Assembly (NCBI RefSeq): GCF_006345805.1 | Contig: NC_043001.1 | Span: forward strand, 59,830,001-59,894,000 | Length of the DNA: 64,000 nt | From: Octopus sinensis | Lineage: Eukaryota | Direction of reading: 5' to 3' | Shown here: one piece after another, positions 1-64,000 of the stretch | Numbering within the stretch: the stretch's first letter is position 1 | Layout: each line of letters begins with the position of its first letter | Translations under genes and position numbers: made by a program | The notes under the pieces: generated by a model | Seen by the model: the letters and a program-made list of their open reading frames with translations, nothing else | Told to the model about the DNA's origin: nothing | Databases searched by the model: none

Positions 1-74
1 CATAAGACGTCTCTCAGTTTCCAGTTGTAGGGAAGCTAGATTTTGATCTATTATTATTGGCGTTTATGTAAATA

Positions 75-105
75 CTAGCAGTATAGTCCGGTTTTTCTCG
101 GGATT
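75..105 (-). mobile_element. Helitron-type 3' terminus (hairpin remnant plus CTAG) of an element extending rightwards
   Basis: Minus strand reads AATCCCGAGAAAAACCGGACTATACTGCTAG|T, which resembles the Helitron 3' end at 34300-34327 (CCCGAGCAACGCCGGGCAATTCTGCTAG|T) and the end at 10268-10297. The other end was not located. Confidence 0.5.
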
Positions 106-1699
106 AAGTTAGGATTATTAAGCTAACCAAGCTCTTTATTTCAAACCAAACTAAGTAACATCGACATCAAATTTGTGTGAAATCCGTTGAAATTGGTAAA
201 ATTTTGGTTGAAAATGAGTTGCTGACAATTTGATTGGGAGATCCCATAAGGAATCGGTTTATCGTTTTTTTTCAACTCATCGATTTTCGTTTTCGTTTTT
301 GGAGAACTTAAAGCATTCAAAGATCCCACGAGTTCTAAGTAATGCTGGCATCAAGTTTGAACAAAATACATAAAAATTGGTAAAAGTTGTGGTTGAGAAT
401 GGGGTGTAGCCAATTTTAGTGGGAAGTCCTATAAGGAATCGGTTTGTCGATTTTTTTTTTATCCTGAGTAAATAGAAAGCTCGATGTGGAATCAGTTTAT
501 TGATTTTTCACTACAAATAGGACTTAACCGAACACAACATTGCTGATTCTAAAACATCAATATTTATACTTTAAAGCTGGTTTTCGTACCCAACCCAGTT
601 CTGCAGAATCAGTGTCGCGACGGGAGCGCATGGGTTGGCAGTTTGATCAGAAGAGGTGATCAGGTTGCATATGCCAACCCTTTTGAAAACACCACCCCAT
701 CATGTAACACCCCTTTGCCCATGGTTTGGGAACCCTTCCAGCAAAGAAAATAGAACGCCCAAAAGGGCCCCCGATCCTCTCTGTGAGAAGCGGTTATGTT
801 CAGATCACAACTAAGTATATATATATATATATGGGCAACACACACACAAACATATACATACATACACCTATTTTCGAAACATTGTTTACAAAATAATAGC
901 TGTTCGTTTGCGAAGGAGCGTGTCTCTGGCAACACACACACACACAAACATTACTCCATCGACAACAATTTTAGGAGATTATCGAAACTTTTTCTTCAAA
1001 CTTCTATACACCTTGATTCTATCATATTTGTTTTTGTATTGCGAGACAACTTTATACGAAACATGATTGAACGTGTCGTTCCTGTTCTTGAGTACGGCAT
1101 AATAGTGATACTTTCTTCACTCACAGTGGGAACTACGACATGGTTATTAATTTTGGCACTTTCTAACATATCAAAGCCTTTCGAAATTACAGGTGAGTTT
1201 CCGGTATATCTATCAAAATGTGAGTGGAGTTTGTATTGTTTCGGTATTCTGTTGGTTGTGATATCTTCTATCAAAAACTATATATCCAAAACAGGTAATA
1301 TTTTACAGGGTTATCTACAAATGTCAACTGTGGATAAAGACACTTATGTACTTTATCACAATCACCGTGTATACCTCACTCATTGAACCATTAATTTGTG
1401 GAACTTTTTCATGATGAGATTGATGTTCACAGAGCGAGAGATCAATACCAAGTCAACATCATGCACTGCTAGATTTTGTTCGAAACGTCTGTCCCATCAA
1501 ACCATGAAAAAACATTGATATCTCTACCATTTGCATTGCTTTTCACTGTTTGTAAAGATTATTATTATTAAACATGACTATGCTTCTCGTTAGTATGGTT
1601 TTAGTGTGGTATCGAAGCATGTGCAATAGCAGACCCACTGCTAAACAATCCTGAAATACGATAGCTAAGTCTGGTCCAACTAAGTAATTTTAGTGTTAT

Positions 1700-2700
1700 A
1701 CAACCTATTTTTGTTCGGTGAAGAGAAACATTTGCGACTTTATGCTTAACTCCAGTTCATCAACATGGATATTGTTGAATGTCACATCAGTCAAATAAAC
1801 CCTTTTGGACACGTTCACAATTAATAAACTGTGTTACCAAGAAATAATGTAGCAATCCTCTGAAAAAATAATAGATGGGACAAGGGCAGAAGAGTAAGGC
1901 GGATAGGGCAGAACGGATATACTTAGCACCACAATCTTTTTTTCTGGTTGACATATCCAATACACAGCCGTGCATCTACGATTGGTCCATGATGTGTGCT
2001 TTTTGTTTTGCAAATTTTGTGCATTGCTTCGAACTGATGACAATAATTCTCCTCGTGAACACTTTTACTAATGCGTAGAATTTTGTTAACATTTCATGAT
2101 AGACAACGCCTTTCATGTCTCATAAAATACAGAGCATAACTTTATCAGGGTCTGGAGATGGATTCTCCATTTTCATTTGGGGCTAACCATAGCCGTTTTC
2201 GTTGGATATGATTATAGACAAATCATGTTTCATCACTTGTGATTATTCTACCTAGGATATGTTCGCTAGTAAGTCTATTCTTCAACAACGAGGATAAAAG
2301 CATTAAGCTGAGAAGAAACCAACTCACCTTACTTTTCCCAAAGCAAGACTTTATTATGATTGAAATATGACTTGAATTAAACTGTCTTGTAAATTCTTGT
2401 GTAGCTTGCTTTCGATTTTCCTCAAATACGGTTTTCAAAATATCAATGTTGCCACAATATACACATCCAAATGGAAGGGGAAACTGCGAATTAGAAATTA
2501 CCCAAACGTAACTGGTCAAACCTTCATTTCCATAGAGAGAACGAGCAGTTCCTACCGCTTTCATTGCTGAGGGACTCCTCTTCAATCTATGCAGTATACA
2601 ATGTATGTTATGGGTCTGCTCTAAATTTGTATTGTACAAAGTAAAAAACAAAACAAGCAAAAAATGATAGGATGTTAACATTAATGGTTAATCTACTGTA
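1700..2700 (-). mobile_element. Old, heavily decayed mariner transposase remnant
   Basis: Minus-strand translation across stops and frameshifts gives ordered mariner motifs: DILKTVFEENRKQATQE, LGRIITSDET*FVYNHIQRKRLWL, KVMLCIL*DMKGVVYHEML, LPYPPYSSALVPS and YYFFRGLLHYF. TIRs not recognised. Confidence 0.75.
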
Positions 2701-3049
2701 AGTTTTAAAAACGTACATCCAAAGTGATCACGTCAAACATGCAACTGAAATTTCTTCCGAACCTGAGTTTGATTGTTGCTTTTTTTTTCTGATTGACATT
2801 AATGTATTTTCGATTCGACTATTCATTTCTATAACATCAAAATGTAATTAGATATGTTATATCCATTGGAATGTTTTCACATACCAAGAAATGTACTTTG
2901 AAAGATGTTTTAGAGCAGAGAAAGCTAAAGCTGAATATAATATAAAAAATATAGAAGCGAAGTCACAAGATGTCATTTATTAGAATGAAACAAGATTAGT
3001 TCAGGTGATTAACTGTCTTTGAAGAAATTAATATGAAATATATTTGCTT

Positions 3050-3250
3050 AATTGAAAGATGATTGTCCAGTAATTCCATGTAACGGACTGAGATCACCAA
3101 TTAAATAGAAAATGTCATGTTTCAAAATCATGCGACCACAATGATAACAAAAGCCTTGCTATCATCTGCATATTGTTGGTATATACCTATAAACAAGGCC
3201 ACGAGTTATTACCACTAGCATTATGAAGTGTGCTACAAATTACTCAGACT
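3050..3250 (-). mobile_element. Possible very old non-LTR reverse transcriptase relic
   Basis: Minus strand reads IYQQYADDSKAF, a YADD-like motif. The flanking RT motifs are not convincingly visible. Confidence 0.25.
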
Positions 3251-6200
3251 TGAACATGTTTAAGTTAGTTCTGATCCAGCGTTCATCGATGTAGTGTTAT
3301 TGCACTGTGTCATAGCAACAATAGCATCGTACGTATAACCAATTATGCGCATTAAGTATAATATTGAAGAATTATTTAAGGCATTTATTATCTCATCATT
3401 GTTATTCATTCTTACTTCACTATTGATTCATGAAATGTTTAAGCAAATAAAATATTGTGCTATTCAAATTGCCTTTGAGCTCTTGAAATAAAGTTGAAAA
3501 GAATGTTTAGCATAAATATAATACGAATCCTTACTTAATCCTAACATGTAACACTAAATCCAGATATATTTCAATAACTGATTTAATGTTGCTTGAAACA
3601 AGTTGAATTTATTGTGACAAGAACATCTGCCAAGCATTTAAGCAAAACGAAACTCTATTTCTAGACTTCCAGTAGCAGTAGTAATCTGAATCGCTAGCGT
3701 TAATATAGTGACCTTCTTTGTTCTCAAATTATTTGACGGACAATCGATAGAATTATGATCCAGAAACAATGAAACAAGAATTAGCTACATGAAGTAAACT
3801 GAGAGAAAGTGAAAAAGAAACTTTCATTATGCATCTGGCACAGATGGTTTGCTACAGTATGATGCTATTAGTTTTAGTATTTTTGTTATGTTTAGTTTCA
3901 AGCCAGTAATCGTTGAGTATATTTAAATTAAAAGCATTCCAACTATAAACATGATTACTACTTTTTCATACATGCTATACTCGATAATTTGTGGTTTTAG
4001 AGAAATTTGCAACGAATGTATAGAGTTGCTTCACATTTACAGGAAAGTAACAAATTGAAGACATTAATTCAGTAGATAATGAAAACGGACAAAGCTGTTT
4101 TAAGTAGGTTCCTAGACTATGCAATCCATTGAATTCTGAGAAAGGTATAAATGTATTACGAAAAACACTTTTTTTCTTTATCAATTCTTTTTTGTATCAA
4201 TGAATGTGAATTGAATTGGGGCCTGTTGGATGATTGAAAATCTTGTCTCAGCTTAACTTAAAATGATTTGGCCATAATATATTTAGAAATTACCAGAATG
4301 TTCGAAAGACAATATTTTATTAAATACAATATTTTTATAAGATAACAAAACATATTATTACATGCAATGAAACTGTTAGTGGTCCATAAAATGCATGGAT
4401 GACATTTGTAGTGTAAGATCATTTTCACTAGTTGATCACATAACATATCAGTGCTGGTTTATCATTGTTTCATAAAGAATATTTGCTCAGATATGAAATA
4501 TTAGTAACAAAATTGAAGTCGCAATGAGAAGCCCATTTAGTTTATACAATATGTATTTTATAATTAATAAACATTTCAATTAAGTAATCTAATAGCGTGA
4601 TCAACACTGAATCTATCTCCACAGTTACTTATCTATATCTATCTATAATGAGAAACATATTATATTTCAACATGATTCGATCTTTTGGGTCTAGTACCAG
4701 GTATCTGGTATTTCAATAACTCTGATACAGAGTTGTGTGTCTCCTATAATTGTAACATTTAATTAAAACCCTGTGCACCACTGACGGACGATAACCCTTT
4801 AACCCTACTCTAAATTAGCGCTACTTTATTAAAATGTATGGGTGAGAAGATCACATCAGCTCAACATAAACAGAAAAGGTGGCAGTACGGAAATATAACT
4901 GTGAAGTCGAAATACTTGGCACAGTAATAAATCTGCCTTCGACATTAACCTATCGATCCATCAAGCTAGTTAAAAACATCATATTTGCAGTCGTAGTAAT
5001 ACCCAACGGATTGTAACACAATGACATGATACTAGCATTATTAGCTAATTAGTAATTAAAGTTAATATAGAGATGTGTGGCCTTAGAAATTCTTAAGTGT
5101 TATATTAAACAATACTGTCTTGTTTTATTGCTTAATGTCATCGTGACATCTACTAAAGAAACAATAAAACAACCGTATTTTAAATTTCTTCGATCACTCA
5201 TTTTATCGTCTGTCTTGTTCTTCGTATTCGTGTTCTCCCTGTCCCTATTATTACTGTCATCATCATCATTATCATCATCATCATCCCCACCACCACCACC
5301 ATCCTCATTACTTTGATCATTACGACCATCATCATTGAAATTCACCTCCTTATCGATTATTTCGCAACAAATATCACTATAAAAGTGGCTTGAATCAACA
5401 GAATAAAAACAATATACATCTATCCTACAGCGGTGAACTTTGACATTTTAAAGCAACAATCTGCCTTTGCTGTCCCTTATTACTTCCAACTTTTATAAGC
5501 CCATCGACTCATTTTTACCTCGAGTTCATCTCTTGAAAATCCATCCCCATCAAACACTCCCTCCCATGTTTACCCCCACGTTAGTCTGCACCACCTGTAC
5601 ACATCCATCACCTTCCTATGCGCTAAACATGCCAACAAATATCTTTATTTTTCTCACACTAATCACCATTCTCCATCGGATATCACACGCGCATTTCGAG
5701 TCCTATTACACTGTAGCATTTACCACAAAGACTCCAACCCACAGCTCCTTCAGAACGCCTATCTGTTCTATGAATCCATCATCCCCTTTGAGGCAACAAC
5801 CATCTTCCATCTCCAGCATCACCCACCTCAGCAGATCCAACAACCATACTTCCCATATAACTGATACTTTCAGATACACTTCTACTAATGTCATTTACTA
5901 TTTAAAAGTTCCAATTCAATAACTCACTTTCAATCAGACAGAACAGAGAACATTTGACGGACAGCCTTACCAAAAACACGAGTAGCATCTGTTTGTAATG
6001 ATCGCCCCCATTGCATGCCATCACTGCTCTGCTGATATATCCATCGGCATCTCTGATTATTCCGTGTCATCCGCAGACTGTTTTCATCAACGCTTATAAG
6101 AAAATATTTTCACTTTTCAAACTTAGATTCTACATTCTCTCAACTATACATGACATAAACACATCTGTAAACATATGCGCACACATACATGCATACAGAC

Positions 6201-6780
6201 AGATATACACAAAGATTTATATAACACTACATGCCGTACCCGGTAATTCCTGAGAAAGCGGGGCTTATCCCTTGGTTCCGTTCTCATAATTGTTTCCCCT
6301 AGTCAAGTAACAACAATACAAAGTATGTAGCCCTTAAAATGAGTTTTGTGCATTTACAGAGAATACCGAACCGTCTTACACATGATCTTCTTTTTAGGAA
6401 TTCCCAATGAATTAGGAATACACAAATTATGTAGTCAATTATGTAATAACATGAAATCAGTTACCCGATAGCAAAGATTCTAATAAAGTATCCCCGAAAA
6501 GGACTTAATTGTATTCCCAGAGCATAAAGAACTGAGGAGGAAGTAATAAGTTACATATGCTAAAATCGTGAAACATATCGCGTAATAACAGGTTAATCAG
6601 ATACGGGATAACAATTCAAAGTAAATAACTCTGAAAAGTGATTTTGTGCGTTCCCAGAGAATATTACCCTCAGCGGAGCTAGTGTTGGTATATTCGTGAA
6701 TAAGTTACTTACCGAAATAAGTGGATCTATTGTATAGGAAAATACTATTTACTTGTTTAATGGTTGTAGTTGATAAATTG

Positions 6781-6987
6781 CGAAAATAACTCTAACAGTT
6801 CAAATACTAAGAAATAAACATATTCAATTTTATTTATACCAAATGATTTAGGAAAATGAATGGGTTGTTTCCATTGGCTGTTAAAATCTGGTCGAATGGG
6901 TTATTTCCCTTGACTATTAATATAACGTATTAGATATATATAAAGACCCCTCCCAGGGATCCTATTGTCAATTTTCCTCAACAATCT
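6781..6987 (+). repeat. 207-bp direct repeat, copy 1
   Basis: Matches 7922-8128 with 2 substitutions by eye. Contains ATTGG (reverse CCAAT) and TATATAAAG. Confidence 0.95.
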
Positions 6988-7921
6988 GAGTATGCCACGA
7001 GGTTTCCAGACATGAATTCTACTGACGTGTAAAGTAAGTTTCATCAAAATCGATAAAACGATGTAGGAGGAGTTAGCTAACAACTCCACAAACATACCAA
7101 CAGACAGAATTTCCCATATGTAGTAAATTAGGCATATTATAACTTATACCAGATAGTGTAATCTGAGAACCAATATCACTAAGTGGATTAATCAGTCAAA
7201 GAAAAGTACTTTATAAGCTTTATAATAATATACAATTAAAATCAATATGACAATTATGGAACGGATTTTAAATAACTTCGAATATCACACAAAGTTGCTC
7301 TTGGTTTTCAAGGACAATCTCTCCTATTCATGCACTTTCGACAATACGAATTTTTAAAACAAATATATGTTAATAGATTGCATATCATGTTACAGGCACA
7401 TCAAAGTATCTGATTAGCCAGTACAATGAAAATCATTGGAAGTAGTATGACATTGCTGATTTGTAAGCTGAAAGGTTTCGGATGTGATAGATTATTTTTG
7501 CTGGTGCAAAAAGAATTCGATCATGTAGTGATATAACTGCCGTTGGGGTGTATATACAGGTCGCTAGAAATGCCAATTACAAATATAACATATTTTAACT
7601 GCACTTATCTGAGTAAGATATCGGTTCAAAATAGTAACAAACAGGTAGATAATAAAAGTTAGCATATCAAAGTCAATGGCTAAATAGTGCAAATGATTTG
7701 TGTGTGTGTGTGTGTGTGTATGTGTGCGTGAGCTTGTATTTCTAAGTACTTGGTGGTGCTCTTATATTTGATACTTACAGTGAAGTAATATTGTCAGTCT
7801 GATCACACAATTTTAATGTTCAAGAATGTAAATCTAATATGCATAGTGTAATTTCTAAAAAACAAAACAATAATCGAGGTTTTGTTCTGATTCAAAACTC
7901 ACACGCAGTTTCTCAAACCAA

Positions 7922-8128
7922 CGAAAATAACTCTAACAGTTCAAATACTAAGAAATAAACATATTCAATTTTATTTATACCAAATGATTTAGGAAAATGA
8001 ATGGGTTGTTTCCATTGGCTGTTAAAATCTGGTCGAATGGGTTATTTCCCTTGACTATTAATATAACGTATTAGATATATATAAAGACCCCTTCCAGGGA
8101 TCCTATTGTCAATTTTCTTCAACAATCT
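7922..8128 (+). repeat. 207-bp direct repeat, copy 2
   Basis: Matches 6781-6987 with 2 substitutions. Confidence 0.95.
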
Positions 8129-8360
8129 TATTTCGGTTAGTAACTAGATTTAGCAGTCAAAATCATTTGCAATCTCACCATGCCGTTTAAAGCAATGAGA
8201 CACATATGAATGCAACCTAAGTTATATGAATGTGTATCCACAGTTATAACATCTGCGGTCTTATATCCATTACAGAAACAGTGAACGTAACAATAATCTA
8301 CATATAAACACACACAAGCACACACATATGCGTACATACATGCGTACGCATATATATATA

Positions 8361-8750
8361 GGCGCAGGAGTGGCTGTGTGGTAAGTAGCTTGCTAACCAA
8401 CCACATGGTTCCGGGTTCAGTCCCACTGCGTGGCATCTTGGGCAAGTGTCTTCTGCTATAGCCCCGGGCCGACCAATGCCTTGTGAGTGGATTTGGTAGA
8501 CGGAAACTGAAAGAAGCCTGTCGTATATATGTATGTATATATGTGTGTGTTTGTGTGTGTGTTTGTCCCCCTAGCATCGCTTGACAACCGATGCTGGTGT
8601 GTTTACGTCCCCGTCACTTAGCGGTTCGGCAAAAAAGAGACCGATAGAATAAGTACTGGGCTTACAAAGAATAAGTCCCGGGGTCGAGTTGCTCGATTAA
8701 AGGCGGTGCTCCAGCATGGCCGCAGTTAAATGACTGAAACAAGTAAAAGA
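8361..8750 (+). mobile_element. tRNA-derived SINE (family A) with internal (TA)/(TG) microsatellite
   Basis: A-box-like TGGCTGTGTGGT and B-box-like GGTTCAGTCCC in the head, then GGGCAAGTGTCTT. Tail ends ATGACTGAAACAAGTAAAAGA. Further copies at 19775-20090, 23241-23805 and 57808-58248. Confidence 0.85.
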
Positions 8751-9295
8751 AAAAAAAAAAATAAATATATATATAAATCTGAAATGCGAAAAGTTTGTTT
8801 GTCTGGTTTTGACATTGGAACGAGTTAAAGGGCACTAGATCCCGTGGGATTGACTCTAAAATTAACAGGGACATGTACAGTTAGGTGAGGATGTCAGTGG
8901 ACTAGGTTAGAAATCCCTATCTTAAAAGGTGTGGTTACTAGGGCAAAAAGCGCACACTTTGACAAGTCTCCTCTCATTCTCTTATCTGCATGTCTTCCTC
9001 TGTCTCTCTCTCAGTTTCCTCCCTTCCAATCACTTTCTCTCTATAAGGATGTTTGATAAATACTACTATCTTTCCCCGCCGCCTTCGCCAGCGCTGTCAC
9101 TCTTTCCCTCATCTCCTCCCCCTCTCACTCTCTCTCTCTTTCTCTCTCTTTCTTTACGTCTGTCTGCATTCATAAAGAGTTTTATTATCGCCACCACAAC
9201 CAGTACCACCACACAACCATGAGAACAAATATTATGAATCAGATATTTATTGGGTTAATTTATATATATGTGTGTGTGTGTGTGTGTCTGTATCT

Positions 9296-9356
<61 letters not shown>

Positions 9357-9578
9357 GTATATATACAAAGGGTATATATCTGTATATATATATATATATA
9401 TAATGTACTGGGCTTTCGGTATTATACCTCGATTTCATTCGGGTCTACGTTTAAATTACTAATCCGCTTCTACTTTACCATATTGAGAATTTGATTGAAA
9501 TCGGGCAAAAGGTGTCCGATCTAGACAACCAATTGCCTCCCAGCACTTTAAAGATGAGGAATACACAAAGGGTATATA

Positions 9579-9646
<68 letters not shown>

Positions 9647-9699
9647 GTATACATTTGTATATATAATGCGTACACACACATACACACATATATATAATG

Positions 9700-10810
9700 C
9701 GTATATATATTATGTGGTCGATTGAGCTGAAAATATGCACACCTATGTTAAAAGTGCTGGCGAGTTTGCATGGCAACTATCTTTTTTCTCATTCCTCATC
9801 TTTTAAAATGTGGCCCGATTACACCCGAATGAATTCGGTTTATATTAACCAAACAAGTAAAACAATGAAGAACTATGCCATTTTAATCCCAAGTAAGGTC
9901 GGGCATTTCTGTAGGTCTACTACATATTTGTGAAAAGGGCAGACGTTGTCTCACAAGCGGTTATACAGGCAAAAGTGTTAGTAAATATGGTAGGATTCAG
10001 TTGAAAATTTGCACACCTATGTTAAAAGTCCTGGCGAGTGTGCATGGAAAATTTGAGTTTGCTCAATTGAAAGCTATGGCCTCCAGGGCAAAATTCCTCA
10101 TCTTTAAAGTGCTGGGAGGCAATTGGTTGTCTAGATCGGACACCTTTTGCCCGATTTCAATCAAATTCTCAATATGGTAAAGTAGAAGCGGATTAGTAAT
10201 TTAAACGTAGACCCGAATGAAATCGAGGTATAATACCGAAACAAATAAAACAATGATAAACTAGTTTAATCCCGAGCAAGACCGAGTTTCTCTGCTATCT
10301 ATATATATAAAAGAGGCTTTGGGTCAAAATTGTGTGCACGTTTTGCTACATCAGAGTTTGGCGGCCACACCAGTGGTCAGATCGAGCTGAAAATTGACAC
10401 AAGCATAGATAGCGTAATGAGGCACAGTTGAGTAAAACTCACCATCTGGAAAGATGTGGTTGCCATGGTGAGAAGATTCAAGGGGGCTCTAAGCCCCTCC
10501 AGATTGGCGCGATTGGCATCTAATCCTATCTAAAAAATGAAGCAGGCGAACGTAGACACAGATTGGATTTTATGTAAAACGGTGTCTACATGGGGCTGGA
10601 AGGGGATTCAAATTTACAGGAGGGGATAGCTTGAGGGGGGAAATTGATTGGGAGACGTTTTGTGGCGCTACAGTGGTTGCTTTGGTGTAAAAACTGGGAT
10701 TTTATTGATTTGGGGGTGGGGGGCAATTGGTGGTCTAGATCGGACACCTTTTGCCCGATTTCAATCAAATTCTCAATATGGTAAAGTGGAAGCGGATTTG
10801 TAATTTAAAC
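9700..10810 (+). mobile_element. Cluster of rearranged non-autonomous Helitron-like copies
   Basis: Internal blocks recur (GAGCTGAAAAT..CAC at about 9722, 10000 and 10382; GGCAATTGG.TGTCTAGATCGGACACC at about 10117 and 10720). Degenerate 3' hairpin/CTAG ends at about 9886-9917 and 10268-10297, and a TCTATATATATAAAA 5'-type start at 10298. Confidence 0.6.
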
Positions 10811-10962
10811 GCGGAACTCTAATTTTTTTTATAAATGGCAGAGAGATAGATAGAGAAAGATAAAGAGTAAGAGAAAGCGAGGGAAAGGAAGAGTAAGAGA
10901 GTGGGAAAATGAGAAAGGATAGAGAAACAAAGAGGGAGAATATATATATATATATATATATA

Positions 10963-11057
10963 TTGAAATGGATAAATGAATTATCTTGTTACGGTGTAGA
11001 AAATAATAAAAGGAATTCTGTAGAATCTTCGTTCAGCTCCATTTCTTCCTTCACTAA

Positions 11058-11058
<1 letters not shown>
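10963..11058 (+). repeat. Truncated member of the hammerhead-bearing family seen at 38170-38603, embedded in (TA)n
   Basis: 10963-10994 matches about 38172-38203, and 10995-11058 matches about 38534-38598. (TA)n on both sides. Confidence 0.85.
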
Positions 11059-11131
<73 letters not shown>

Positions 11132-11454
11132 GTGCATGAATGTGCGTTTGAGACGGAGAGACAGAGAGAGTGAGAGAAAATGACTAGGTATTTATTGTGA
11201 ATAGTTGGTTTCTTAAGTTTCTGACTTCCTACTTCTACATCCATATGTAGATCAATAAGTACAAGATATTACATGTATATAAGAATTTGTATAGAGCGGT
11301 AGTATATCCAGAGCACTGTGAGAAGAAATCAATATTTTTCAAAGAACCTACTATCACACCTCCATCTAAAACAGCCAGCTACCATTTTTAACATTTATCT
11401 ACTCTCTGAAGAATTCTGGTTTCTACAATCTTGGCACCTCGTTCATCATACTTG

Positions 11455-11456
<2 letters not shown>

Positions 11457-11492
<36 letters not shown>

Positions 11493-11527
11493 TAATAATA
11501 ATAATAATAATAATAATGATAATAATA

Positions 11528-11558
<31 letters not shown>

Positions 11559-11569
11559 TGATAATAATA

Positions 11570-11645
<76 letters not shown>

Positions 11646-11650
11646 TGATG
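11457..11650 (+). repeat. (AAT)n microsatellite with ATG/AGT variants
   Basis: Direct reading. It explains the poly-N/poly-I ORF at 11318-11695. Confidence 0.97.
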
Positions 11651-14600
11651 ATGATACTTATTTCTATTATTTTTCTTACTGTGTTTGTTTTATAGCAGTT
11701 GAATTATCGCTATCGTCGTGTTCTTCATAAAGTTACTGTTTATATTGATGATGAATACAAAGTTGTTGATTTTGATCATCATGACTATCATTTTCTCCTT
11801 CCCCAACAAGGCCGCCTTCCTTGCCCTGCTTTTCATCATCATTGTTAACACCATCGATATAATAAAATTCATCATCGTGACCATACATACGTTAATAGTG
11901 CAAGGGAGAGGAATGGATATAATTGTTGGAAACTTTAATGCAAAAGCAGATTGAGTACTTTTCAGAGGTCAGTACCTCATTCAAACGCATGACCTTGGGG
12001 TTTTAGAATATTCTCTATTTCGTTTTCTCTTCTATTGGATGATGAATTGATCGGTTCAATGTTTGCTAAAATCATAAGATCCCAATAGTAAACACAAGCA
12101 TAGCGAACACTCTCGCACTGTTAAATGTTCTATTTATACACAAACGTACATATAGAAATGATAAATCATTTCTGTATAGCGTATGTGTTTTAATATTTGT
12201 ACAGAGATATACCTACATATGATTTTACGTGGGCGATTATGCATATCTACCCATACACATTTACAAATACATCAAAAATTGTTTTTTTATTTATCAATCG
12301 CTCATCCCATATGTGCATTTATGTATAAATACACACACACACAATTCTGTATTTATACACACATATCATATCAGTGTATGTAAGTGAGCGCGTGTGTGAT
12401 AAATGTATTTATCTATTTTTAACGTAAAACCGAGAAGCTGTAGCGAAAGCGATTCAGTATTTTTCCAAAGTAACTTTTGAAATGGTTATCTCTGGAAATC
12501 CAGGTGGAAGATATAATAAATAATATACTAAAGAGATGAAGTAAAATACATGCACAACCTTTAATCATAAATTTCCTGCTTCATATATAATGGGAAAATA
12601 TATCAAATAGAAACTCCTTAAATTTGTAGATGAGAATGGTCCGTGAAAAAGGAATATGCTATGTTTCTGCATCATTACCAATCATATGCAGAATACACGT
12701 CCAGTATGTCAAATGTAGTTGTCCTATTTACTATACAATGCGGGAGATTTAATAAGTTTTATTTTCTTATAAAAGGCGAGAAATGATATTACACCATTAC
12801 AACTGGAAGAGTGGCTTTGCTTATATTCATATCTAAATGAAAAAAAATTAATTGTTGAAGGCATGGTACGGCTATGCCACCAAAACTGCACTGCAGATTG
12901 TCTCGAAGAACTGATTTCTCCCCATATATGTTCATATCAGCAGCCTGAAACATACAAAACTATAATCAGTAGCTTGTGTCTTTATTCGTTAAACGAATTG
13001 TTTCATAATGTCAAATGCGGTTGAAGTAATCACGATACCAAAATAATGAAACTGTATAAAAAATTCAGAGGTCCAAACTTGACACATTCTGTGTCACACA
13101 ATTTCTCTCTGAGAACTATGTTAAGGGTATACATATCTGTGGTATACTCAGCCACTTGCACGTTAATTCCATGAGTAAGTTGTTCCATTGATTGAATCAG
13201 TTGGAACCCTTGTTGTCATAACCAATGTAGTACCAGTTCACTGTAGAGTGTAGGACCTAGGTATTTGTGCGTTACAGGGTAAGAGGGAGATGTGAGGGTG
13301 TGACAAGGAAAGGATTCTGTAATGTAGGCTAGGGTCTGTAAGGTAGGGCAGCGCAATGTTGTGTGACAATGAGAGGCTGAAAGATTTAGTGTAGGTGCTG
13401 ATTGGTGGGGGGAGTATATGGTAATGTGTGGTTAAGGGTGGGGTTTCATGATGTGGCAGTGGTGGTAAGATGGGAGTTGTTATTAAATTGATCAAGAAAC
13501 TAAGGAAGCAGTGTGTTGAATACAAAAGAATACAAGGACTGTTAAAAAAACATTATCTTGAAACTACTTAGAAGGAGTGGAATAGCATTTATGTAATTAT
13601 ATTGAAAGAGCCGTTGGGGCTTTCTACTTCGCCAAGTTTCCGAATTTGTTATAATAACCATAATAATATTTTCTTTTTCAGATATATTTGCGAGTATTTT
13701 AAGTTGTGTTAAATCAGTCAAATATTCATGCTAGTAGTACTTGAAAGTGGACTTTGTTGTTTGTTTGAAGTCCAAGCCACAAGTAAACTTTCAATATCGG
13801 CGCGTTTCACTGTTTGGTGATGGTAGGAATTTACATACATAAACTAAGAGAGAAAGAGAGTCACACACACTTACATTATCGCACACCTGAAGCCTATTTC
13901 TATCCCTGTGTGTGTCTGTCTCTGTCTTTGTGTGTGCGTGTGTCAGTCATCACAAATATGTATGTATACTGACATGCACCGTCACAAACATATACTTGTC
14001 AATTATCGGCCTAACGTAGGTAACAAACGTGCGAATCAATTTTCATATAGAAAATGTGACATCACTGTGGTAATGATATAAAATGTCGTTTACGATAGGT
14101 AGCTAAACGAAAAAGGATAATGTTAGTTTTTGTAGCGTAAATATGTGAATGAAAATATAGTTTAGTTGGTAGACAAAACCTTATTGAATCTTTTGATACT
14201 CCATACGTCAAAAAGGCAACTCGGTTTTGGAATGCGTAAGGAACATACGCACACACACATACAAACTCTGTTTTATAGTTATTTATATATATATATTTCA
14301 CCCTGAAAAATCTAATAAGATTTGGTTAATTATTCCATATGCAAATCAAATTAAAAAACATTGTTAAATCCATATTTAAGGCCATTCATAAACATTTTAA
14401 CATTGATGATAGATACAATTAAATTATAAACCAGAATACCGTCAGTATTGACATTAGCCTAACTTCTACCTAATTTACAATTATATCATGAACAAACAAT
14501 AAAATAAATTCTACACCAATAAAAACACACTTGACAACAATTCTACCAATTCTCTTAAACTTAACCGGAATTTCCCAAACTCCACCATCTCTAACAATAA

Positions 14601-15469
14601 TGATCACATAATTTCCATTGATGGAAGCCAGATAACCCATATTAACTCCCGTAATATCAATTCTTCTACTAAATACACACATGAAAACGTTTATGAAAAT
14701 TGTGACTGTAAAGTTTATACTAATTGCAAATTCAAGAATTCATGTAAGAGATGTAATGCAGTCTCTGAATGCACAGTTGAAGCTGTCGGAAAGAATATTT
14801 TTATATCGGCTCTACCGAAAATAAAGAAAAGACCCACTTGGCTAACTTTATCCTATCTTTTAAAAATCAACTCTTGTGTATCAACTATATATATATAATT
14901 TTAAATTAATATGTGCATATTTACATGCACATCTTCTATTCTTATAATTTATCTTCCACTTACATAATTCTCTCTACACTTATATAAGTTTTTTAAATGC
15001 AACTATACAAAATTCCCTCCTATTTCTTGAGCACATGTTAGTATATGCATGTATGTAGGTGTGTCTATATATGTGTACAAATATGCATATATGCATATAC
15101 ACATGTGCATATGTGTGTGCGTACGTGTATGTGTATATATGTATATATATGTGTGAGTATGTGCATATGTACTTTAGTGTGTATATGTGAGCATACGTGT
15201 ATTTATGTAGATGCGTGTGTACATATATGAATATATATATATATTGGACGGTTTAAGTTGCTTTGCTGGTATATTTATCTCCAAATATTTGAACTACCGA
15301 GAAGGTTTATGAGATGCACGGCAATTTATGTTTCCGATTAACCTAGGAACAGAAAATCAAATTGCAGGCTAGTTATTGTGGAAGTCATTGCATTTTAATG
15401 ATCATAGAACATATAAGTTTGGACGCGATGCAAAGTAGAGCTACTGAAGTGATTTGGGAGTAGGTTTCG

Positions 15470-16630
15470 GATAATGACTACAAAATATTGCTGTTCTACA
15501 TGAAAGCGAAATTTCTTGTCAGAAATAGGCATATAAATGGTGTAAGTAAATTGAGGGAAGACGTTGAAACATCTCCCCTGGGAGTTAATTTTTTTCAACA
15601 ACAAATGGAACTATTTTTTCAGAGAGATAAGCTAACAAAACCCCTTTATTCTGTCTACCCATATAGCCTACGCATAAACTGACAGCGAATGCTGCATAAA
15701 GTTAAAATGGTATGAAGCTTTCTGAAAGATACGTATAGCTTTCGCTATTGGAAGCAAAACTCTTATTTAAAACTCTTATTTGTTGTCTGGAACAAATTAT
15801 ATGTGACTGTTTTAGAAAAGGCTAGGACTAAAATGTTAAAACGTATTTCAAACAATGAACAACAGTAGAAATATCATAATGGATGGGTAAGTAAGCATCC
15901 TTAAAGTGAAATAATGCATTGGTAGGAAAACAAAATTATCAACAAATAGAAGAGAGAGAAGGGAACATCACCTTTCAAGTAACTCAGAATAGGTAAATTT
16001 AAGCTTGCCAAAGTTTAATGCAGTTTAAATATGGAGATTAAGATTGTTTTGTATTGGATATTCATCAAGAACAGTGTTCCCAATCAATTTAAGCAACGTG
16101 GCAGTTGGACAGTGAAAATAAATAAATAGATAATATCCTTTCACTTGCATAAAAAGATAAACAAATTATGAAAGACCCTACATGCAAAAAAAACTCCGTC
16201 CATTTAGATCCATTTACGCTGGAGCACTTAATAATATTTAGTACATGACTATCTTTGGGACATAAGTAATGTGTGTGTAAAATTTTGTGAAAATCGGTTG
16301 AGAATTGTGGAAATGTATGCCTTAAGTGTTCCTAGTCAAATTAATCCCCGTTGCTGGTGGACAGTGGAAATAAATAGACAAAATCCTTTCACTTTTAAAA
16401 AAAGATTGAAAAATATGGAAGATCCTACTTTCAAATAACTATGTCCGTTTACGTTCATTTCCGCGGTGACTCTGCAAAATATTATAATGCATGACCATCT
16501 TTAGGACATAAGTATTGTGTATGCTAAGTGTGGTGAAAATCGGTTGAGAATTGTGGGAATGTATGCGTTAGTCATTAGACACACACACTGTGATATATAT
16601 ATACTAAATGTATATATATATATGCACATG
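15470..16630 (-). mobile_element. Dispersed ~1.1-kb repeat, probably a non-autonomous Helitron-like element, with an internal ~250-bp tandem duplication
   Basis: Collinear similarity with 46470-47463, from CGGATAATGACTACAAAATA through GGTGAAAATCGG..GAATTGTGG. Units 16075-16325 and 16326-16610 are similar to each other. Confidence 0.6.
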
Positions 16631-17111
16631 CGGATTAGTTCGTGCGAGTGTACAAATGCATGGCTGCGTGTGTGTGTGTGTGTATATATACCTATTTGTG
16701 CGTACGTATATATGCATGTATGTAGGAATGTATATATGCGTAGATATGAACGTGTATGGGAATATATATACATGTATGAGTGTATGAGCATGTGCATATA
16801 TGTCGACACATGTATGTATATATACACGCATATAGATTTTATTTACATGTGTGTCCATGTGCCTGCGCGCACATAGATGCTTATGTATGTATACATGTCT
16901 GTACGAGGGTATTATATACTTGGATGTGTGCGTTTATGCTTCTATATTGACGTATGTGTACGTATATGTACATCTTTGACGAACTGTACGTACAAATGTA
17001 CGCATCCGTATCTGTGTGGGAAATTTTATTATATTCATATGCTTATTTAGGCATCAAAAGTTTACAAAACCGTTTCAAGGAAAGATTATAGAGTAAACAC
17101 AATAATTCATA

Positions 17112-17158
<47 letters not shown>

Positions 17159-17387
17159 ATTAGTAGAATTAGAGGTTGGAAAACCAGTCTAAGAGATAAA
17201 AGTATCCGTTATACTTCCGGTGTAATTACCTATGTTAACCCTGTACATATATATGCAGGTAATGACATACATAAACAGGAGTTTATCAGGAATTAAATTG
17301 AAGGTAAACAGAAAATGGAGAAATATTGATCACCAACAATTGACTTACATCAATTATCATTTTTGATACAATACTATTAGAAAGTAT

Positions 17388-17507
17388 CCCACCAAACAGC
17401 TGTTTCTCTTCTCAATGTTATATGGTAATACCACTGGTATTCGAAAAATAATATTTATCATATTTGGTAATAAATCGATCTGGAACATGGAGCTTCATCA
17501 GAGTGAA
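17388..17507 (-). ncRNA. Degenerate type I hammerhead-like motif
   Basis: Minus strand has CTGATGA, a long partly paired helix II (CTCCATGTT/AACATTGAG), then GAAAC-AGCT-GT-T with palindromic helix III. Helix I is imperfect. Confidence 0.45.
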
Positions 17508-18198
17508 GAAAAATGCATACATAAAAGAAAAAAGAGAAGAGAAGAGCTATGAAGGTAAAAGTAAAGGCCTAATATGTTCAAATCATACCATTTTGCTTAC
17601 GTGTTGCTTTGGAACATTGAGTAAATGACTAAATTTAAAATAGTAATTGGTGAGTTAATTTTTATATGGAAGTAATAGAGTGCATTTTATTCATACTTTA
17701 TAAATGAATCTGAAATCAACCTGTAAACCCCTCGCCCAAGCTACTCCTAAACCGTAACATTCAGTCTGCTAAAAGGAATTCAGAAAGACATATATTATGC
17801 TCCTGTGGCATAAACTAAAATTTAATGTTTATTGAAAATTAATGGCTGTAAGTGGAGATGACGAATTTGTTGTTAATAACAGTTTTTGCGATATCTTTGC
17901 TGGTTTTTAATAAAGTATACACACACATACACACATAAATATATATATATATTAACAAGGCCTTGTTAAAAAAATACAAATATATGTGCCGGATGTTCAT
18001 AATGGTGTTGATAATGGTGTTCATAAGCTGGTTGTTCATAATGATTATTACAATTCTAGAATGTTGTCAGTAAGATCACTAATGAATTTGGAGCAAACCA
18101 ACACAATACTTACAGAAGAAAATTTCAAGTCACTCTCTTTATATATTGAAATAATAGTTTGCAGCATGTGGCATACAATTTGAAGAAAATGTTACATA

Positions 18199-19668
18199 CA
18201 GTTGCGGCCAAAATGTTCAGAAGGACATTGTTTTCGTCAGAAAAGTAGATATAATTTTTTATCAAAGTTGTTTTATATTTTATAATTTTCACAGACAATA
18301 AATACGATATTGTTTGTTATTGCCTGAGATTTCGGTGTAATTTGAGAGGATAATACAAAAGTTATGGATGATTTAGTGATTTACTGCAAAACCAATGGCG
18401 GCCAAAATGATCAGAACGGTTGCTTTTACTCCGTGTTTTAGTATATTTAACCGGCGAACTCTAATGTTTTGAATTTGTTTACGTGACGGTTCGTTTACTA
18501 AACATTAGTAAGAATATTTGCAGTGTACCTTGTTAAAGAATGCCACTTACTCCGTTATCAATTCGTCAGCAGATTATTAAGCTTCGAAGGAAGGATAATT
18601 TAAGTATTGGATCTATTGCAAAGATTGTTAACAAGTCAAAAAGTGTTGTACACGGTATTCTTAAGGTCTACGATGATTGTGGTTCGTGTGAAGCAAGAAA
18701 GTTTACAGGTAGGCCAAGAAAAACGACCAAGAGAGAAGATCGTGCTATGGTAAAGTTGGTTAAAAAGGACAGAATTAAAACTGCTGCTGCTGTTTCTCGG
18801 AAAATGAGCATTGTATTGAAGAAAACTTTATCTTGAAAAACTGTGTCTCGTCATTTAGTTGAACATGACCTACAAGCAAGAGCACCTGCAGTGAAGCCAC
18901 TGATCAGCTCCAAGAATAAAAAGTGTCGTCTTACCTTTGCAACCGAACATGTGTTGTGGTCTCAAGAAAAATGGCAAACGGTGCATTTCAGTGATGAATC
19001 TAAGTTTATGCTATTTGGCTCAGATGGGAAAAGGTACGTTCGTAGAAAAGTAGGTGAAAAATTGTTGCCTAAATGCCTTAAGACTTGTGTTAAATTCGGT
19101 GGAGGTAGTGTCATGGTTTGGGGAATGATATCTGGAGATGGTGTGGGCCCTTTGGTGCGATTACTTGGAAAGTTAAATGCAGGAGTTTATAAACAACTTG
19201 TAAAAGATCATGTCTTGCCTGTGCTGAGAAATTCAACTAAGCGACCACCCATATTCATGCAGGACAATGCCCCATGTCACAAGGCTAAGGTGGTCATGAA
19301 CTTCCTCAAGGCTGAAAAGGTTATTGTTATGGATTGGCCAGCTCAAAGCCCAGATCTCAATCCTATTGAAAATGTGTGGAATATTCTAGGAGAACGTTTG
19401 GAAGCCAGAAATCTTAAAACAACTGAGCAATTATGGAATGCCCTTCAGGAAGAACGGAATAAGATCACCCAGCAAGAAATTGAAAATTTAATTTTCTCAT
19501 GCAGTCGAAGATGTCAGAGTGTGATTGAAGCTAAAGGGCTTCACACTAAATATTAAATAATTCCCGTATTCTCTGTCATTTTTGATTATTTTGTTATTTT
19601 TTCAACCGTTCTGATCATCTACTTTTCTGACGAAAACAATGCCGTTCTGAACATTTTGGCCGCAACTC
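18199..19668 (+). mobile_element. Full-length Tc1-family DNA transposon
   Basis: 52-bp TIRs at 18199-18250 and 19617-19668 with 3 mismatches. TA on both sides (18197-18198, 19669-19670). Transposase inside. Confidence 0.97.
18540..19556 (+). pseudogene. Tc1 transposase (DD34E), one in-frame TGA at 18834-18836
   Basis: ORFs 18540-18836 and 18843-19556 are in the same frame. HTH region, FSDESKF, WGMIS, QDNAPCH and SPDLNPIENVW are present, with 34 residues between the second D and the E. Confidence 0.95.
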
Positions 19669-19774
19669 TACATGACGAAAGTAATGAGCGTGATGGAATG
19701 GAAGATTGTAGTGGAATATACATGTATACACAAACACACATACACGTGTGTGCGCGTGTGCGCGTGTATAGTTT

Positions 19775-20090
19775 TAGCCGAGCTGATCGACCCTAACACT
19801 TATTATTTAAAGCCTGGTACTCATTATATCAGACTATTTTATGGAACCGCTAATTTACGTTGGTGTAAACACACTTGAACACTCAAACTAGCACACATTC
19901 TCTCTCCTATCTCACACACATATACATACTACGGACTTCTTTTAGTTTCCGCGCACCATATCCTCTCATAAGTTTCTGGTCGGCCTGGGGCTATAGTAGA
20001 GGACACTTGCTCGAACTGTTCTGCAGTGGGACTGTCCTCGGACTCATGACTGGGAAACAAACTTCTTACATCACAGCCTCATCTGCATTG
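19775..20090 (-). mobile_element. SINE family A, diverged copy
   Basis: Reverse-complement similarity to 8361-8750 (GGACACTTGCTCG, GGGGCTATAGTAG, TTTAGTTTCCG, GAACCGCTAA). Confidence 0.7.
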
Positions 20091-20140
20091 ATATATATGT
20101 ATTCATGTGTGTGTGTGTGTATGTGTGTGTGTGTGTGTGT

Positions 20141-20172
<32 letters not shown>

Positions 20173-22009
20173 CTATGTTTTGTGTGTGTGTGTGTGTGTG
20201 TGTGTCTATGTTTTTGTGTGTACATATACCGATACATGAATGAAGATAGCACTGAAATACGAATGAATGCACAGAAAATAACACGAGAATATCAAAGATT
20301 AAAATACAGCTTTAAGTTGAAAAGCTTTCACAAATTTTTACAGAGAAGTTCATGGAACTAATCATTAGACAACCGTGAGTATTTTGCACATTAAGATCGT
20401 TTATAAATACTTATAAATGGGGCAGTTATAATTGTTTAATAGTTCATCAGATACTCATTTATTAATGGTTAGACTGAGTGTTATTTCTTTTGAAAATAAG
20501 AAACCGTTAGATGAGCATTATCCCCTAACATAATACCCAACATTAAAAATGTGTCGAAATGATTTCAAATTTAAATCGCCTACTTACATGGAAATATTTA
20601 TAATAATTACAGCCCTTTTAGAAAACAAGTGTTTAAGAAAAATAAGCCCTAAAAGATAGAAATTAAAACACGGACGAAGTAGTATCACGAAAGTGAAATA
20701 AATAAATGATAAATTATCAAACCGTAGAGAAGAGGGAGTGGCAATAATGGAAGAAAGAAAAAGTCAAAGAGAGAACGACAGGAATTTAGAAGAGATGGGC
20801 ATTAAAAATATGAAAGTAAAGAAGAGGAAATAGGAGTAATTATTATTTGCAACTGACATTTTGTATCAAATCTGTGTAGACAAAGTAACACAGCACACAG
20901 GGGAGGTGCAAGCTATTAGAAAGGAGCAATAGATTAGGTAGATTGAGACCTGAAAATATTACTAGTGAAGGGTGCGAAGGAGGGAAAAGAAGAAAATATA
21001 TAAAACGGACCGAGATAGAAAAATAAGTTTGAACAAAATAAAACGGACGTAATTCAATTTCGAAATATGTAAGATGGAAAAGTGAGGAAGTTACTGAAAT
21101 GGAAAAAATATACGTAAAATATCAATCTAATTAATTCAAAGTAGAAGCGTCATTTTTTTTTAGAAAGTGAATACTGAAATAAAATAAAATAAAAAAAGAC
21201 AATAATATAATAAACGCATGTATAATTTATATCCTGATCGATAAATATCCATAGTAAAAATGAAAATATAAAAGAAACGAAACACTTATGAAATTATATG
21301 ATGGTCGTATGCGACAGTCGGAAGGAAACAATTCAGCTTCAGAATTACAAAAATATGATGGCACTTTCCACATATTCGAAGTTGTGGTAAAACAGTAAAG
21401 CATATGGTAGTGTGAGGTGACAAAATATTAATATGTTCGGTGCCAGCTTTCATGGAATCAGAAACGTCGAAGAATTCCTACAATAGTTCGACAATTCATA
21501 TTAAAAATTGAAAACTTGTCTTGAAACAGTGTAAAATATTTTTCCATTAAGAAAAAGCGACATTTTATTGAACGGAATACAATGGCGGAAAAATCAATCC
21601 CTTTATTGACTTGCTTCTTTTTTCAAATTGGACCATTCAATTTTGAGAGTTTAATTCAATTGACATGCCTGCTTTGAAAAACTGGTTCATGACGTGTTTT
21701 GTAGGTATTTTAAGGGTATATTGTGTACATAAAATATTATCTTGAAGATGATTTCTGCAACTCCACTGTAAGTTTCATAAGTAGTGCTATAAAAGATATG
21801 TGTATTACACCCGAATCTTATAGGCCTGAGTCTTGGTCATTAAGAGGACAGTTACTCTGATTATTACCATTACACTTATATTTTTACATTCTTGCTAAAT
21901 TCTGTAATCACATTAGTTTTACATTCAAGCTAAGTTCTCTACAATAGATCAGCACAAATCATGATAAATATCCCAATATCTCAGATTCGGAGAGAGGAAT
22001 GCATGAATT

Positions 22010-22500
22010 CTAAGATTTGTTGGTGACATTCATGGATTGGCACCTTAGGAAGATAACGTGATTAATTTAGGTAAGCACTAGATAGTGCTTCACTACGTAT
22101 TGTATGGATGTTTTTACCGAAAGTAAGAAACTCATGGCAAATTACAACGCTGCTATCATATCAGAAATCACTGTACACGGTCAAGAACGAGAACTAGTGC
22201 AGCAGTTCAAATACTGAAGGATAGGATGGAGCATTAATAATGATAAAGTATCGAGATATGAAAACGTTGCAAGAACTACACAAATATTGACTGTACTAAC
22301 TGAACACAAACTATTATGTAGAGTTAAGGGAATTACTATGAACAATGAGATCAGACTACTAGATATATCTCAGGTATCACGTTTTTCGGCATCACAAATG
22401 AGCAGGTGTGTCTTAAAGCTCAACACAGGACAGAAAATATTCTCGAGGACAGAAAATATGCGGATGTTTAACGGATGGACCAAATGTTGGGTTCAATCTT
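22010..22500 (+). mobile_element. RTE-clade LINE reverse transcriptase fragment, decayed
   Basis: Translation RFVGDIHGLAP*EDNVINL...KKLMANYNAAIISEITVHGQERELVQQFKY follows the RTE pattern RFADDIDGLAG...KLMTN...I.VNGQ.LE.V..FKYLG. Confidence 0.7.
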
Positions 22501-22759
22501 AAAACGTCATACTGACTTCCACAAACTTCTTGTAGTCACTGACTTCCACAACCACTTGCAGTCCCTGCTCCCCTGGGATGTCTATATGAACGTCAATTTT
22601 GTTACTCTTTCAGAGTCCTAATTAACTAGAACCTTAATCTTATTCTGATCCAATTTTCTTTTCAGGGTTTTCTTTTTATTGCATGCTGGTGTCTTCCAAA
22701 CCACATATTTCTACACCCATCTGAAGTCGAATTCGGGTTGAGTGCTTGAGACTTTTACT

Positions 22760-23100
22760 CATATTACTCTCCATCCCAGGAAAATCGTTATCCTTGTAAA
22801 TTTATTTTATGGAATGCATACTTCTTCTGGATTATCTTTTCCTGGTATACAATTCAAATATATCCGATTTTTTTGGCAAATGCCACAAAACAAATGTCTT
22901 GCCATTTCCCCATCACAATACCACATTTCTGGGAATGAGGATCGTAGCAGGTCAGCCAGATCGCCCATCGTCTTCCAGGGACGTTCTTCCGCTTTTCAAA
23001 TATACTGAAGATTGGTCATATCGTCGACAAGCGTCTATACTGTACTCTTTTCCTGTGTTAGGTCTAAAGGTGTTTTGGTATAATCTGTGTAACGTTTCAC
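22760..23100 (-). mobile_element. Old mariner N-terminal remnant
   Basis: Minus strand encodes LKSGRTSLEDDGRSG*PAT, matching the mariner F..GRTSLEDD.RSGRP motif. Confidence 0.55.
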
Positions 23101-23240
23101 TTTTCGAATCGGTTAACCTGTTTTTCTAGCTCTTTTAAATGTTTATACTTGTTTTTTCGTGGTATGCCATCGAAAGCAATTGCGATCTTGGTAATAGAAA
23201 CTATTTTGTATCGTTTCTACTCTTGATTGTGTTACTCTTA

Positions 23241-23805
23241 TACTCTTTTACTTGTTTCAGTCATTTGACAGTTCCCATGCTGGAGCATCGCCTTTAGTCG
23301 AGCAAATCGACTCCAGGTCTTATTCTTTGTAAGCGTAGTATTATTCTATCGGTTCTTCTGCCGGTCTGCTAAGTTACACAGACACAAACACACACATTAT
23401 TTTATATATATATGTTTTTTATACATATATATATATATATATAGGGAGAGTTTACGAAAAAGACCAAAAGACGAAGACAGGTGGTGTACAAAACAAACAG
23501 ATATATTAGTATAACACTCAGGAACAGAAAAAGGCTTTTACGTTTCGAGTCTACGATCTTCTACAGAAGGGACATAGAAAAAACAAGGAGAGAAACAAGG
23601 AGAGAAAAATGAGTGTAGTGGCTAAAGATCAATCATGCCGAACGACGGGCTTCTTTTAGTTTCCGTCTACCAAATCCACTCACAAGGATTTGGTCAGCCC
23701 GAGGCTATAGTAGAAGACACTTGCCAAATGTGCCACACAGTGGGACTGAACTTGGAACCATATGGTTCGTAAGCAAGCTACTTAACACACAGCCACTCGT
23801 GCGCC
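23241..23805 (-). mobile_element. SINE family A, split by an insertion in its internal microsatellite
   Basis: Tail at 23241-23395 and head at 23637-23805 match 8361-8750 in reverse. Confidence 0.85.
23441..23636 (-). mobile_element. Short Penelope-pLTR-like insert with minimal hammerhead-like motif (23535-23570)
   Basis: Minus strand CCTT-CTGTAGA-AGATCGTAGACTC-GAAACGTA-AAAG. A related motif lies at 45669-45700. The insert sits next to (TA)n. Confidence 0.5.
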
Positions 23806-24072
23806 ATTGTTGTTACTACCGTACAATTTACTTTTATTGTGCTGAAGATGGTCGTGGTGATAATGCAAAATTTGCTGAGGTTGGTGATCTTCTAAGCCTC
23901 TTTGCTTAGCATGTCGCTGTTAATGATGCTAGTAGATCGATTCCAGTACTGATTGTTACTTATGAAATCATAAAAGGCCTAAACGACCTATGTGGCATTT
24001 GAACTCGAGTTGAAAGTCGGACGCAATGCCGCTAAACATTATGTCCGGTGTGCTAACGATTCTGCAATCTCG

Positions 24073-24107
<35 letters not shown>

Positions 24108-24150
24108 TAATAATAATAATAATAATATAATAATAATAATAATAATAATA
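24073..24150 (+). repeat. (AAT)n microsatellite
   Basis: Direct reading. Confidence 0.95.
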
Positions 24151-24230
24151 ATGCTTTCAAATTATGGTACAAAGTCAGCAATCTCGGAGTGGGGTAAGCA
24201 GATTACATTGATCTTCGTGAACAGTCGGTA

Positions 24231-24942
24231 TGAGGTGGTATTAAAAACTTCCCGCACTAGTTCTGCAGCGCGCCAATAGATGGCAGCACATAGTTGCGTC
24301 CGCATTGAGAGCAAGCGGTGACCTTCGTGAGGCAGTATATGCTGTGTTTACTTCGCAAGTAGTGAAATTTGTTTATGTGATCACGTGTATGCTGTAATCT
24401 GCAATTTTGCCATGGATAGAAATTTGGAACAATGAACCACCGTGAAGTTTAGCATTAAACCTGGGAAGTCTGCTACAAAGACATTCAGCATGTTGCAGCA
24501 AGCATACGGTGACGTGGCAATGGATCATACGCAATGTTTCTGGTGGCACGAGCTCTTCAAAAGACAATGAGCGACCTGGAAGACCTGCCATGAAAGTCAC
24601 CATCGGAAATGTGTTATTGTGCATAGTGAATTCGTCCCCAGGGCCAGACCGTCAAACATTTTGTAGCATTTGAGGGACGACGTTCGGCGAAAGCGACCAG
24701 ATGTGTGGAGCACGGGGAATTGGTTTCCTTTCGGAGAAAAGTCAGCACAAACGTTGCCGTTTTAACACCGTTGTCGAGATCCAGCAAATCGTAGAAGGTC
24801 CTCAACTGAATTGCGGAAAACTACTTTTAGGCCACATTCCAAAAGAGGCTGGTATGCTGGGACCGGTGTATTGCGGCGCAAGGTGACTATGTTGAAGGAG
24901 ATCATGTTAAAATTTAGGTAAATATATATTTTTATCACCTCG
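24231..24942 (+). mobile_element. Internally deleted mariner element inserted in a SINE
   Basis: Degenerate TIRs TGAGGTGGTATTAAAAA and TTTTTATCACCTCG, with TA at 24229-24230 and 24943-24944. Encodes an N-terminal KSATKTFSMLQQAYGD and a C-terminal WDRCIAAQGDYVEGD with the catalytic middle missing. The flanks rejoin as SINE family B. Confidence 0.8.
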
Positions 24943-24999
24943 TACTTATTTTATTGACCTCGAAATAAAGAGCAATAGCAACCTCAGCGGAATTTACAC

Positions 25000-26830
25000 T
25001 CGATATCCGTCCTATACGTGACACCAAATGTTCGAAATAAACCCCCAAGTCAGCAACACTCGGGCACTGAATGAATGGGTGCAGAACAACTTCGTTGCAA
25101 GCCCAGATGACGGCAGTTGCATGCCTGCAATGTATATCCAGAATGGGCAACCAGACCAGACATTTGACTCTTGTTGGCGTCTAGGTTCTCCATATCGTTG
25201 CTTGTTGGTGTCTAGGGTCAACATATCGTCGCATTTGCCCGCCAGTAACGCTCTATAGAGTCCCTAAAGGGAATTCCACCAAGCGCATTGATCGATTACA
25301 GAAGACTGAGCATCCGAGAACACTCCAAGTGTCAGATACGAGCTGCACAAGAGGTAGTCTGGAAAATGGTGACCGCACCTGTTTACAATCACGGGAGCAC
25401 TGGAGATGCTGTAGCTTCAGCACATGTCTGCTCATCAGCATCCACTGCATTTCCAGCTCTCCATTCAGCAAATGCTGACAGCAAATGGTACGTCTGAGCA
25501 GTGGAACGCGACCGTTCCATAGAAAGCGGAAAATTACGCGCTCCGCTATGGTCAGATGTACACTGGGCAGTAAGGGGATAATATATAACGGAGGTGCTGT
25601 AAGCCACCTTTGCCCGACCATTGAAAGATAGCTTTCTCTCGGGTCATTTCTGAGTGAGATTGGCCAACCTGCTCATCACCTCATCCCTGTCTTCTCCACT
25701 TGAAGATCCGAACGAAAGCAGAACACGCGCAGTTTAACAGGCCCATTCATCCAACCTCCTACTACGTTATTCGACGGCATGCATCTGCCTCTTCTGGTGC
25801 TGAACTACAGACGTACTGAAATATCTTGGTTAATATCTGCACTTGTTACTGCCTCGTATCCTTCTAGAGCAGTTCTCTTCAACTTATGACGTTTTCCGCA
25901 TAATCTGACACGGTTTCCCGCGGTTTAGTTCGTGCAGAATACTTTTGAACACCTCCAATTTGTGCAGTAGTGACTCTAGATCCAGCACATACAGAGCAGA
26001 CGAGAGCGGACAGTATTGTAGGACCTAATGCATCATGCTGAATAATTCCAATATGTAATAATTCACCCGAAAGTGATGTTGATGTACGTTGTGATGATGT
26101 AGATTGCGCCAATCCAGCCATGGGAAAAGGGACCAAAATTGGCCGCCGAGAGAAAGGTCACCTCTTATTGGTGGTTGTCCCTATCGAGGTATTTTGATTG
26201 GTATAAATTAATCACACATGCCAACTTTTCTCCCCATAGTAGCCCAGGTGCATGATGACGTATCCCAGGTGCACGTGGTTTTAGATCGGTTCCTCGACTA
26301 CAACTTGAGAACAAATCGCTAACCTGTTGGCCAAAATTTGGAAATCTGCTGCAGCAACGTTGTGGGCTTAAACGTTTATAGTTGATCTGCTTCTTGCATC
26401 CTTTCTTTGCTGTGTCACTGCTTTTCGACTCACATAACTAGGAGATCTCCCATTCTGCTGCTAGTTGATTTAGATATCTGCCAAGAGATCGCGAAACAAG
26501 CCTGGCATATTAAGGTAAATCTCATAGGATATACCACCCAAAGCAGGCGATTTGCCGTCCACGCAGCCCATCTTTGTATCTTGTATTTCTGGAGCCGTTA
26601 TCGGCCTCTCTCAACGCTCCGAATCCTTACTACTAAGCAAGGCTTATATCTGCCGGTTCTTCCTTCGTAGTCATCAAGCATAGTTTCTGCTGAATAAATG
26701 CGCGGAAAGTTCTCTTCAAAGGCATATGTAGCATAATTCGTTTGGTGATGTTATCCCGAGGATTCTAAGCCCTACTTCTTTTCGGTGCATCTTTCGCAAC
26801 GTGGTCACGTCAGAGATTCTTACTGTAGAC
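25000..26830 (-). mobile_element. L1/Tx1-clade LINE ORF2 fragment (RT, thumb, zinc knuckle), decayed
   Basis: Ordered motifs across frameshifts: PITAPEI..GKSPALGGISYEIY, ADFQILANRL, VINLYQSKYLDRDNH, CPLSSALYVLDLESLLHKLE, SDYAENV (YADD relic), ERVIFRFLWNGRVPLLRRTICCQH, HPFIQCPSVADL. Confidence 0.85.
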
Positions 26831-27185
26831 TTAAGACTTGGAATATATCTGCATTTATATTCCTTTGATTTTCTATAGGTAGTAGTGAAATATATGCAAA
26901 CGCATCATCTGCAGTTTGGAAAGATTTATGTGTAATATAACCGAAGACATACTATTTTTTAAAAAGAAAATACACGAGTACTGTCATTAAACATAGGACA
27001 AACTTAGAATTAAATCAGAAGACCACTTAAAAAACCAAGAACAAAAATGATTTTCACAAAACCTTGAATCAGAGCAAACTTTTTAAGTCATTATCCTTGA
27101 AACTTGTAGTACTGAAATTTCAATTTAAATTGAATTAATTAATTGATATAAATATTTGTTTCAAATTGTTTCAGAGAAGAGGGTC

Positions 27186-27705
27186 TAAGTCGATTACGTC
27201 GACCCCAGTGCCCAAATGGTACTTATTTAATCGGTGTCGAAAGCATGAAAGCTAATTCGACCACGGCGGAATTTGAACTCAGAAAGTAAAGAGGGACCAA
27301 ATGGCGCTAAGCATTTTGCCCGGCATTCTAACTCCCTTAAATATAATATAAATATTGAGGGGTAAGTCGATTTTCTAAGACTCCAATGTTCAAATGGTAC
27401 TTGTTTGATCGACCACCAAAGGATGACGTGCAAAATCGAACTCTGCGGGATTTGAACTCAGAACATAAAGTCGGAAGTACCTTTTCCCAGGCGGTTATCG
27501 ATTCCGCCAGCTCGGCACCTTAAATTGATTTAAATGCTCACTTGAAATTTTAACGCAACGGCAGCAATTTCGGGGGAGGGCGTAAATCAATTACATCGAC
27601 CTCAGTATTCAACTGGTACTATTTTATTGACCCCGAATGAATGGTAGGCAAAAGTCGACTTCAAACGTAAAGACAGAAGAAATACCGCTAAGCATTTCGC
27701 AGCTT
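27186..27705 (-). mobile_element. Three adjacent copies of tRNA-derived SINE family B
   Basis: Units at about 27186-27335, 27363-27522 and 27580-27705 share GTCGATT..TCGACC, TGGTACT.ATTT and CTAAGCATTT. The first two carry GGA(A)TTTGAACTCAGAA, whose reverse is a B box (GAGTTCAAATTCC). Confidence 0.8.
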
Positions 27706-27886
27706 AATATAAATATTGAAATCAAAATTATATTTCTCTTCCATTCACAGTATTGCAGTCATATAATTATGTAGACATGTCAATACAGACAAAATTCTAT
27801 CACGCATTTAGCTGTTTTCTGACATTCTGGGTTCAATCTACGCAAGATTTACTTAACCTTATATAATCGAATCTATCCACTCGATA

Positions 27887-28540
27887 TCTCTTATTATAAA
27901 AGGCAGATTTTATCTGCCTCCCATTGTCTCTTATAGAAATCTACAATATAGGATTTCTTCAATTACAATTTACCTAGCATTTTTAAGAGTAGAATACATC
28001 GGGTCGTGCCAGGTACAGTTTTTCAAATTTCACTCCCAATTAAGCAAAATTTCGAGAAAACTCACATTGTGGTGTGTAAGTGAAGTGCTTTTCTTTGTGT
28101 GTGCTACAGCACACACACACACACACACACAAACGGAGCGAACTGCTTCACTCATGCTATCACCCTAATTTCTCCTACTTTCTCTTTGCAAGTGTACCTT
28201 ACAACACTACTCAAAAAAAAAAACAGCAAACAGAAACAAATAAATACATAACGATTTACTCCTCACACAATTTCTTCAATTACAGTTTACCTATGATTTT
28301 TACAAGTACTTCCATTCGGTCATGCCATACAAAATTTCTTTCAATTTCACCCCCAATTAAGACAAAATTCGAGAAAACTCAATATTTTAACATTTCACTC
28401 TTTCACTTTGAAGCCTTTACTCTGCCTATTACTCCCACTTCCTCTTTAGACACATAGACACGCTAATATATACGACAGTGTCAATTGTTGACAGATATTG
28501 TAAGCTAACGTGTGTGTGTCTGTGTGCGTGTGTGTGTGTG

Positions 28541-28572
<32 letters not shown>

Positions 28573-31500
28573 ACAGGGGTGAGCCATTCAGACTGGTCAT
28601 CCATTTTGGCTAGAAGAAGATCCCTTATGCTCTTATATGCTACACCACTGGTTTTCAGTTCAAGAAGGACTATTCATTATAATACATCAGTTCCACACAT
28701 TTACCCTGGTTCCATTTCGGACAACTGCACAAACATTTGCCATTTCACACATGTATGTAAACAAATTCCTTTCTTTAAAATTTCAATTCATTTTCTTTTT
28801 CAATTTACGTTTCTATACACTTTACGCAAATATTTGATTAAACAACTAAAACACTTCACATTTCGAACATGTACGTAAACTACTTCCTTTCTTGCAAATC
28901 TAACTTTTTTTTCTGGCTTCTAACTCAAATTTCTATACATTTTACACACTCTGTCGCTATACTTGCATAAAAAATTTCTTTCAGCTGCTAATATTTATTT
29001 CTTTTCCTTCCAGGGTTTACATTTTTCCACATTTCATTCACATTACAATTTCTATCTTTAAGTAACTTTCACCCTTTCTTTTTCACATAAAATGCCACCG
29101 AAAAAGAGAAGTCGCCTCGGCCGCCATACTGCAGCAGCAGCGGCGAAAAAGGCGAAGCGCAGCGCCATAAACGCTTCTGCTGTTGCTGCACAAAGGGCTT
29201 CAGAGGACCCACAACAAAGGGCCACTCGACTGGCTACAAACGCTGCGGCTACTGCTGCTTCAACATTTTCGACACATTCCCACAACTCAGACCAGCAACG
29301 TTCTACATTCCAGCGGAACAGTCGACGCCGCGGTCTGACGAGTCCAAACAGACCTTACTGCCATCTACGTGCTTTCAAGTATGAGCCCAACTTCAATTAC
29401 TCGATGCACGCTGACATAAATATTGGGGAAATGTGCTTCAATTGCCAATTCTGCAATGCTAAAAAGTGGGCTGGGGAACCGCCTGCGATGTGCTGTTTAA
29501 ACGGTAAGGTCAGCTTGCCCCCTCTTCGGGAGCTGCCAGACCCTTTGAAAGAATTACTTACTGGTTCCACCTCAAGGTCATCAAAATTCCTTCAACTCAT
29601 CAGGAAATACAATTGTGCATTTCAGATGACTTCTTTCGGGGCTAACGTTGTCAGAGAAACTGGTTGGATGCCTACTTTCAAGGTCCAGGGCCAGGTGTAC
29701 CACCTTATTGGGTCACTCCAGCCACTACAAAATTGCAAACCTTCGTTCCTTCAAATTTATGTCATTACAAATTACAATAGGCAACTTGATTTGCGTTTCA
29801 ACGTAATTCCACAACCTGCAAACACTGACGCTGACAATTTCGACAGGGACGTGCTGCTCTCTCTGCAAAACATGCTTCATGACCACAACAGCTATATTCG
29901 CAGTTTCAAATACGCCTTGGAAACAACCCCTTCACCAACATTCACCATTGTCATCGATGCTGACAAAAGGCCTTCTGGGGAGCACGCGCGGCGATATAAC
30001 GCTCCTTCGTGCAATGAAGTGGCCATAGTTCTCCATGGTGAACAGCACAAGCAGCGGGACATAGTTCTTCAAAGCTGCGACAGTGGTCTTCAGCGTATTA
30101 ATGAGACGCATCGGTCATATGACGCCCTGCAGTATCCCTTTCTTTTTCCGTATGGAGAAGACGGGTACCATTTCGGCATTCCACACCACAAACCAAACGA
30201 GCCCTCGGCTGCGACATCTAAAACTGTTTCATGTATGGCTTTTTACTCATACCGCTTCATGACAAGGCATAATGATTTCAACCCCCTGCACAGATCACGG
30301 GAACTGTTTCACCAGTTTGCAGTTGACATGGCTGCAAAGATGGAGTCCAAGAGACTGGGCTTCATCAAATTGAATCAGAAGCAGCAGCGCTCAGACTCCT
30401 ACATCCATTTGCGTGATGGCATCAGGAATGATACTGACGCCCGCAATATCGGCAAAATGTGCATTCTCCCCTCAACCTATACAGGGGGCCCACGGTACAT
30501 GCACGAGCGAACACAAGACGCTATGACTTGCGTTCGGCATTATGGGCGACCCGATTTATTCATTACCTTTACATGTAACCCAAAGTGGGTTGAGGTAACG
30601 CGAGAACTTCTCCCAGGGCAGCAGTACTGTCATCGCCATGATATTATTGCAAGGGTTTTCAGGTAGAAACTGGCTAAGCTCATTCTTTTAATAAAAAAAG
30701 GCCAGGTTTTTGGGCCTGTTAACTGCCACATGTATACTGTTGAGTGGCAGAAAAGAGGGTTGCCACACGCGCACATTTTGCTTTGGTTGGTCAACAAAAT
30801 AGACCCAACAGTTCTTGATGATCTCATTGCAGCAGAAATTCCGGACCCAACTGTTGACCGGAAGCTGTACGACATTGTGAAGGCGCACATGGTACACAGT
30901 CCGTGCGGTCCTGGTTTTTAAAAGTTCTCCTCATGCCACAAAGACCACGTGTGCACTAAACGGTACCCAAAGAGGTTCGTGGACGAGACCCAGACCGGCC
31001 GCGACGGATACCCACTGTACAGAAGAAGGCACCCTGACAATGGTGGATTCACTATAACGTTACGGGGTCATCAAGTGGATAATAGGTGGGTAGTGCCGTA
31101 CTGTCCATTTCTGATGAAAACTTTTAACGCTCACATAAATGTGGAGTTCTGTCATTCAGTCAAGTCTATAAAGTATATATGTAAATATGTTAACAAGGGT
31201 TCTGACGCTGCCATGTTTGGCCTTCAAAAGGACAATAGCATGGACGAGGTGTCACAGTACATGGCAGGTCGGTACATAAGCAGTGGTGAAGCTTTTTGGC
31301 GGATATTCGGGTTTCCACTTCACCAAAGGCACCCCGCCATCATACAACTAGCGGTTCATTTGGAAAATGGCCAACGAACTTACTATACTGAACAGACTGC
31401 AGCTGATTTGGCGGCAAATCCAAAACAAACAACTTTGACCGGTTTCTTTAGGCTTTGCCAACTTGACACATTTGCTAAAACACTTTTATACCCTCAGGTC

Positions 31501-34327
31501 CCGTCCTACTACGTGTGGTCAAACAACAATTGGGTGCGTAGAAAGTCGGGTCAGGATGTTGAAGGACATCCTGGTGTCAAGTTTAACAGTTGTCTAGGAA
31601 GAGTCTACACTGTACCTCCAAACCAACATGACTGTTTTCACCTGCCCACAAAGTTTTCAAGACATCAGAACTGTTGATGGTGTATTATGTGATACTTTCC
31701 GTGAAGCCTGTTTTCGGCGTCGACTTTTGGAGGATGATTCACAATGGGGCGCCACTATGGCACAAGGTGTTTCATTAAAATCTCCTAAAAAAATCAGATC
31801 GCTTTTCGCTATTCTATTACTATGGTGTGACTTGGCTAATCCCGCCTCTTTATGGCTTACCTACAAAGATGATATGTCTGAAGATTTCCTGCGTCACGCT
31901 CAATCGCTACATCCATCAATGGAGGTCGGGTACACTGACCTCATTTACAACAGGGCGCTGCTTGAAATCGAAGATACTGTACTCGATATGGGAGGTAGTG
32001 CCTTGCCGGTCTATGGCCTACCTTCAACAAACCGGGAAGGCACAAACACTCTGTCTTCACATTTGCTGCGTGAGACATGTTTTAATGTTGACGAGCTTGC
32101 CGAGTACATAGCCGACAGTGAGCCAAAGCTCATTCCAGAACAGAAGTTCGCTTACAACTCCGTTGTTAATTCAGTCCGGGCCAAAGCTGGGGACATTTTT
32201 TTCCTGGACGCTCCTGGGGGCACTGGGAAAACTTTTGTCAACAAATTAATATTGGCTGATATTAGGCGAACAAAAGGCATTGCCCTAGCTGTGGAATCAT
32301 CTGGAATTGCGGCTACTTTGTTGCCAGGCGGCAGGACAGCTCACTCTACTTTCAAACTCCCACTTGACTTAGCGAAGACTGAGACACCAATTTGCAACAT
32401 CAGTAATAGCTCCGATCAGCCAGAAGTCTTCAGACGATGCAAGCTTATCGTTTGGGATGAATGCACGATGGCCCACAGAGGTGCTCTTGAGGCACTAGAT
32501 AGATCTCTCAGAGACATCAAACACTCTTCAGCTCCCATTGGAGGCATAACACTTCTTCTTTCAGGGAACTTCCGACAAACACTTCCCGTTATTCCCAAAG
32601 GGACTAGAGCTGATGCTGTAAGTGCGTGTCTTAAGTCATCCACATTGAGGCCACTGGTGAAGACTCTCAAACTTCACACCAATATGCGTGCTCATATGCG
32701 ACGTGATATCACATCAGCAGCATTTTCTCACACCCTCCTTGCACTTGGCGAAGGCAAAATACCAGGGGATGAAAATGGTAATATTGCCATCAATTCCATT
32801 TGTACCATTGTTAACACGCCTTCTGATCTCAGAGATGCAGTATTCCCAGATCTACAAGCTAATTATCAGAATATGGATTGGATTGGCCAAAGGGCTATTC
32901 TGGCCCCGAGGAATAAAACTATTCACCATATTAATGATGAAATGCTAAAACTCATTCCTGGGGATGTCTATGTATATAAGTCTATCGATACAACTCCTGA
33001 CCCAGACGACGTCATCAATTATCCAATAGAGGTACTCAATTCCTTTGAGCCCCCCGGACTACCACCACACATTCTCAAACTTAAAGTTGGTGACCCTATA
33101 ATGCTCATTAGAAATTTGGTTCCCCAAAACAATGTAATGGCACACGTTTGATCGTTAAGTCCTTATCTCCCAATCTGATTGAGGCCACCATTATCACAGG
33201 GTGCGGTCGAGGCAACGTTGTGCTCATACCTAGGATGCATCTTTTCCCATCAGGAGCAGACCTACCTTTCATATTTCGGAGGTCCCAGTTCCCAGTAAGG
33301 CCATGTTTCGCAATGTCAATTAACAAAGCGCAGGGTCAAACACTGTCTGTGGCAGGAATACATTTGGGAGAGCCATGTTTCTCTCATGGTCAGCTTTATG
33401 TTGGCTGCTCGCGTGTCGGCAGCAACAGTGATGCTTTCGCATTCCTTCCACAACGAAAAACAAAAAACATTGTGTACAAGGAGGTTTTATAGGATTACTA
33501 CGTTTCATCATTTTCAAACACGTTAGTATTTCACTTACATACGACTCTCTTTTATGACGGCATTTACATTTCTAGGCGATTCATAACATTAATTCACACT
33601 TAACCAACACCTGTCCTTCGCTCAACTCTATTTCTATCCATTCATCATCAAACCACCAGCCTCATCTTCTATATCCAACGTACATGACACATCTACCCCC
33701 CTACATCTACACTCTCACTGTTAAAGTTTACATGAGCGACAACACGATCGCAACATACACTTTCGAAACTAATCAACAGATCATTTTATACAACAACAAA
33801 TTTAATCAAAACGCCCATCAAGGAATACATCTCCACCACTGTATTGTGATTCACCTAATCAGCACCACTACAGTCTTGCCGGTCTGACATATGGTGAGTT
33901 GATGCTATTGTTCTATATTTTATAAATTACACATATTTACTTACCCATGCTTCATTCCTCTCTTGCCTACATATGAAATCCACTCTCTTTTAACACAGCA
34001 TCAAGTTTTGTAACAGCACATCCGCTGCCGTTCGTGCAAAACGAAGATACCCTATTCACCGTTTTACATCGCCTTCCACGACTATCAAATTCTTACAATT
34101 ATGAGAACAATAACATGGCTCTTTTCAAGGCAACCTCGCATTCAATTCTTACACCATTCTACGAGGGGGTAGGAACACCTTTACACGGCTTTCTATACAC
34201 TTACAAATAGATTCATTCGCCGTAAACTTATATCAATATTTGCCTGAATAATTATCATAATTCAGTGCAATCATTAACAGTACTTTCAAGCAATTCAGCC
34301 CCGAGCAACGCCGGGCAATTCTGCTAG
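27887..34327 (+). mobile_element. Near full-length autonomous-type Helitron
   Basis: 5' A|TC at 27886/27887 (alternative TC at 27872) followed by a perfect 8-bp hairpin AGGCAGAT-TTT-ATCTGCCT at 27901-27919. 3' hairpin CCCG-AGCAACGC-CGGG at 34300-34315, then CTAG at 34324-34327 followed by T. RepHel inside. Confidence 0.92.
29092..33492 (+). pseudogene. Helitron RepHel (Rep HUH/Y2 plus Pif1-family helicase), two in-frame stops and two frameshifts
   Basis: Zn motif CQFCNAKKW..E..CC. Rep motifs PDLFITFTCNPKW, VEWQKRGLPHAHILLW and KYICKYVNKG. Helicase motifs DAPGGTGKT, WDECTM, GNFRQTLPV, AMSINKAQGQT and HGQLYVGCSRV. Stops at 30664-30666 and 30919-30921; frameshifts near 31640 and 33125. Confidence 0.97.
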
Positions 34328-34983
34328 TATAAGATAAAGCTCGAAATCACAAGATTGCTCCATGTCTGTAAGTAAAAGGCACAAACTAAAAACTTCTCAA
34401 CGTTGAAATTTCAAATCAAGTAACTATAAAATACAACTACGTTTTCGTACCATTTATGACTTTTGACCGATTATAACAATTCTATACACTCCCTGAAAAA
34501 TAGAGCTTGATATAAAATTAGAAAACAAAAACTGTTATTATTACATTCATGACTATATTATAGCAAAAGCAAAATAGACCAGTCTTTGTTGCATAATCTA
34601 TCACGAATATCTAAACATATTTTGGAAAATATTGCATGACCTGTGTTAAATATGAGTGCTTACATACAATAACGCAGACAGTAAAATAAATTATTCGTGT
34701 ACGCTCAAGTTCGAACGTCGCTTTAATACAGAATGCGTAACATTAAATGCATCTATTTCTGTTTAAATCTCAATCTATCTATCTGTGTGTGCGTGCGTGC
34801 GTGTGTGTGTGTGTGTCTGTGTGTGTGTGCGCGTGTGTGTGTGTGTAAGTGTGCGCGCACGTTTTATGGTCTTTGAACAGATTTGTTCAGTTGTACTGTC
34901 TTCAGCCTTTCTCTGACATCCATAGATTTCTTAACCGTATTCATTTACTTTTAATTTTATGTCAGTTCTTTCTAACTCAGTAG

Positions 34984-35370
34984 ATTCTTCTTCTTCTTCT
35001 TCTTCTTCTTCTTCTTCTTCTTCTTCTCTTCTTCTTCTTCTTCTTCTTCTTCTTCTTCTTCTTCTTCTTCTTCTTCTTCTTCTTCTTCTTCTTCTTCTCT
35101 TCTTCTTCTTCTTCTTCTTCTTCTTCTTCTTCTTCTTCTTCTTCTTCTTCTCCTCCTCCCTCTCTTCATTATTATTATTATCCTCATCAACACCGTCGTC
35201 GTCTTCATCTACACCGTTTTCCTTATACACACCATTCCCATTACAACCACCAATTACACTAACACAAAATTATTCCTTTTCTTCTTCTTCTCTTCTTCTT
35301 CTTCTTCTTCTTCTTCTTCTTCTTCTTCTTCTTCTTCTTCTTTCTTCTTCTTCTTTCTTCTTCTTCTTCT
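34984..35370 (+). repeat. Two long (TTC)n tracts (about 34984-35150 and 35280-35370)
   Basis: Direct reading. They explain the poly-S/L/F and poly-K/R/E ORFs. Confidence 0.97.
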
Positions 35371-36184
35371 ACGACTACTATTTCTTCAATTTCTTCAACT
35401 TCTCTTTTTCAACTTCATCTTCTTCCTTCTCCTCCCTGTCATCATTATCATCATCATCATCATCATCATCATCATTATCATCATCATCAACACCATTGTC
35501 CATTTCATCATCAGCATTATTATTAATATCTAATAATATCTACCGAAATACGGCAAAATCTATTACTCTCTCATATTTCTTCTGTTTTTCTTTTCCTCTC
35601 TTATTTTGCATTTTTCTAACCAATATTTCGTTTGAGAGACTGACATTCATTTTAAATGACTGCAATAGAATCGAAGGGCTATTCTCAACGTAACTTTTCA
35701 AAAGACTAATATACTTGGTTTTTCTATATTATTTTACTTTTTTCTTTAATTTTTTATATTTAAGAATTTTTTTTCAATAAGAGTTCTTAGATGCTATTCT
35801 TTCATTTTCTAATGCTTTATATCACGTTTTTTTTCCTTTCCCAGTTTCTTTCACAAAATTTTAGTCATTGAGTCTATTTTACGACGAGACTCATGCGTTG
35901 TAAATAGACGGGTGAAATCTTTTGAAGTGCTCTTAATGGTTTTTGCTTGAATGATTCATGCAAATACTGATGTTCACTGCATCATTGAAGATTGGACTTT
36001 GTCCTATTCTCTGTCACATAACAAAGACACCCATATATACCACACACATACACTCACATACGCACACACACATACGCATGCATGTTCACAGGCACGCTCA
36101 CACGCACGCACAATCATACAGAGACTGGAGCAAATATATACATTCACATGCACTAGCACAGGTACAGCAGACACAGAGGTATAC

Positions 36185-36237
<53 letters not shown>

Positions 36238-36473
36238 TCTCACATATATATGTATGTATATATATGTATATATATTATATATCATAAATGCTTCATTATA
36301 TGTATATATATTATGTATATATAAATAAATGATATATATATATATTATAATTTTGTATATTTTATAATACGATAATACGATAATACACACATACACAAAC
36401 ACATTAAGAATTTACTCTCAAATAATGTCTAGATTTTATCGATGAATCGAAAAACGGATCAATTACACTATAT

Positions 36474-36538
<65 letters not shown>

Positions 36539-37298
36539 CTTGTTTGTGCTTGTGTATATTTTATAATAAATTAATATAGATATGTACATGAATACATACA
36601 CAAATACATATGTATATATATTCTCATGTCTACATATAGGCTTATGTGTATGCATATATGTATGAATATGTGTCTATCCCATTAGACGTACACACATTCA
36701 ATGATACATATGTGTGCATGTGCGTTTATATCGTTATAATAGTATATTCTTTTTATTTGCGTTTCATTTTTAATATCTAAGGTCCTCTATTATCCTCATA
36801 GAAAATATAATGTGTTCTGCGTCCTTGATGTTGTGTAGCATTTCTATATCACGCAATGATTACATCGTGACTTCACTATTTAGAACACAATAATATGCAC
36901 ATACACACACATATATACATACATGCATACATACATACATACATGCATACATACATACATACATACATACATACATACATACACACATGTATACACACAT
37001 ATATACATACTTATATATGTAGACACATATATAAACATATTATTTTGCGTTACTTTCAAGCATATATATCTCTATTTGTCCCCGTGTTTGTCTCGAGTGT
37101 GTGTTGCATCGTTGCGTATTAATATAATATCTCATATAAATATTTTATAACCGGCTAATCCGAGCAGAAAATGCTGTAGAGCTTTATGAAAATTTAAGAC
37201 AGCGAAGATTGATGACGATAATGAAATATCAAGCTTTTCTTCTGTCATATCATTTACATAAATTGAGCTGCCGATGCCTACATACGTACGGACAAACG

Positions 37299-37302
<4 letters not shown>

Positions 37303-37386
<84 letters not shown>

Positions 37387-37410
37387 CACACACACACACA
37401 CACATACACA
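37303..37410 (+). repeat. (CA)n microsatellite
   Basis: Direct reading. Confidence 0.97.
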
Positions 37411-38138
37411 CACATGTATATGAATGCTTGTATGAATGTAAGTATGTGTGCGTATTATGTGTGTGCGTCTGTGTATGTGTTTGTGAATATCTATTTATTA
37501 AATGATATGTATTTATAAATATGTACACATTCATATATATATATATATATATATCTGTGCGTTTATTTCCGTTTCATATATTTTGTCACATTGACTTTCA
37601 GTTAAATGACTTATTGATTTGGTACGACCATGTTAACTGTATAACGTAGTATAATTGATGTCATATTTATGTCACATTACACCAAGATTTTGGAAATGGC
37701 ATAATATACATTTTTTTACCAATTTATTATATAGTTTGATTTTATATTTCTCCCTTTATTCACATTTCTACACCTCACTCGTCTTCAAATTATAATGTCT
37801 ATTCAGTTACAGAACAATTATGAAATAGGCATCATTAGGTCTTCTCGTCTCGTCGTAATAGATTCCTTGAGACTTTTAGTTATTTCCTTGAATTCAAATG
37901 TCGTTTGACAATGACCTCCTTCCATAGCTCTCTAAAACTTTCTTTTCGCTGTTATTTAGTTCAGAGGATCGCATAAGCTCACTTAATGAAATTACTGCAC
38001 TTACCATATTATTATCTTGTTTTCTTTAGTTTCATCATATATTATTACTATCAATATATTATTATGGTCCTTTAACCATATGTTCACACCTCACCTGGCT
38101 TACAGCGTGCATAACACCTATTATAATGAAACATCAGT

Positions 38139-38174
<36 letters not shown>

Positions 38175-38317
38175 AAGTAGATAAATGAATTATCTTATTA
38201 CGGATTATTCAAATGATAACCGACACCTGGGTAGCAAAAATCACAACAGAAAAAGCACGGTTGAGGTTACGACCATGGGGCCTAAAATCCGTGCCTTAGT
38301 GCGGAAATTTGAAGTTT

Positions 38318-38594
38318 TATATATTTAGTGTAGGAAGAAATGGAGCTGAACGAAGATTTAACAAAATCCATTTTATTATTTTCTACATATGTTTCAAAAG
38401 CTGCAAAGTCCCTAATTCGGATTGAATAAGGAGTCCATTTTGCAGCCTTCTCTTCAGAAAAATCCAGGAACTTAATTCTCCAACAAAATGCACAGCAAGC
38501 TTTTCGCCAAACGCTCACGAGGAGCCAAACATATGTAGAAAATAATAAAAAGGAATTTTGTTAAATCTTCGTTCAGCTCCATTTCTTCCTACAC

Positions 38595-38603
<9 letters not shown>
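38318..38603. repeat. Short foldback element: ~77-bp inverted arms (38318-38394, 38527-38603) around a 132-bp spacer
   Basis: Arms differ by about one substitution and one indel. The right arm runs into (TA)n. Confidence 0.9.
38378..38463 (-). ncRNA. Type I hammerhead ribozyme, apparently intact
   Basis: Minus strand: helix I ATTTTT/GAAAAT, core CTGAAGA, 12-bp helix II GAAGGCTGCAAA/TTTGCAGCTTTT with a long loop, GAAA, palindromic helix III ACATATGT, GUA triplet. Predicted cut between 38384 and 38383. Confidence 0.8.
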
Positions 38604-38666
<63 letters not shown>

Positions 38667-38823
38667 ATATATATAGGAAATTATTGTAGTTCGCTTGAAG
38701 CATTATGTATTGTTTGTAAACAATGATAATAAATAGTAATAATCTGTTTTGAATGGCACAACGATGCATTATAATAACAACAATGGGCTATAATAACTGG
38801 TGTAATTTAATCATCCATAGTCT

Positions 38824-38865
38824 GATATAGTATTTCGAAATATAAAAATTCCTTCTTCAGATATC
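38824..38865 (-). ncRNA. Minimal type I hammerhead, left-arm copy (core intact, cleavage triplet mutated)
   Basis: GATAT-CTGAAGA-A-GGAAT-TTTTAT-ATTTC-GAAA-TACT-ATATC. Confidence 0.6.
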
Positions 38866-39393
38866 CCTAGGGATTGATTGATCACTGCTACAATCGATTT
38901 TCCGACGTTTTTTTTTTTCATTTTTCCCTTTCTTCCTTCTTCCTTTTTGCCCTTTTTACTTTTTCTTTCCCCTGAAATGTTACTGCACTGGTCTCAAGAA
39001 GATCCTGCCGGAATTCCTCGTAAGAAGTGCGTGAGGGCGGCCATGTCTCACGCTCGTGTGATTTGGCACATCCGTAGCGCTGCTTCTACGTTTCCTCTTT
39101 TCTTTCCTTCTTCCCTTTTCCCATCTTAAGGGAAGGAGAAGGAAAAAAAGTGGAAACTGCACGTATAATACATAACTTAGAACACTTAGAAGAAGAGCTA
39201 CGAATGTGCCAGCACACACGAGCCTGAGATATGGCCGCCCTCACGCACTTCTCACGAGGAATTCCGGAAGGGGCTTCGTGCAACCAGTGCAGAGAACTTC
39301 CGGGGAAAGAAAAAGGAAAACAAAGGAAGAAGGAAGAAAGGCGAAAAAATCCGTTGGAAAATCGATTGTAACAGTGATCGATCAATCCCTAGG

Positions 39394-39435
39394 GATATCT
39401 TAAGGAGGAATTTTTATATTCCGAAATATAATATC
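39394..39435 (+). ncRNA. Minimal type I hammerhead, right-arm copy (core mutated, stems and triplet intact)
   Basis: GATAT-CTTAAGG-A-GGAAT-TTTTAT-ATTCC-GAAA-TATA-ATATC. Confidence 0.6.
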
Positions 39436-39935
39436 AGACTAAGGATGATTAAATTACACTAGTTATTATAGTCCATTTTTGTTATTATAGTACATTGCTG
39501 TGCTATTCAAATCACATTATTACTATTTGTTATTATTGTTTAAAAACAATACACAATGCTTCAAGCGAACTACCTACAATACTCTTCTATTTCTACGCCT
39601 GGGTCAGGCCGCGTCCGCAACCAGTAGGGAGGTGATCAAACTATTAAATAAAACGTGCTAAAATCGGATAAGCAACATAATTCTTAACACCATCAGGAAC
39701 ATACAAGTACAATGTGCTTCCACAACCTTACCCTTCGACGATCACTGAAATATATACCTACGTTGGTCATCATAAAAATCATATAACATTTACAGCACCA
39801 ATGACATGAGCACATACGCAAATTCCCCGAAATAATATGCAACGTCACATCAGCCATTGAGCATACATACCGAAGAACAACCGCAGTTATTGACCGATGT
39901 TACCACCACTGCGTTGACCAAGAGAAGAAACGCCC

Positions 39936-42900
39936 GTTAGCATTAATTTCTCTATTTGTGTGTATTGGCATATCCCAGAGTATCGTTGCTTTCTCGTTTT
40001 CTGTGACCTTTTCTGGTGTGTGCCTATACCCTCTTTTTTCATGCATAGTAGTGCAATTTTCTGTATGTTATATGTATTTGTAAGTCCTGGTGTTTTTGTT
40101 ATGTATTTGTCTGAATATTTTTTATCATGCCTAATGCGCTTACTATGATAAAAATTGTTTCTGTTTTTAGATTCCACATTCGAGTTACTTCTATTTCCAA
40201 GTCTTTGTATTTTGAAATTCTCCATTTCTTTTAGAGACACGTTGTCATCTGCTGGTATTGATATGTCAATTAGAAAGCATTTTTTTCTTCATGATCTCTG
40301 ACAACTTTATCTGGCCTGTTGGCATTAATTTCTCTATCTGTGTGTATTGGCATATCTTAGAGTATGGTTGCTTTCTCGTTTTCTGTGACCTTTTTCTGGT
40401 GTGTGCCTATACACTCTTTTTTCTCTTGTTATTCCATAATGTCATAGCTTACAGTGTATGTCATTATTTTTCTTGTTTTCCTGTCTATTTTGGTTAGTTC
40501 ATTTAGTGTCCAGTTAAGAATATTGTAACTGTAACCTATAACTGGGACAGCTAAGGTGTTAATATCTATTATCTTGTTTTTAGCATTGAGCTCTGTTTTT
40601 AGTATTGATCTTACTCGTCTATAGTATTCTTTCTTTATTTTCTCTTTCATTTGTGTGTTGTATCTTATCTAGTTCATGGATTTCTAAACATTTGTAAGTT
40701 TGGCTTTGGTCTAATTCTCTTATTCCATTGGCTTTATCTAGTGTGATGTTGCTACTCTTAACTAGTTTTCCTCTTTTCATGGTTACTTTGGCGCATTTTT
40801 CTAATCCAAATTTCATAACTATTTCTTTGGTAAATCCATGAACTGTCTGTAGTAGTTTTTCCAGCTGTTTGTCATTTGTAGCGTATAGTTTTAGGTCATC
40901 CATATATAAAAGTTGGCTGATTGTATTGCCATAACATTTGTATCCGCATTTAGCATATCAGATAGAGGTGACAGTGCCAAGCGGAAAAAGATTGGAGAGA
41001 GCGTGTCACCATGGAATATTCCTCTTCTACTGGGGATGGTTTTGGTTTTCACGAATCCCTCTTTTGTTTGGAGCTGTAGCACTGTTTGCCATTTATTCAT
41101 AGTGTCCTATGTAATTTATAATTGTTGATGCTACCTTGTTAATGGGTAGTGTTTCGAGGATCCACGTGTGGGGAATGCTATCAAACGCCTTTCAATAGTC
41201 GATCCAGGCCATACTGAAGTCTTTCTTCTTTCTGCGGCTGTCTTCAGTTATCGCCTTATTGATCATTAGTTGATCTTTACAGTCATATGAGCCCTTGCAG
41301 CAACTTTTCTGCTCTTTTGGAAACAGGTTGTTTTCGTCCAGGTGCTTGTTCAATCTTTGCGATATTACTGCAGTAAAGGCTTTGTACACTGTAGGGAGAC
41401 AGGTAATAGGTCTGTAGATTTGTGGTTTTGCCGTTTCATTGGTTTGGGAGTGAAGATAGTTTCCCCTTTCTTGAGCCATTCAGGCACTGTCTCTGGCTCT
41501 GCCAGTATGTCGTTAAATTTCTAGCCAGCTTTTACTGCATTTCTGTCAGATATGTCAACCAGAAGTTGGGGATCTTGTCGTACCCAGGTCCCTTCCAGTT
41601 GCTTAGTCTTTGCAGTGCCTGGGTGACCTCTTCAGTTGTTATGGGGTCCAGAGTTGCTCAGGTGCTAAGTTTGTTGTTTTAATAGTCCTTTTCTCTGGTT
41701 GTTCATTCACCGACCACATTTCTTTCCAGAATTCTTCTGCCGTTGGTGCTGCAGTGATGTCTATTTTATTTTTCCCAAGTTCTTGGTAGAACTTTTTGGG
41801 GTTGGAGTTGAACTATTTGTTTTGCTCAAAGAAACGTTGCCGCTTCTCATACCGGCGCATCTTTTGTGCTTTGGCAAGGATATCTTGCTTTAGCTTTTCT
41901 TTTATCTCAGGTAAATTTTCTCTGTGATGTTGTATTTGCACAGTATTTTTATTTTCTTTTTGTTGCTTAGTAGCGTTGATTGTGTATTAATTTCGTTAAG
42001 AATCGATAGATCTTTTCTAATGTTTTGTATTGGGGGGGGGGGGTATTTATGGTGGTACTCCTGTTTGGATGGGTTTGAGGGAGTATCCAGCTTCTTTTGT
42101 TGCGGCAGTGGCTGCTGCATATATTATGTCATTTAGCTCAGTGATATTGCTATTTCTTTCAGTGACTACAAGTTCCCTGACGGCCAGGTTTATGCTATTA
42201 TCATTGATGTTGTTTTGTTGTCTATTTTGATTTTTGGGACGTATAGTCGGTGGTCCATTCTGATATCTGTGGTTTTCAGTTCTTTGATTATTCTAGTTTT
42301 TATAGTATCTTAATCATTAGGTTCCTCTTCGTTGTTTCCAGGTTTTAGATCTGTTTCACTTTCTTTCTCATTCGTATGTTTGTCTGTAATATTTTGGTTT
42401 GATGCTTTTTGTACATTATTTTGCATCCCTACGGTCTGGAATTTTTGTTTTTTGTCTTCGTGTTTTACTATCTCAGTGCTTTTATTATTTGGCATTGTTG
42501 TGTGGCTTCTATCTACATTTTCCTGATGTATTTTTCCTTTTAAATGTTCTATTTCTATTTCTGATATTTTTTTGCGTTGTGAATATATCTTCGTATGTTA
42601 GCTATTTTATTAGGGTTCATTGTTGTATCGAAGTGTTTATGTTGGTTATTTTTCTTCCAGATTTTAGAAGTATATGTTGAGGTGTTTTCGTTCTGTGGGT
42701 AGAGCACTGCTGTAAAGTAAGCGTGTAGGATTGAAATATATTCCTCACGTGTCCATTTATGGCTTTTTGCTTTTATTTGCGGGACATGAAGAATAACATC
42801 CGGCCCTTTATTTTGACGGTCGTCATTTTCGTAGGGTAACGGTTCGTTCATTTCTGTTGTCACATTATTTTGCACGTGTAGTTTTTCGTACTTTTTATGT

Positions 42901-43286
42901 AACAAGTTTAAAGTACGCACTTCCCGATTGTTATTCTTGGGTTGAATAATACTGGTATTTAATTTATTTGTACATGGTGTTTCGGGCCAGAGAAAGTCTG
43001 GTGTTGATGGATCGTAATGTATCAAGAATGTTTACATGTGCTGTGCGAGAGGTGGGGATGATATCGAGTATACATCATTTCATTTGGAAAATAGTAATAA
43101 ATTTCAATGAGTATTACTTATTCGGATATAGTCCAATCCTTTGTCAGCTATTTTTTGGAACCATGCGATGTCTTTATTTCCGATGTTTGTGGATAGATTT
43201 CGGAGCACACTTTATCGCTCTCACATGTCAAACGTTCCCGGTGTCTTTTGTTTAATGCCCCAAGTGTCTTTCTGTTAAACGTCCCC
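39936..43286 (-). mobile_element. R4/Dong-like non-LTR retrotransposon (RT plus restriction-like endonuclease), decayed and rearranged
   Basis: N-terminal HKWTREEY. RT motifs YRPITCLPTVYK, SMAWIDY, GIFHGDTLSP, YMDDLKLY and KFGLEKC. Thumb NTLAVPVIGYS..DRKTRKIMT. Endonuclease region HTDREINANRPDKVVRDHEEKKCFLIDISIP..SLKEMEK. The 5' end abuts (TAA)n. Confidence 0.85.
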
Positions 43287-43316
43287 ATTATTATTATTAT
43301 TTTCACTATCATTATT

Positions 43317-43352
<36 letters not shown>

Positions 43353-43435
43353 CTTCTTCTTCTTCTTCTTCTTCTTCTTCTTCTTCTTCTCTTCTTCTTC
43401 TTCTTATTATTATTATTATTATTATCATTGTTATT
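43287..43435 (+). repeat. Compound trinucleotide microsatellite (ATT)n-(GTT)n-(CTT)n-(ATT)n
   Basis: Direct reading. Confidence 0.95.
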
Positions 43436-44323
43436 TATCCATTTATATTGCATTATATTAGCACAGGTCGATACAGTCGGAGAAGGAAGCTTGATTAAGT
43501 CATTATTTCAGAAAAGGTGGCCTAAAGCTGATTCGAAACTATTTGAACACGATCTTGTTCGCGTGTAATAGCTTTCACTGTTTCATTTTGCATCCATTTC
43601 TACACAAACCTAAATGTTTATAGTTAAAAAAACCTGCAAGCGCACAAATCATGAATTATGTTCTGTTATTTCCAAACTTTAGCTTCAAGATGTTGAATTC
43701 AATTATTATTATAACTGTGTGTGTGTGATTGCGATGGTTTTTGTAGAGTGAATAGCAACAATTAGGCACACATCCATATATGCATTAAACACGCATATGC
43801 ATGTCTGTGTGTATGTGTGTGGGGTGGGTGTGTCTGTCTATATCTTATATCATTCAAAGAAGAATAATGGAATTTAGCATTTGAAGCCAAATATAATTTA
43901 TAATTCTAAATAAAATAAATTTAATTTGCCTGATATGTAGGCAAACTGAAACGGGGTCACGAGAAAAAGATCGCATACAATGTGTTAAGCAATGGCGAAT
44001 CAACACGTGTACAATATAATGAAATTATACAGATTTTACAGCACTAAAATATATCCTGACAGTTTTTCAAGAAGGTGAAAGGCTGGATGAAAATTAATGC
44101 TTATTGTTTTCTAAACAAACCTACATTATTCAGAAAATTCTAATTTCTCCGGAGTTTATTAAAAACATCGGTAGGACATTTTCTAAAGTCTTGTAGCATG
44201 GCGTGAATATGTATGTATGTATGTATATATCAATCTATCTATCTATGTTTCTATCTATCTACCTACCTATTTATCGATATATATATATATACATATATAA
44301 ACACACAGAGAAAGAGAATGAGA

Positions 44324-44382
<59 letters not shown>

Positions 44383-45039
44383 TATAGATATGTAAGATTT
44401 TCTAGTCTTATACATCTTATTCATATAGCCTGGCGCAAATATATGAAAAGAAACCAGGAATTCGAGCAGAAAGTCTGCTTATATTTATTGATCAGCTGGA
44501 CGATAACCAATATCGAAATATAATATATATATCGCAATCGCATTGTATTATTAAGTATTAGGCTTAATTGATATAAAAATATATTAGTTATATGGAAAAT
44601 AGTTCATTGGATCGATATTCTATTTTTATGCAATCCATATTGTTAACGGAAGCAATCGATATTTTTGGTCATCTGACTATCGAATTATTTATAATTGCCT
44701 TACCTTTAACATATGACTCACTATTCATTTAGCATGTTTTTGGAAATGTAGAATCTACGCAAACAAGTTGTGTAGTCGCTGATATATAAACTTGAAATTT
44801 TGTTTGATAATACATATTGACAAATTTATATAACTTTTTCGTAAATAGAGGTTAATGATATTTAGTTCTTCAATATAGTTCTTAGGGTCTGTAGCATAAG
44901 TGGGGTACACAAAGGAGGCATAGGGGGAAGATGGCCTCGGACATCCATTTAAGGAGTGGAATTAAAATTAAATTCTTTTGAAATTTGAAATTAACTCTTA
45001 ATTTCATTGTAAAAACTGTTTTACTATATACAGGTTGGT

Positions 45040-45230
45040 TTATATTTTTATCCCTGTCGAAACAAACTAGACCAGTTTCGAGAACTTGTTACATGCGAAG
45101 AGTGTGCGTAATGAGGATTAAGTTTATACAAATTAGCGATAAATCTCTGAATATTGAACAGGAATTTCTGGAATTCATAAAGTCTGCTTGCCACATAACA
45201 AACGACATTGTTTTAACATTAAAACTTTTT
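45040..45230 (+). mobile_element. Possible decayed hAT transposase fragment
   Basis: FLSLSKQTRPVSRT..VCVMRIKFIQISDKSLNIEQEFLEFIK resembles the hAT FS...DETTD.SR.EQL..CVRY....NI.EEFL.F region, with the catalytic D lost. Confidence 0.4.
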
Positions 45231-45556
45231 GTCTATGCCCATATGCGTAATTAAATACTCGAAAATAGATAATCAACAAATCGAATATGATTAGTTCCAG
45301 GAAATCTGACCCCTCACGAGAATGTGTAATATAAATCGAAGATAACATTTTATTTCAATACGATTTTTAGTTTAACCGCAAAACGCTTTTGGGGTTTCTG
45401 TTAGACTGAGTAATGCTTGATTCACTTATCGTGTGCATAAAGTTATAAAGATATAGAAATATATAAATTATTTTAAAATGATGCTAAATGCTCTACTGGA
45501 TCGCTAATTGCACTAGTATATATATATATATATATAATATATATATATATATATAC

Positions 45557-45601
<45 letters not shown>

Positions 45602-45654
45602 TTTGTGTGTGCAACAGTAAATCCATGCACGTTTTTTCTTCCTACCTTTTTCCC

Positions 45655-45770
45655 CCTCTCTTCTGTTTCCGTAGATGGGCCTAGGCTCGAAACGTATAAG
45701 GCTTCGTAAGCGGGGAATAATACACCTTGTTTATTGTTACTTCACCTCCCTCTGTCTTGTTTTTTGCATC
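45655..45770 (+). mobile_element. Penelope-pLTR-like fragment with minimal hammerhead-like motif (45669-45700)
   Basis: CCGTAGA-T-GGGC-CTAG-GCTC-GAAACGTA-TAAG, related to 23535-23570. Confidence 0.5.
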
Positions 45771-46039
45771 ATCTTGAACCAAATACACGCATATACACAC
45801 GCGCGCAAGCTCACGTACCCACGCAGAGACACACAGTCCCTCACAGACACAAACAGATACACATACACGCGCATACACATTACGTATGTAAATTAAATGC
45901 ATCATGCTTATCGATAAGTGCATTATGCATGTTAGATTTACATTACACATTCACGTAAATGGACAGATTTCTCAGAACTAATTAAATTCCATACGTTGAT
46001 CGTCTGTTTTCGAGTATGTAATTACCTATATGAGCATAG

Positions 46040-46071
<32 letters not shown>

Positions 46072-46073
<2 letters not shown>

Positions 46074-46470
46074 TAAATATCAGGGTAGCAAAAAAATTCT
46101 AGAAAAAATTCTCCGCTATCAGCGGTCTAGTGAGAAAGAAAGAAATAAGTCAAAGACTATATAATATACACTCAACAATATAGGAATGGCCCTGATAGGC
46201 CATTCGACTCACTAGAAAGAGCAGCCAAACTCAAACTGCTAAATAGTTGTAATTCTGAAATTGGAAGAGAAATAAAAACATTTACCCTTTTTCATCTCTG
46301 GACTATGCAAAGTTTCGACAAACTTAGGTAAACAAATTAATTAAATTAAATTAAATTTGCTTACAACTGGCGTGTCTCATCAGCAGAGAAGCCTAGGACG
46401 AGAATATGTCCACGAGGCTACAGCAAGGAAGCCTCAAGCCAATATGCTCTAAATTTTCAAGTAGATTACG
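46072..46470 (-). mobile_element. ~400-bp non-coding hammerhead-bearing unit, same family as 55787-56480, 3' end at (TA)n
   Basis: Collinear with the 55787-56480 unit (AGGCCATT..CACTAGAA, AAAAACATTTACCCT, CTCATCAG, CACGAGGC, AAATTTTCAA) and shares the terminal stem-loop region. Confidence 0.8.
46295..46389 (-). ncRNA. Type I hammerhead ribozyme, apparently intact
   Basis: Helix I TCTCTG/CAGAGA, core CTGATGA, helix II GAC/GTC with an inner 11-bp stem GTAAGCAAATT/AATTTGTTTAC, GAAA, near-palindromic helix III ACTTTGCATAGT, GUC triplet. Predicted cut between 46301 and 46300. Confidence 0.85.
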
Positions 46471-47463
46471 GATAATGACTACAAAATATAGTTGTTTTAC
46501 ATGAAAGCGAAATTTCCTGTCAGAAACAGCCACATAAATAGTGTATGCAAATTGAAGGAAGACGTTGGAACTTCCCTCTGGAAGTTTATTTTATTCAACA
46601 GCAAGTGGTGCTATTGTTTTGAGAGAAGTATGACTGGTACATTCAAAAATGGCAATATAATACCTACTTTAAACATACAGTTAAAGGAATGTATTTACTA
46701 CGTAATTACAGTGTCCGACCATTCTGAAATTGACTTCAGGTAACGAAAAGAAGACATAAAGAGTTTGACTTCAGTTCACGAATATTGCTTTTAATCTTTA
46801 ACAGTTTACTGTGAAAAGATTTCGCGTTCGAAATATCATAATGGATGGGTAAAATAAGCATCCTTAAAGTGAAACAACGCATTGGTAAGTAAACAAAAGT
46901 ATCAAGAAATAGAAGAGAGGAAAGGGAACATCACCTTTCAAGTAACTCAGAATAGGTAAAGGCAAGCTCGCCAAAGTTTAATGCAGATTAAATATGGAGA
47001 TTAAGATTGTATGGTATTCGATTTTCATCGCAAATAATGTTCCTAGTCAATTTAATCGCTGTGGTAGATGGAGAGGCGAAATAAATAGACAAAATCCTTT
47101 TACTTTTAATAATATTTTCTAGCCAAGTGATAATACAGAAGTCCAAAATATAAATAATTAATAAATAAGATGTGAAAACCACTAAAACATATGTTCTCTA
47201 ATGCCAATATATGAACATATAGATTTAAAAAGTACTGAAGGCCCTACATACAAAAAAGCTATGTACATACAACGAATTAGATAAAACAAACCGTGTGAAC
47301 CACATTTTTTCCGGTTTATCCATTTACGTGGTTTATCCATTTAGTGTGTGACCATCCTTGGGACATAAATAATGTTTATGTAAAATTTGGTGAAAATCGG
47401 AGAATTGTGGAAATGTACGCGTTAATCAATATCATACACATATTGTGATGTATATATACTAGA
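46470..47463 (-). mobile_element. Second copy of the ~1-kb repeat at 15470-16630, Helitron-like 5' end
   Basis: Collinear similarity with 15470-16630. The minus strand starts A|TCTAGTATATATAC at 47464/47463. Confidence 0.6.
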
Positions 47464-47806
47464 TTACCTTACTTAGATTGCCTTTTCCATATGTTGATAT
47501 TACTGTAAATCTTTTGTGAAACAAAAATGGAATGACGATTATTGAGTGAAATTTACAAAAATATTATCGTCATGAATATGGTGCTTCTGAAATAAAATAC
47601 TGATATTTCGATAATTTGACGATGCCAGCAAGAATATATCTTACGTTATCCGACTTTTTGAAATCGTCAGGTAAACTTCAAATATTGCACGAAGGTTCAA
47701 ATGGTAGTTACATTATCGATTTCGAAAAGAAGAAAAGCAAAGTGGAATTTGAACTCAGAACGTGAACATGGAGGAAATGGCGTTAAACGTTTTGCTCAGC
47801 GTGTTA

Positions 47807-49068
47807 CGAGGGGCGTTCAATAGGTAATGCCCCTGACCCACTTGCAGTTGTTTGATGATCTAGCTGAAATTTTGCATGTGCACTTATTTATACCTCTATA
47901 GATTAAATGGTGAATTTCAGCTCTGAACTAATTGTGGTTTCTGATTTACAGGTGTTTGAACTGAGTCAAGTGTGAAATGGAGCCTGTTGAGTGTCGAGCA
48001 GTGGATCCGGTTTTTGTATTTGAAAGGACGCACACCACGGGAGACTTTTGATGAAATGAAAGTAACTTATGGTGATGATGCCCCATCATATGACCTTGTA
48101 AAACGCTGGCATTGTGAATTCAAACATAGTCGGAACTCTGTAGAAACAGCTCCCAGATCTGGTCGCCCCCTTCTGCCGTCGATGAGACGTCTGTCCGTCA
48201 AGTTGAGGCTGCCATTTTGGAAGGTCAACGCATAACTATTCGCCAAATAGCCCTTGAGGTCAAGATTAATACCGGGTCTGTGGAAACTATCATTCATGAC
48301 CATTTGCATATGCAAAAGGTGTCTGCTAGATGGATTTCCAGGTTGCTCACACCCTTCCCGAAGCAAGAACGCGTCGAGTGCTCAAGGATGAATTTGGAGA
48401 TGTGCCAAGAAGATGAGTCAAAAGTTTTCAAAAGACTGATCACACAGGATAAAACCTGGGTCCATCACGATGATCCATAGACCAAAGCCCAGTCAATGCA
48501 GTGAAAGCACCGTGACTCACCTCATCCAAAGAAGGCAAGGGTGCAGCCCTCCGCTAACAAGGTTATGCTCACGGTCTTCTGGGACCAAGACAGAGTAGTG
48601 ATGACAGATGTCCTGGCAAAGGGTACCACAATTACAGGAGCCTATTATGCTTCACTTTTGAGGAAATTAAGAGAAGCTATCAAAATCAAGAGGCGGGGCA
48701 AGATCAGCAAAGGCATCCTCCTCCTGCAGGACAACGCTCCGGTCCACAACTCGCGTGTCGCCAGATCAGAAGCACAGGTGTACAGCTATGAACTCCTCCC
48801 CTTGCACCCTCTGATTTTCATCTCTTCCCAGCCATGAAGTTGATTTTGAAAGGAAAGCGTTTCCTAGATGATGCAGCCTTGATTTCTGAAGTCACGTCGT
48901 GGTTGGAGGACCAAGCTGGGGTCTTCTACAAAAACGGTCTCAAACGATGGGAGAAATGCATAATTCTGGGTAGTTCCTATGTAGGAAAAGACTAATAACT
49001 GTGCCAAGTGTCGTTGCTCTACTGCTATGGGAAGTGGGTCAGGGGCATTACTTATTGAACGCCCCTCG
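47807..49068 (+). mobile_element. Mariner family A, copy 1 (1262 bp), defective transposase
   Basis: 37-bp TIRs at 47807-47843 and 49032-49068 with 1 mismatch; TA at 47805-47806 and 49069-49070. Transposase broken by a frameshift near 48170, stops, and a deletion in the YSPDLAP region. Inserted in a SINE family B copy. Confidence 0.97.
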
Positions 49069-49294
49069 TAACAATTCTGCCATTTCGCCGTCTTACTTAA
49101 ACATCGCAGAAGAAGTGGAGTTAGTACAAAATATCTACGAATCCAAATAACAATAGCGAAATGTAATTTACACATATTACGAACATTTAAACATTAATTA
49201 AAGCTACAGCTGATACATACATACGTAAATGCATACAAACACACACATATATATCTATAACTATACATACATACATATATATATATATATACAT

Positions 49295-49352
<58 letters not shown>

Positions 49353-49463
49353 GGACTGCTGAATTTAGGGAAAAGAAATTACAAAAGAATCAGTGTTAAT
49401 TATTTTAATCATCATGTTCCCTTCTCAGGTTAAAGAGAGAAAGATATAGAGAGAGAGAGAGGG

Positions 49464-49530
<67 letters not shown>

Positions 49531-49785
49531 ATGTGCAGAAATTAAATGAAATGGAAAAATACCTAGCTAGTTCGACATTCCTATGATAGCACTAAAATAC
49601 TGATATAGGCAATGGATGAACTGTCCAAAACAAAATAAATCCGAAAATGTAGTGTGTAGATAAAGCTTGTGTTGTTTCTCCCAGCATTAATATCATCTTA
49701 GCGATAACATCTTAACTGTTATATATCTAGTTCCCACCATCGGAATTATAGAAAAATGTACAAACAATATTTTCAATACAATACT

Positions 49786-49830
<45 letters not shown>

Positions 49831-49842
49831 ATTATATATATA

Positions 49843-49892
<50 letters not shown>

Positions 49893-50906
49893 TATATATA
49901 TATCAAAAGGATGTTATAATACTATTCCACATATATGAAAAATGTCAAACAAGAATCCAATATACCTCCATCATCGGCTGCCCCAGAGATATCATTATGG
50001 TTTTGTTACCTAGGCAGTACCATTCAATCCGGCGGTGTCAACAAACATACCAAGGAAACCAAAACTCTCAAACACGTTTACCCTATATACAACCGTATCG
50101 GTAAATAAATTCAATAAGTAAATTACAACCAACTAATAAATGCGTTATTAAACAACGACTTATCCTTTAAGTCATACAAGAAGTAAATTTCCTAACGCCT
50201 TCCGTAGTATAATATAAAAATGGAAGCTTAATTTTAAGTTTATTCAATCAATCAATGTATAGGCAGTATTAAGCACTTACTTTAATAAAACTACTAAGAA
50301 ACACATAAACTAAAGTACATCGTATCGGTATTAATAATAAACCTGCAATAACTAAATTATATGCTAAATCGCAACCAATCTTTAATTCCATACAAATAAT
50401 AATCCCACAAGTTTTCCACAGGTACTACTATAATTAAAAAAATTTAAAGCGTTATATATATCTCCCCAAAACAAAACAAACCCGATTGAATTTAATTTAA
50501 CTAAAAATATAATAATTATGAGTGAAATACATTATTTCATCATTCAAATGTTAATAATAAAACAGTACATACTTATTAACATATCACAACTACAAGCTAT
50601 AATATTAAATTACCAATAATTAATAGAAACATTAAATTCTATTAAATAGGAACTAATAAAAGTACTTGCAATTAACTATTATTATAAAACCTTGCTATGT
50701 TTAACGTTAATTAAAACTGCTTATAAGATTAAAAAACTACAGGTATTAACACATGTTTTATCAGACATGCGGTACTATCACCAAGAATTTAAAAGGACTA
50801 TCTTAACTATTGATAACGAAGTGTATAATTACTATTTCCTCAGTACTCTCAGATAATGTTGGTGATGTAGTAAGCAAATAACTCGAATCATAAACATTCT
50901 AAATCC

Positions 50907-51620
50907 TTACATACAATTGATCAGTTGAAGACAATATATTACCCCATATTTACTTAAAATTACAATTTTCCCACCTACACAGCGATTAAAAGTTTTAACC
51001 AACTTACCATATTTATACTCTTGTTTTACTAAATCTCTTAACAGTTTATTTATTCTTTCCAAACATTTATTAGCATTATTGATAATAGTACTATATCTAA
51101 CAAGTTGCCCTGCAAAAACACCATAACCAATAAAGAAAAAGGAATTCTACTACTGATTCATGGCATTGAAGCCACTTGGAAACTAAAATATGTTTTATTG
51201 TAAATGTCATTACATATTTCATTATTATCCTTGATTACTAGATTGACATCTAAATAATTAATATTTCGTATATTGTTGCCATTTCTGGTGGCTATAAGCT
51301 CACAAGGGTATATTTTTCTGAGTAAAATTTCAAAGAAACCATAATTAGGTATAAATATATCATCTATGTATTCATTAAGCTGCTTAAGTAAATGCTTCTT
51401 TTTCCTGGTACAAAGGTATTTAAGAAAAAGTAGCTCACATGACGAAAGATAAAGGTCCACCAATAAGGGGCTACAATTGCTACCCATTGGAATTCCTCTA
51501 ATCTGCTCAAACACCTTACCCGCAAACATTACAAACGAATTATTTATAATAAAACTAACCATTTCTTACATCTTTCTTTTACTTGTATTAGTATATCCCT
51601 TATAATAGCAATTTGACAAA
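50907..51620 (-). mobile_element. Penelope-like RT C-terminal half, probably Naiad-type (RT at the C-terminus)
   Basis: FIINNSFVMFAGKVFEQIRGIPMGSNCSPLLVDLYL, YIDDIF and INYLDV, then after a stop and frameshift GYGVFAGQLVRYS...LSKYGV ending at TAA 50907-50909. No GIY-YIG is visible downstream. Confidence 0.75.
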
Positions 51621-53934
51621 AAAGGTTCACCATTCTTAAATTGTGGTTTCTTTGGTATCTTTGTCCCCAAACAACAGCTAATGATGGATGTATGTCTTTC
51701 TTACCCTCGCTCGTTTTGCATATAAGATCGTCTTTAAAAATTGCACGTGATTAATATAATTATACATCTAATTTTGTGGAATATGCAGACGCATTTCTTC
51801 CTCATTTCAAAAATAATTTTACGTACGTACATTCACTTATAAAACGCACATTTGATCATGCAAACACGATTATATCTTTGTAAGCAACGTTAACACACAC
51901 AAACACACACACACACACGTTTGTATGTTTGTGTGTGTGAAAAAGAAAGAAAAAAAGGAAGAAATGAGAATATTCAATAATGTAAGTAGAATATCAATAT
52001 TGGTAACTCTGAGTTATTCGGATAGTCAGACAAGCCCAGTGCAATGAATGTAAAAGTACTCAAAATAAGTACTCAGCAAATGAAAACGTAACGCAAGTAT
52101 CTGATTGGCTGCGTAAGCAAAGATAACTTCGGATGAATGAATTTGATTGCACTTGCTCCATGAAGAAGAAATAGATTAATAAATAACGTTGTAATTAATT
52201 CAGTTAAGTGTTATACATCTAATGCATTCGTAGAATGCCGCTGACGTTAGGATTCTACAATGTCAAAGAATGACTAGAAAGAAAAGCCGCTGAAAAAAGA
52301 TAATCAGATTAAGCGAAGAAAAGGTTAACCTAAAGCCTTTTTCAAATTTAATTTTCATTCACAAGGCTATGTATGATAACAAAAGAGGGCTTCATCGTGG
52401 AACAAACGAAATATTTAGACTTAAAACTTACAGGAAAAATAGAATTATCAGAAACTTCTGTGCATTATCTGTATTTATGTGTTTATTTTATAAATCTACG
52501 TACGAATGTTCTTAGTTTTTTTAAAAACATATTCAAAATGTCATAAAGTGAATTCAAGTTGTTGTCATACCGCAGTGATATTAATATATATTCTATTAAG
52601 CAAAGATGATACTTCATATTTCTAGAATTCCCATCCTTCTGTATGCAAGCTAGGCTCAACCATTTTTTATTGAGCAAGTAAAATTTTCTGTTAATCCGGT
52701 ATGGGAATTCGGTTGTAGACAGATCAATAACGATACACACACAAAATAATATATATGTATTGGGTGTCTAAGTGAGTTAATGCATATGTATGTACGAAGC
52801 AGTACAAAGTCAGTTCACACTAGCATGAGCGATGTGGCAGCATTAAATTTTCGACGACAAGTCACATTGATCATCGCATTTAAAAGGGAAAAAAGGCGGT
52901 CTCTAGTTTAGTCTCAACATATCTATCAGTTTTTAGCATAATGACTGTTTTCGCTTTAATTCTTTCATTCGTAAAAAAACCCATTAAATTGCAAATAACC
53001 ATTTGGTTTCATTAAAGCATAAGAGTGAGGCAAACTTGGGTTGAGAATGTTGCACAGCTTTAGAGATTTGAATACTTTCCGTTGATACACACCTTTTTGC
53101 ATGTTCACTCATTGCTTTTTAAGTCTGAGTTTGATTTACTGTTAAAGAAATACAGTGGGAGGAAACATGTCAGCTCAATAGAGAATCTGTTACCTCAAAC
53201 ACATTACAGTCACATACAGATTACGAAACACATATTCCACTTTATTTCTTTAGTGTTTTCTTATGTAATTTTTTCATTCGTCTATGTACACATGTCATGT
53301 ATGAATGTGTATATGTGTACACATATTTAGAATGCGTGTGCATTCCCGCACATATATTTAGTACACTCACGCAAAGCATTTCGAAGCATACGGTCAATAT
53401 GAATGTAAGTATTTTATTTTTGATACCCAACTTTTATTTTTGATACCCAAAAGTCTATTGAATATTAAAAATTTCCCCCAATAGATTGTGTGAAACAACA
53501 TATCAAAATGATATCTAAGTGACATCACCAGGGTACTAGACTTGGTATTTCTGAGTGAATTTGTCTTTTTTCGTGGCAGATATCACTACAAGTATTTGAA
53601 GCGGGCCCAAAATTTTGTTCCTAATTATATAAAGTCTGCAAAGATTAATTTCCTAATGTATGCTGAGACATGCTAAACTGGAATTAATTGAGTGCAAGCA
53701 CACGAGCAAGGACATTCTATTTAAAAATGCGTACATTCATACTTAACACACTGATGTGCACTAGAACGGCGTGAAGTATTAGCTGAGGGACACTGTCACA
53801 GAGAAAGGTTTCACTCTAAAGATTTTGCACGAACTGGGCTCCAGGTTAATTCATCAAATTATCAGATAATATTTCAGTGTCGTATAAGGAAGCATAGATA
53901 TATTTCTTGGTTTGTGAATAAATTTTGTAATGCG

Positions 53935-55065
53935 GTAGACACCTGGAACTCGCTTTCTGAGATAATCAGCAGCTGCATCGTCGCATTTGATGTTTTGGAA
54001 AGAGGGAAGAGTCACAAGGAGCAATATCTGGTGAATGCAGTGGCTGTAGGACCTGGTGAATGATGTGTCTAGCCAAAAACTTCTGCATAAGCTGCGCTGA
54101 ATTGGCATGTGCGTTGTCATGGTGCAACTGCCACTTACCGGACGCATGCAATTGTGGCTTTTCCCGACGAAGAGCATCCCTAAAACACCGCAAAACGTCC
54201 CGGTAGTACTCTTTGTTTACTGTCTGATCAGGTGGAGTATACGCTTAATGAACAATCCCCTTGTAGTCGAAGAGAATTGTCAATAGTGTCTTCACATTGC
54301 TTCGACCCATTTGTGCTTTCTTCGGTTCAAAAGAGTTTGTGGTCTTCTACTGCGAAAAAAAAGTGAGCCTTTGTTTCGAGGTCATAGACATACACCCACG
54401 CTTCATCATCCGTTATGACTGTTTTCAAAAGTTTTCATCGTTCTAGACATATTGAAGATCTTGTGCAACTGAAATTCGAGTGTCTTTTCGGTCAGCTGAA
54501 AACAGTTTTGGCACAAACTTGGCAAGCACGCGTCTCATACCCAAATTTTCAGTTACAATGGACTGGGCTGAACAGTAACTAATCTGCACATCCTCTGATA
54601 ACTAACGGATGGTGAATCCACGACTTCTCCTCATAGCTGCACGCACATCTGCGTTGATTTTCTCAGTTCTGTTGGTTGCGAGTCTCCTAAAATGTTCTTC
54701 ACTATCGACATTTTTTCGGCCATCTGGAAACGCCTGAACCACTCGTACACTTGTTTGCGGCTCATATACTCCTCACCATACGCTTTCTGCAACTCAGCGT
54801 AGGCCTCTGAAAAGGTGACGTCAGGATTTTGGCAAAATTGTCTGCAAATTCTCTGCTCAACTTCCCCTGTAATGATCATGCGACGATCACACGCTACACA
54901 CGTTCCTTCCAAGCACTGCAGTAAACAGCAGCAGTGAGCTAGAATGTTAAAACTTAGCGCGCATGCACAGCAGAATTCAATGTCAATCTGTAACAAGCGG
55001 CTTTATTCTACACATTTATCTTCGTTACTATAGCAAAAGTACAGATACTTATTGATAAGACTACG
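53935..55065 (-). mobile_element. Mariner family B, 3'-truncated, frameshifted
   Basis: One TIR-like end (minus strand TA|CGTAGTCTTATCAATAAGTATCTG at 55065). Motifs VEQRICRQFC..AYGEEYMSRKQVYEWFRRF, WQLHHDNAHAN and HSPDIAPCDSSLFPK. Second TIR not found. Confidence 0.85.
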
Positions 55066-55087
55066 TATGCATATATATATATATGTA

Positions 55088-55174
<87 letters not shown>

Positions 55175-55236
55175 TCATGGTATATTGTGTCAAGAACGTA
55201 GTAGAGTACAGTATAAAGCTCATCCATCTTCAATTA

Positions 55237-55268
<32 letters not shown>

Positions 55269-55723
55269 CAAAGGTAAACAGAAGTATGAATGTGAATGTG
55301 TGAGTATTCCTTACACTTCAAAGAGTACGAATAATTACAATTAATGCATATTTTAATTGGTTTTCATTGTAGATTTATAAAATATTCAGAGCGTTTAGTT
55401 AACTGATCCAATTATCCTTATTGGAAAATCCTCGCAAAGATATTGACGTCAAGAACAAATTTTCTCCATTAATACTTTCCTATGACATATTTTTCGTTTC
55501 AAAGTAAATAAGCTATTTAGTGTGATGTAGGAATAGTATTTATGGTGTGAGGTAGGGCGATGAGTAAATCTGTAGCATCTCTTTCACTGAAACTCTAGAT
55601 TCCGTAGGTTGCAATAGTCAATTAACACACTAAGAAAGAACGTTAACGATGAAATATTCATAAAGAAATAATAATGTTAAAACTTACACATATTTATACA
55701 TGTATACATACATACGTACGCCT

Positions 55724-55791
<68 letters not shown>

Positions 55792-55908
55792 AATCAAGGA
55801 ACGGCCATAATAGGCCATTCACCCACTAGAAATAACAGCCAAAGATTCAACCGCAAATAAACATCAATTCCGTAAACCAGGAGAAAATTAAAAAACATTT
55901 ACCCTGTA

Positions 55909-56015
55909 ATTTCTTATACGATGCACCGTTTCATCTACTGTTTAATGGTAAACCAACCTGATTAAATTAAATCAAGCCAATCTTCCATAGGCCCTTAGAT
56001 TCATCAGTAAGAAAT
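55909..56015 (-). ncRNA. Type I hammerhead ribozyme (mirror copy in left arm)
   Basis: Exact reverse complement of 56160-56266. Confidence 0.85.
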
Positions 56016-56159
56016 AGCCAAGCCGGAACAGATATTTTCACGAGGCATTTCCGACCCTGCCTCGGCAATATCTGACCTAAAATTTTCAAATCACCGCACT
56101 CGCGCCAAATTTATCGGCAGCAAATAAATATCTGTGAAAATATCTGTTCCGGCTTGGCT

Positions 56160-56266
56160 ATTTCTTACTGATGAATCTAAGGGCCTATGGAAGATTGGCT
56201 TGATTTAATTTAATCAGGTTGGTTTACCATTAAACAGTAGATGAAACGGTGCATCGTATAAGAAAT
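56160..56266 (+). ncRNA. Type I hammerhead ribozyme, apparently intact
   Basis: Perfect 8-bp helix I ATTTCTTA/TAAGAAAT, core CTGATGA at 56168-56174, helix II ATCTA/TAGAT with a long inner stem, GAAA at 56243-56246, near-palindromic helix III ACGGTGCATCGT, GUA triplet. Predicted cut after 56258. Confidence 0.87.
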
Positions 56267-56496
56267 TACAGGGTAAATGTTTTTTAATTTTCTCCTGGTT
56301 TACGGAATTGATGTTTATTTGCGGTTGAAGCTTTGGCTGTTATTTCTAGTGGGTTAATGGCCTATTATGGCCGTTCCTTGATTGTGATGTTGGGCTTAAA
56401 AATGGTCTATGACTATTTAATTTTTTCCCACTAGGCCGCTGGTGGCAAAAAAATTCTACAAAATTTTTTGCCACCCTATATTGATTAAATAAATAT

Positions 56497-56536
<40 letters not shown>

Positions 56537-57046
56537 CTTGTGTGTGTGTGTGTATATATAGATATATATATATATATATGTTTACAGATATATATCTGTA
56601 ATGATTATTTTACTCCCCTACGACAAAACTACGAATCTTTTTTTCAGCAGTACTATTTGGTGACTCGCGTAGAAAAAATTCTGGAGGGAAATACGAATTC
56701 ACTTGTCTATATAAATGTGGACATGCTGATTAACTTTTATATTTTTCGATGTCAATTGATCGAAAATATAGGAGGTAAGTTTTCCTAGCATTTCTAGATT
56801 TATAGGAATATTATGTCGATAAAGGAAATGGGTATTATGATTCTAATCCAGAAACGTACGTCCATAATTAACCGAAGACTGTGTGATTTCATTATTTTTC
56901 TTCCTTTTTTGCCATATGTGAGTTACAAATATTGTTGTTCGTGGAGACTTATTTTTGTGGTAAAAGGAAATAGTAGTCTTTTGGCTGCTATTTCTAATAT
57001 TTTTTGGTATGTGGTTGAGCAACTTGTTGCAAAATACACTTATTAT

Positions 57047-57049
<3 letters not shown>

Positions 57050-57136
<87 letters not shown>

Positions 57137-57149
57137 GTGTGTGTGTGTG

Positions 57150-57201
<52 letters not shown>

Positions 57202-57220
57202 CGTGTGTGTGTGTAGAGGA

Positions 57221-57268
<48 letters not shown>

Positions 57269-57275
57269 GGAGAGA
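57050..57275 (+). repeat. Compound (TA)n-(TG)n-(GA)n microsatellite
   Basis: Direct reading. Confidence 0.95.
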
Positions 57276-57807
57276 TAATGCTGCAAATAAACAGGAAAAA
57301 CACGCTTCGGCTAGATATATAAAATGTACATATATGCATATAAATATAATTAACGATATATACAGAGAGAAAGAAAAACTAAAAATTTTCTGATGTATAC
57401 ATGGAGTACAAAAGATACAGAAAACTATGGAGAAAAGTAATGGTATTTCAGGTCTCGACATGTGCTTCGGGGGTCTCGGGATTTCATAATAGGTGTAAAG
57501 TGTTGGCAGATGGAATGTATAAAAAGTCAAGATTAGGCAACCAAAAGTGAATGCACATAAACATTACCGTAAATCCGGCCTCTCTCTTCAGGGTGAAGAA
57601 ATAGACATCCATATTGTGCCTGTGTTTGACCCCCACCTCCGCTTGACAACCTGTGTAGTTGGATTAACGTCTCTGAAAAAGTTACCAATAGAATAAATAC
57701 TAGGATTAAAATTATAATAACTGACCGCAGCAATGACTGGAATACGAAAAAGATAAAAGATAACAGATAAAAGGTAGAAGATACATATATATTTTTTTAT
57801 TCTTGTA

Positions 57808-58248
57808 TTCTTTTACTTGTTTCACTCGTTTGACTACGGCCATGCTGAAGCACCCCCTTTACTCAAACATATCGAACTCAGAACTCATTCTTTGCAAGCC
57901 TAGTACTTATTTTATCGGTTACTTTTGCTGAACCGCTAAGTTAGAGGGACGTAAACACACGTAAGTCGGTTGTCAAGCGATGGTGAGGGGACGAATATAC
58001 ACACAAACATATGCATATACAAACACACCTTCAAACAAACACGTATATATATATATATATATATATATATAACAAACTCGTATATATATATATATACGAT
58101 GGGCTTCTTTCAGTTTCCGTCTACCAGATCAACTCACAAGGCTTTTGTCAGACTGACGCTTAGTAGAAGCCACATTCTCAAGGCGCCACTGAACTCGGAA
58201 AGGCGTGATTGGAAAGCAAGCTTCTTATCACACAGCCATGCCTGCGCC
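57808..58248 (-). mobile_element. SINE family A copy
   Basis: Reverse match to 8361-8750, from tail TTTTACTTGTTTCA to head ACACAGCCATGCCTGCGCC. Confidence 0.8.
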
Positions 58249-58520
<272 letters not shown>

Positions 58521-58873
58521 TATGGAATGAATACAGTTAACGAGAGAAGATCTTATAGCATTTATGGTCATTTTGCTAAATCTTACAAGCTGAAAGATTG
58601 TTTCAGTTCAGGAAATAACTTCACCATATGTAATACAGTAGCAGTTACGGAAATTATACAGTTTGAAAGAAAAAAGAAAAAAAAAAGAAAGCAAAAAGAG
58701 ACACGGAAGAGGTAGTAATATGGTTAGAGTAAAATATGATGGAAGTAAACATTTATTGAATATATTGCCTTGTAATATACACTGATTTATCTATAAATCT
58801 CTGTTGAACGTCGAGGAATGAACATTATAATTTCAAAAAATGGATTACGAAAGTTACTTTCGTGTGCGGAAGT

Positions 58874-58904
<31 letters not shown>

Positions 58905-58944
58905 TACATACATACATACATACATGCATACATGCATGCATTTG

Positions 58945-59645
58945 AGACTGAAACGAACCAATTGGTTTTCGCGTTAGCTATTCATCGTTTGAACAATACC
59001 GGTTAGAAAACGGTGTTAGGTCTAATAGTTCATGAGAAAAGAGATTATATATATAGTTTTGGATAATATGTATAAGGGAGGTAAGTAGTTCAGGAATTAG
59101 AAATGTGAGTGATGTAGAAAGTGTATAGGGTTTAGTGGGTTAAATTGAAGAGTTAGTGGTGTTCTGTATTGAGTTGTGTGTTCACATTTAGTTGGGGAGG
59201 AATTTGTTGATGAAAAATTACTCTTTATTCAACCTTTGTTGCATTGTGGTGTTCTGTGAGCATTGGTAAAAGGGAAATATTTGGAAATTGGGATTAAGAT
59301 TCCTGGCACATATTTTTATGTGTTCACTCACCTTTAACTGTCTGTATTGTGGGTGGCGGATTTGCTCTTTGTGAATGGTGATTCTTTGACGGAGCGAAAT
59401 TCCTGTTTGTCCAATATAGAATTTACCGCATCCTGTGCATGTCATGACATAGATTACATTTGCCAAGGCGCATGTGAAATTTGATTTGATCTTAAATATT
59501 TCTCCTTGTTTGAATTGGAATTCTGAGCCCTCCAGAAGGTGGGGGCATGTTCCTCAGTTGGAACGTCCATATTTTGTCACTTTTGGTTCACTAGTTAGTG
59601 GGTAAAGTCTAGCGCTGGTTAGTATTCTTTTCAGTGACTTCGGTT
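58945..59645 (-). mobile_element. 5'-truncated canonical Penelope-like element: linker, GIY-YIG endonuclease, 3' region with decayed hammerhead
   Basis: QPKSLKRILTSARL..KYGRSN*GTCPHLLEG..FTCALANVIYVMTCTGCGKFYIGQTGISLRQRITIHK..SEH. The left end (3') abuts (TACA)n/(CA)n and the right end lies close to (TA)n. Confidence 0.88.
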
Positions 59646-59693
59646 GCTTTTAACTTTTTATAATTTATATGAGCTTAAAATTTCGTTCATATA

Positions 59694-59777
<84 letters not shown>

Positions 59778-60185
59778 TTTTCTTATGAAAAATATAGAAC
59801 TACTTAAGAAGTGCTGGGGTCGAACCCAAGACAAAAATTAAGATTTAAGATATAAACTCAAATTAGGCAACCATATTCATAGTTATAAATTCGACTTTAA
59901 CACGCACATCGAACTCTATGGGTCTTTTAACTAAAACTCTTAAAAACACTTAATTTTATTACAAAAAATTCTCTTCTCTTTTTCTCCCACTTCCTTCCAT
60001 ACGTATCACACATTGGTTTTATTTACATGTATTTTTATGTATATTTGTATTTTATAAATATTTTTTTAAATATTCATGTTTCCATATCTATTAATATATA
60101 TTTTCGCATTTTAAGTAGAAAGTTATAACTGTATGAGTATGATTGCTAAATCTGAGTTTATATCTTAATTCTTATAATATATATA

Positions 60186-60249
<64 letters not shown>

Positions 60250-60255
<6 letters not shown>

Positions 60256-63200
60256 AATGAATTTCTGTTTGTTTGCTTGCTTGTCTGTCGAAATGGAAGT
60301 AAAATCAGCATATGTGTAGGTGTAGTCTCACCCTAGTTCAGATTCGAAAATGTCTGTCAAAGTGAAAACAATGACTGCAAATGTATAGGAGTAGTGTCAC
60401 TGTGGTTCAGATTCAACATTGAATCTTTCTATTCTCTTGGGCATACGGCGTATCAAGTTAAATAATACCAATTAGGGCTATATAAGTAGTAATGACGCCT
60501 TCTGGCATGTATTTGGATTCCTAATCGATGAACGGCACCCAGCCATTCAACAACTGTGCATTTAGAAAATTGTCGAAGTGTTTACTTCACTGCTTAGAGA
60601 GCAGCAATCAAGTTTCAAATCCAATGGATCCTACTTTAGCAGCCTTGTTCAATACTTGTCGGGGTGGGGGAGCAATTTTGTAAAACCGCTGCTATATCAC
60701 TAGTTGCCTTCTCATTACACATAGAGTAATATTAAATGGAATGGACGCAAAATAGGCACAAAGGTTCAGGGTCATTTTAGGATTAAGTTTAGTACGACAA
60801 TTGGTAGAGTATATACTTTACATCCTAACGAAAATGAATGCTTTCATCTCAGAATGCTTCTTCGTGTAAAAAGAGGACCAACTTCTTGGAAAGGTTGAAA
60901 GAAGTTGATGGTGAGATTTGCAGAACATATTGAGAAGCGTGTTTGAAGTTGTTTGCTTTCAAATGATCAGCAATAGGAAGTAACCATTGAAGAATATTCA
61001 ATATCAAAAGTGCCAAAGTTTTAAGAGGTCTTTTTGCTATTATTCTCAAAAATTGTGAAATAAGTAATTCTGTTGAACTGTGGAATAAATTCAGAAATGA
61101 TCTTGCTGAAGATTTTAGGCACCAAGTTCGGTTGCGTAATTATGAGCCATGTTATTGCTTTCACTGATTCTATATACAATGCAGCTTTGATTGAAATAGA
61201 TCAAATTATTTCGATGAGAGGTGAACCTGTAGAAAATTTAGGTCTCCTACTAACTAATAGAGGGGATCTTAACAGTCTGTCCACTGAAATAATGAGGGAA
61301 ATTTCCTGATATGAAGGAACTGATCATGTACATAAATGATAATCTTGCCAAACTTCTACCTGATCAACGTATACAAATTTCACAGTCATATAAAAAATGT
61401 TAACATTAACAAATAAGGACTTTACTTTTCAGACGCTCCAGCAGGTAATTGTAATTAAACAATCCAAGAAAAACAATAGCTTTAATCACTGATAATTCTG
61501 GGATTACAGCAACATAACTACCCAGAGGTCGGACTGCCCATCGAACATTCAAGTTATCTTTAGATTTATCTAACAAAGCAAATCCAGTTTATAATATATG
61601 TAAAATTCTGGAATGGATGAACTAATACGAAGATGTCTGGGAGGAATGTACCATAACCCACAAAAATCCTTTTAAAACCGTGGACAAAACGTTACGAGAC
61701 ACTAGACATTTAAATTTCATGATGGGAAATGACACAATATTATTGTTATCAGACTTCCGACAAACACTACTAGTTGTTCCGAGACGAACAAAAGTGGACA
61801 AGCTCAATGCTTCAATAAAGTCTTCTGTATTATGGTACCATGTCAAAACAATTCAACTTTCAACAAATATGTGATTGCAGCTTTCAAGAAATCAATCAGC
61901 TGAACTATTTGCAGAGCAGCTTTTGAAACTCAGTGAAGAGGGAGTTGCAAATGATGAAGAACAATTTCTGTTCAATATGCAATCCAGTTTATTCCGTTGA
62001 TGATGTGGTGGCTGAAAGCTTTCTGAATCTTCTTCGTAATTACAACAATGCAGATTGAATCTGTCAACGAGCTATCCTTGCTCCAAAAGATGTTGATGTA
62101 AATATGCTATTGGATAATTTTTTGGGAGAAGTATTCCTTTATAACTCAATTGACAGTGTTTTTGATGATCAGGATATTGTTAACAACCCCTTCGAATTTT
62201 TTAATTCGCTAGGACCACCAAGTACAACTCCTCATTGTCTTCCGCTGAAAAAAGGGACTCCTACGAGGGGCGTTCAATAAGTAATGCCCCTGACCCACTT
62301 CCCATAGTAGTAGAGCAACGAAACTTGGCACAGTTATTAGGCGTTTTATACACAGGAACCATCCAGAGTTACGCATTTCTCCCTTTATTTGATGCAGCTC
62401 TGGAGACCGTTTTTGTAGAAGACCCCAGCTTGGTCCTCCAACCACGACGTGACTTCAGAAATCAAGGCTGCATCATCTGGGAAACTCTTTCCTTTCAAAA
62501 ACAACTTCATGACTGGGAAGAGGTGAAAATTAAAGGGTGCAAGGTCAGGAAAGTAGGGGCGATGGGGGAGGAGTTCATAGCCATACGCCTGTGCTTCTGA
62601 TCTGGCGACAAGCGAGTTGTGGACTGGAGCGTTGTCCTGCAGGAGGAGCATGCCTTTGATGATCTTGCCCCGCCTCTTGATTTTGATAGCTTCTCTTAAT
62701 TTCCTCAAAAGTGAAGCATAATAGGCTCCTGTAATTGTGGTACCCTTTGCCAGGAAATCTGTCATCACTACTCCGTCCTGGTCCCAGAAGACTGTGAGCA
62801 TGACCTTGCCAGCGGAAGGCTGCACCCTTGCCTTCTTTGGAGGGGGTGAGTCACGGTGCTTCCACTGCATTGACTGAGCTTTGGTCTCTGGATCATCGTG
62901 ATGGACCCAGGTTTCATCCTGTGTAATCAGTCTTTTGAACAATTTAGACTCATCTTCTTTGCACATCTCCAAATTCACCCTCGAGTACTCGACGCGTTCT
63001 TGCTTCTGGAATCGGTGTGAGCAACCTGGGAATCCATCTGGCAGACACCTTTTGCATATGCAAATGGTCATGAATGATAGTTTCTACAGACCCGGTATTA
63101 ATCTTGACCTCATGGGCTATTTGGAAAATAGTTATGTGTCGATCTTCCAAAATGGCAGCCTCAACTTGACGGACAGATGCCTCATCAATGGCAGAAAGAG

Positions 63201-63910
63201 GGCGACTAGATCTGGGAGCTGTTTCCACAGAGTTCCGACTATGTTTGAATTCACAATGCCAGCGTTTTACAAGGTCATATGATGGGGCATCATCACCATA
63301 AGTTACTTTCATTTCATCAAACGTCTCCCGTGGTGTGCGTCCTTTCAAATACAAAAACCGGATCACTGCTCGACACTCAACAGGCTCTATTTCACACTTG
63401 ACTCAGTTCAAACACCTGTAAATCAGAAACCACAATTAGTTCAGAGCTATAATTTGCCGCTTAATCCATAGAGATATAAATAATTGTACATGCAAAATGC
63501 AGCTAGATCAAACAACAACAAGTGGGTCAGGAGCATTACTTATTGAACGTTCCTCGTATTATTTTATAGCATAATTTGTCCCAACCAAAATTATACAATG
63601 GTACAAAGCTAATTGTGCACAAACTTATGAGAAACTGCACTGAGGCAAATATCCTCACTAGTTGTGGTAAATATGAGACCGTGTTCATTCCTCACATACC
63701 AGTTATACCCTTTAATACCCTTTTCCAATATAAGCGGTTACATTTTCCTATCCAAGTTTATTATGCCATGCGCATTAATAGAAGTCAGGGACAAACACTA
63801 AAAATTGCTGGATTGCAACATGAAGAACCATGTTTTTCGGTTGGCCAACTTTATGTAGAGGCATCACGTGTGGGAGCAGAAGCAAATATAATAGTCAAAC
63901 ATTAATTCTT
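60250..63910 (+). mobile_element. Second, older Helitron (different subfamily), internally deleted and interrupted by a mariner; probably continues past the window end
   Basis: Relic motifs YISSNDAFWHVFGF..ERHPAIQQL, ECFHLRMLLRVKRGPTS, DAPAG, WEECTITHK, SDFRQTLLVV, PHCLPLKKGTP|..NLSQPKLYNGTKL, RINRSQGQT and GQLYVEASRVG. No CTAG 3' end is seen within the window. Confidence 0.88.
62264..63556 (-). mobile_element. Mariner family A, copy 2 (1293 bp), defective D,D34D transposase
   Basis: 37-bp TIRs at 62264-62300 and 63520-63556 with 3 mismatches; TA at 62262-62263 and 63557-63558. Motifs ITQDETWVHH and QDNAPVH, with PDLAPFN where the third catalytic D has become N. One-base insertion near 63010. 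Confidence 0.97.
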
Positions 63911-64000
63911 ATATGAAATTGACCTTTATTCTACTTCAGTTATTACACGATTTTCTCTTGTAAAATACATACATAGAAGGGGAGTAAATTTTATATAGAG

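What the first reader, a model, noticed from the sequence alone, without database searches (positions are those of the whole stretch)
46295..56266. Hammerhead ribozyme family with compensatory changes in all three helices
The copies at 46295-46389 and 56160-56266 are homologous but diverged. Both keep CUGAUGA and GAAAC while the paired regions differ and still pair. Helix I is TCTCTG/CAGAGA versus ATTTCTTA/TAAGAAAT, the helix II base is GAC/GTC versus ATCTA/TAGAT, and helix III is ACTTTGCATAGT versus ACGGTGCATCGT. The triplet is GUC versus GUA. Covariation of this kind indicates selection on RNA structure. Both have an unusually long (about 57-68 nt) AU-rich helix II extension and a self-complementary helix III that could permit dimeric cleavage.
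Basis: partly seen in the sequence, partly recalled or inferred. Interest (0 to 1): 0.9.

Follow-up and report, generated by a model that had tools for sequence, protein, structure and literature searches.

The report
Octopus hammerhead ribozymes in short retroelements
The flagged sequences match self-cleaving hammerhead ribozymes, carried by short mobile-element copies in the Octopus sinensis genome; this is a known kind of element, here with an unusually long second helix that makes standard detection models miss it.

Summary
Both sites have a complete type I hammerhead core with three helices, and 8 of the 13 junction base pairs differ on both sides yet stay paired. A strict descriptor finds 4 hits in the window, against 0.02 expected by chance.

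The window is Octopus sinensis chromosome CM016863.1. The ribozymes are not free-standing. Each lies in a 210–420-nt non-coding unit whose copies share their 3′ end, are truncated to different extents at the 5′ end, and abut (TA)n in 5 of 6 cases. Two of four loci also carry an inverted 5′-truncated partner. These are hallmarks of Penelope-like element (PLE) retrotransposition, and decayed PLE RT and GIY-YIG remnants lie nearby.

Best reading: dimer-type hammerheads of PLE-dependent, retrozyme-like elements. This is a known kind. The departure is a conserved 15–18-bp hairpin inserted in helix II, which drops them below Rfam thresholds. Cleavage activity and the autonomous partner element remain untested.

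The parts
46295..46389 (-). Hammerhead A. Type I, fully canonical core, G10.1–C11.1, GUC cleavage triplet. The predicted 3′ product starts at 46300.
   Evidence: RF00163 full-length alignment at 19.2 bits. Active-junction fold is 0.9 kcal/mol above the MFE.
46042..46460 (-). Unit A, about 420 nt: 5′ hairpin (46435→46414), hammerhead, 3′ hairpin (46205→46184), then a (TA)n tail (46080→46042).
   Evidence: Homology to B and C beyond the ribozyme. The 5′ boundary comes from the paralogous flank at 15459+, which lacks the unit. Tail sequence.
55909..56015 (-). The predicted 3′ product starts at 55916.
55787..56090 (-). Unit C. It has the complete 5′ end, including the 5′ hairpin at 56063→56042. 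It lacks the last ~130 nt of the unit and runs into (TA)n at 55786.
56091..56133 (.). 43-nt filler of unknown origin between the 5′ end of unit C and the truncated 5′ end of inverted unit B. It is comparable in length to the 30–40-bp 'tail' extension described at PLE insertions.
   Evidence: Literature.
56160..56266 (+). Hammerhead B. Type I, canonical core except A10.1–U11.1, GUA triplet. The predicted 3′ product starts at 56259.
   Evidence: Its only Rfam match is RF00008 at 13 bits. Sense MFE −27.7 versus antisense −16.4 kcal/mol.
56134..56547 (+). Unit B. It is truncated by ~48 nt at the 5′ end, has the complete 3′ end with a (TA)n tail, and is inverted head-to-head against unit C.
38378..38463 (-). 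Hammerhead D, from a second family. Core CUGAAGA, 12-bp helix II with 55 nt between the core halves, palindromic helix III ACAUAUGU, GUA triplet, G10.1·U11.1. The predicted 3′ product starts at 38383.
   Evidence: RF00163 full-length alignment at 16.2 bits. Fold.
38318..38526 (-). Unit D, about 210 nt.
38527..38604 (+). Inverted copy of the last 78 nt of unit D, placed directly against the unit's 5′ end. Its outer end abuts (TA)n.
   Evidence: Arms are 97% identical.
10995..11064 (+). D-family copy reduced to the last ~70 nt of the unit, followed by (TA)n.
   Evidence: 91% identical to unit D positions 140–209.
59221..59553 (-). Context: a decayed PLE-type GIY-YIG endonuclease remnant with cysteines inside the core. 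No link to units A–D has been shown.
   Evidence: Pfam PF01541 at 28.5 bits against a cutoff of 22.6. No homologues retrievable.
50910..51750 (-). Context: a decayed RT remnant of a Naiad-type PLE, lying between units C and A on the same strand. No link to the units has been shown.
   Evidence: Weak RVT_1 match. The closest full-length relatives have an N-terminal GIY-YIG domain and a C-terminal RT.

Best explanation
The sites are type I hammerhead ribozymes of the dimer-dependent animal kind. Each is built into a short (210–420 nt), non-coding, AT-rich retroelement of Octopus sinensis. The window holds two sequence families: A/B/C and D.

Proposed mechanism:
1. The unit is transcribed.
2. Helices I and II and the long helix II hairpin fold within one RNA. 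Helix III, which is 3 bp closed by a 6-nt loop, is too weak on its own.
3. Two ribozyme copies pair through their self-complementary 12-nt helix III segment to form a double hammerhead. The two copies could come from tandem units or from separate transcripts.
4. The RNA cleaves after GUC or GUA.
5. The units are copied back into the genome by a reverse transcriptase and GIY-YIG nuclease of a Penelope-like element (PLE). This machinery nicks (TA)n and primes from the unit's 3′ end. That would explain copies that are 3′-anchored, 5′-truncated, sometimes paired with an inverted truncated partner, and next to (TA)n.

Shown here: the motif, its excess over chance, compensatory substitutions, strand asymmetry, the predicted dimer, 3′ anchoring, (TA)n association, inverted partners, and PLE remnants in the neighbourhood.

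Inferred: actual cleavage, mobilisation by a PLE, and the purpose of the cleavage. Full-length copies keep 65–70 nt upstream of the ribozyme, so the template that was copied was not the cleaved 3′ product.
For: - Motif and chance: 4 descriptor hits against 0.02 expected. RF00163 aligns over its full model length to A and D.
- Covariation: 8 of 13 junction pairs have compensatory changes, 26 of 26 cells are paired, and slid controls are far lower. The helix II hairpin keeps the same UAAUUU loop on a diverged stem.
- Strand specificity: sense versus antisense MFE is −27.7/−16.4 (B), −20.6/−17.9 (A) and −22.6/−17.8 (D) kcal/mol. The active fold of B contains 6 G·U pairs.
- Dimer: the helix III 12-mer folds as a hairpin at 0 and −0.2 kcal/mol but self-pairs at −8.1 and −17.5. 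Homodimer cofolding gains −7.7, −13.5 and −5.4 kcal/mol with an intermolecular helix III.
- Mobile-element context: homology extends about 70 nt upstream and about 250 nt downstream of the ribozyme.
- 3′-anchored copies of different 5′ extent.
- Inverted 5′-truncated partners at two loci.
- 5 of 6 unit 3′ ends lie within 30 nt of (TA)≥6, against a 4% chance expectation per oriented site; the binomial tail is 6e-7 if the six ends are treated as independent, which they are not fully, because they come from four loci.
- GIY-YIG and RT remnants of PLEs lie in the window.
- Literature: animal type I hammerheads have a short helix III with a palindromic loop and act as dimers, and PLE pLTRs carry hammerheads. 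PLE insertions show 5′ truncation, an inverted truncated copy, a 30–40-bp tail and (TA)n bias. Animal retrozymes derive from PLE pLTRs and occur as monomers as well as tandems. PLEs are annotated in Octopus vulgaris.
Against: - No Rfam family reaches its gathering score.
- B and C have A10.1–U11.1, and D has G10.1·U11.1, where G10.1–C11.1 is highly conserved. These copies may therefore cleave poorly.
- Only two independent sequences underlie the covariation for the A/B/C family.
- No tandem copies occur in the window, so a cis dimer or circRNA route is not available at these loci.
- The units show no sequence similarity to the non-coding DNA around either PLE remnant in the window.
- The Naiad-type relatives of the RT remnant have no hammerhead.
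- No autonomous partner element was identified.
- No target-site duplications could be read because the flanks are microsatellite.
- No further copies could be fetched from outside the window.
Confidence: 0.7

Rival explanations
1. Dead relics. The motifs are real hammerhead descendants, but these particular copies are decayed, non-cleaving fossils of an extinct element family with no present activity or function.
For: A differs from B by 22%, and the PLE coding remnants nearby are heavily decayed. B and C carry A10.1–U11.1 and D carries G10.1·U11.1. Craig et al. report some PLE clades as old remnants in cephalopods.
Against: All core positions are intact in all four copies, and every junction pair is still paired. 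B and C are identical at 253 of 255 positions, with no change in the ribozyme. That suggests a recent insertion, unless gene conversion between the arms has homogenised them.
Confidence: 0.3
2. One old PLE spans the reader's interval. On the minus strand, C would be the upstream pLTR, the RT remnant at 51750→50910 the ORF, A the downstream pLTR, and B the inverted truncated copy at the 5′ end.
For: C, the RT remnant and A have the same orientation and the right order, and B abuts C head-to-head exactly as in the published PLE scheme. Two mariner insertions account for part of the excess length.
Against: A and C are only about 72–78% identical, while B and C are 99% identical. The pLTRs of a single insertion should be equally old. 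The RT is of the Naiad type, and four Naiad relatives have no hammerhead in their non-coding ends. About 2 kb of unexplained DNA lies between the predicted ORF end and A, and (TA)n tracts separate C from the ORF region.
Confidence: 0.08
3. The units are miniature inverted-repeat DNA transposons (Tc1/mariner-type MITEs inserting at TA) that happen to carry a hammerhead-like sequence.
For: The B/C and D loci are inverted repeats flanked by TA-rich DNA. Tc1/mariner transposases are abundant in the window.
Against: The arms are grossly unequal, at 78 versus 209 nt for D and 414 versus 304 nt for B/C, and they are copies of the unit's 3′ part rather than short termini. Unit A has no terminal inverted repeat. 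The D-family copy at 10995–11064 is a bare 3′ fragment. This pattern fits reverse transcription from the 3′ end.
Confidence: 0.07
4. The B/C locus acts as a long hairpin RNA (small-RNA precursor) and not as a ribozyme.
For: It is a 255-bp, 99% inverted repeat with a 92-nt loop. A sub-threshold Rfam match to a plant miRNA precursor model (48.7 bits against a gathering score of 83) reflects the hairpin shape.
Against: The match is far below threshold and is to a plant family. A and D have the ribozyme without such a hairpin, or with a different one. The inverted repeat is explained by the insertion mechanism. This function would be a by-product and would not explain the conserved core or the covariation.
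Confidence: 0.1
5. Chance resemblance to the hammerhead consensus in AT-rich repetitive DNA.
For: There is no Rfam hit at gathering score, and the surroundings are low-complexity.
Against: 0.02 hits are expected against 4 observed. The copies are homologous and carry 8 compensatory pair changes. The full-length Rfam alignment is penalised mainly for one insert.
Confidence: 0.01

Closest known systems
Animal type I hammerheads of satellite, SINE-like or non-LTR retrozyme repeats (newt satellite 2, Schistosoma Smα, coral, mussel and axolotl retrozymes; Cervera & de la Peña 2020, PMC7229834)
   Same: Type I topology and a helix I of 6–8 bp. Helix III is weak, with a palindromic loop, which implies dimeric action. 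The host unit is short (150–450 bp), low-GC and non-coding. Solo monomers are known as well as tandems.
   Different: Helix II is not 4 bp plus a small loop. It is a 4–5-bp base, an internal loop, and a conserved 15–18-bp hairpin, giving 55–68 nt between the core halves. The canonical loop 1–loop 2 contacts are not recognisable. There is no tandem array in the window. Helix III here is 3 bp plus a 6-nt loop, a 12-nt self-complementary block that is longer than the 1–2 bp plus 2–4-nt loops described.
Hammerheads in the pseudo-LTRs of Penelope-like elements (Cervera & de la Peña 2014, PMC4209133; Craig et al. 2021, PMC8557442)
   Same: The ribozyme sits in a terminal non-coding module of a retroelement. 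Helix II is larger than usual and helix III is palindromic. Sequences vary extremely within a genome and are full of compensatory changes. The insertion architecture matches: 5′ truncation, an inverted truncated copy, a short extra 'tail' and (TA)n targets.
   Different: No RT/EN ORF is attached to these units. [quoted passage not shown] Homology of the units to an octopus PLE terminus has not been shown.
Rfam RF00163 Hammerhead_1
   Same: The full model (positions 1–45) aligns to A and D, with all core positions and three helices.
   Different: The scores of 19.2 and 16.2 bits are below the gathering score of 34. B and C are not matched by this model at all.

Membership tests
Hammerhead ribozyme, type I | Conserved core C3-U4-G5-A6-N7-G8-A9 … G12-A13-A14 with A15.1–U16.1 and H17 (not G) | tested here: met
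   All four copies meet this: CUGAUGA (A, B, C) or CUGAAGA (D), then GAA, A15.1–U16.1, and C17 or A17.
Hammerhead ribozyme, type I | Three helices around the core, with helix I open-ended and helices II and III closed | tested here: met
   Helix I is 6–8 bp and open. Helix II is closed by a long hairpin. Helix III is closed by a 4–6-nt loop.
Hammerhead ribozyme, type I | G10.1–C11.1 pair at the base of helix II (highly conserved) | tested here: inconclusive
   Met in A (G–C). B and C have A–U, and D has G·U. This pair is conserved but not absolutely required.
Hammerhead ribozyme, type I | Score at or above the Rfam RF00163 gathering threshold (34 bits) | tested here: not met
   No hit at gathering score. 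A scores 19.2 bits and D scores 16.2 bits on tight slices, and B has no RF00163 match. The shortfall for A and D is mostly the penalty for the 51–54-nt insert in helix II.
Hammerhead ribozyme, type I | Covariation supporting the helices | tested here: met
   8 of 13 junction pairs are changed on both sides with pairing kept, and slid controls give 0–3. Only two independent sequences are available.
Hammerhead ribozyme, type I | Site-specific self-cleavage | not testable with these tools
   This needs in vitro transcription or mapping of RNA ends.
Hammerhead ribozyme, type I | Tertiary contact between helix I and loop 2 | not tested
   The internal loop 4–5 bp up helix II is in the right place, but the canonical loop motifs were not compared.
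Animal non-LTR retrozyme | Type I hammerhead inside a short (150–450 bp), low-GC, non-coding repeat unit | tested here: met
   The units are 210–420 nt, lie in a 35.5% GC window, and contain no ORF longer than 42 aa.
Animal non-LTR retrozyme | Head-to-tail tandem arrangement, so that two cleavages release a monomer | tested here: not met
   The copies in the window are solo (A, the D-family fragment) or inverted pairs (B/C, D). No tandem is present. Solo monomers of retrozyme families are reported elsewhere. The genome-wide arrangement is unknown.
Animal non-LTR retrozyme | Expression as linear and circular RNA | not testable with these tools
   No transcriptome access.
PLE-derived non-autonomous element / pLTR | Insertion architecture: 3′-anchored with variable 5′ truncation and an inverted 5′-truncated copy at the 5′ end | tested here: met
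   B is inverted against C. D has a 78-nt inverted partner. The D-family fragment is 70 nt. The architecture is as described.
PLE-derived non-autonomous element / pLTR | (TA)n or other microsatellite target bias | tested here: met
   5 of 6 unit 3′ ends lie within 30 nt of (TA)≥6, against a 4% chance expectation per oriented site. The six ends come from four loci and are not fully independent.
PLE-derived non-autonomous element / pLTR | Sequence homology of the unit to the terminal region of an autonomous PLE in the same genome | tested here: inconclusive
   No similarity to DNA around the two decayed PLE remnants in the window. Four Naiad-type relatives lack hammerheads. Intact octopus PLEs could not be retrieved.
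MITE (Tc1/mariner-type) | Short symmetric terminal inverted repeats with a TA target duplication and constant element length | tested here: not met
   Unit A has no terminal inverted repeats. The inverted arms at B/C and D are unequal copies of the unit's 3′ part. A bare 3′ fragment also exists.

The most novel reading that the evidence does not exclude
Octopus genomes may harbour a lineage of (TA)n-targeting, PLE-dependent mini-retroelements that was active recently; arms B and C are identical at 253 of 255 positions. Their hammerheads have loop 2 replaced by a conserved 15–18-bp hairpin. This architecture escapes Rfam gathering thresholds and the usual descriptors, which cap the spacer between the core halves at about 17 nt. 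If so, hammerhead-bearing elements are under-counted in cephalopods and probably in other animals. The inserted hairpin would then have a function of its own, either as a surrogate tertiary contact or as a handle for the reverse transcriptase.
Probability: 0.3. Interest if true: 0.55.

Novelty: new variant of a known kind. Interest (0 to 1): 0.4.

Why it matters
Hammerheads in animal retroelements are well established, so this finding does not open a new category. It has three modest values.

1. No paper in the searchable literature describes hammerhead ribozymes in a cephalopod. The recent detailed Octopus vulgaris repeat annotation does not mention ribozymes.
2. The long helix II insert shows that curated models and common descriptors miss real family members. 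This matters for censuses of ribozymes and for statements that certain PLE clades "lack" hammerheads.
3. The window offers compact natural material for the still open question of what hammerheads do for PLE-type elements. It has two families, solo and inverted copies, a canonical variant and an A10.1–U11.1 variant. The full-length copies retain sequence upstream of the cleavage site.

Tried and rejected
1. Rfam at gathering score over the whole window gave nothing. A permissive scan of 11 kb was swamped by microsatellite-driven miRNA-model matches. Only tight slices exposed the sub-threshold hammerhead alignments.
2. I tried three ways to get more copies for a real covariation test.
   - A signature pattern scan of metagenome contigs gave 0 hits.
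   - The flanks of mariner homologues (L001–L003) contained no units.
   - Exact look-up of window ORFs returned only the window's own locus. This did identify the assembly, GCA_006345805.1, as Octopus sinensis.
   The units have no ORF longer than 42 aa, so a protein-based search for them was not possible.
3. Hypothesis: the long-helix-II hammerheads belong to Naiad-type PLEs. The RT remnant between C and A is Naiad-like. However, four full-length relatives (L005–L008) have pLTR-style partial tandems and no hammerhead core with helices in their non-coding ends. Rejected.
4. The GIY-YIG remnant gave no retrievable homologues. Its 3′ UTR holds only a degenerate hammerhead-like trace, and the relaxed scan found nothing there.
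5. MAFFT alignments of the ribozymes slip the 5′ strand by 3 columns. I therefore did not build a covariance model on them, and counted pairs in a hand-anchored register instead.
6. The paralogous site at 15.4 kb is not an empty insertion site. Only one flank is shared.
7. No target-site duplications could be read in the microsatellite flanks.

Full report
**What is there**

- Copy A (46389→46295, minus strand) reads UCUCUG-CUGAUGA-[60 nt]-GAA-ACUUUGCAUAGU-C-CAGAGA.
- Copy B (56160–56266, plus strand) reads AUUUCUUA-CUGAUGA-[68 nt]-GAA-ACGGUGCAUCGU-A-UAAGAAAU.

This is the type I hammerhead topology. Helix I is open, helices II and III are closed, and cleavage would follow GUC or GUA.

A scripted descriptor scan of both strands found two more hammerheads.

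- Copy C (56015→55909, minus) is identical to B.
- Copy D (38463→38378, minus) is unrelated in sequence. It has CUGAAGA, a 12-bp helix II with 55 nt between the core halves, and the palindromic helix III ACAUAUGU.

**More than chance**

The strict descriptor requires the core, helix I ≥5 bp, helix II ≥4 bp, helix III ≥2 bp, U16.1 and H17. It gives 4 hits in the window, against a mean of 0.02 (maximum 1) in 300 order-2 Markov simulations.

Rfam finds nothing at gathering score. On tight slices, the type I model RF00163 aligns over its full length to A (19.2 bits, E = 0.019) and to D (16.2 bits). Both are below the gathering score of 34, largely because of the 51–54-nt insert in helix II. B gets only a 13-bit match to RF00008.

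**Covariation**

A and B are homologous well beyond the ribozyme, at 78% identity over 314 aligned positions.

I counted pairs in a hand-anchored register, because MAFFT slips the 5′ strand.

- All 26 cells of the 13 junction-proximal pairs are paired.
- 8 pairs differ on both sides: 4 in helix I, 3 in helix II including 10.1–11.1, and 1 in helix III.
- Sliding the 3′ partner by ±1–3 positions gives 6–13 of 26 cells paired and 0–3 double changes.

The helix II extension is a conserved hairpin in both variants. It has the same UAAUUU apical loop on a 15–18-bp stem of diverged sequence. In B the stem is rich in G·U pairs.

The structure is strand-specific. Sense versus antisense MFE is −27.7/−16.4 (B), −20.6/−17.9 (A) and −22.6/−17.8 (D) kcal/mol. 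The catalytically competent junction fold lies only 0.9 (A) and 1.8 (B) kcal/mol above the MFE.

The caveat is that two independent sequences are a thin basis for covariation. I could not obtain more.

**Dimer reading**

The 12-nt helix III block does not fold stably on its own (0 and −0.2 kcal/mol). It self-pairs at −8.1 (A) and −17.5 (B) kcal/mol. Cofolding two copies yields the double hammerhead with an intermolecular helix III, gaining −7.7, −13.5 and −5.4 kcal/mol for A, B and D.

This is the architecture described for animal type I hammerheads: a short helix III, a palindromic loop, and activity as dimers.

**Context: organism**

An exact look-up of a Helitron ORF placed the window on GCA_006345805.1, chromosome CM016863.1, at about 59.82–59.88 Mb. 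That assembly is Octopus sinensis.

The window is 35.5% GC and full of microsatellites. It carries Helitron, Tc1/mariner and LINE remnants.

**Context: the ribozymes are parts of mobile units**

- Unit A spans 46460→46042. It comprises a 5′ hairpin, the hammerhead, a 3′ hairpin and a (TA)n tail. Both hairpins are conserved in the other copies. The 5′ hairpin differs by a compensatory change, GAGGCU/AGCCUC in A versus GAGGCA/UGCCUC in C.
- Unit B (56134→56547) lacks the first ~48 nt but has the complete 3′ end and tail.
- Unit C (56090→55787) has the complete 5′ end but runs into (TA)n about 130 nt early.
- B and C lie head-to-head. Their shared 255 nt are identical at 253 positions, and both mismatches fall outside the ribozyme. 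A 43-nt filler lies between C's 5′ end and B's truncation point.
- Unit D (38526→38318) is preceded by an inverted copy of its own last 78 nt.
- A third D-family copy at 10995–11064 consists only of the last ~70 nt plus (TA)n.

So the copies share their 3′ ends and differ in 5′ extent. Two of the four loci have an inverted 5′-truncated partner.

Five of six unit 3′ ends lie within 30 nt of (TA)≥6. The chance expectation is 4% per oriented site, and the binomial tail is 6e-7 if the six ends are treated as independent. They are not fully independent, because they come from four loci.

Craig et al. 2021 describe exactly these features for PLE insertions: 5′ truncation, an inverted 5′-truncated copy at the 5′ end, a 30–40-bp tail, and (TA)n bias. 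They place the hammerheads in the terminal repeats. A 2026 preprint argues that animal retrozymes are non-autonomous PLE derivatives and occur as monomers as well as tandems. PLEs are annotated in Octopus vulgaris.

**PLE remnants in the window**

- A GIY-YIG domain with cysteines inside the core lies at 59553→59221 (minus strand). It scores 28.5 bits in Pfam against a cutoff of 22.6.
- An RT remnant lies at about 51750→50910 (minus strand). Its closest full-length relatives have an N-terminal GIY-YIG domain and a C-terminal RT, which is the Naiad architecture.

Neither remnant is shown to be linked to the units. No sequence similarity was found. Four Naiad-type relatives fetched with their non-coding ends have no hammerhead, in agreement with Craig et al. 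The EN remnant had no retrievable homologues.

One layout was tempting: B inverted, C as upstream pLTR, the RT as ORF, and A as downstream pLTR, all one old element. It is disfavoured because A and C are only 72–78% identical while B and C are 99% identical.

**Mechanism and what remains open**

The most likely account is that these are dimer-type hammerheads belonging to short PLE-dependent retroelements of the retrozyme kind.

Cleavage itself is inferred. B, C and D depart from the conserved G10.1–C11.1 pair, so only A is fully canonical.

Full-length copies retain 65–70 nt upstream of the ribozyme. The reverse-transcribed template was therefore not the cleaved 3′ product. The role of cleavage is as unclear here as it is for PLEs in general.

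**Comparison with the known, and verdict**

This is a known kind of system. It differs in three ways.

- A conserved long hairpin is inserted where loop 2 normally sits. This explains the failure of the curated models.
- Helix III is a 12-nt self-complementary block, longer than usual.
- The organisation in this window is solo or inverted, with no tandem array.

A literature search found no paper describing hammerheads in octopus. I rate it a new variant of a known kind, of moderate interest.

Noticed in passing
It has CUGAAGA, a 12-bp helix II and the palindromic helix III ACAUAUGU. It sits in a ~210-nt unit preceded by an inverted copy of the unit's last 78 nt.
   Followed up: yes
10995-11064 (+): A D-family fragment consisting of only the last ~70 nt of the unit, followed by (TA)n. 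Homology begins 4 nt upstream of the predicted ribozyme cleavage site.
   Followed up: partly
59221-59553 (-) and 58945-58990 (-): A decayed PLE-type GIY-YIG endonuclease remnant. About 250 nt downstream, just before a microsatellite, lies a degenerate hammerhead-like trace: CGAUGA…GAAA followed by the perfect 10-nt palindrome ACCAAUUGGU.
   Followed up: partly
50910-51750 (-): A frameshifted RT remnant. Its nearest full-length relatives have an N-terminal GIY-YIG domain and a C-terminal RT (Naiad-type PLE). This fits reports that Naiads survive only as old remnants in cephalopods.
   Followed up: yes
55787-56388: The B/C inverted repeat would fold, if transcribed through, into a ~255-bp near-perfect hairpin with a 92-nt loop. 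That makes it a candidate hairpin-RNA or small-RNA source. It produced a sub-threshold Rfam match to a plant miRNA precursor model (48.7 bits against a gathering score of 83).
   Followed up: no
46414-46435 (-), 56042-56063 (-); 46184-46205 (-), ~55798-55820 (-), ~56356-56378 (+): Two further conserved hairpins in the A/B/C units. The first lies 5′ of the ribozyme and shows a compensatory change (GAGGCU/AGCCUC versus GAGGCA/UGCCUC). The second is a 3′ hairpin, GAAUGGCC…GGCC(A/G)UUC, which could be a recognition element for the reverse transcriptase.
   Followed up: partly
29092-33151 (+); 59600-63900 (+): A Helitron with long ORFs (Helitron_like_N and a helicase). A second, decayed Helitron copy is interrupted by a mariner at 62262-63558.
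   Followed up: partly
47805-49070 and 62262-63558: Two mariner copies, 90% identical, in inverted orientation. One of them lies between hammerhead units A and C. A further mariner remnant is at 53857-55002 (-), and a Tc1-like ORF is at 18843-19556 (+).
   Followed up: partly
15459-16609 and 46460-47464: A dispersed ~1-kb repeat, 81–85% identical in blocks. One end of it coincides with the 5′ boundary of unit A. The copy at 15 kb has no hammerhead unit next to it.
   Followed up: partly
38686-39573: A large imperfect palindrome, 79% self-complementary over ~900 nt, immediately next to the unit D locus.
   Followed up: no
41195-41479 (-): A LINE-type reverse transcriptase fragment (weak RVT_1 match), unrelated to the PLE remnants.
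   Followed up: no
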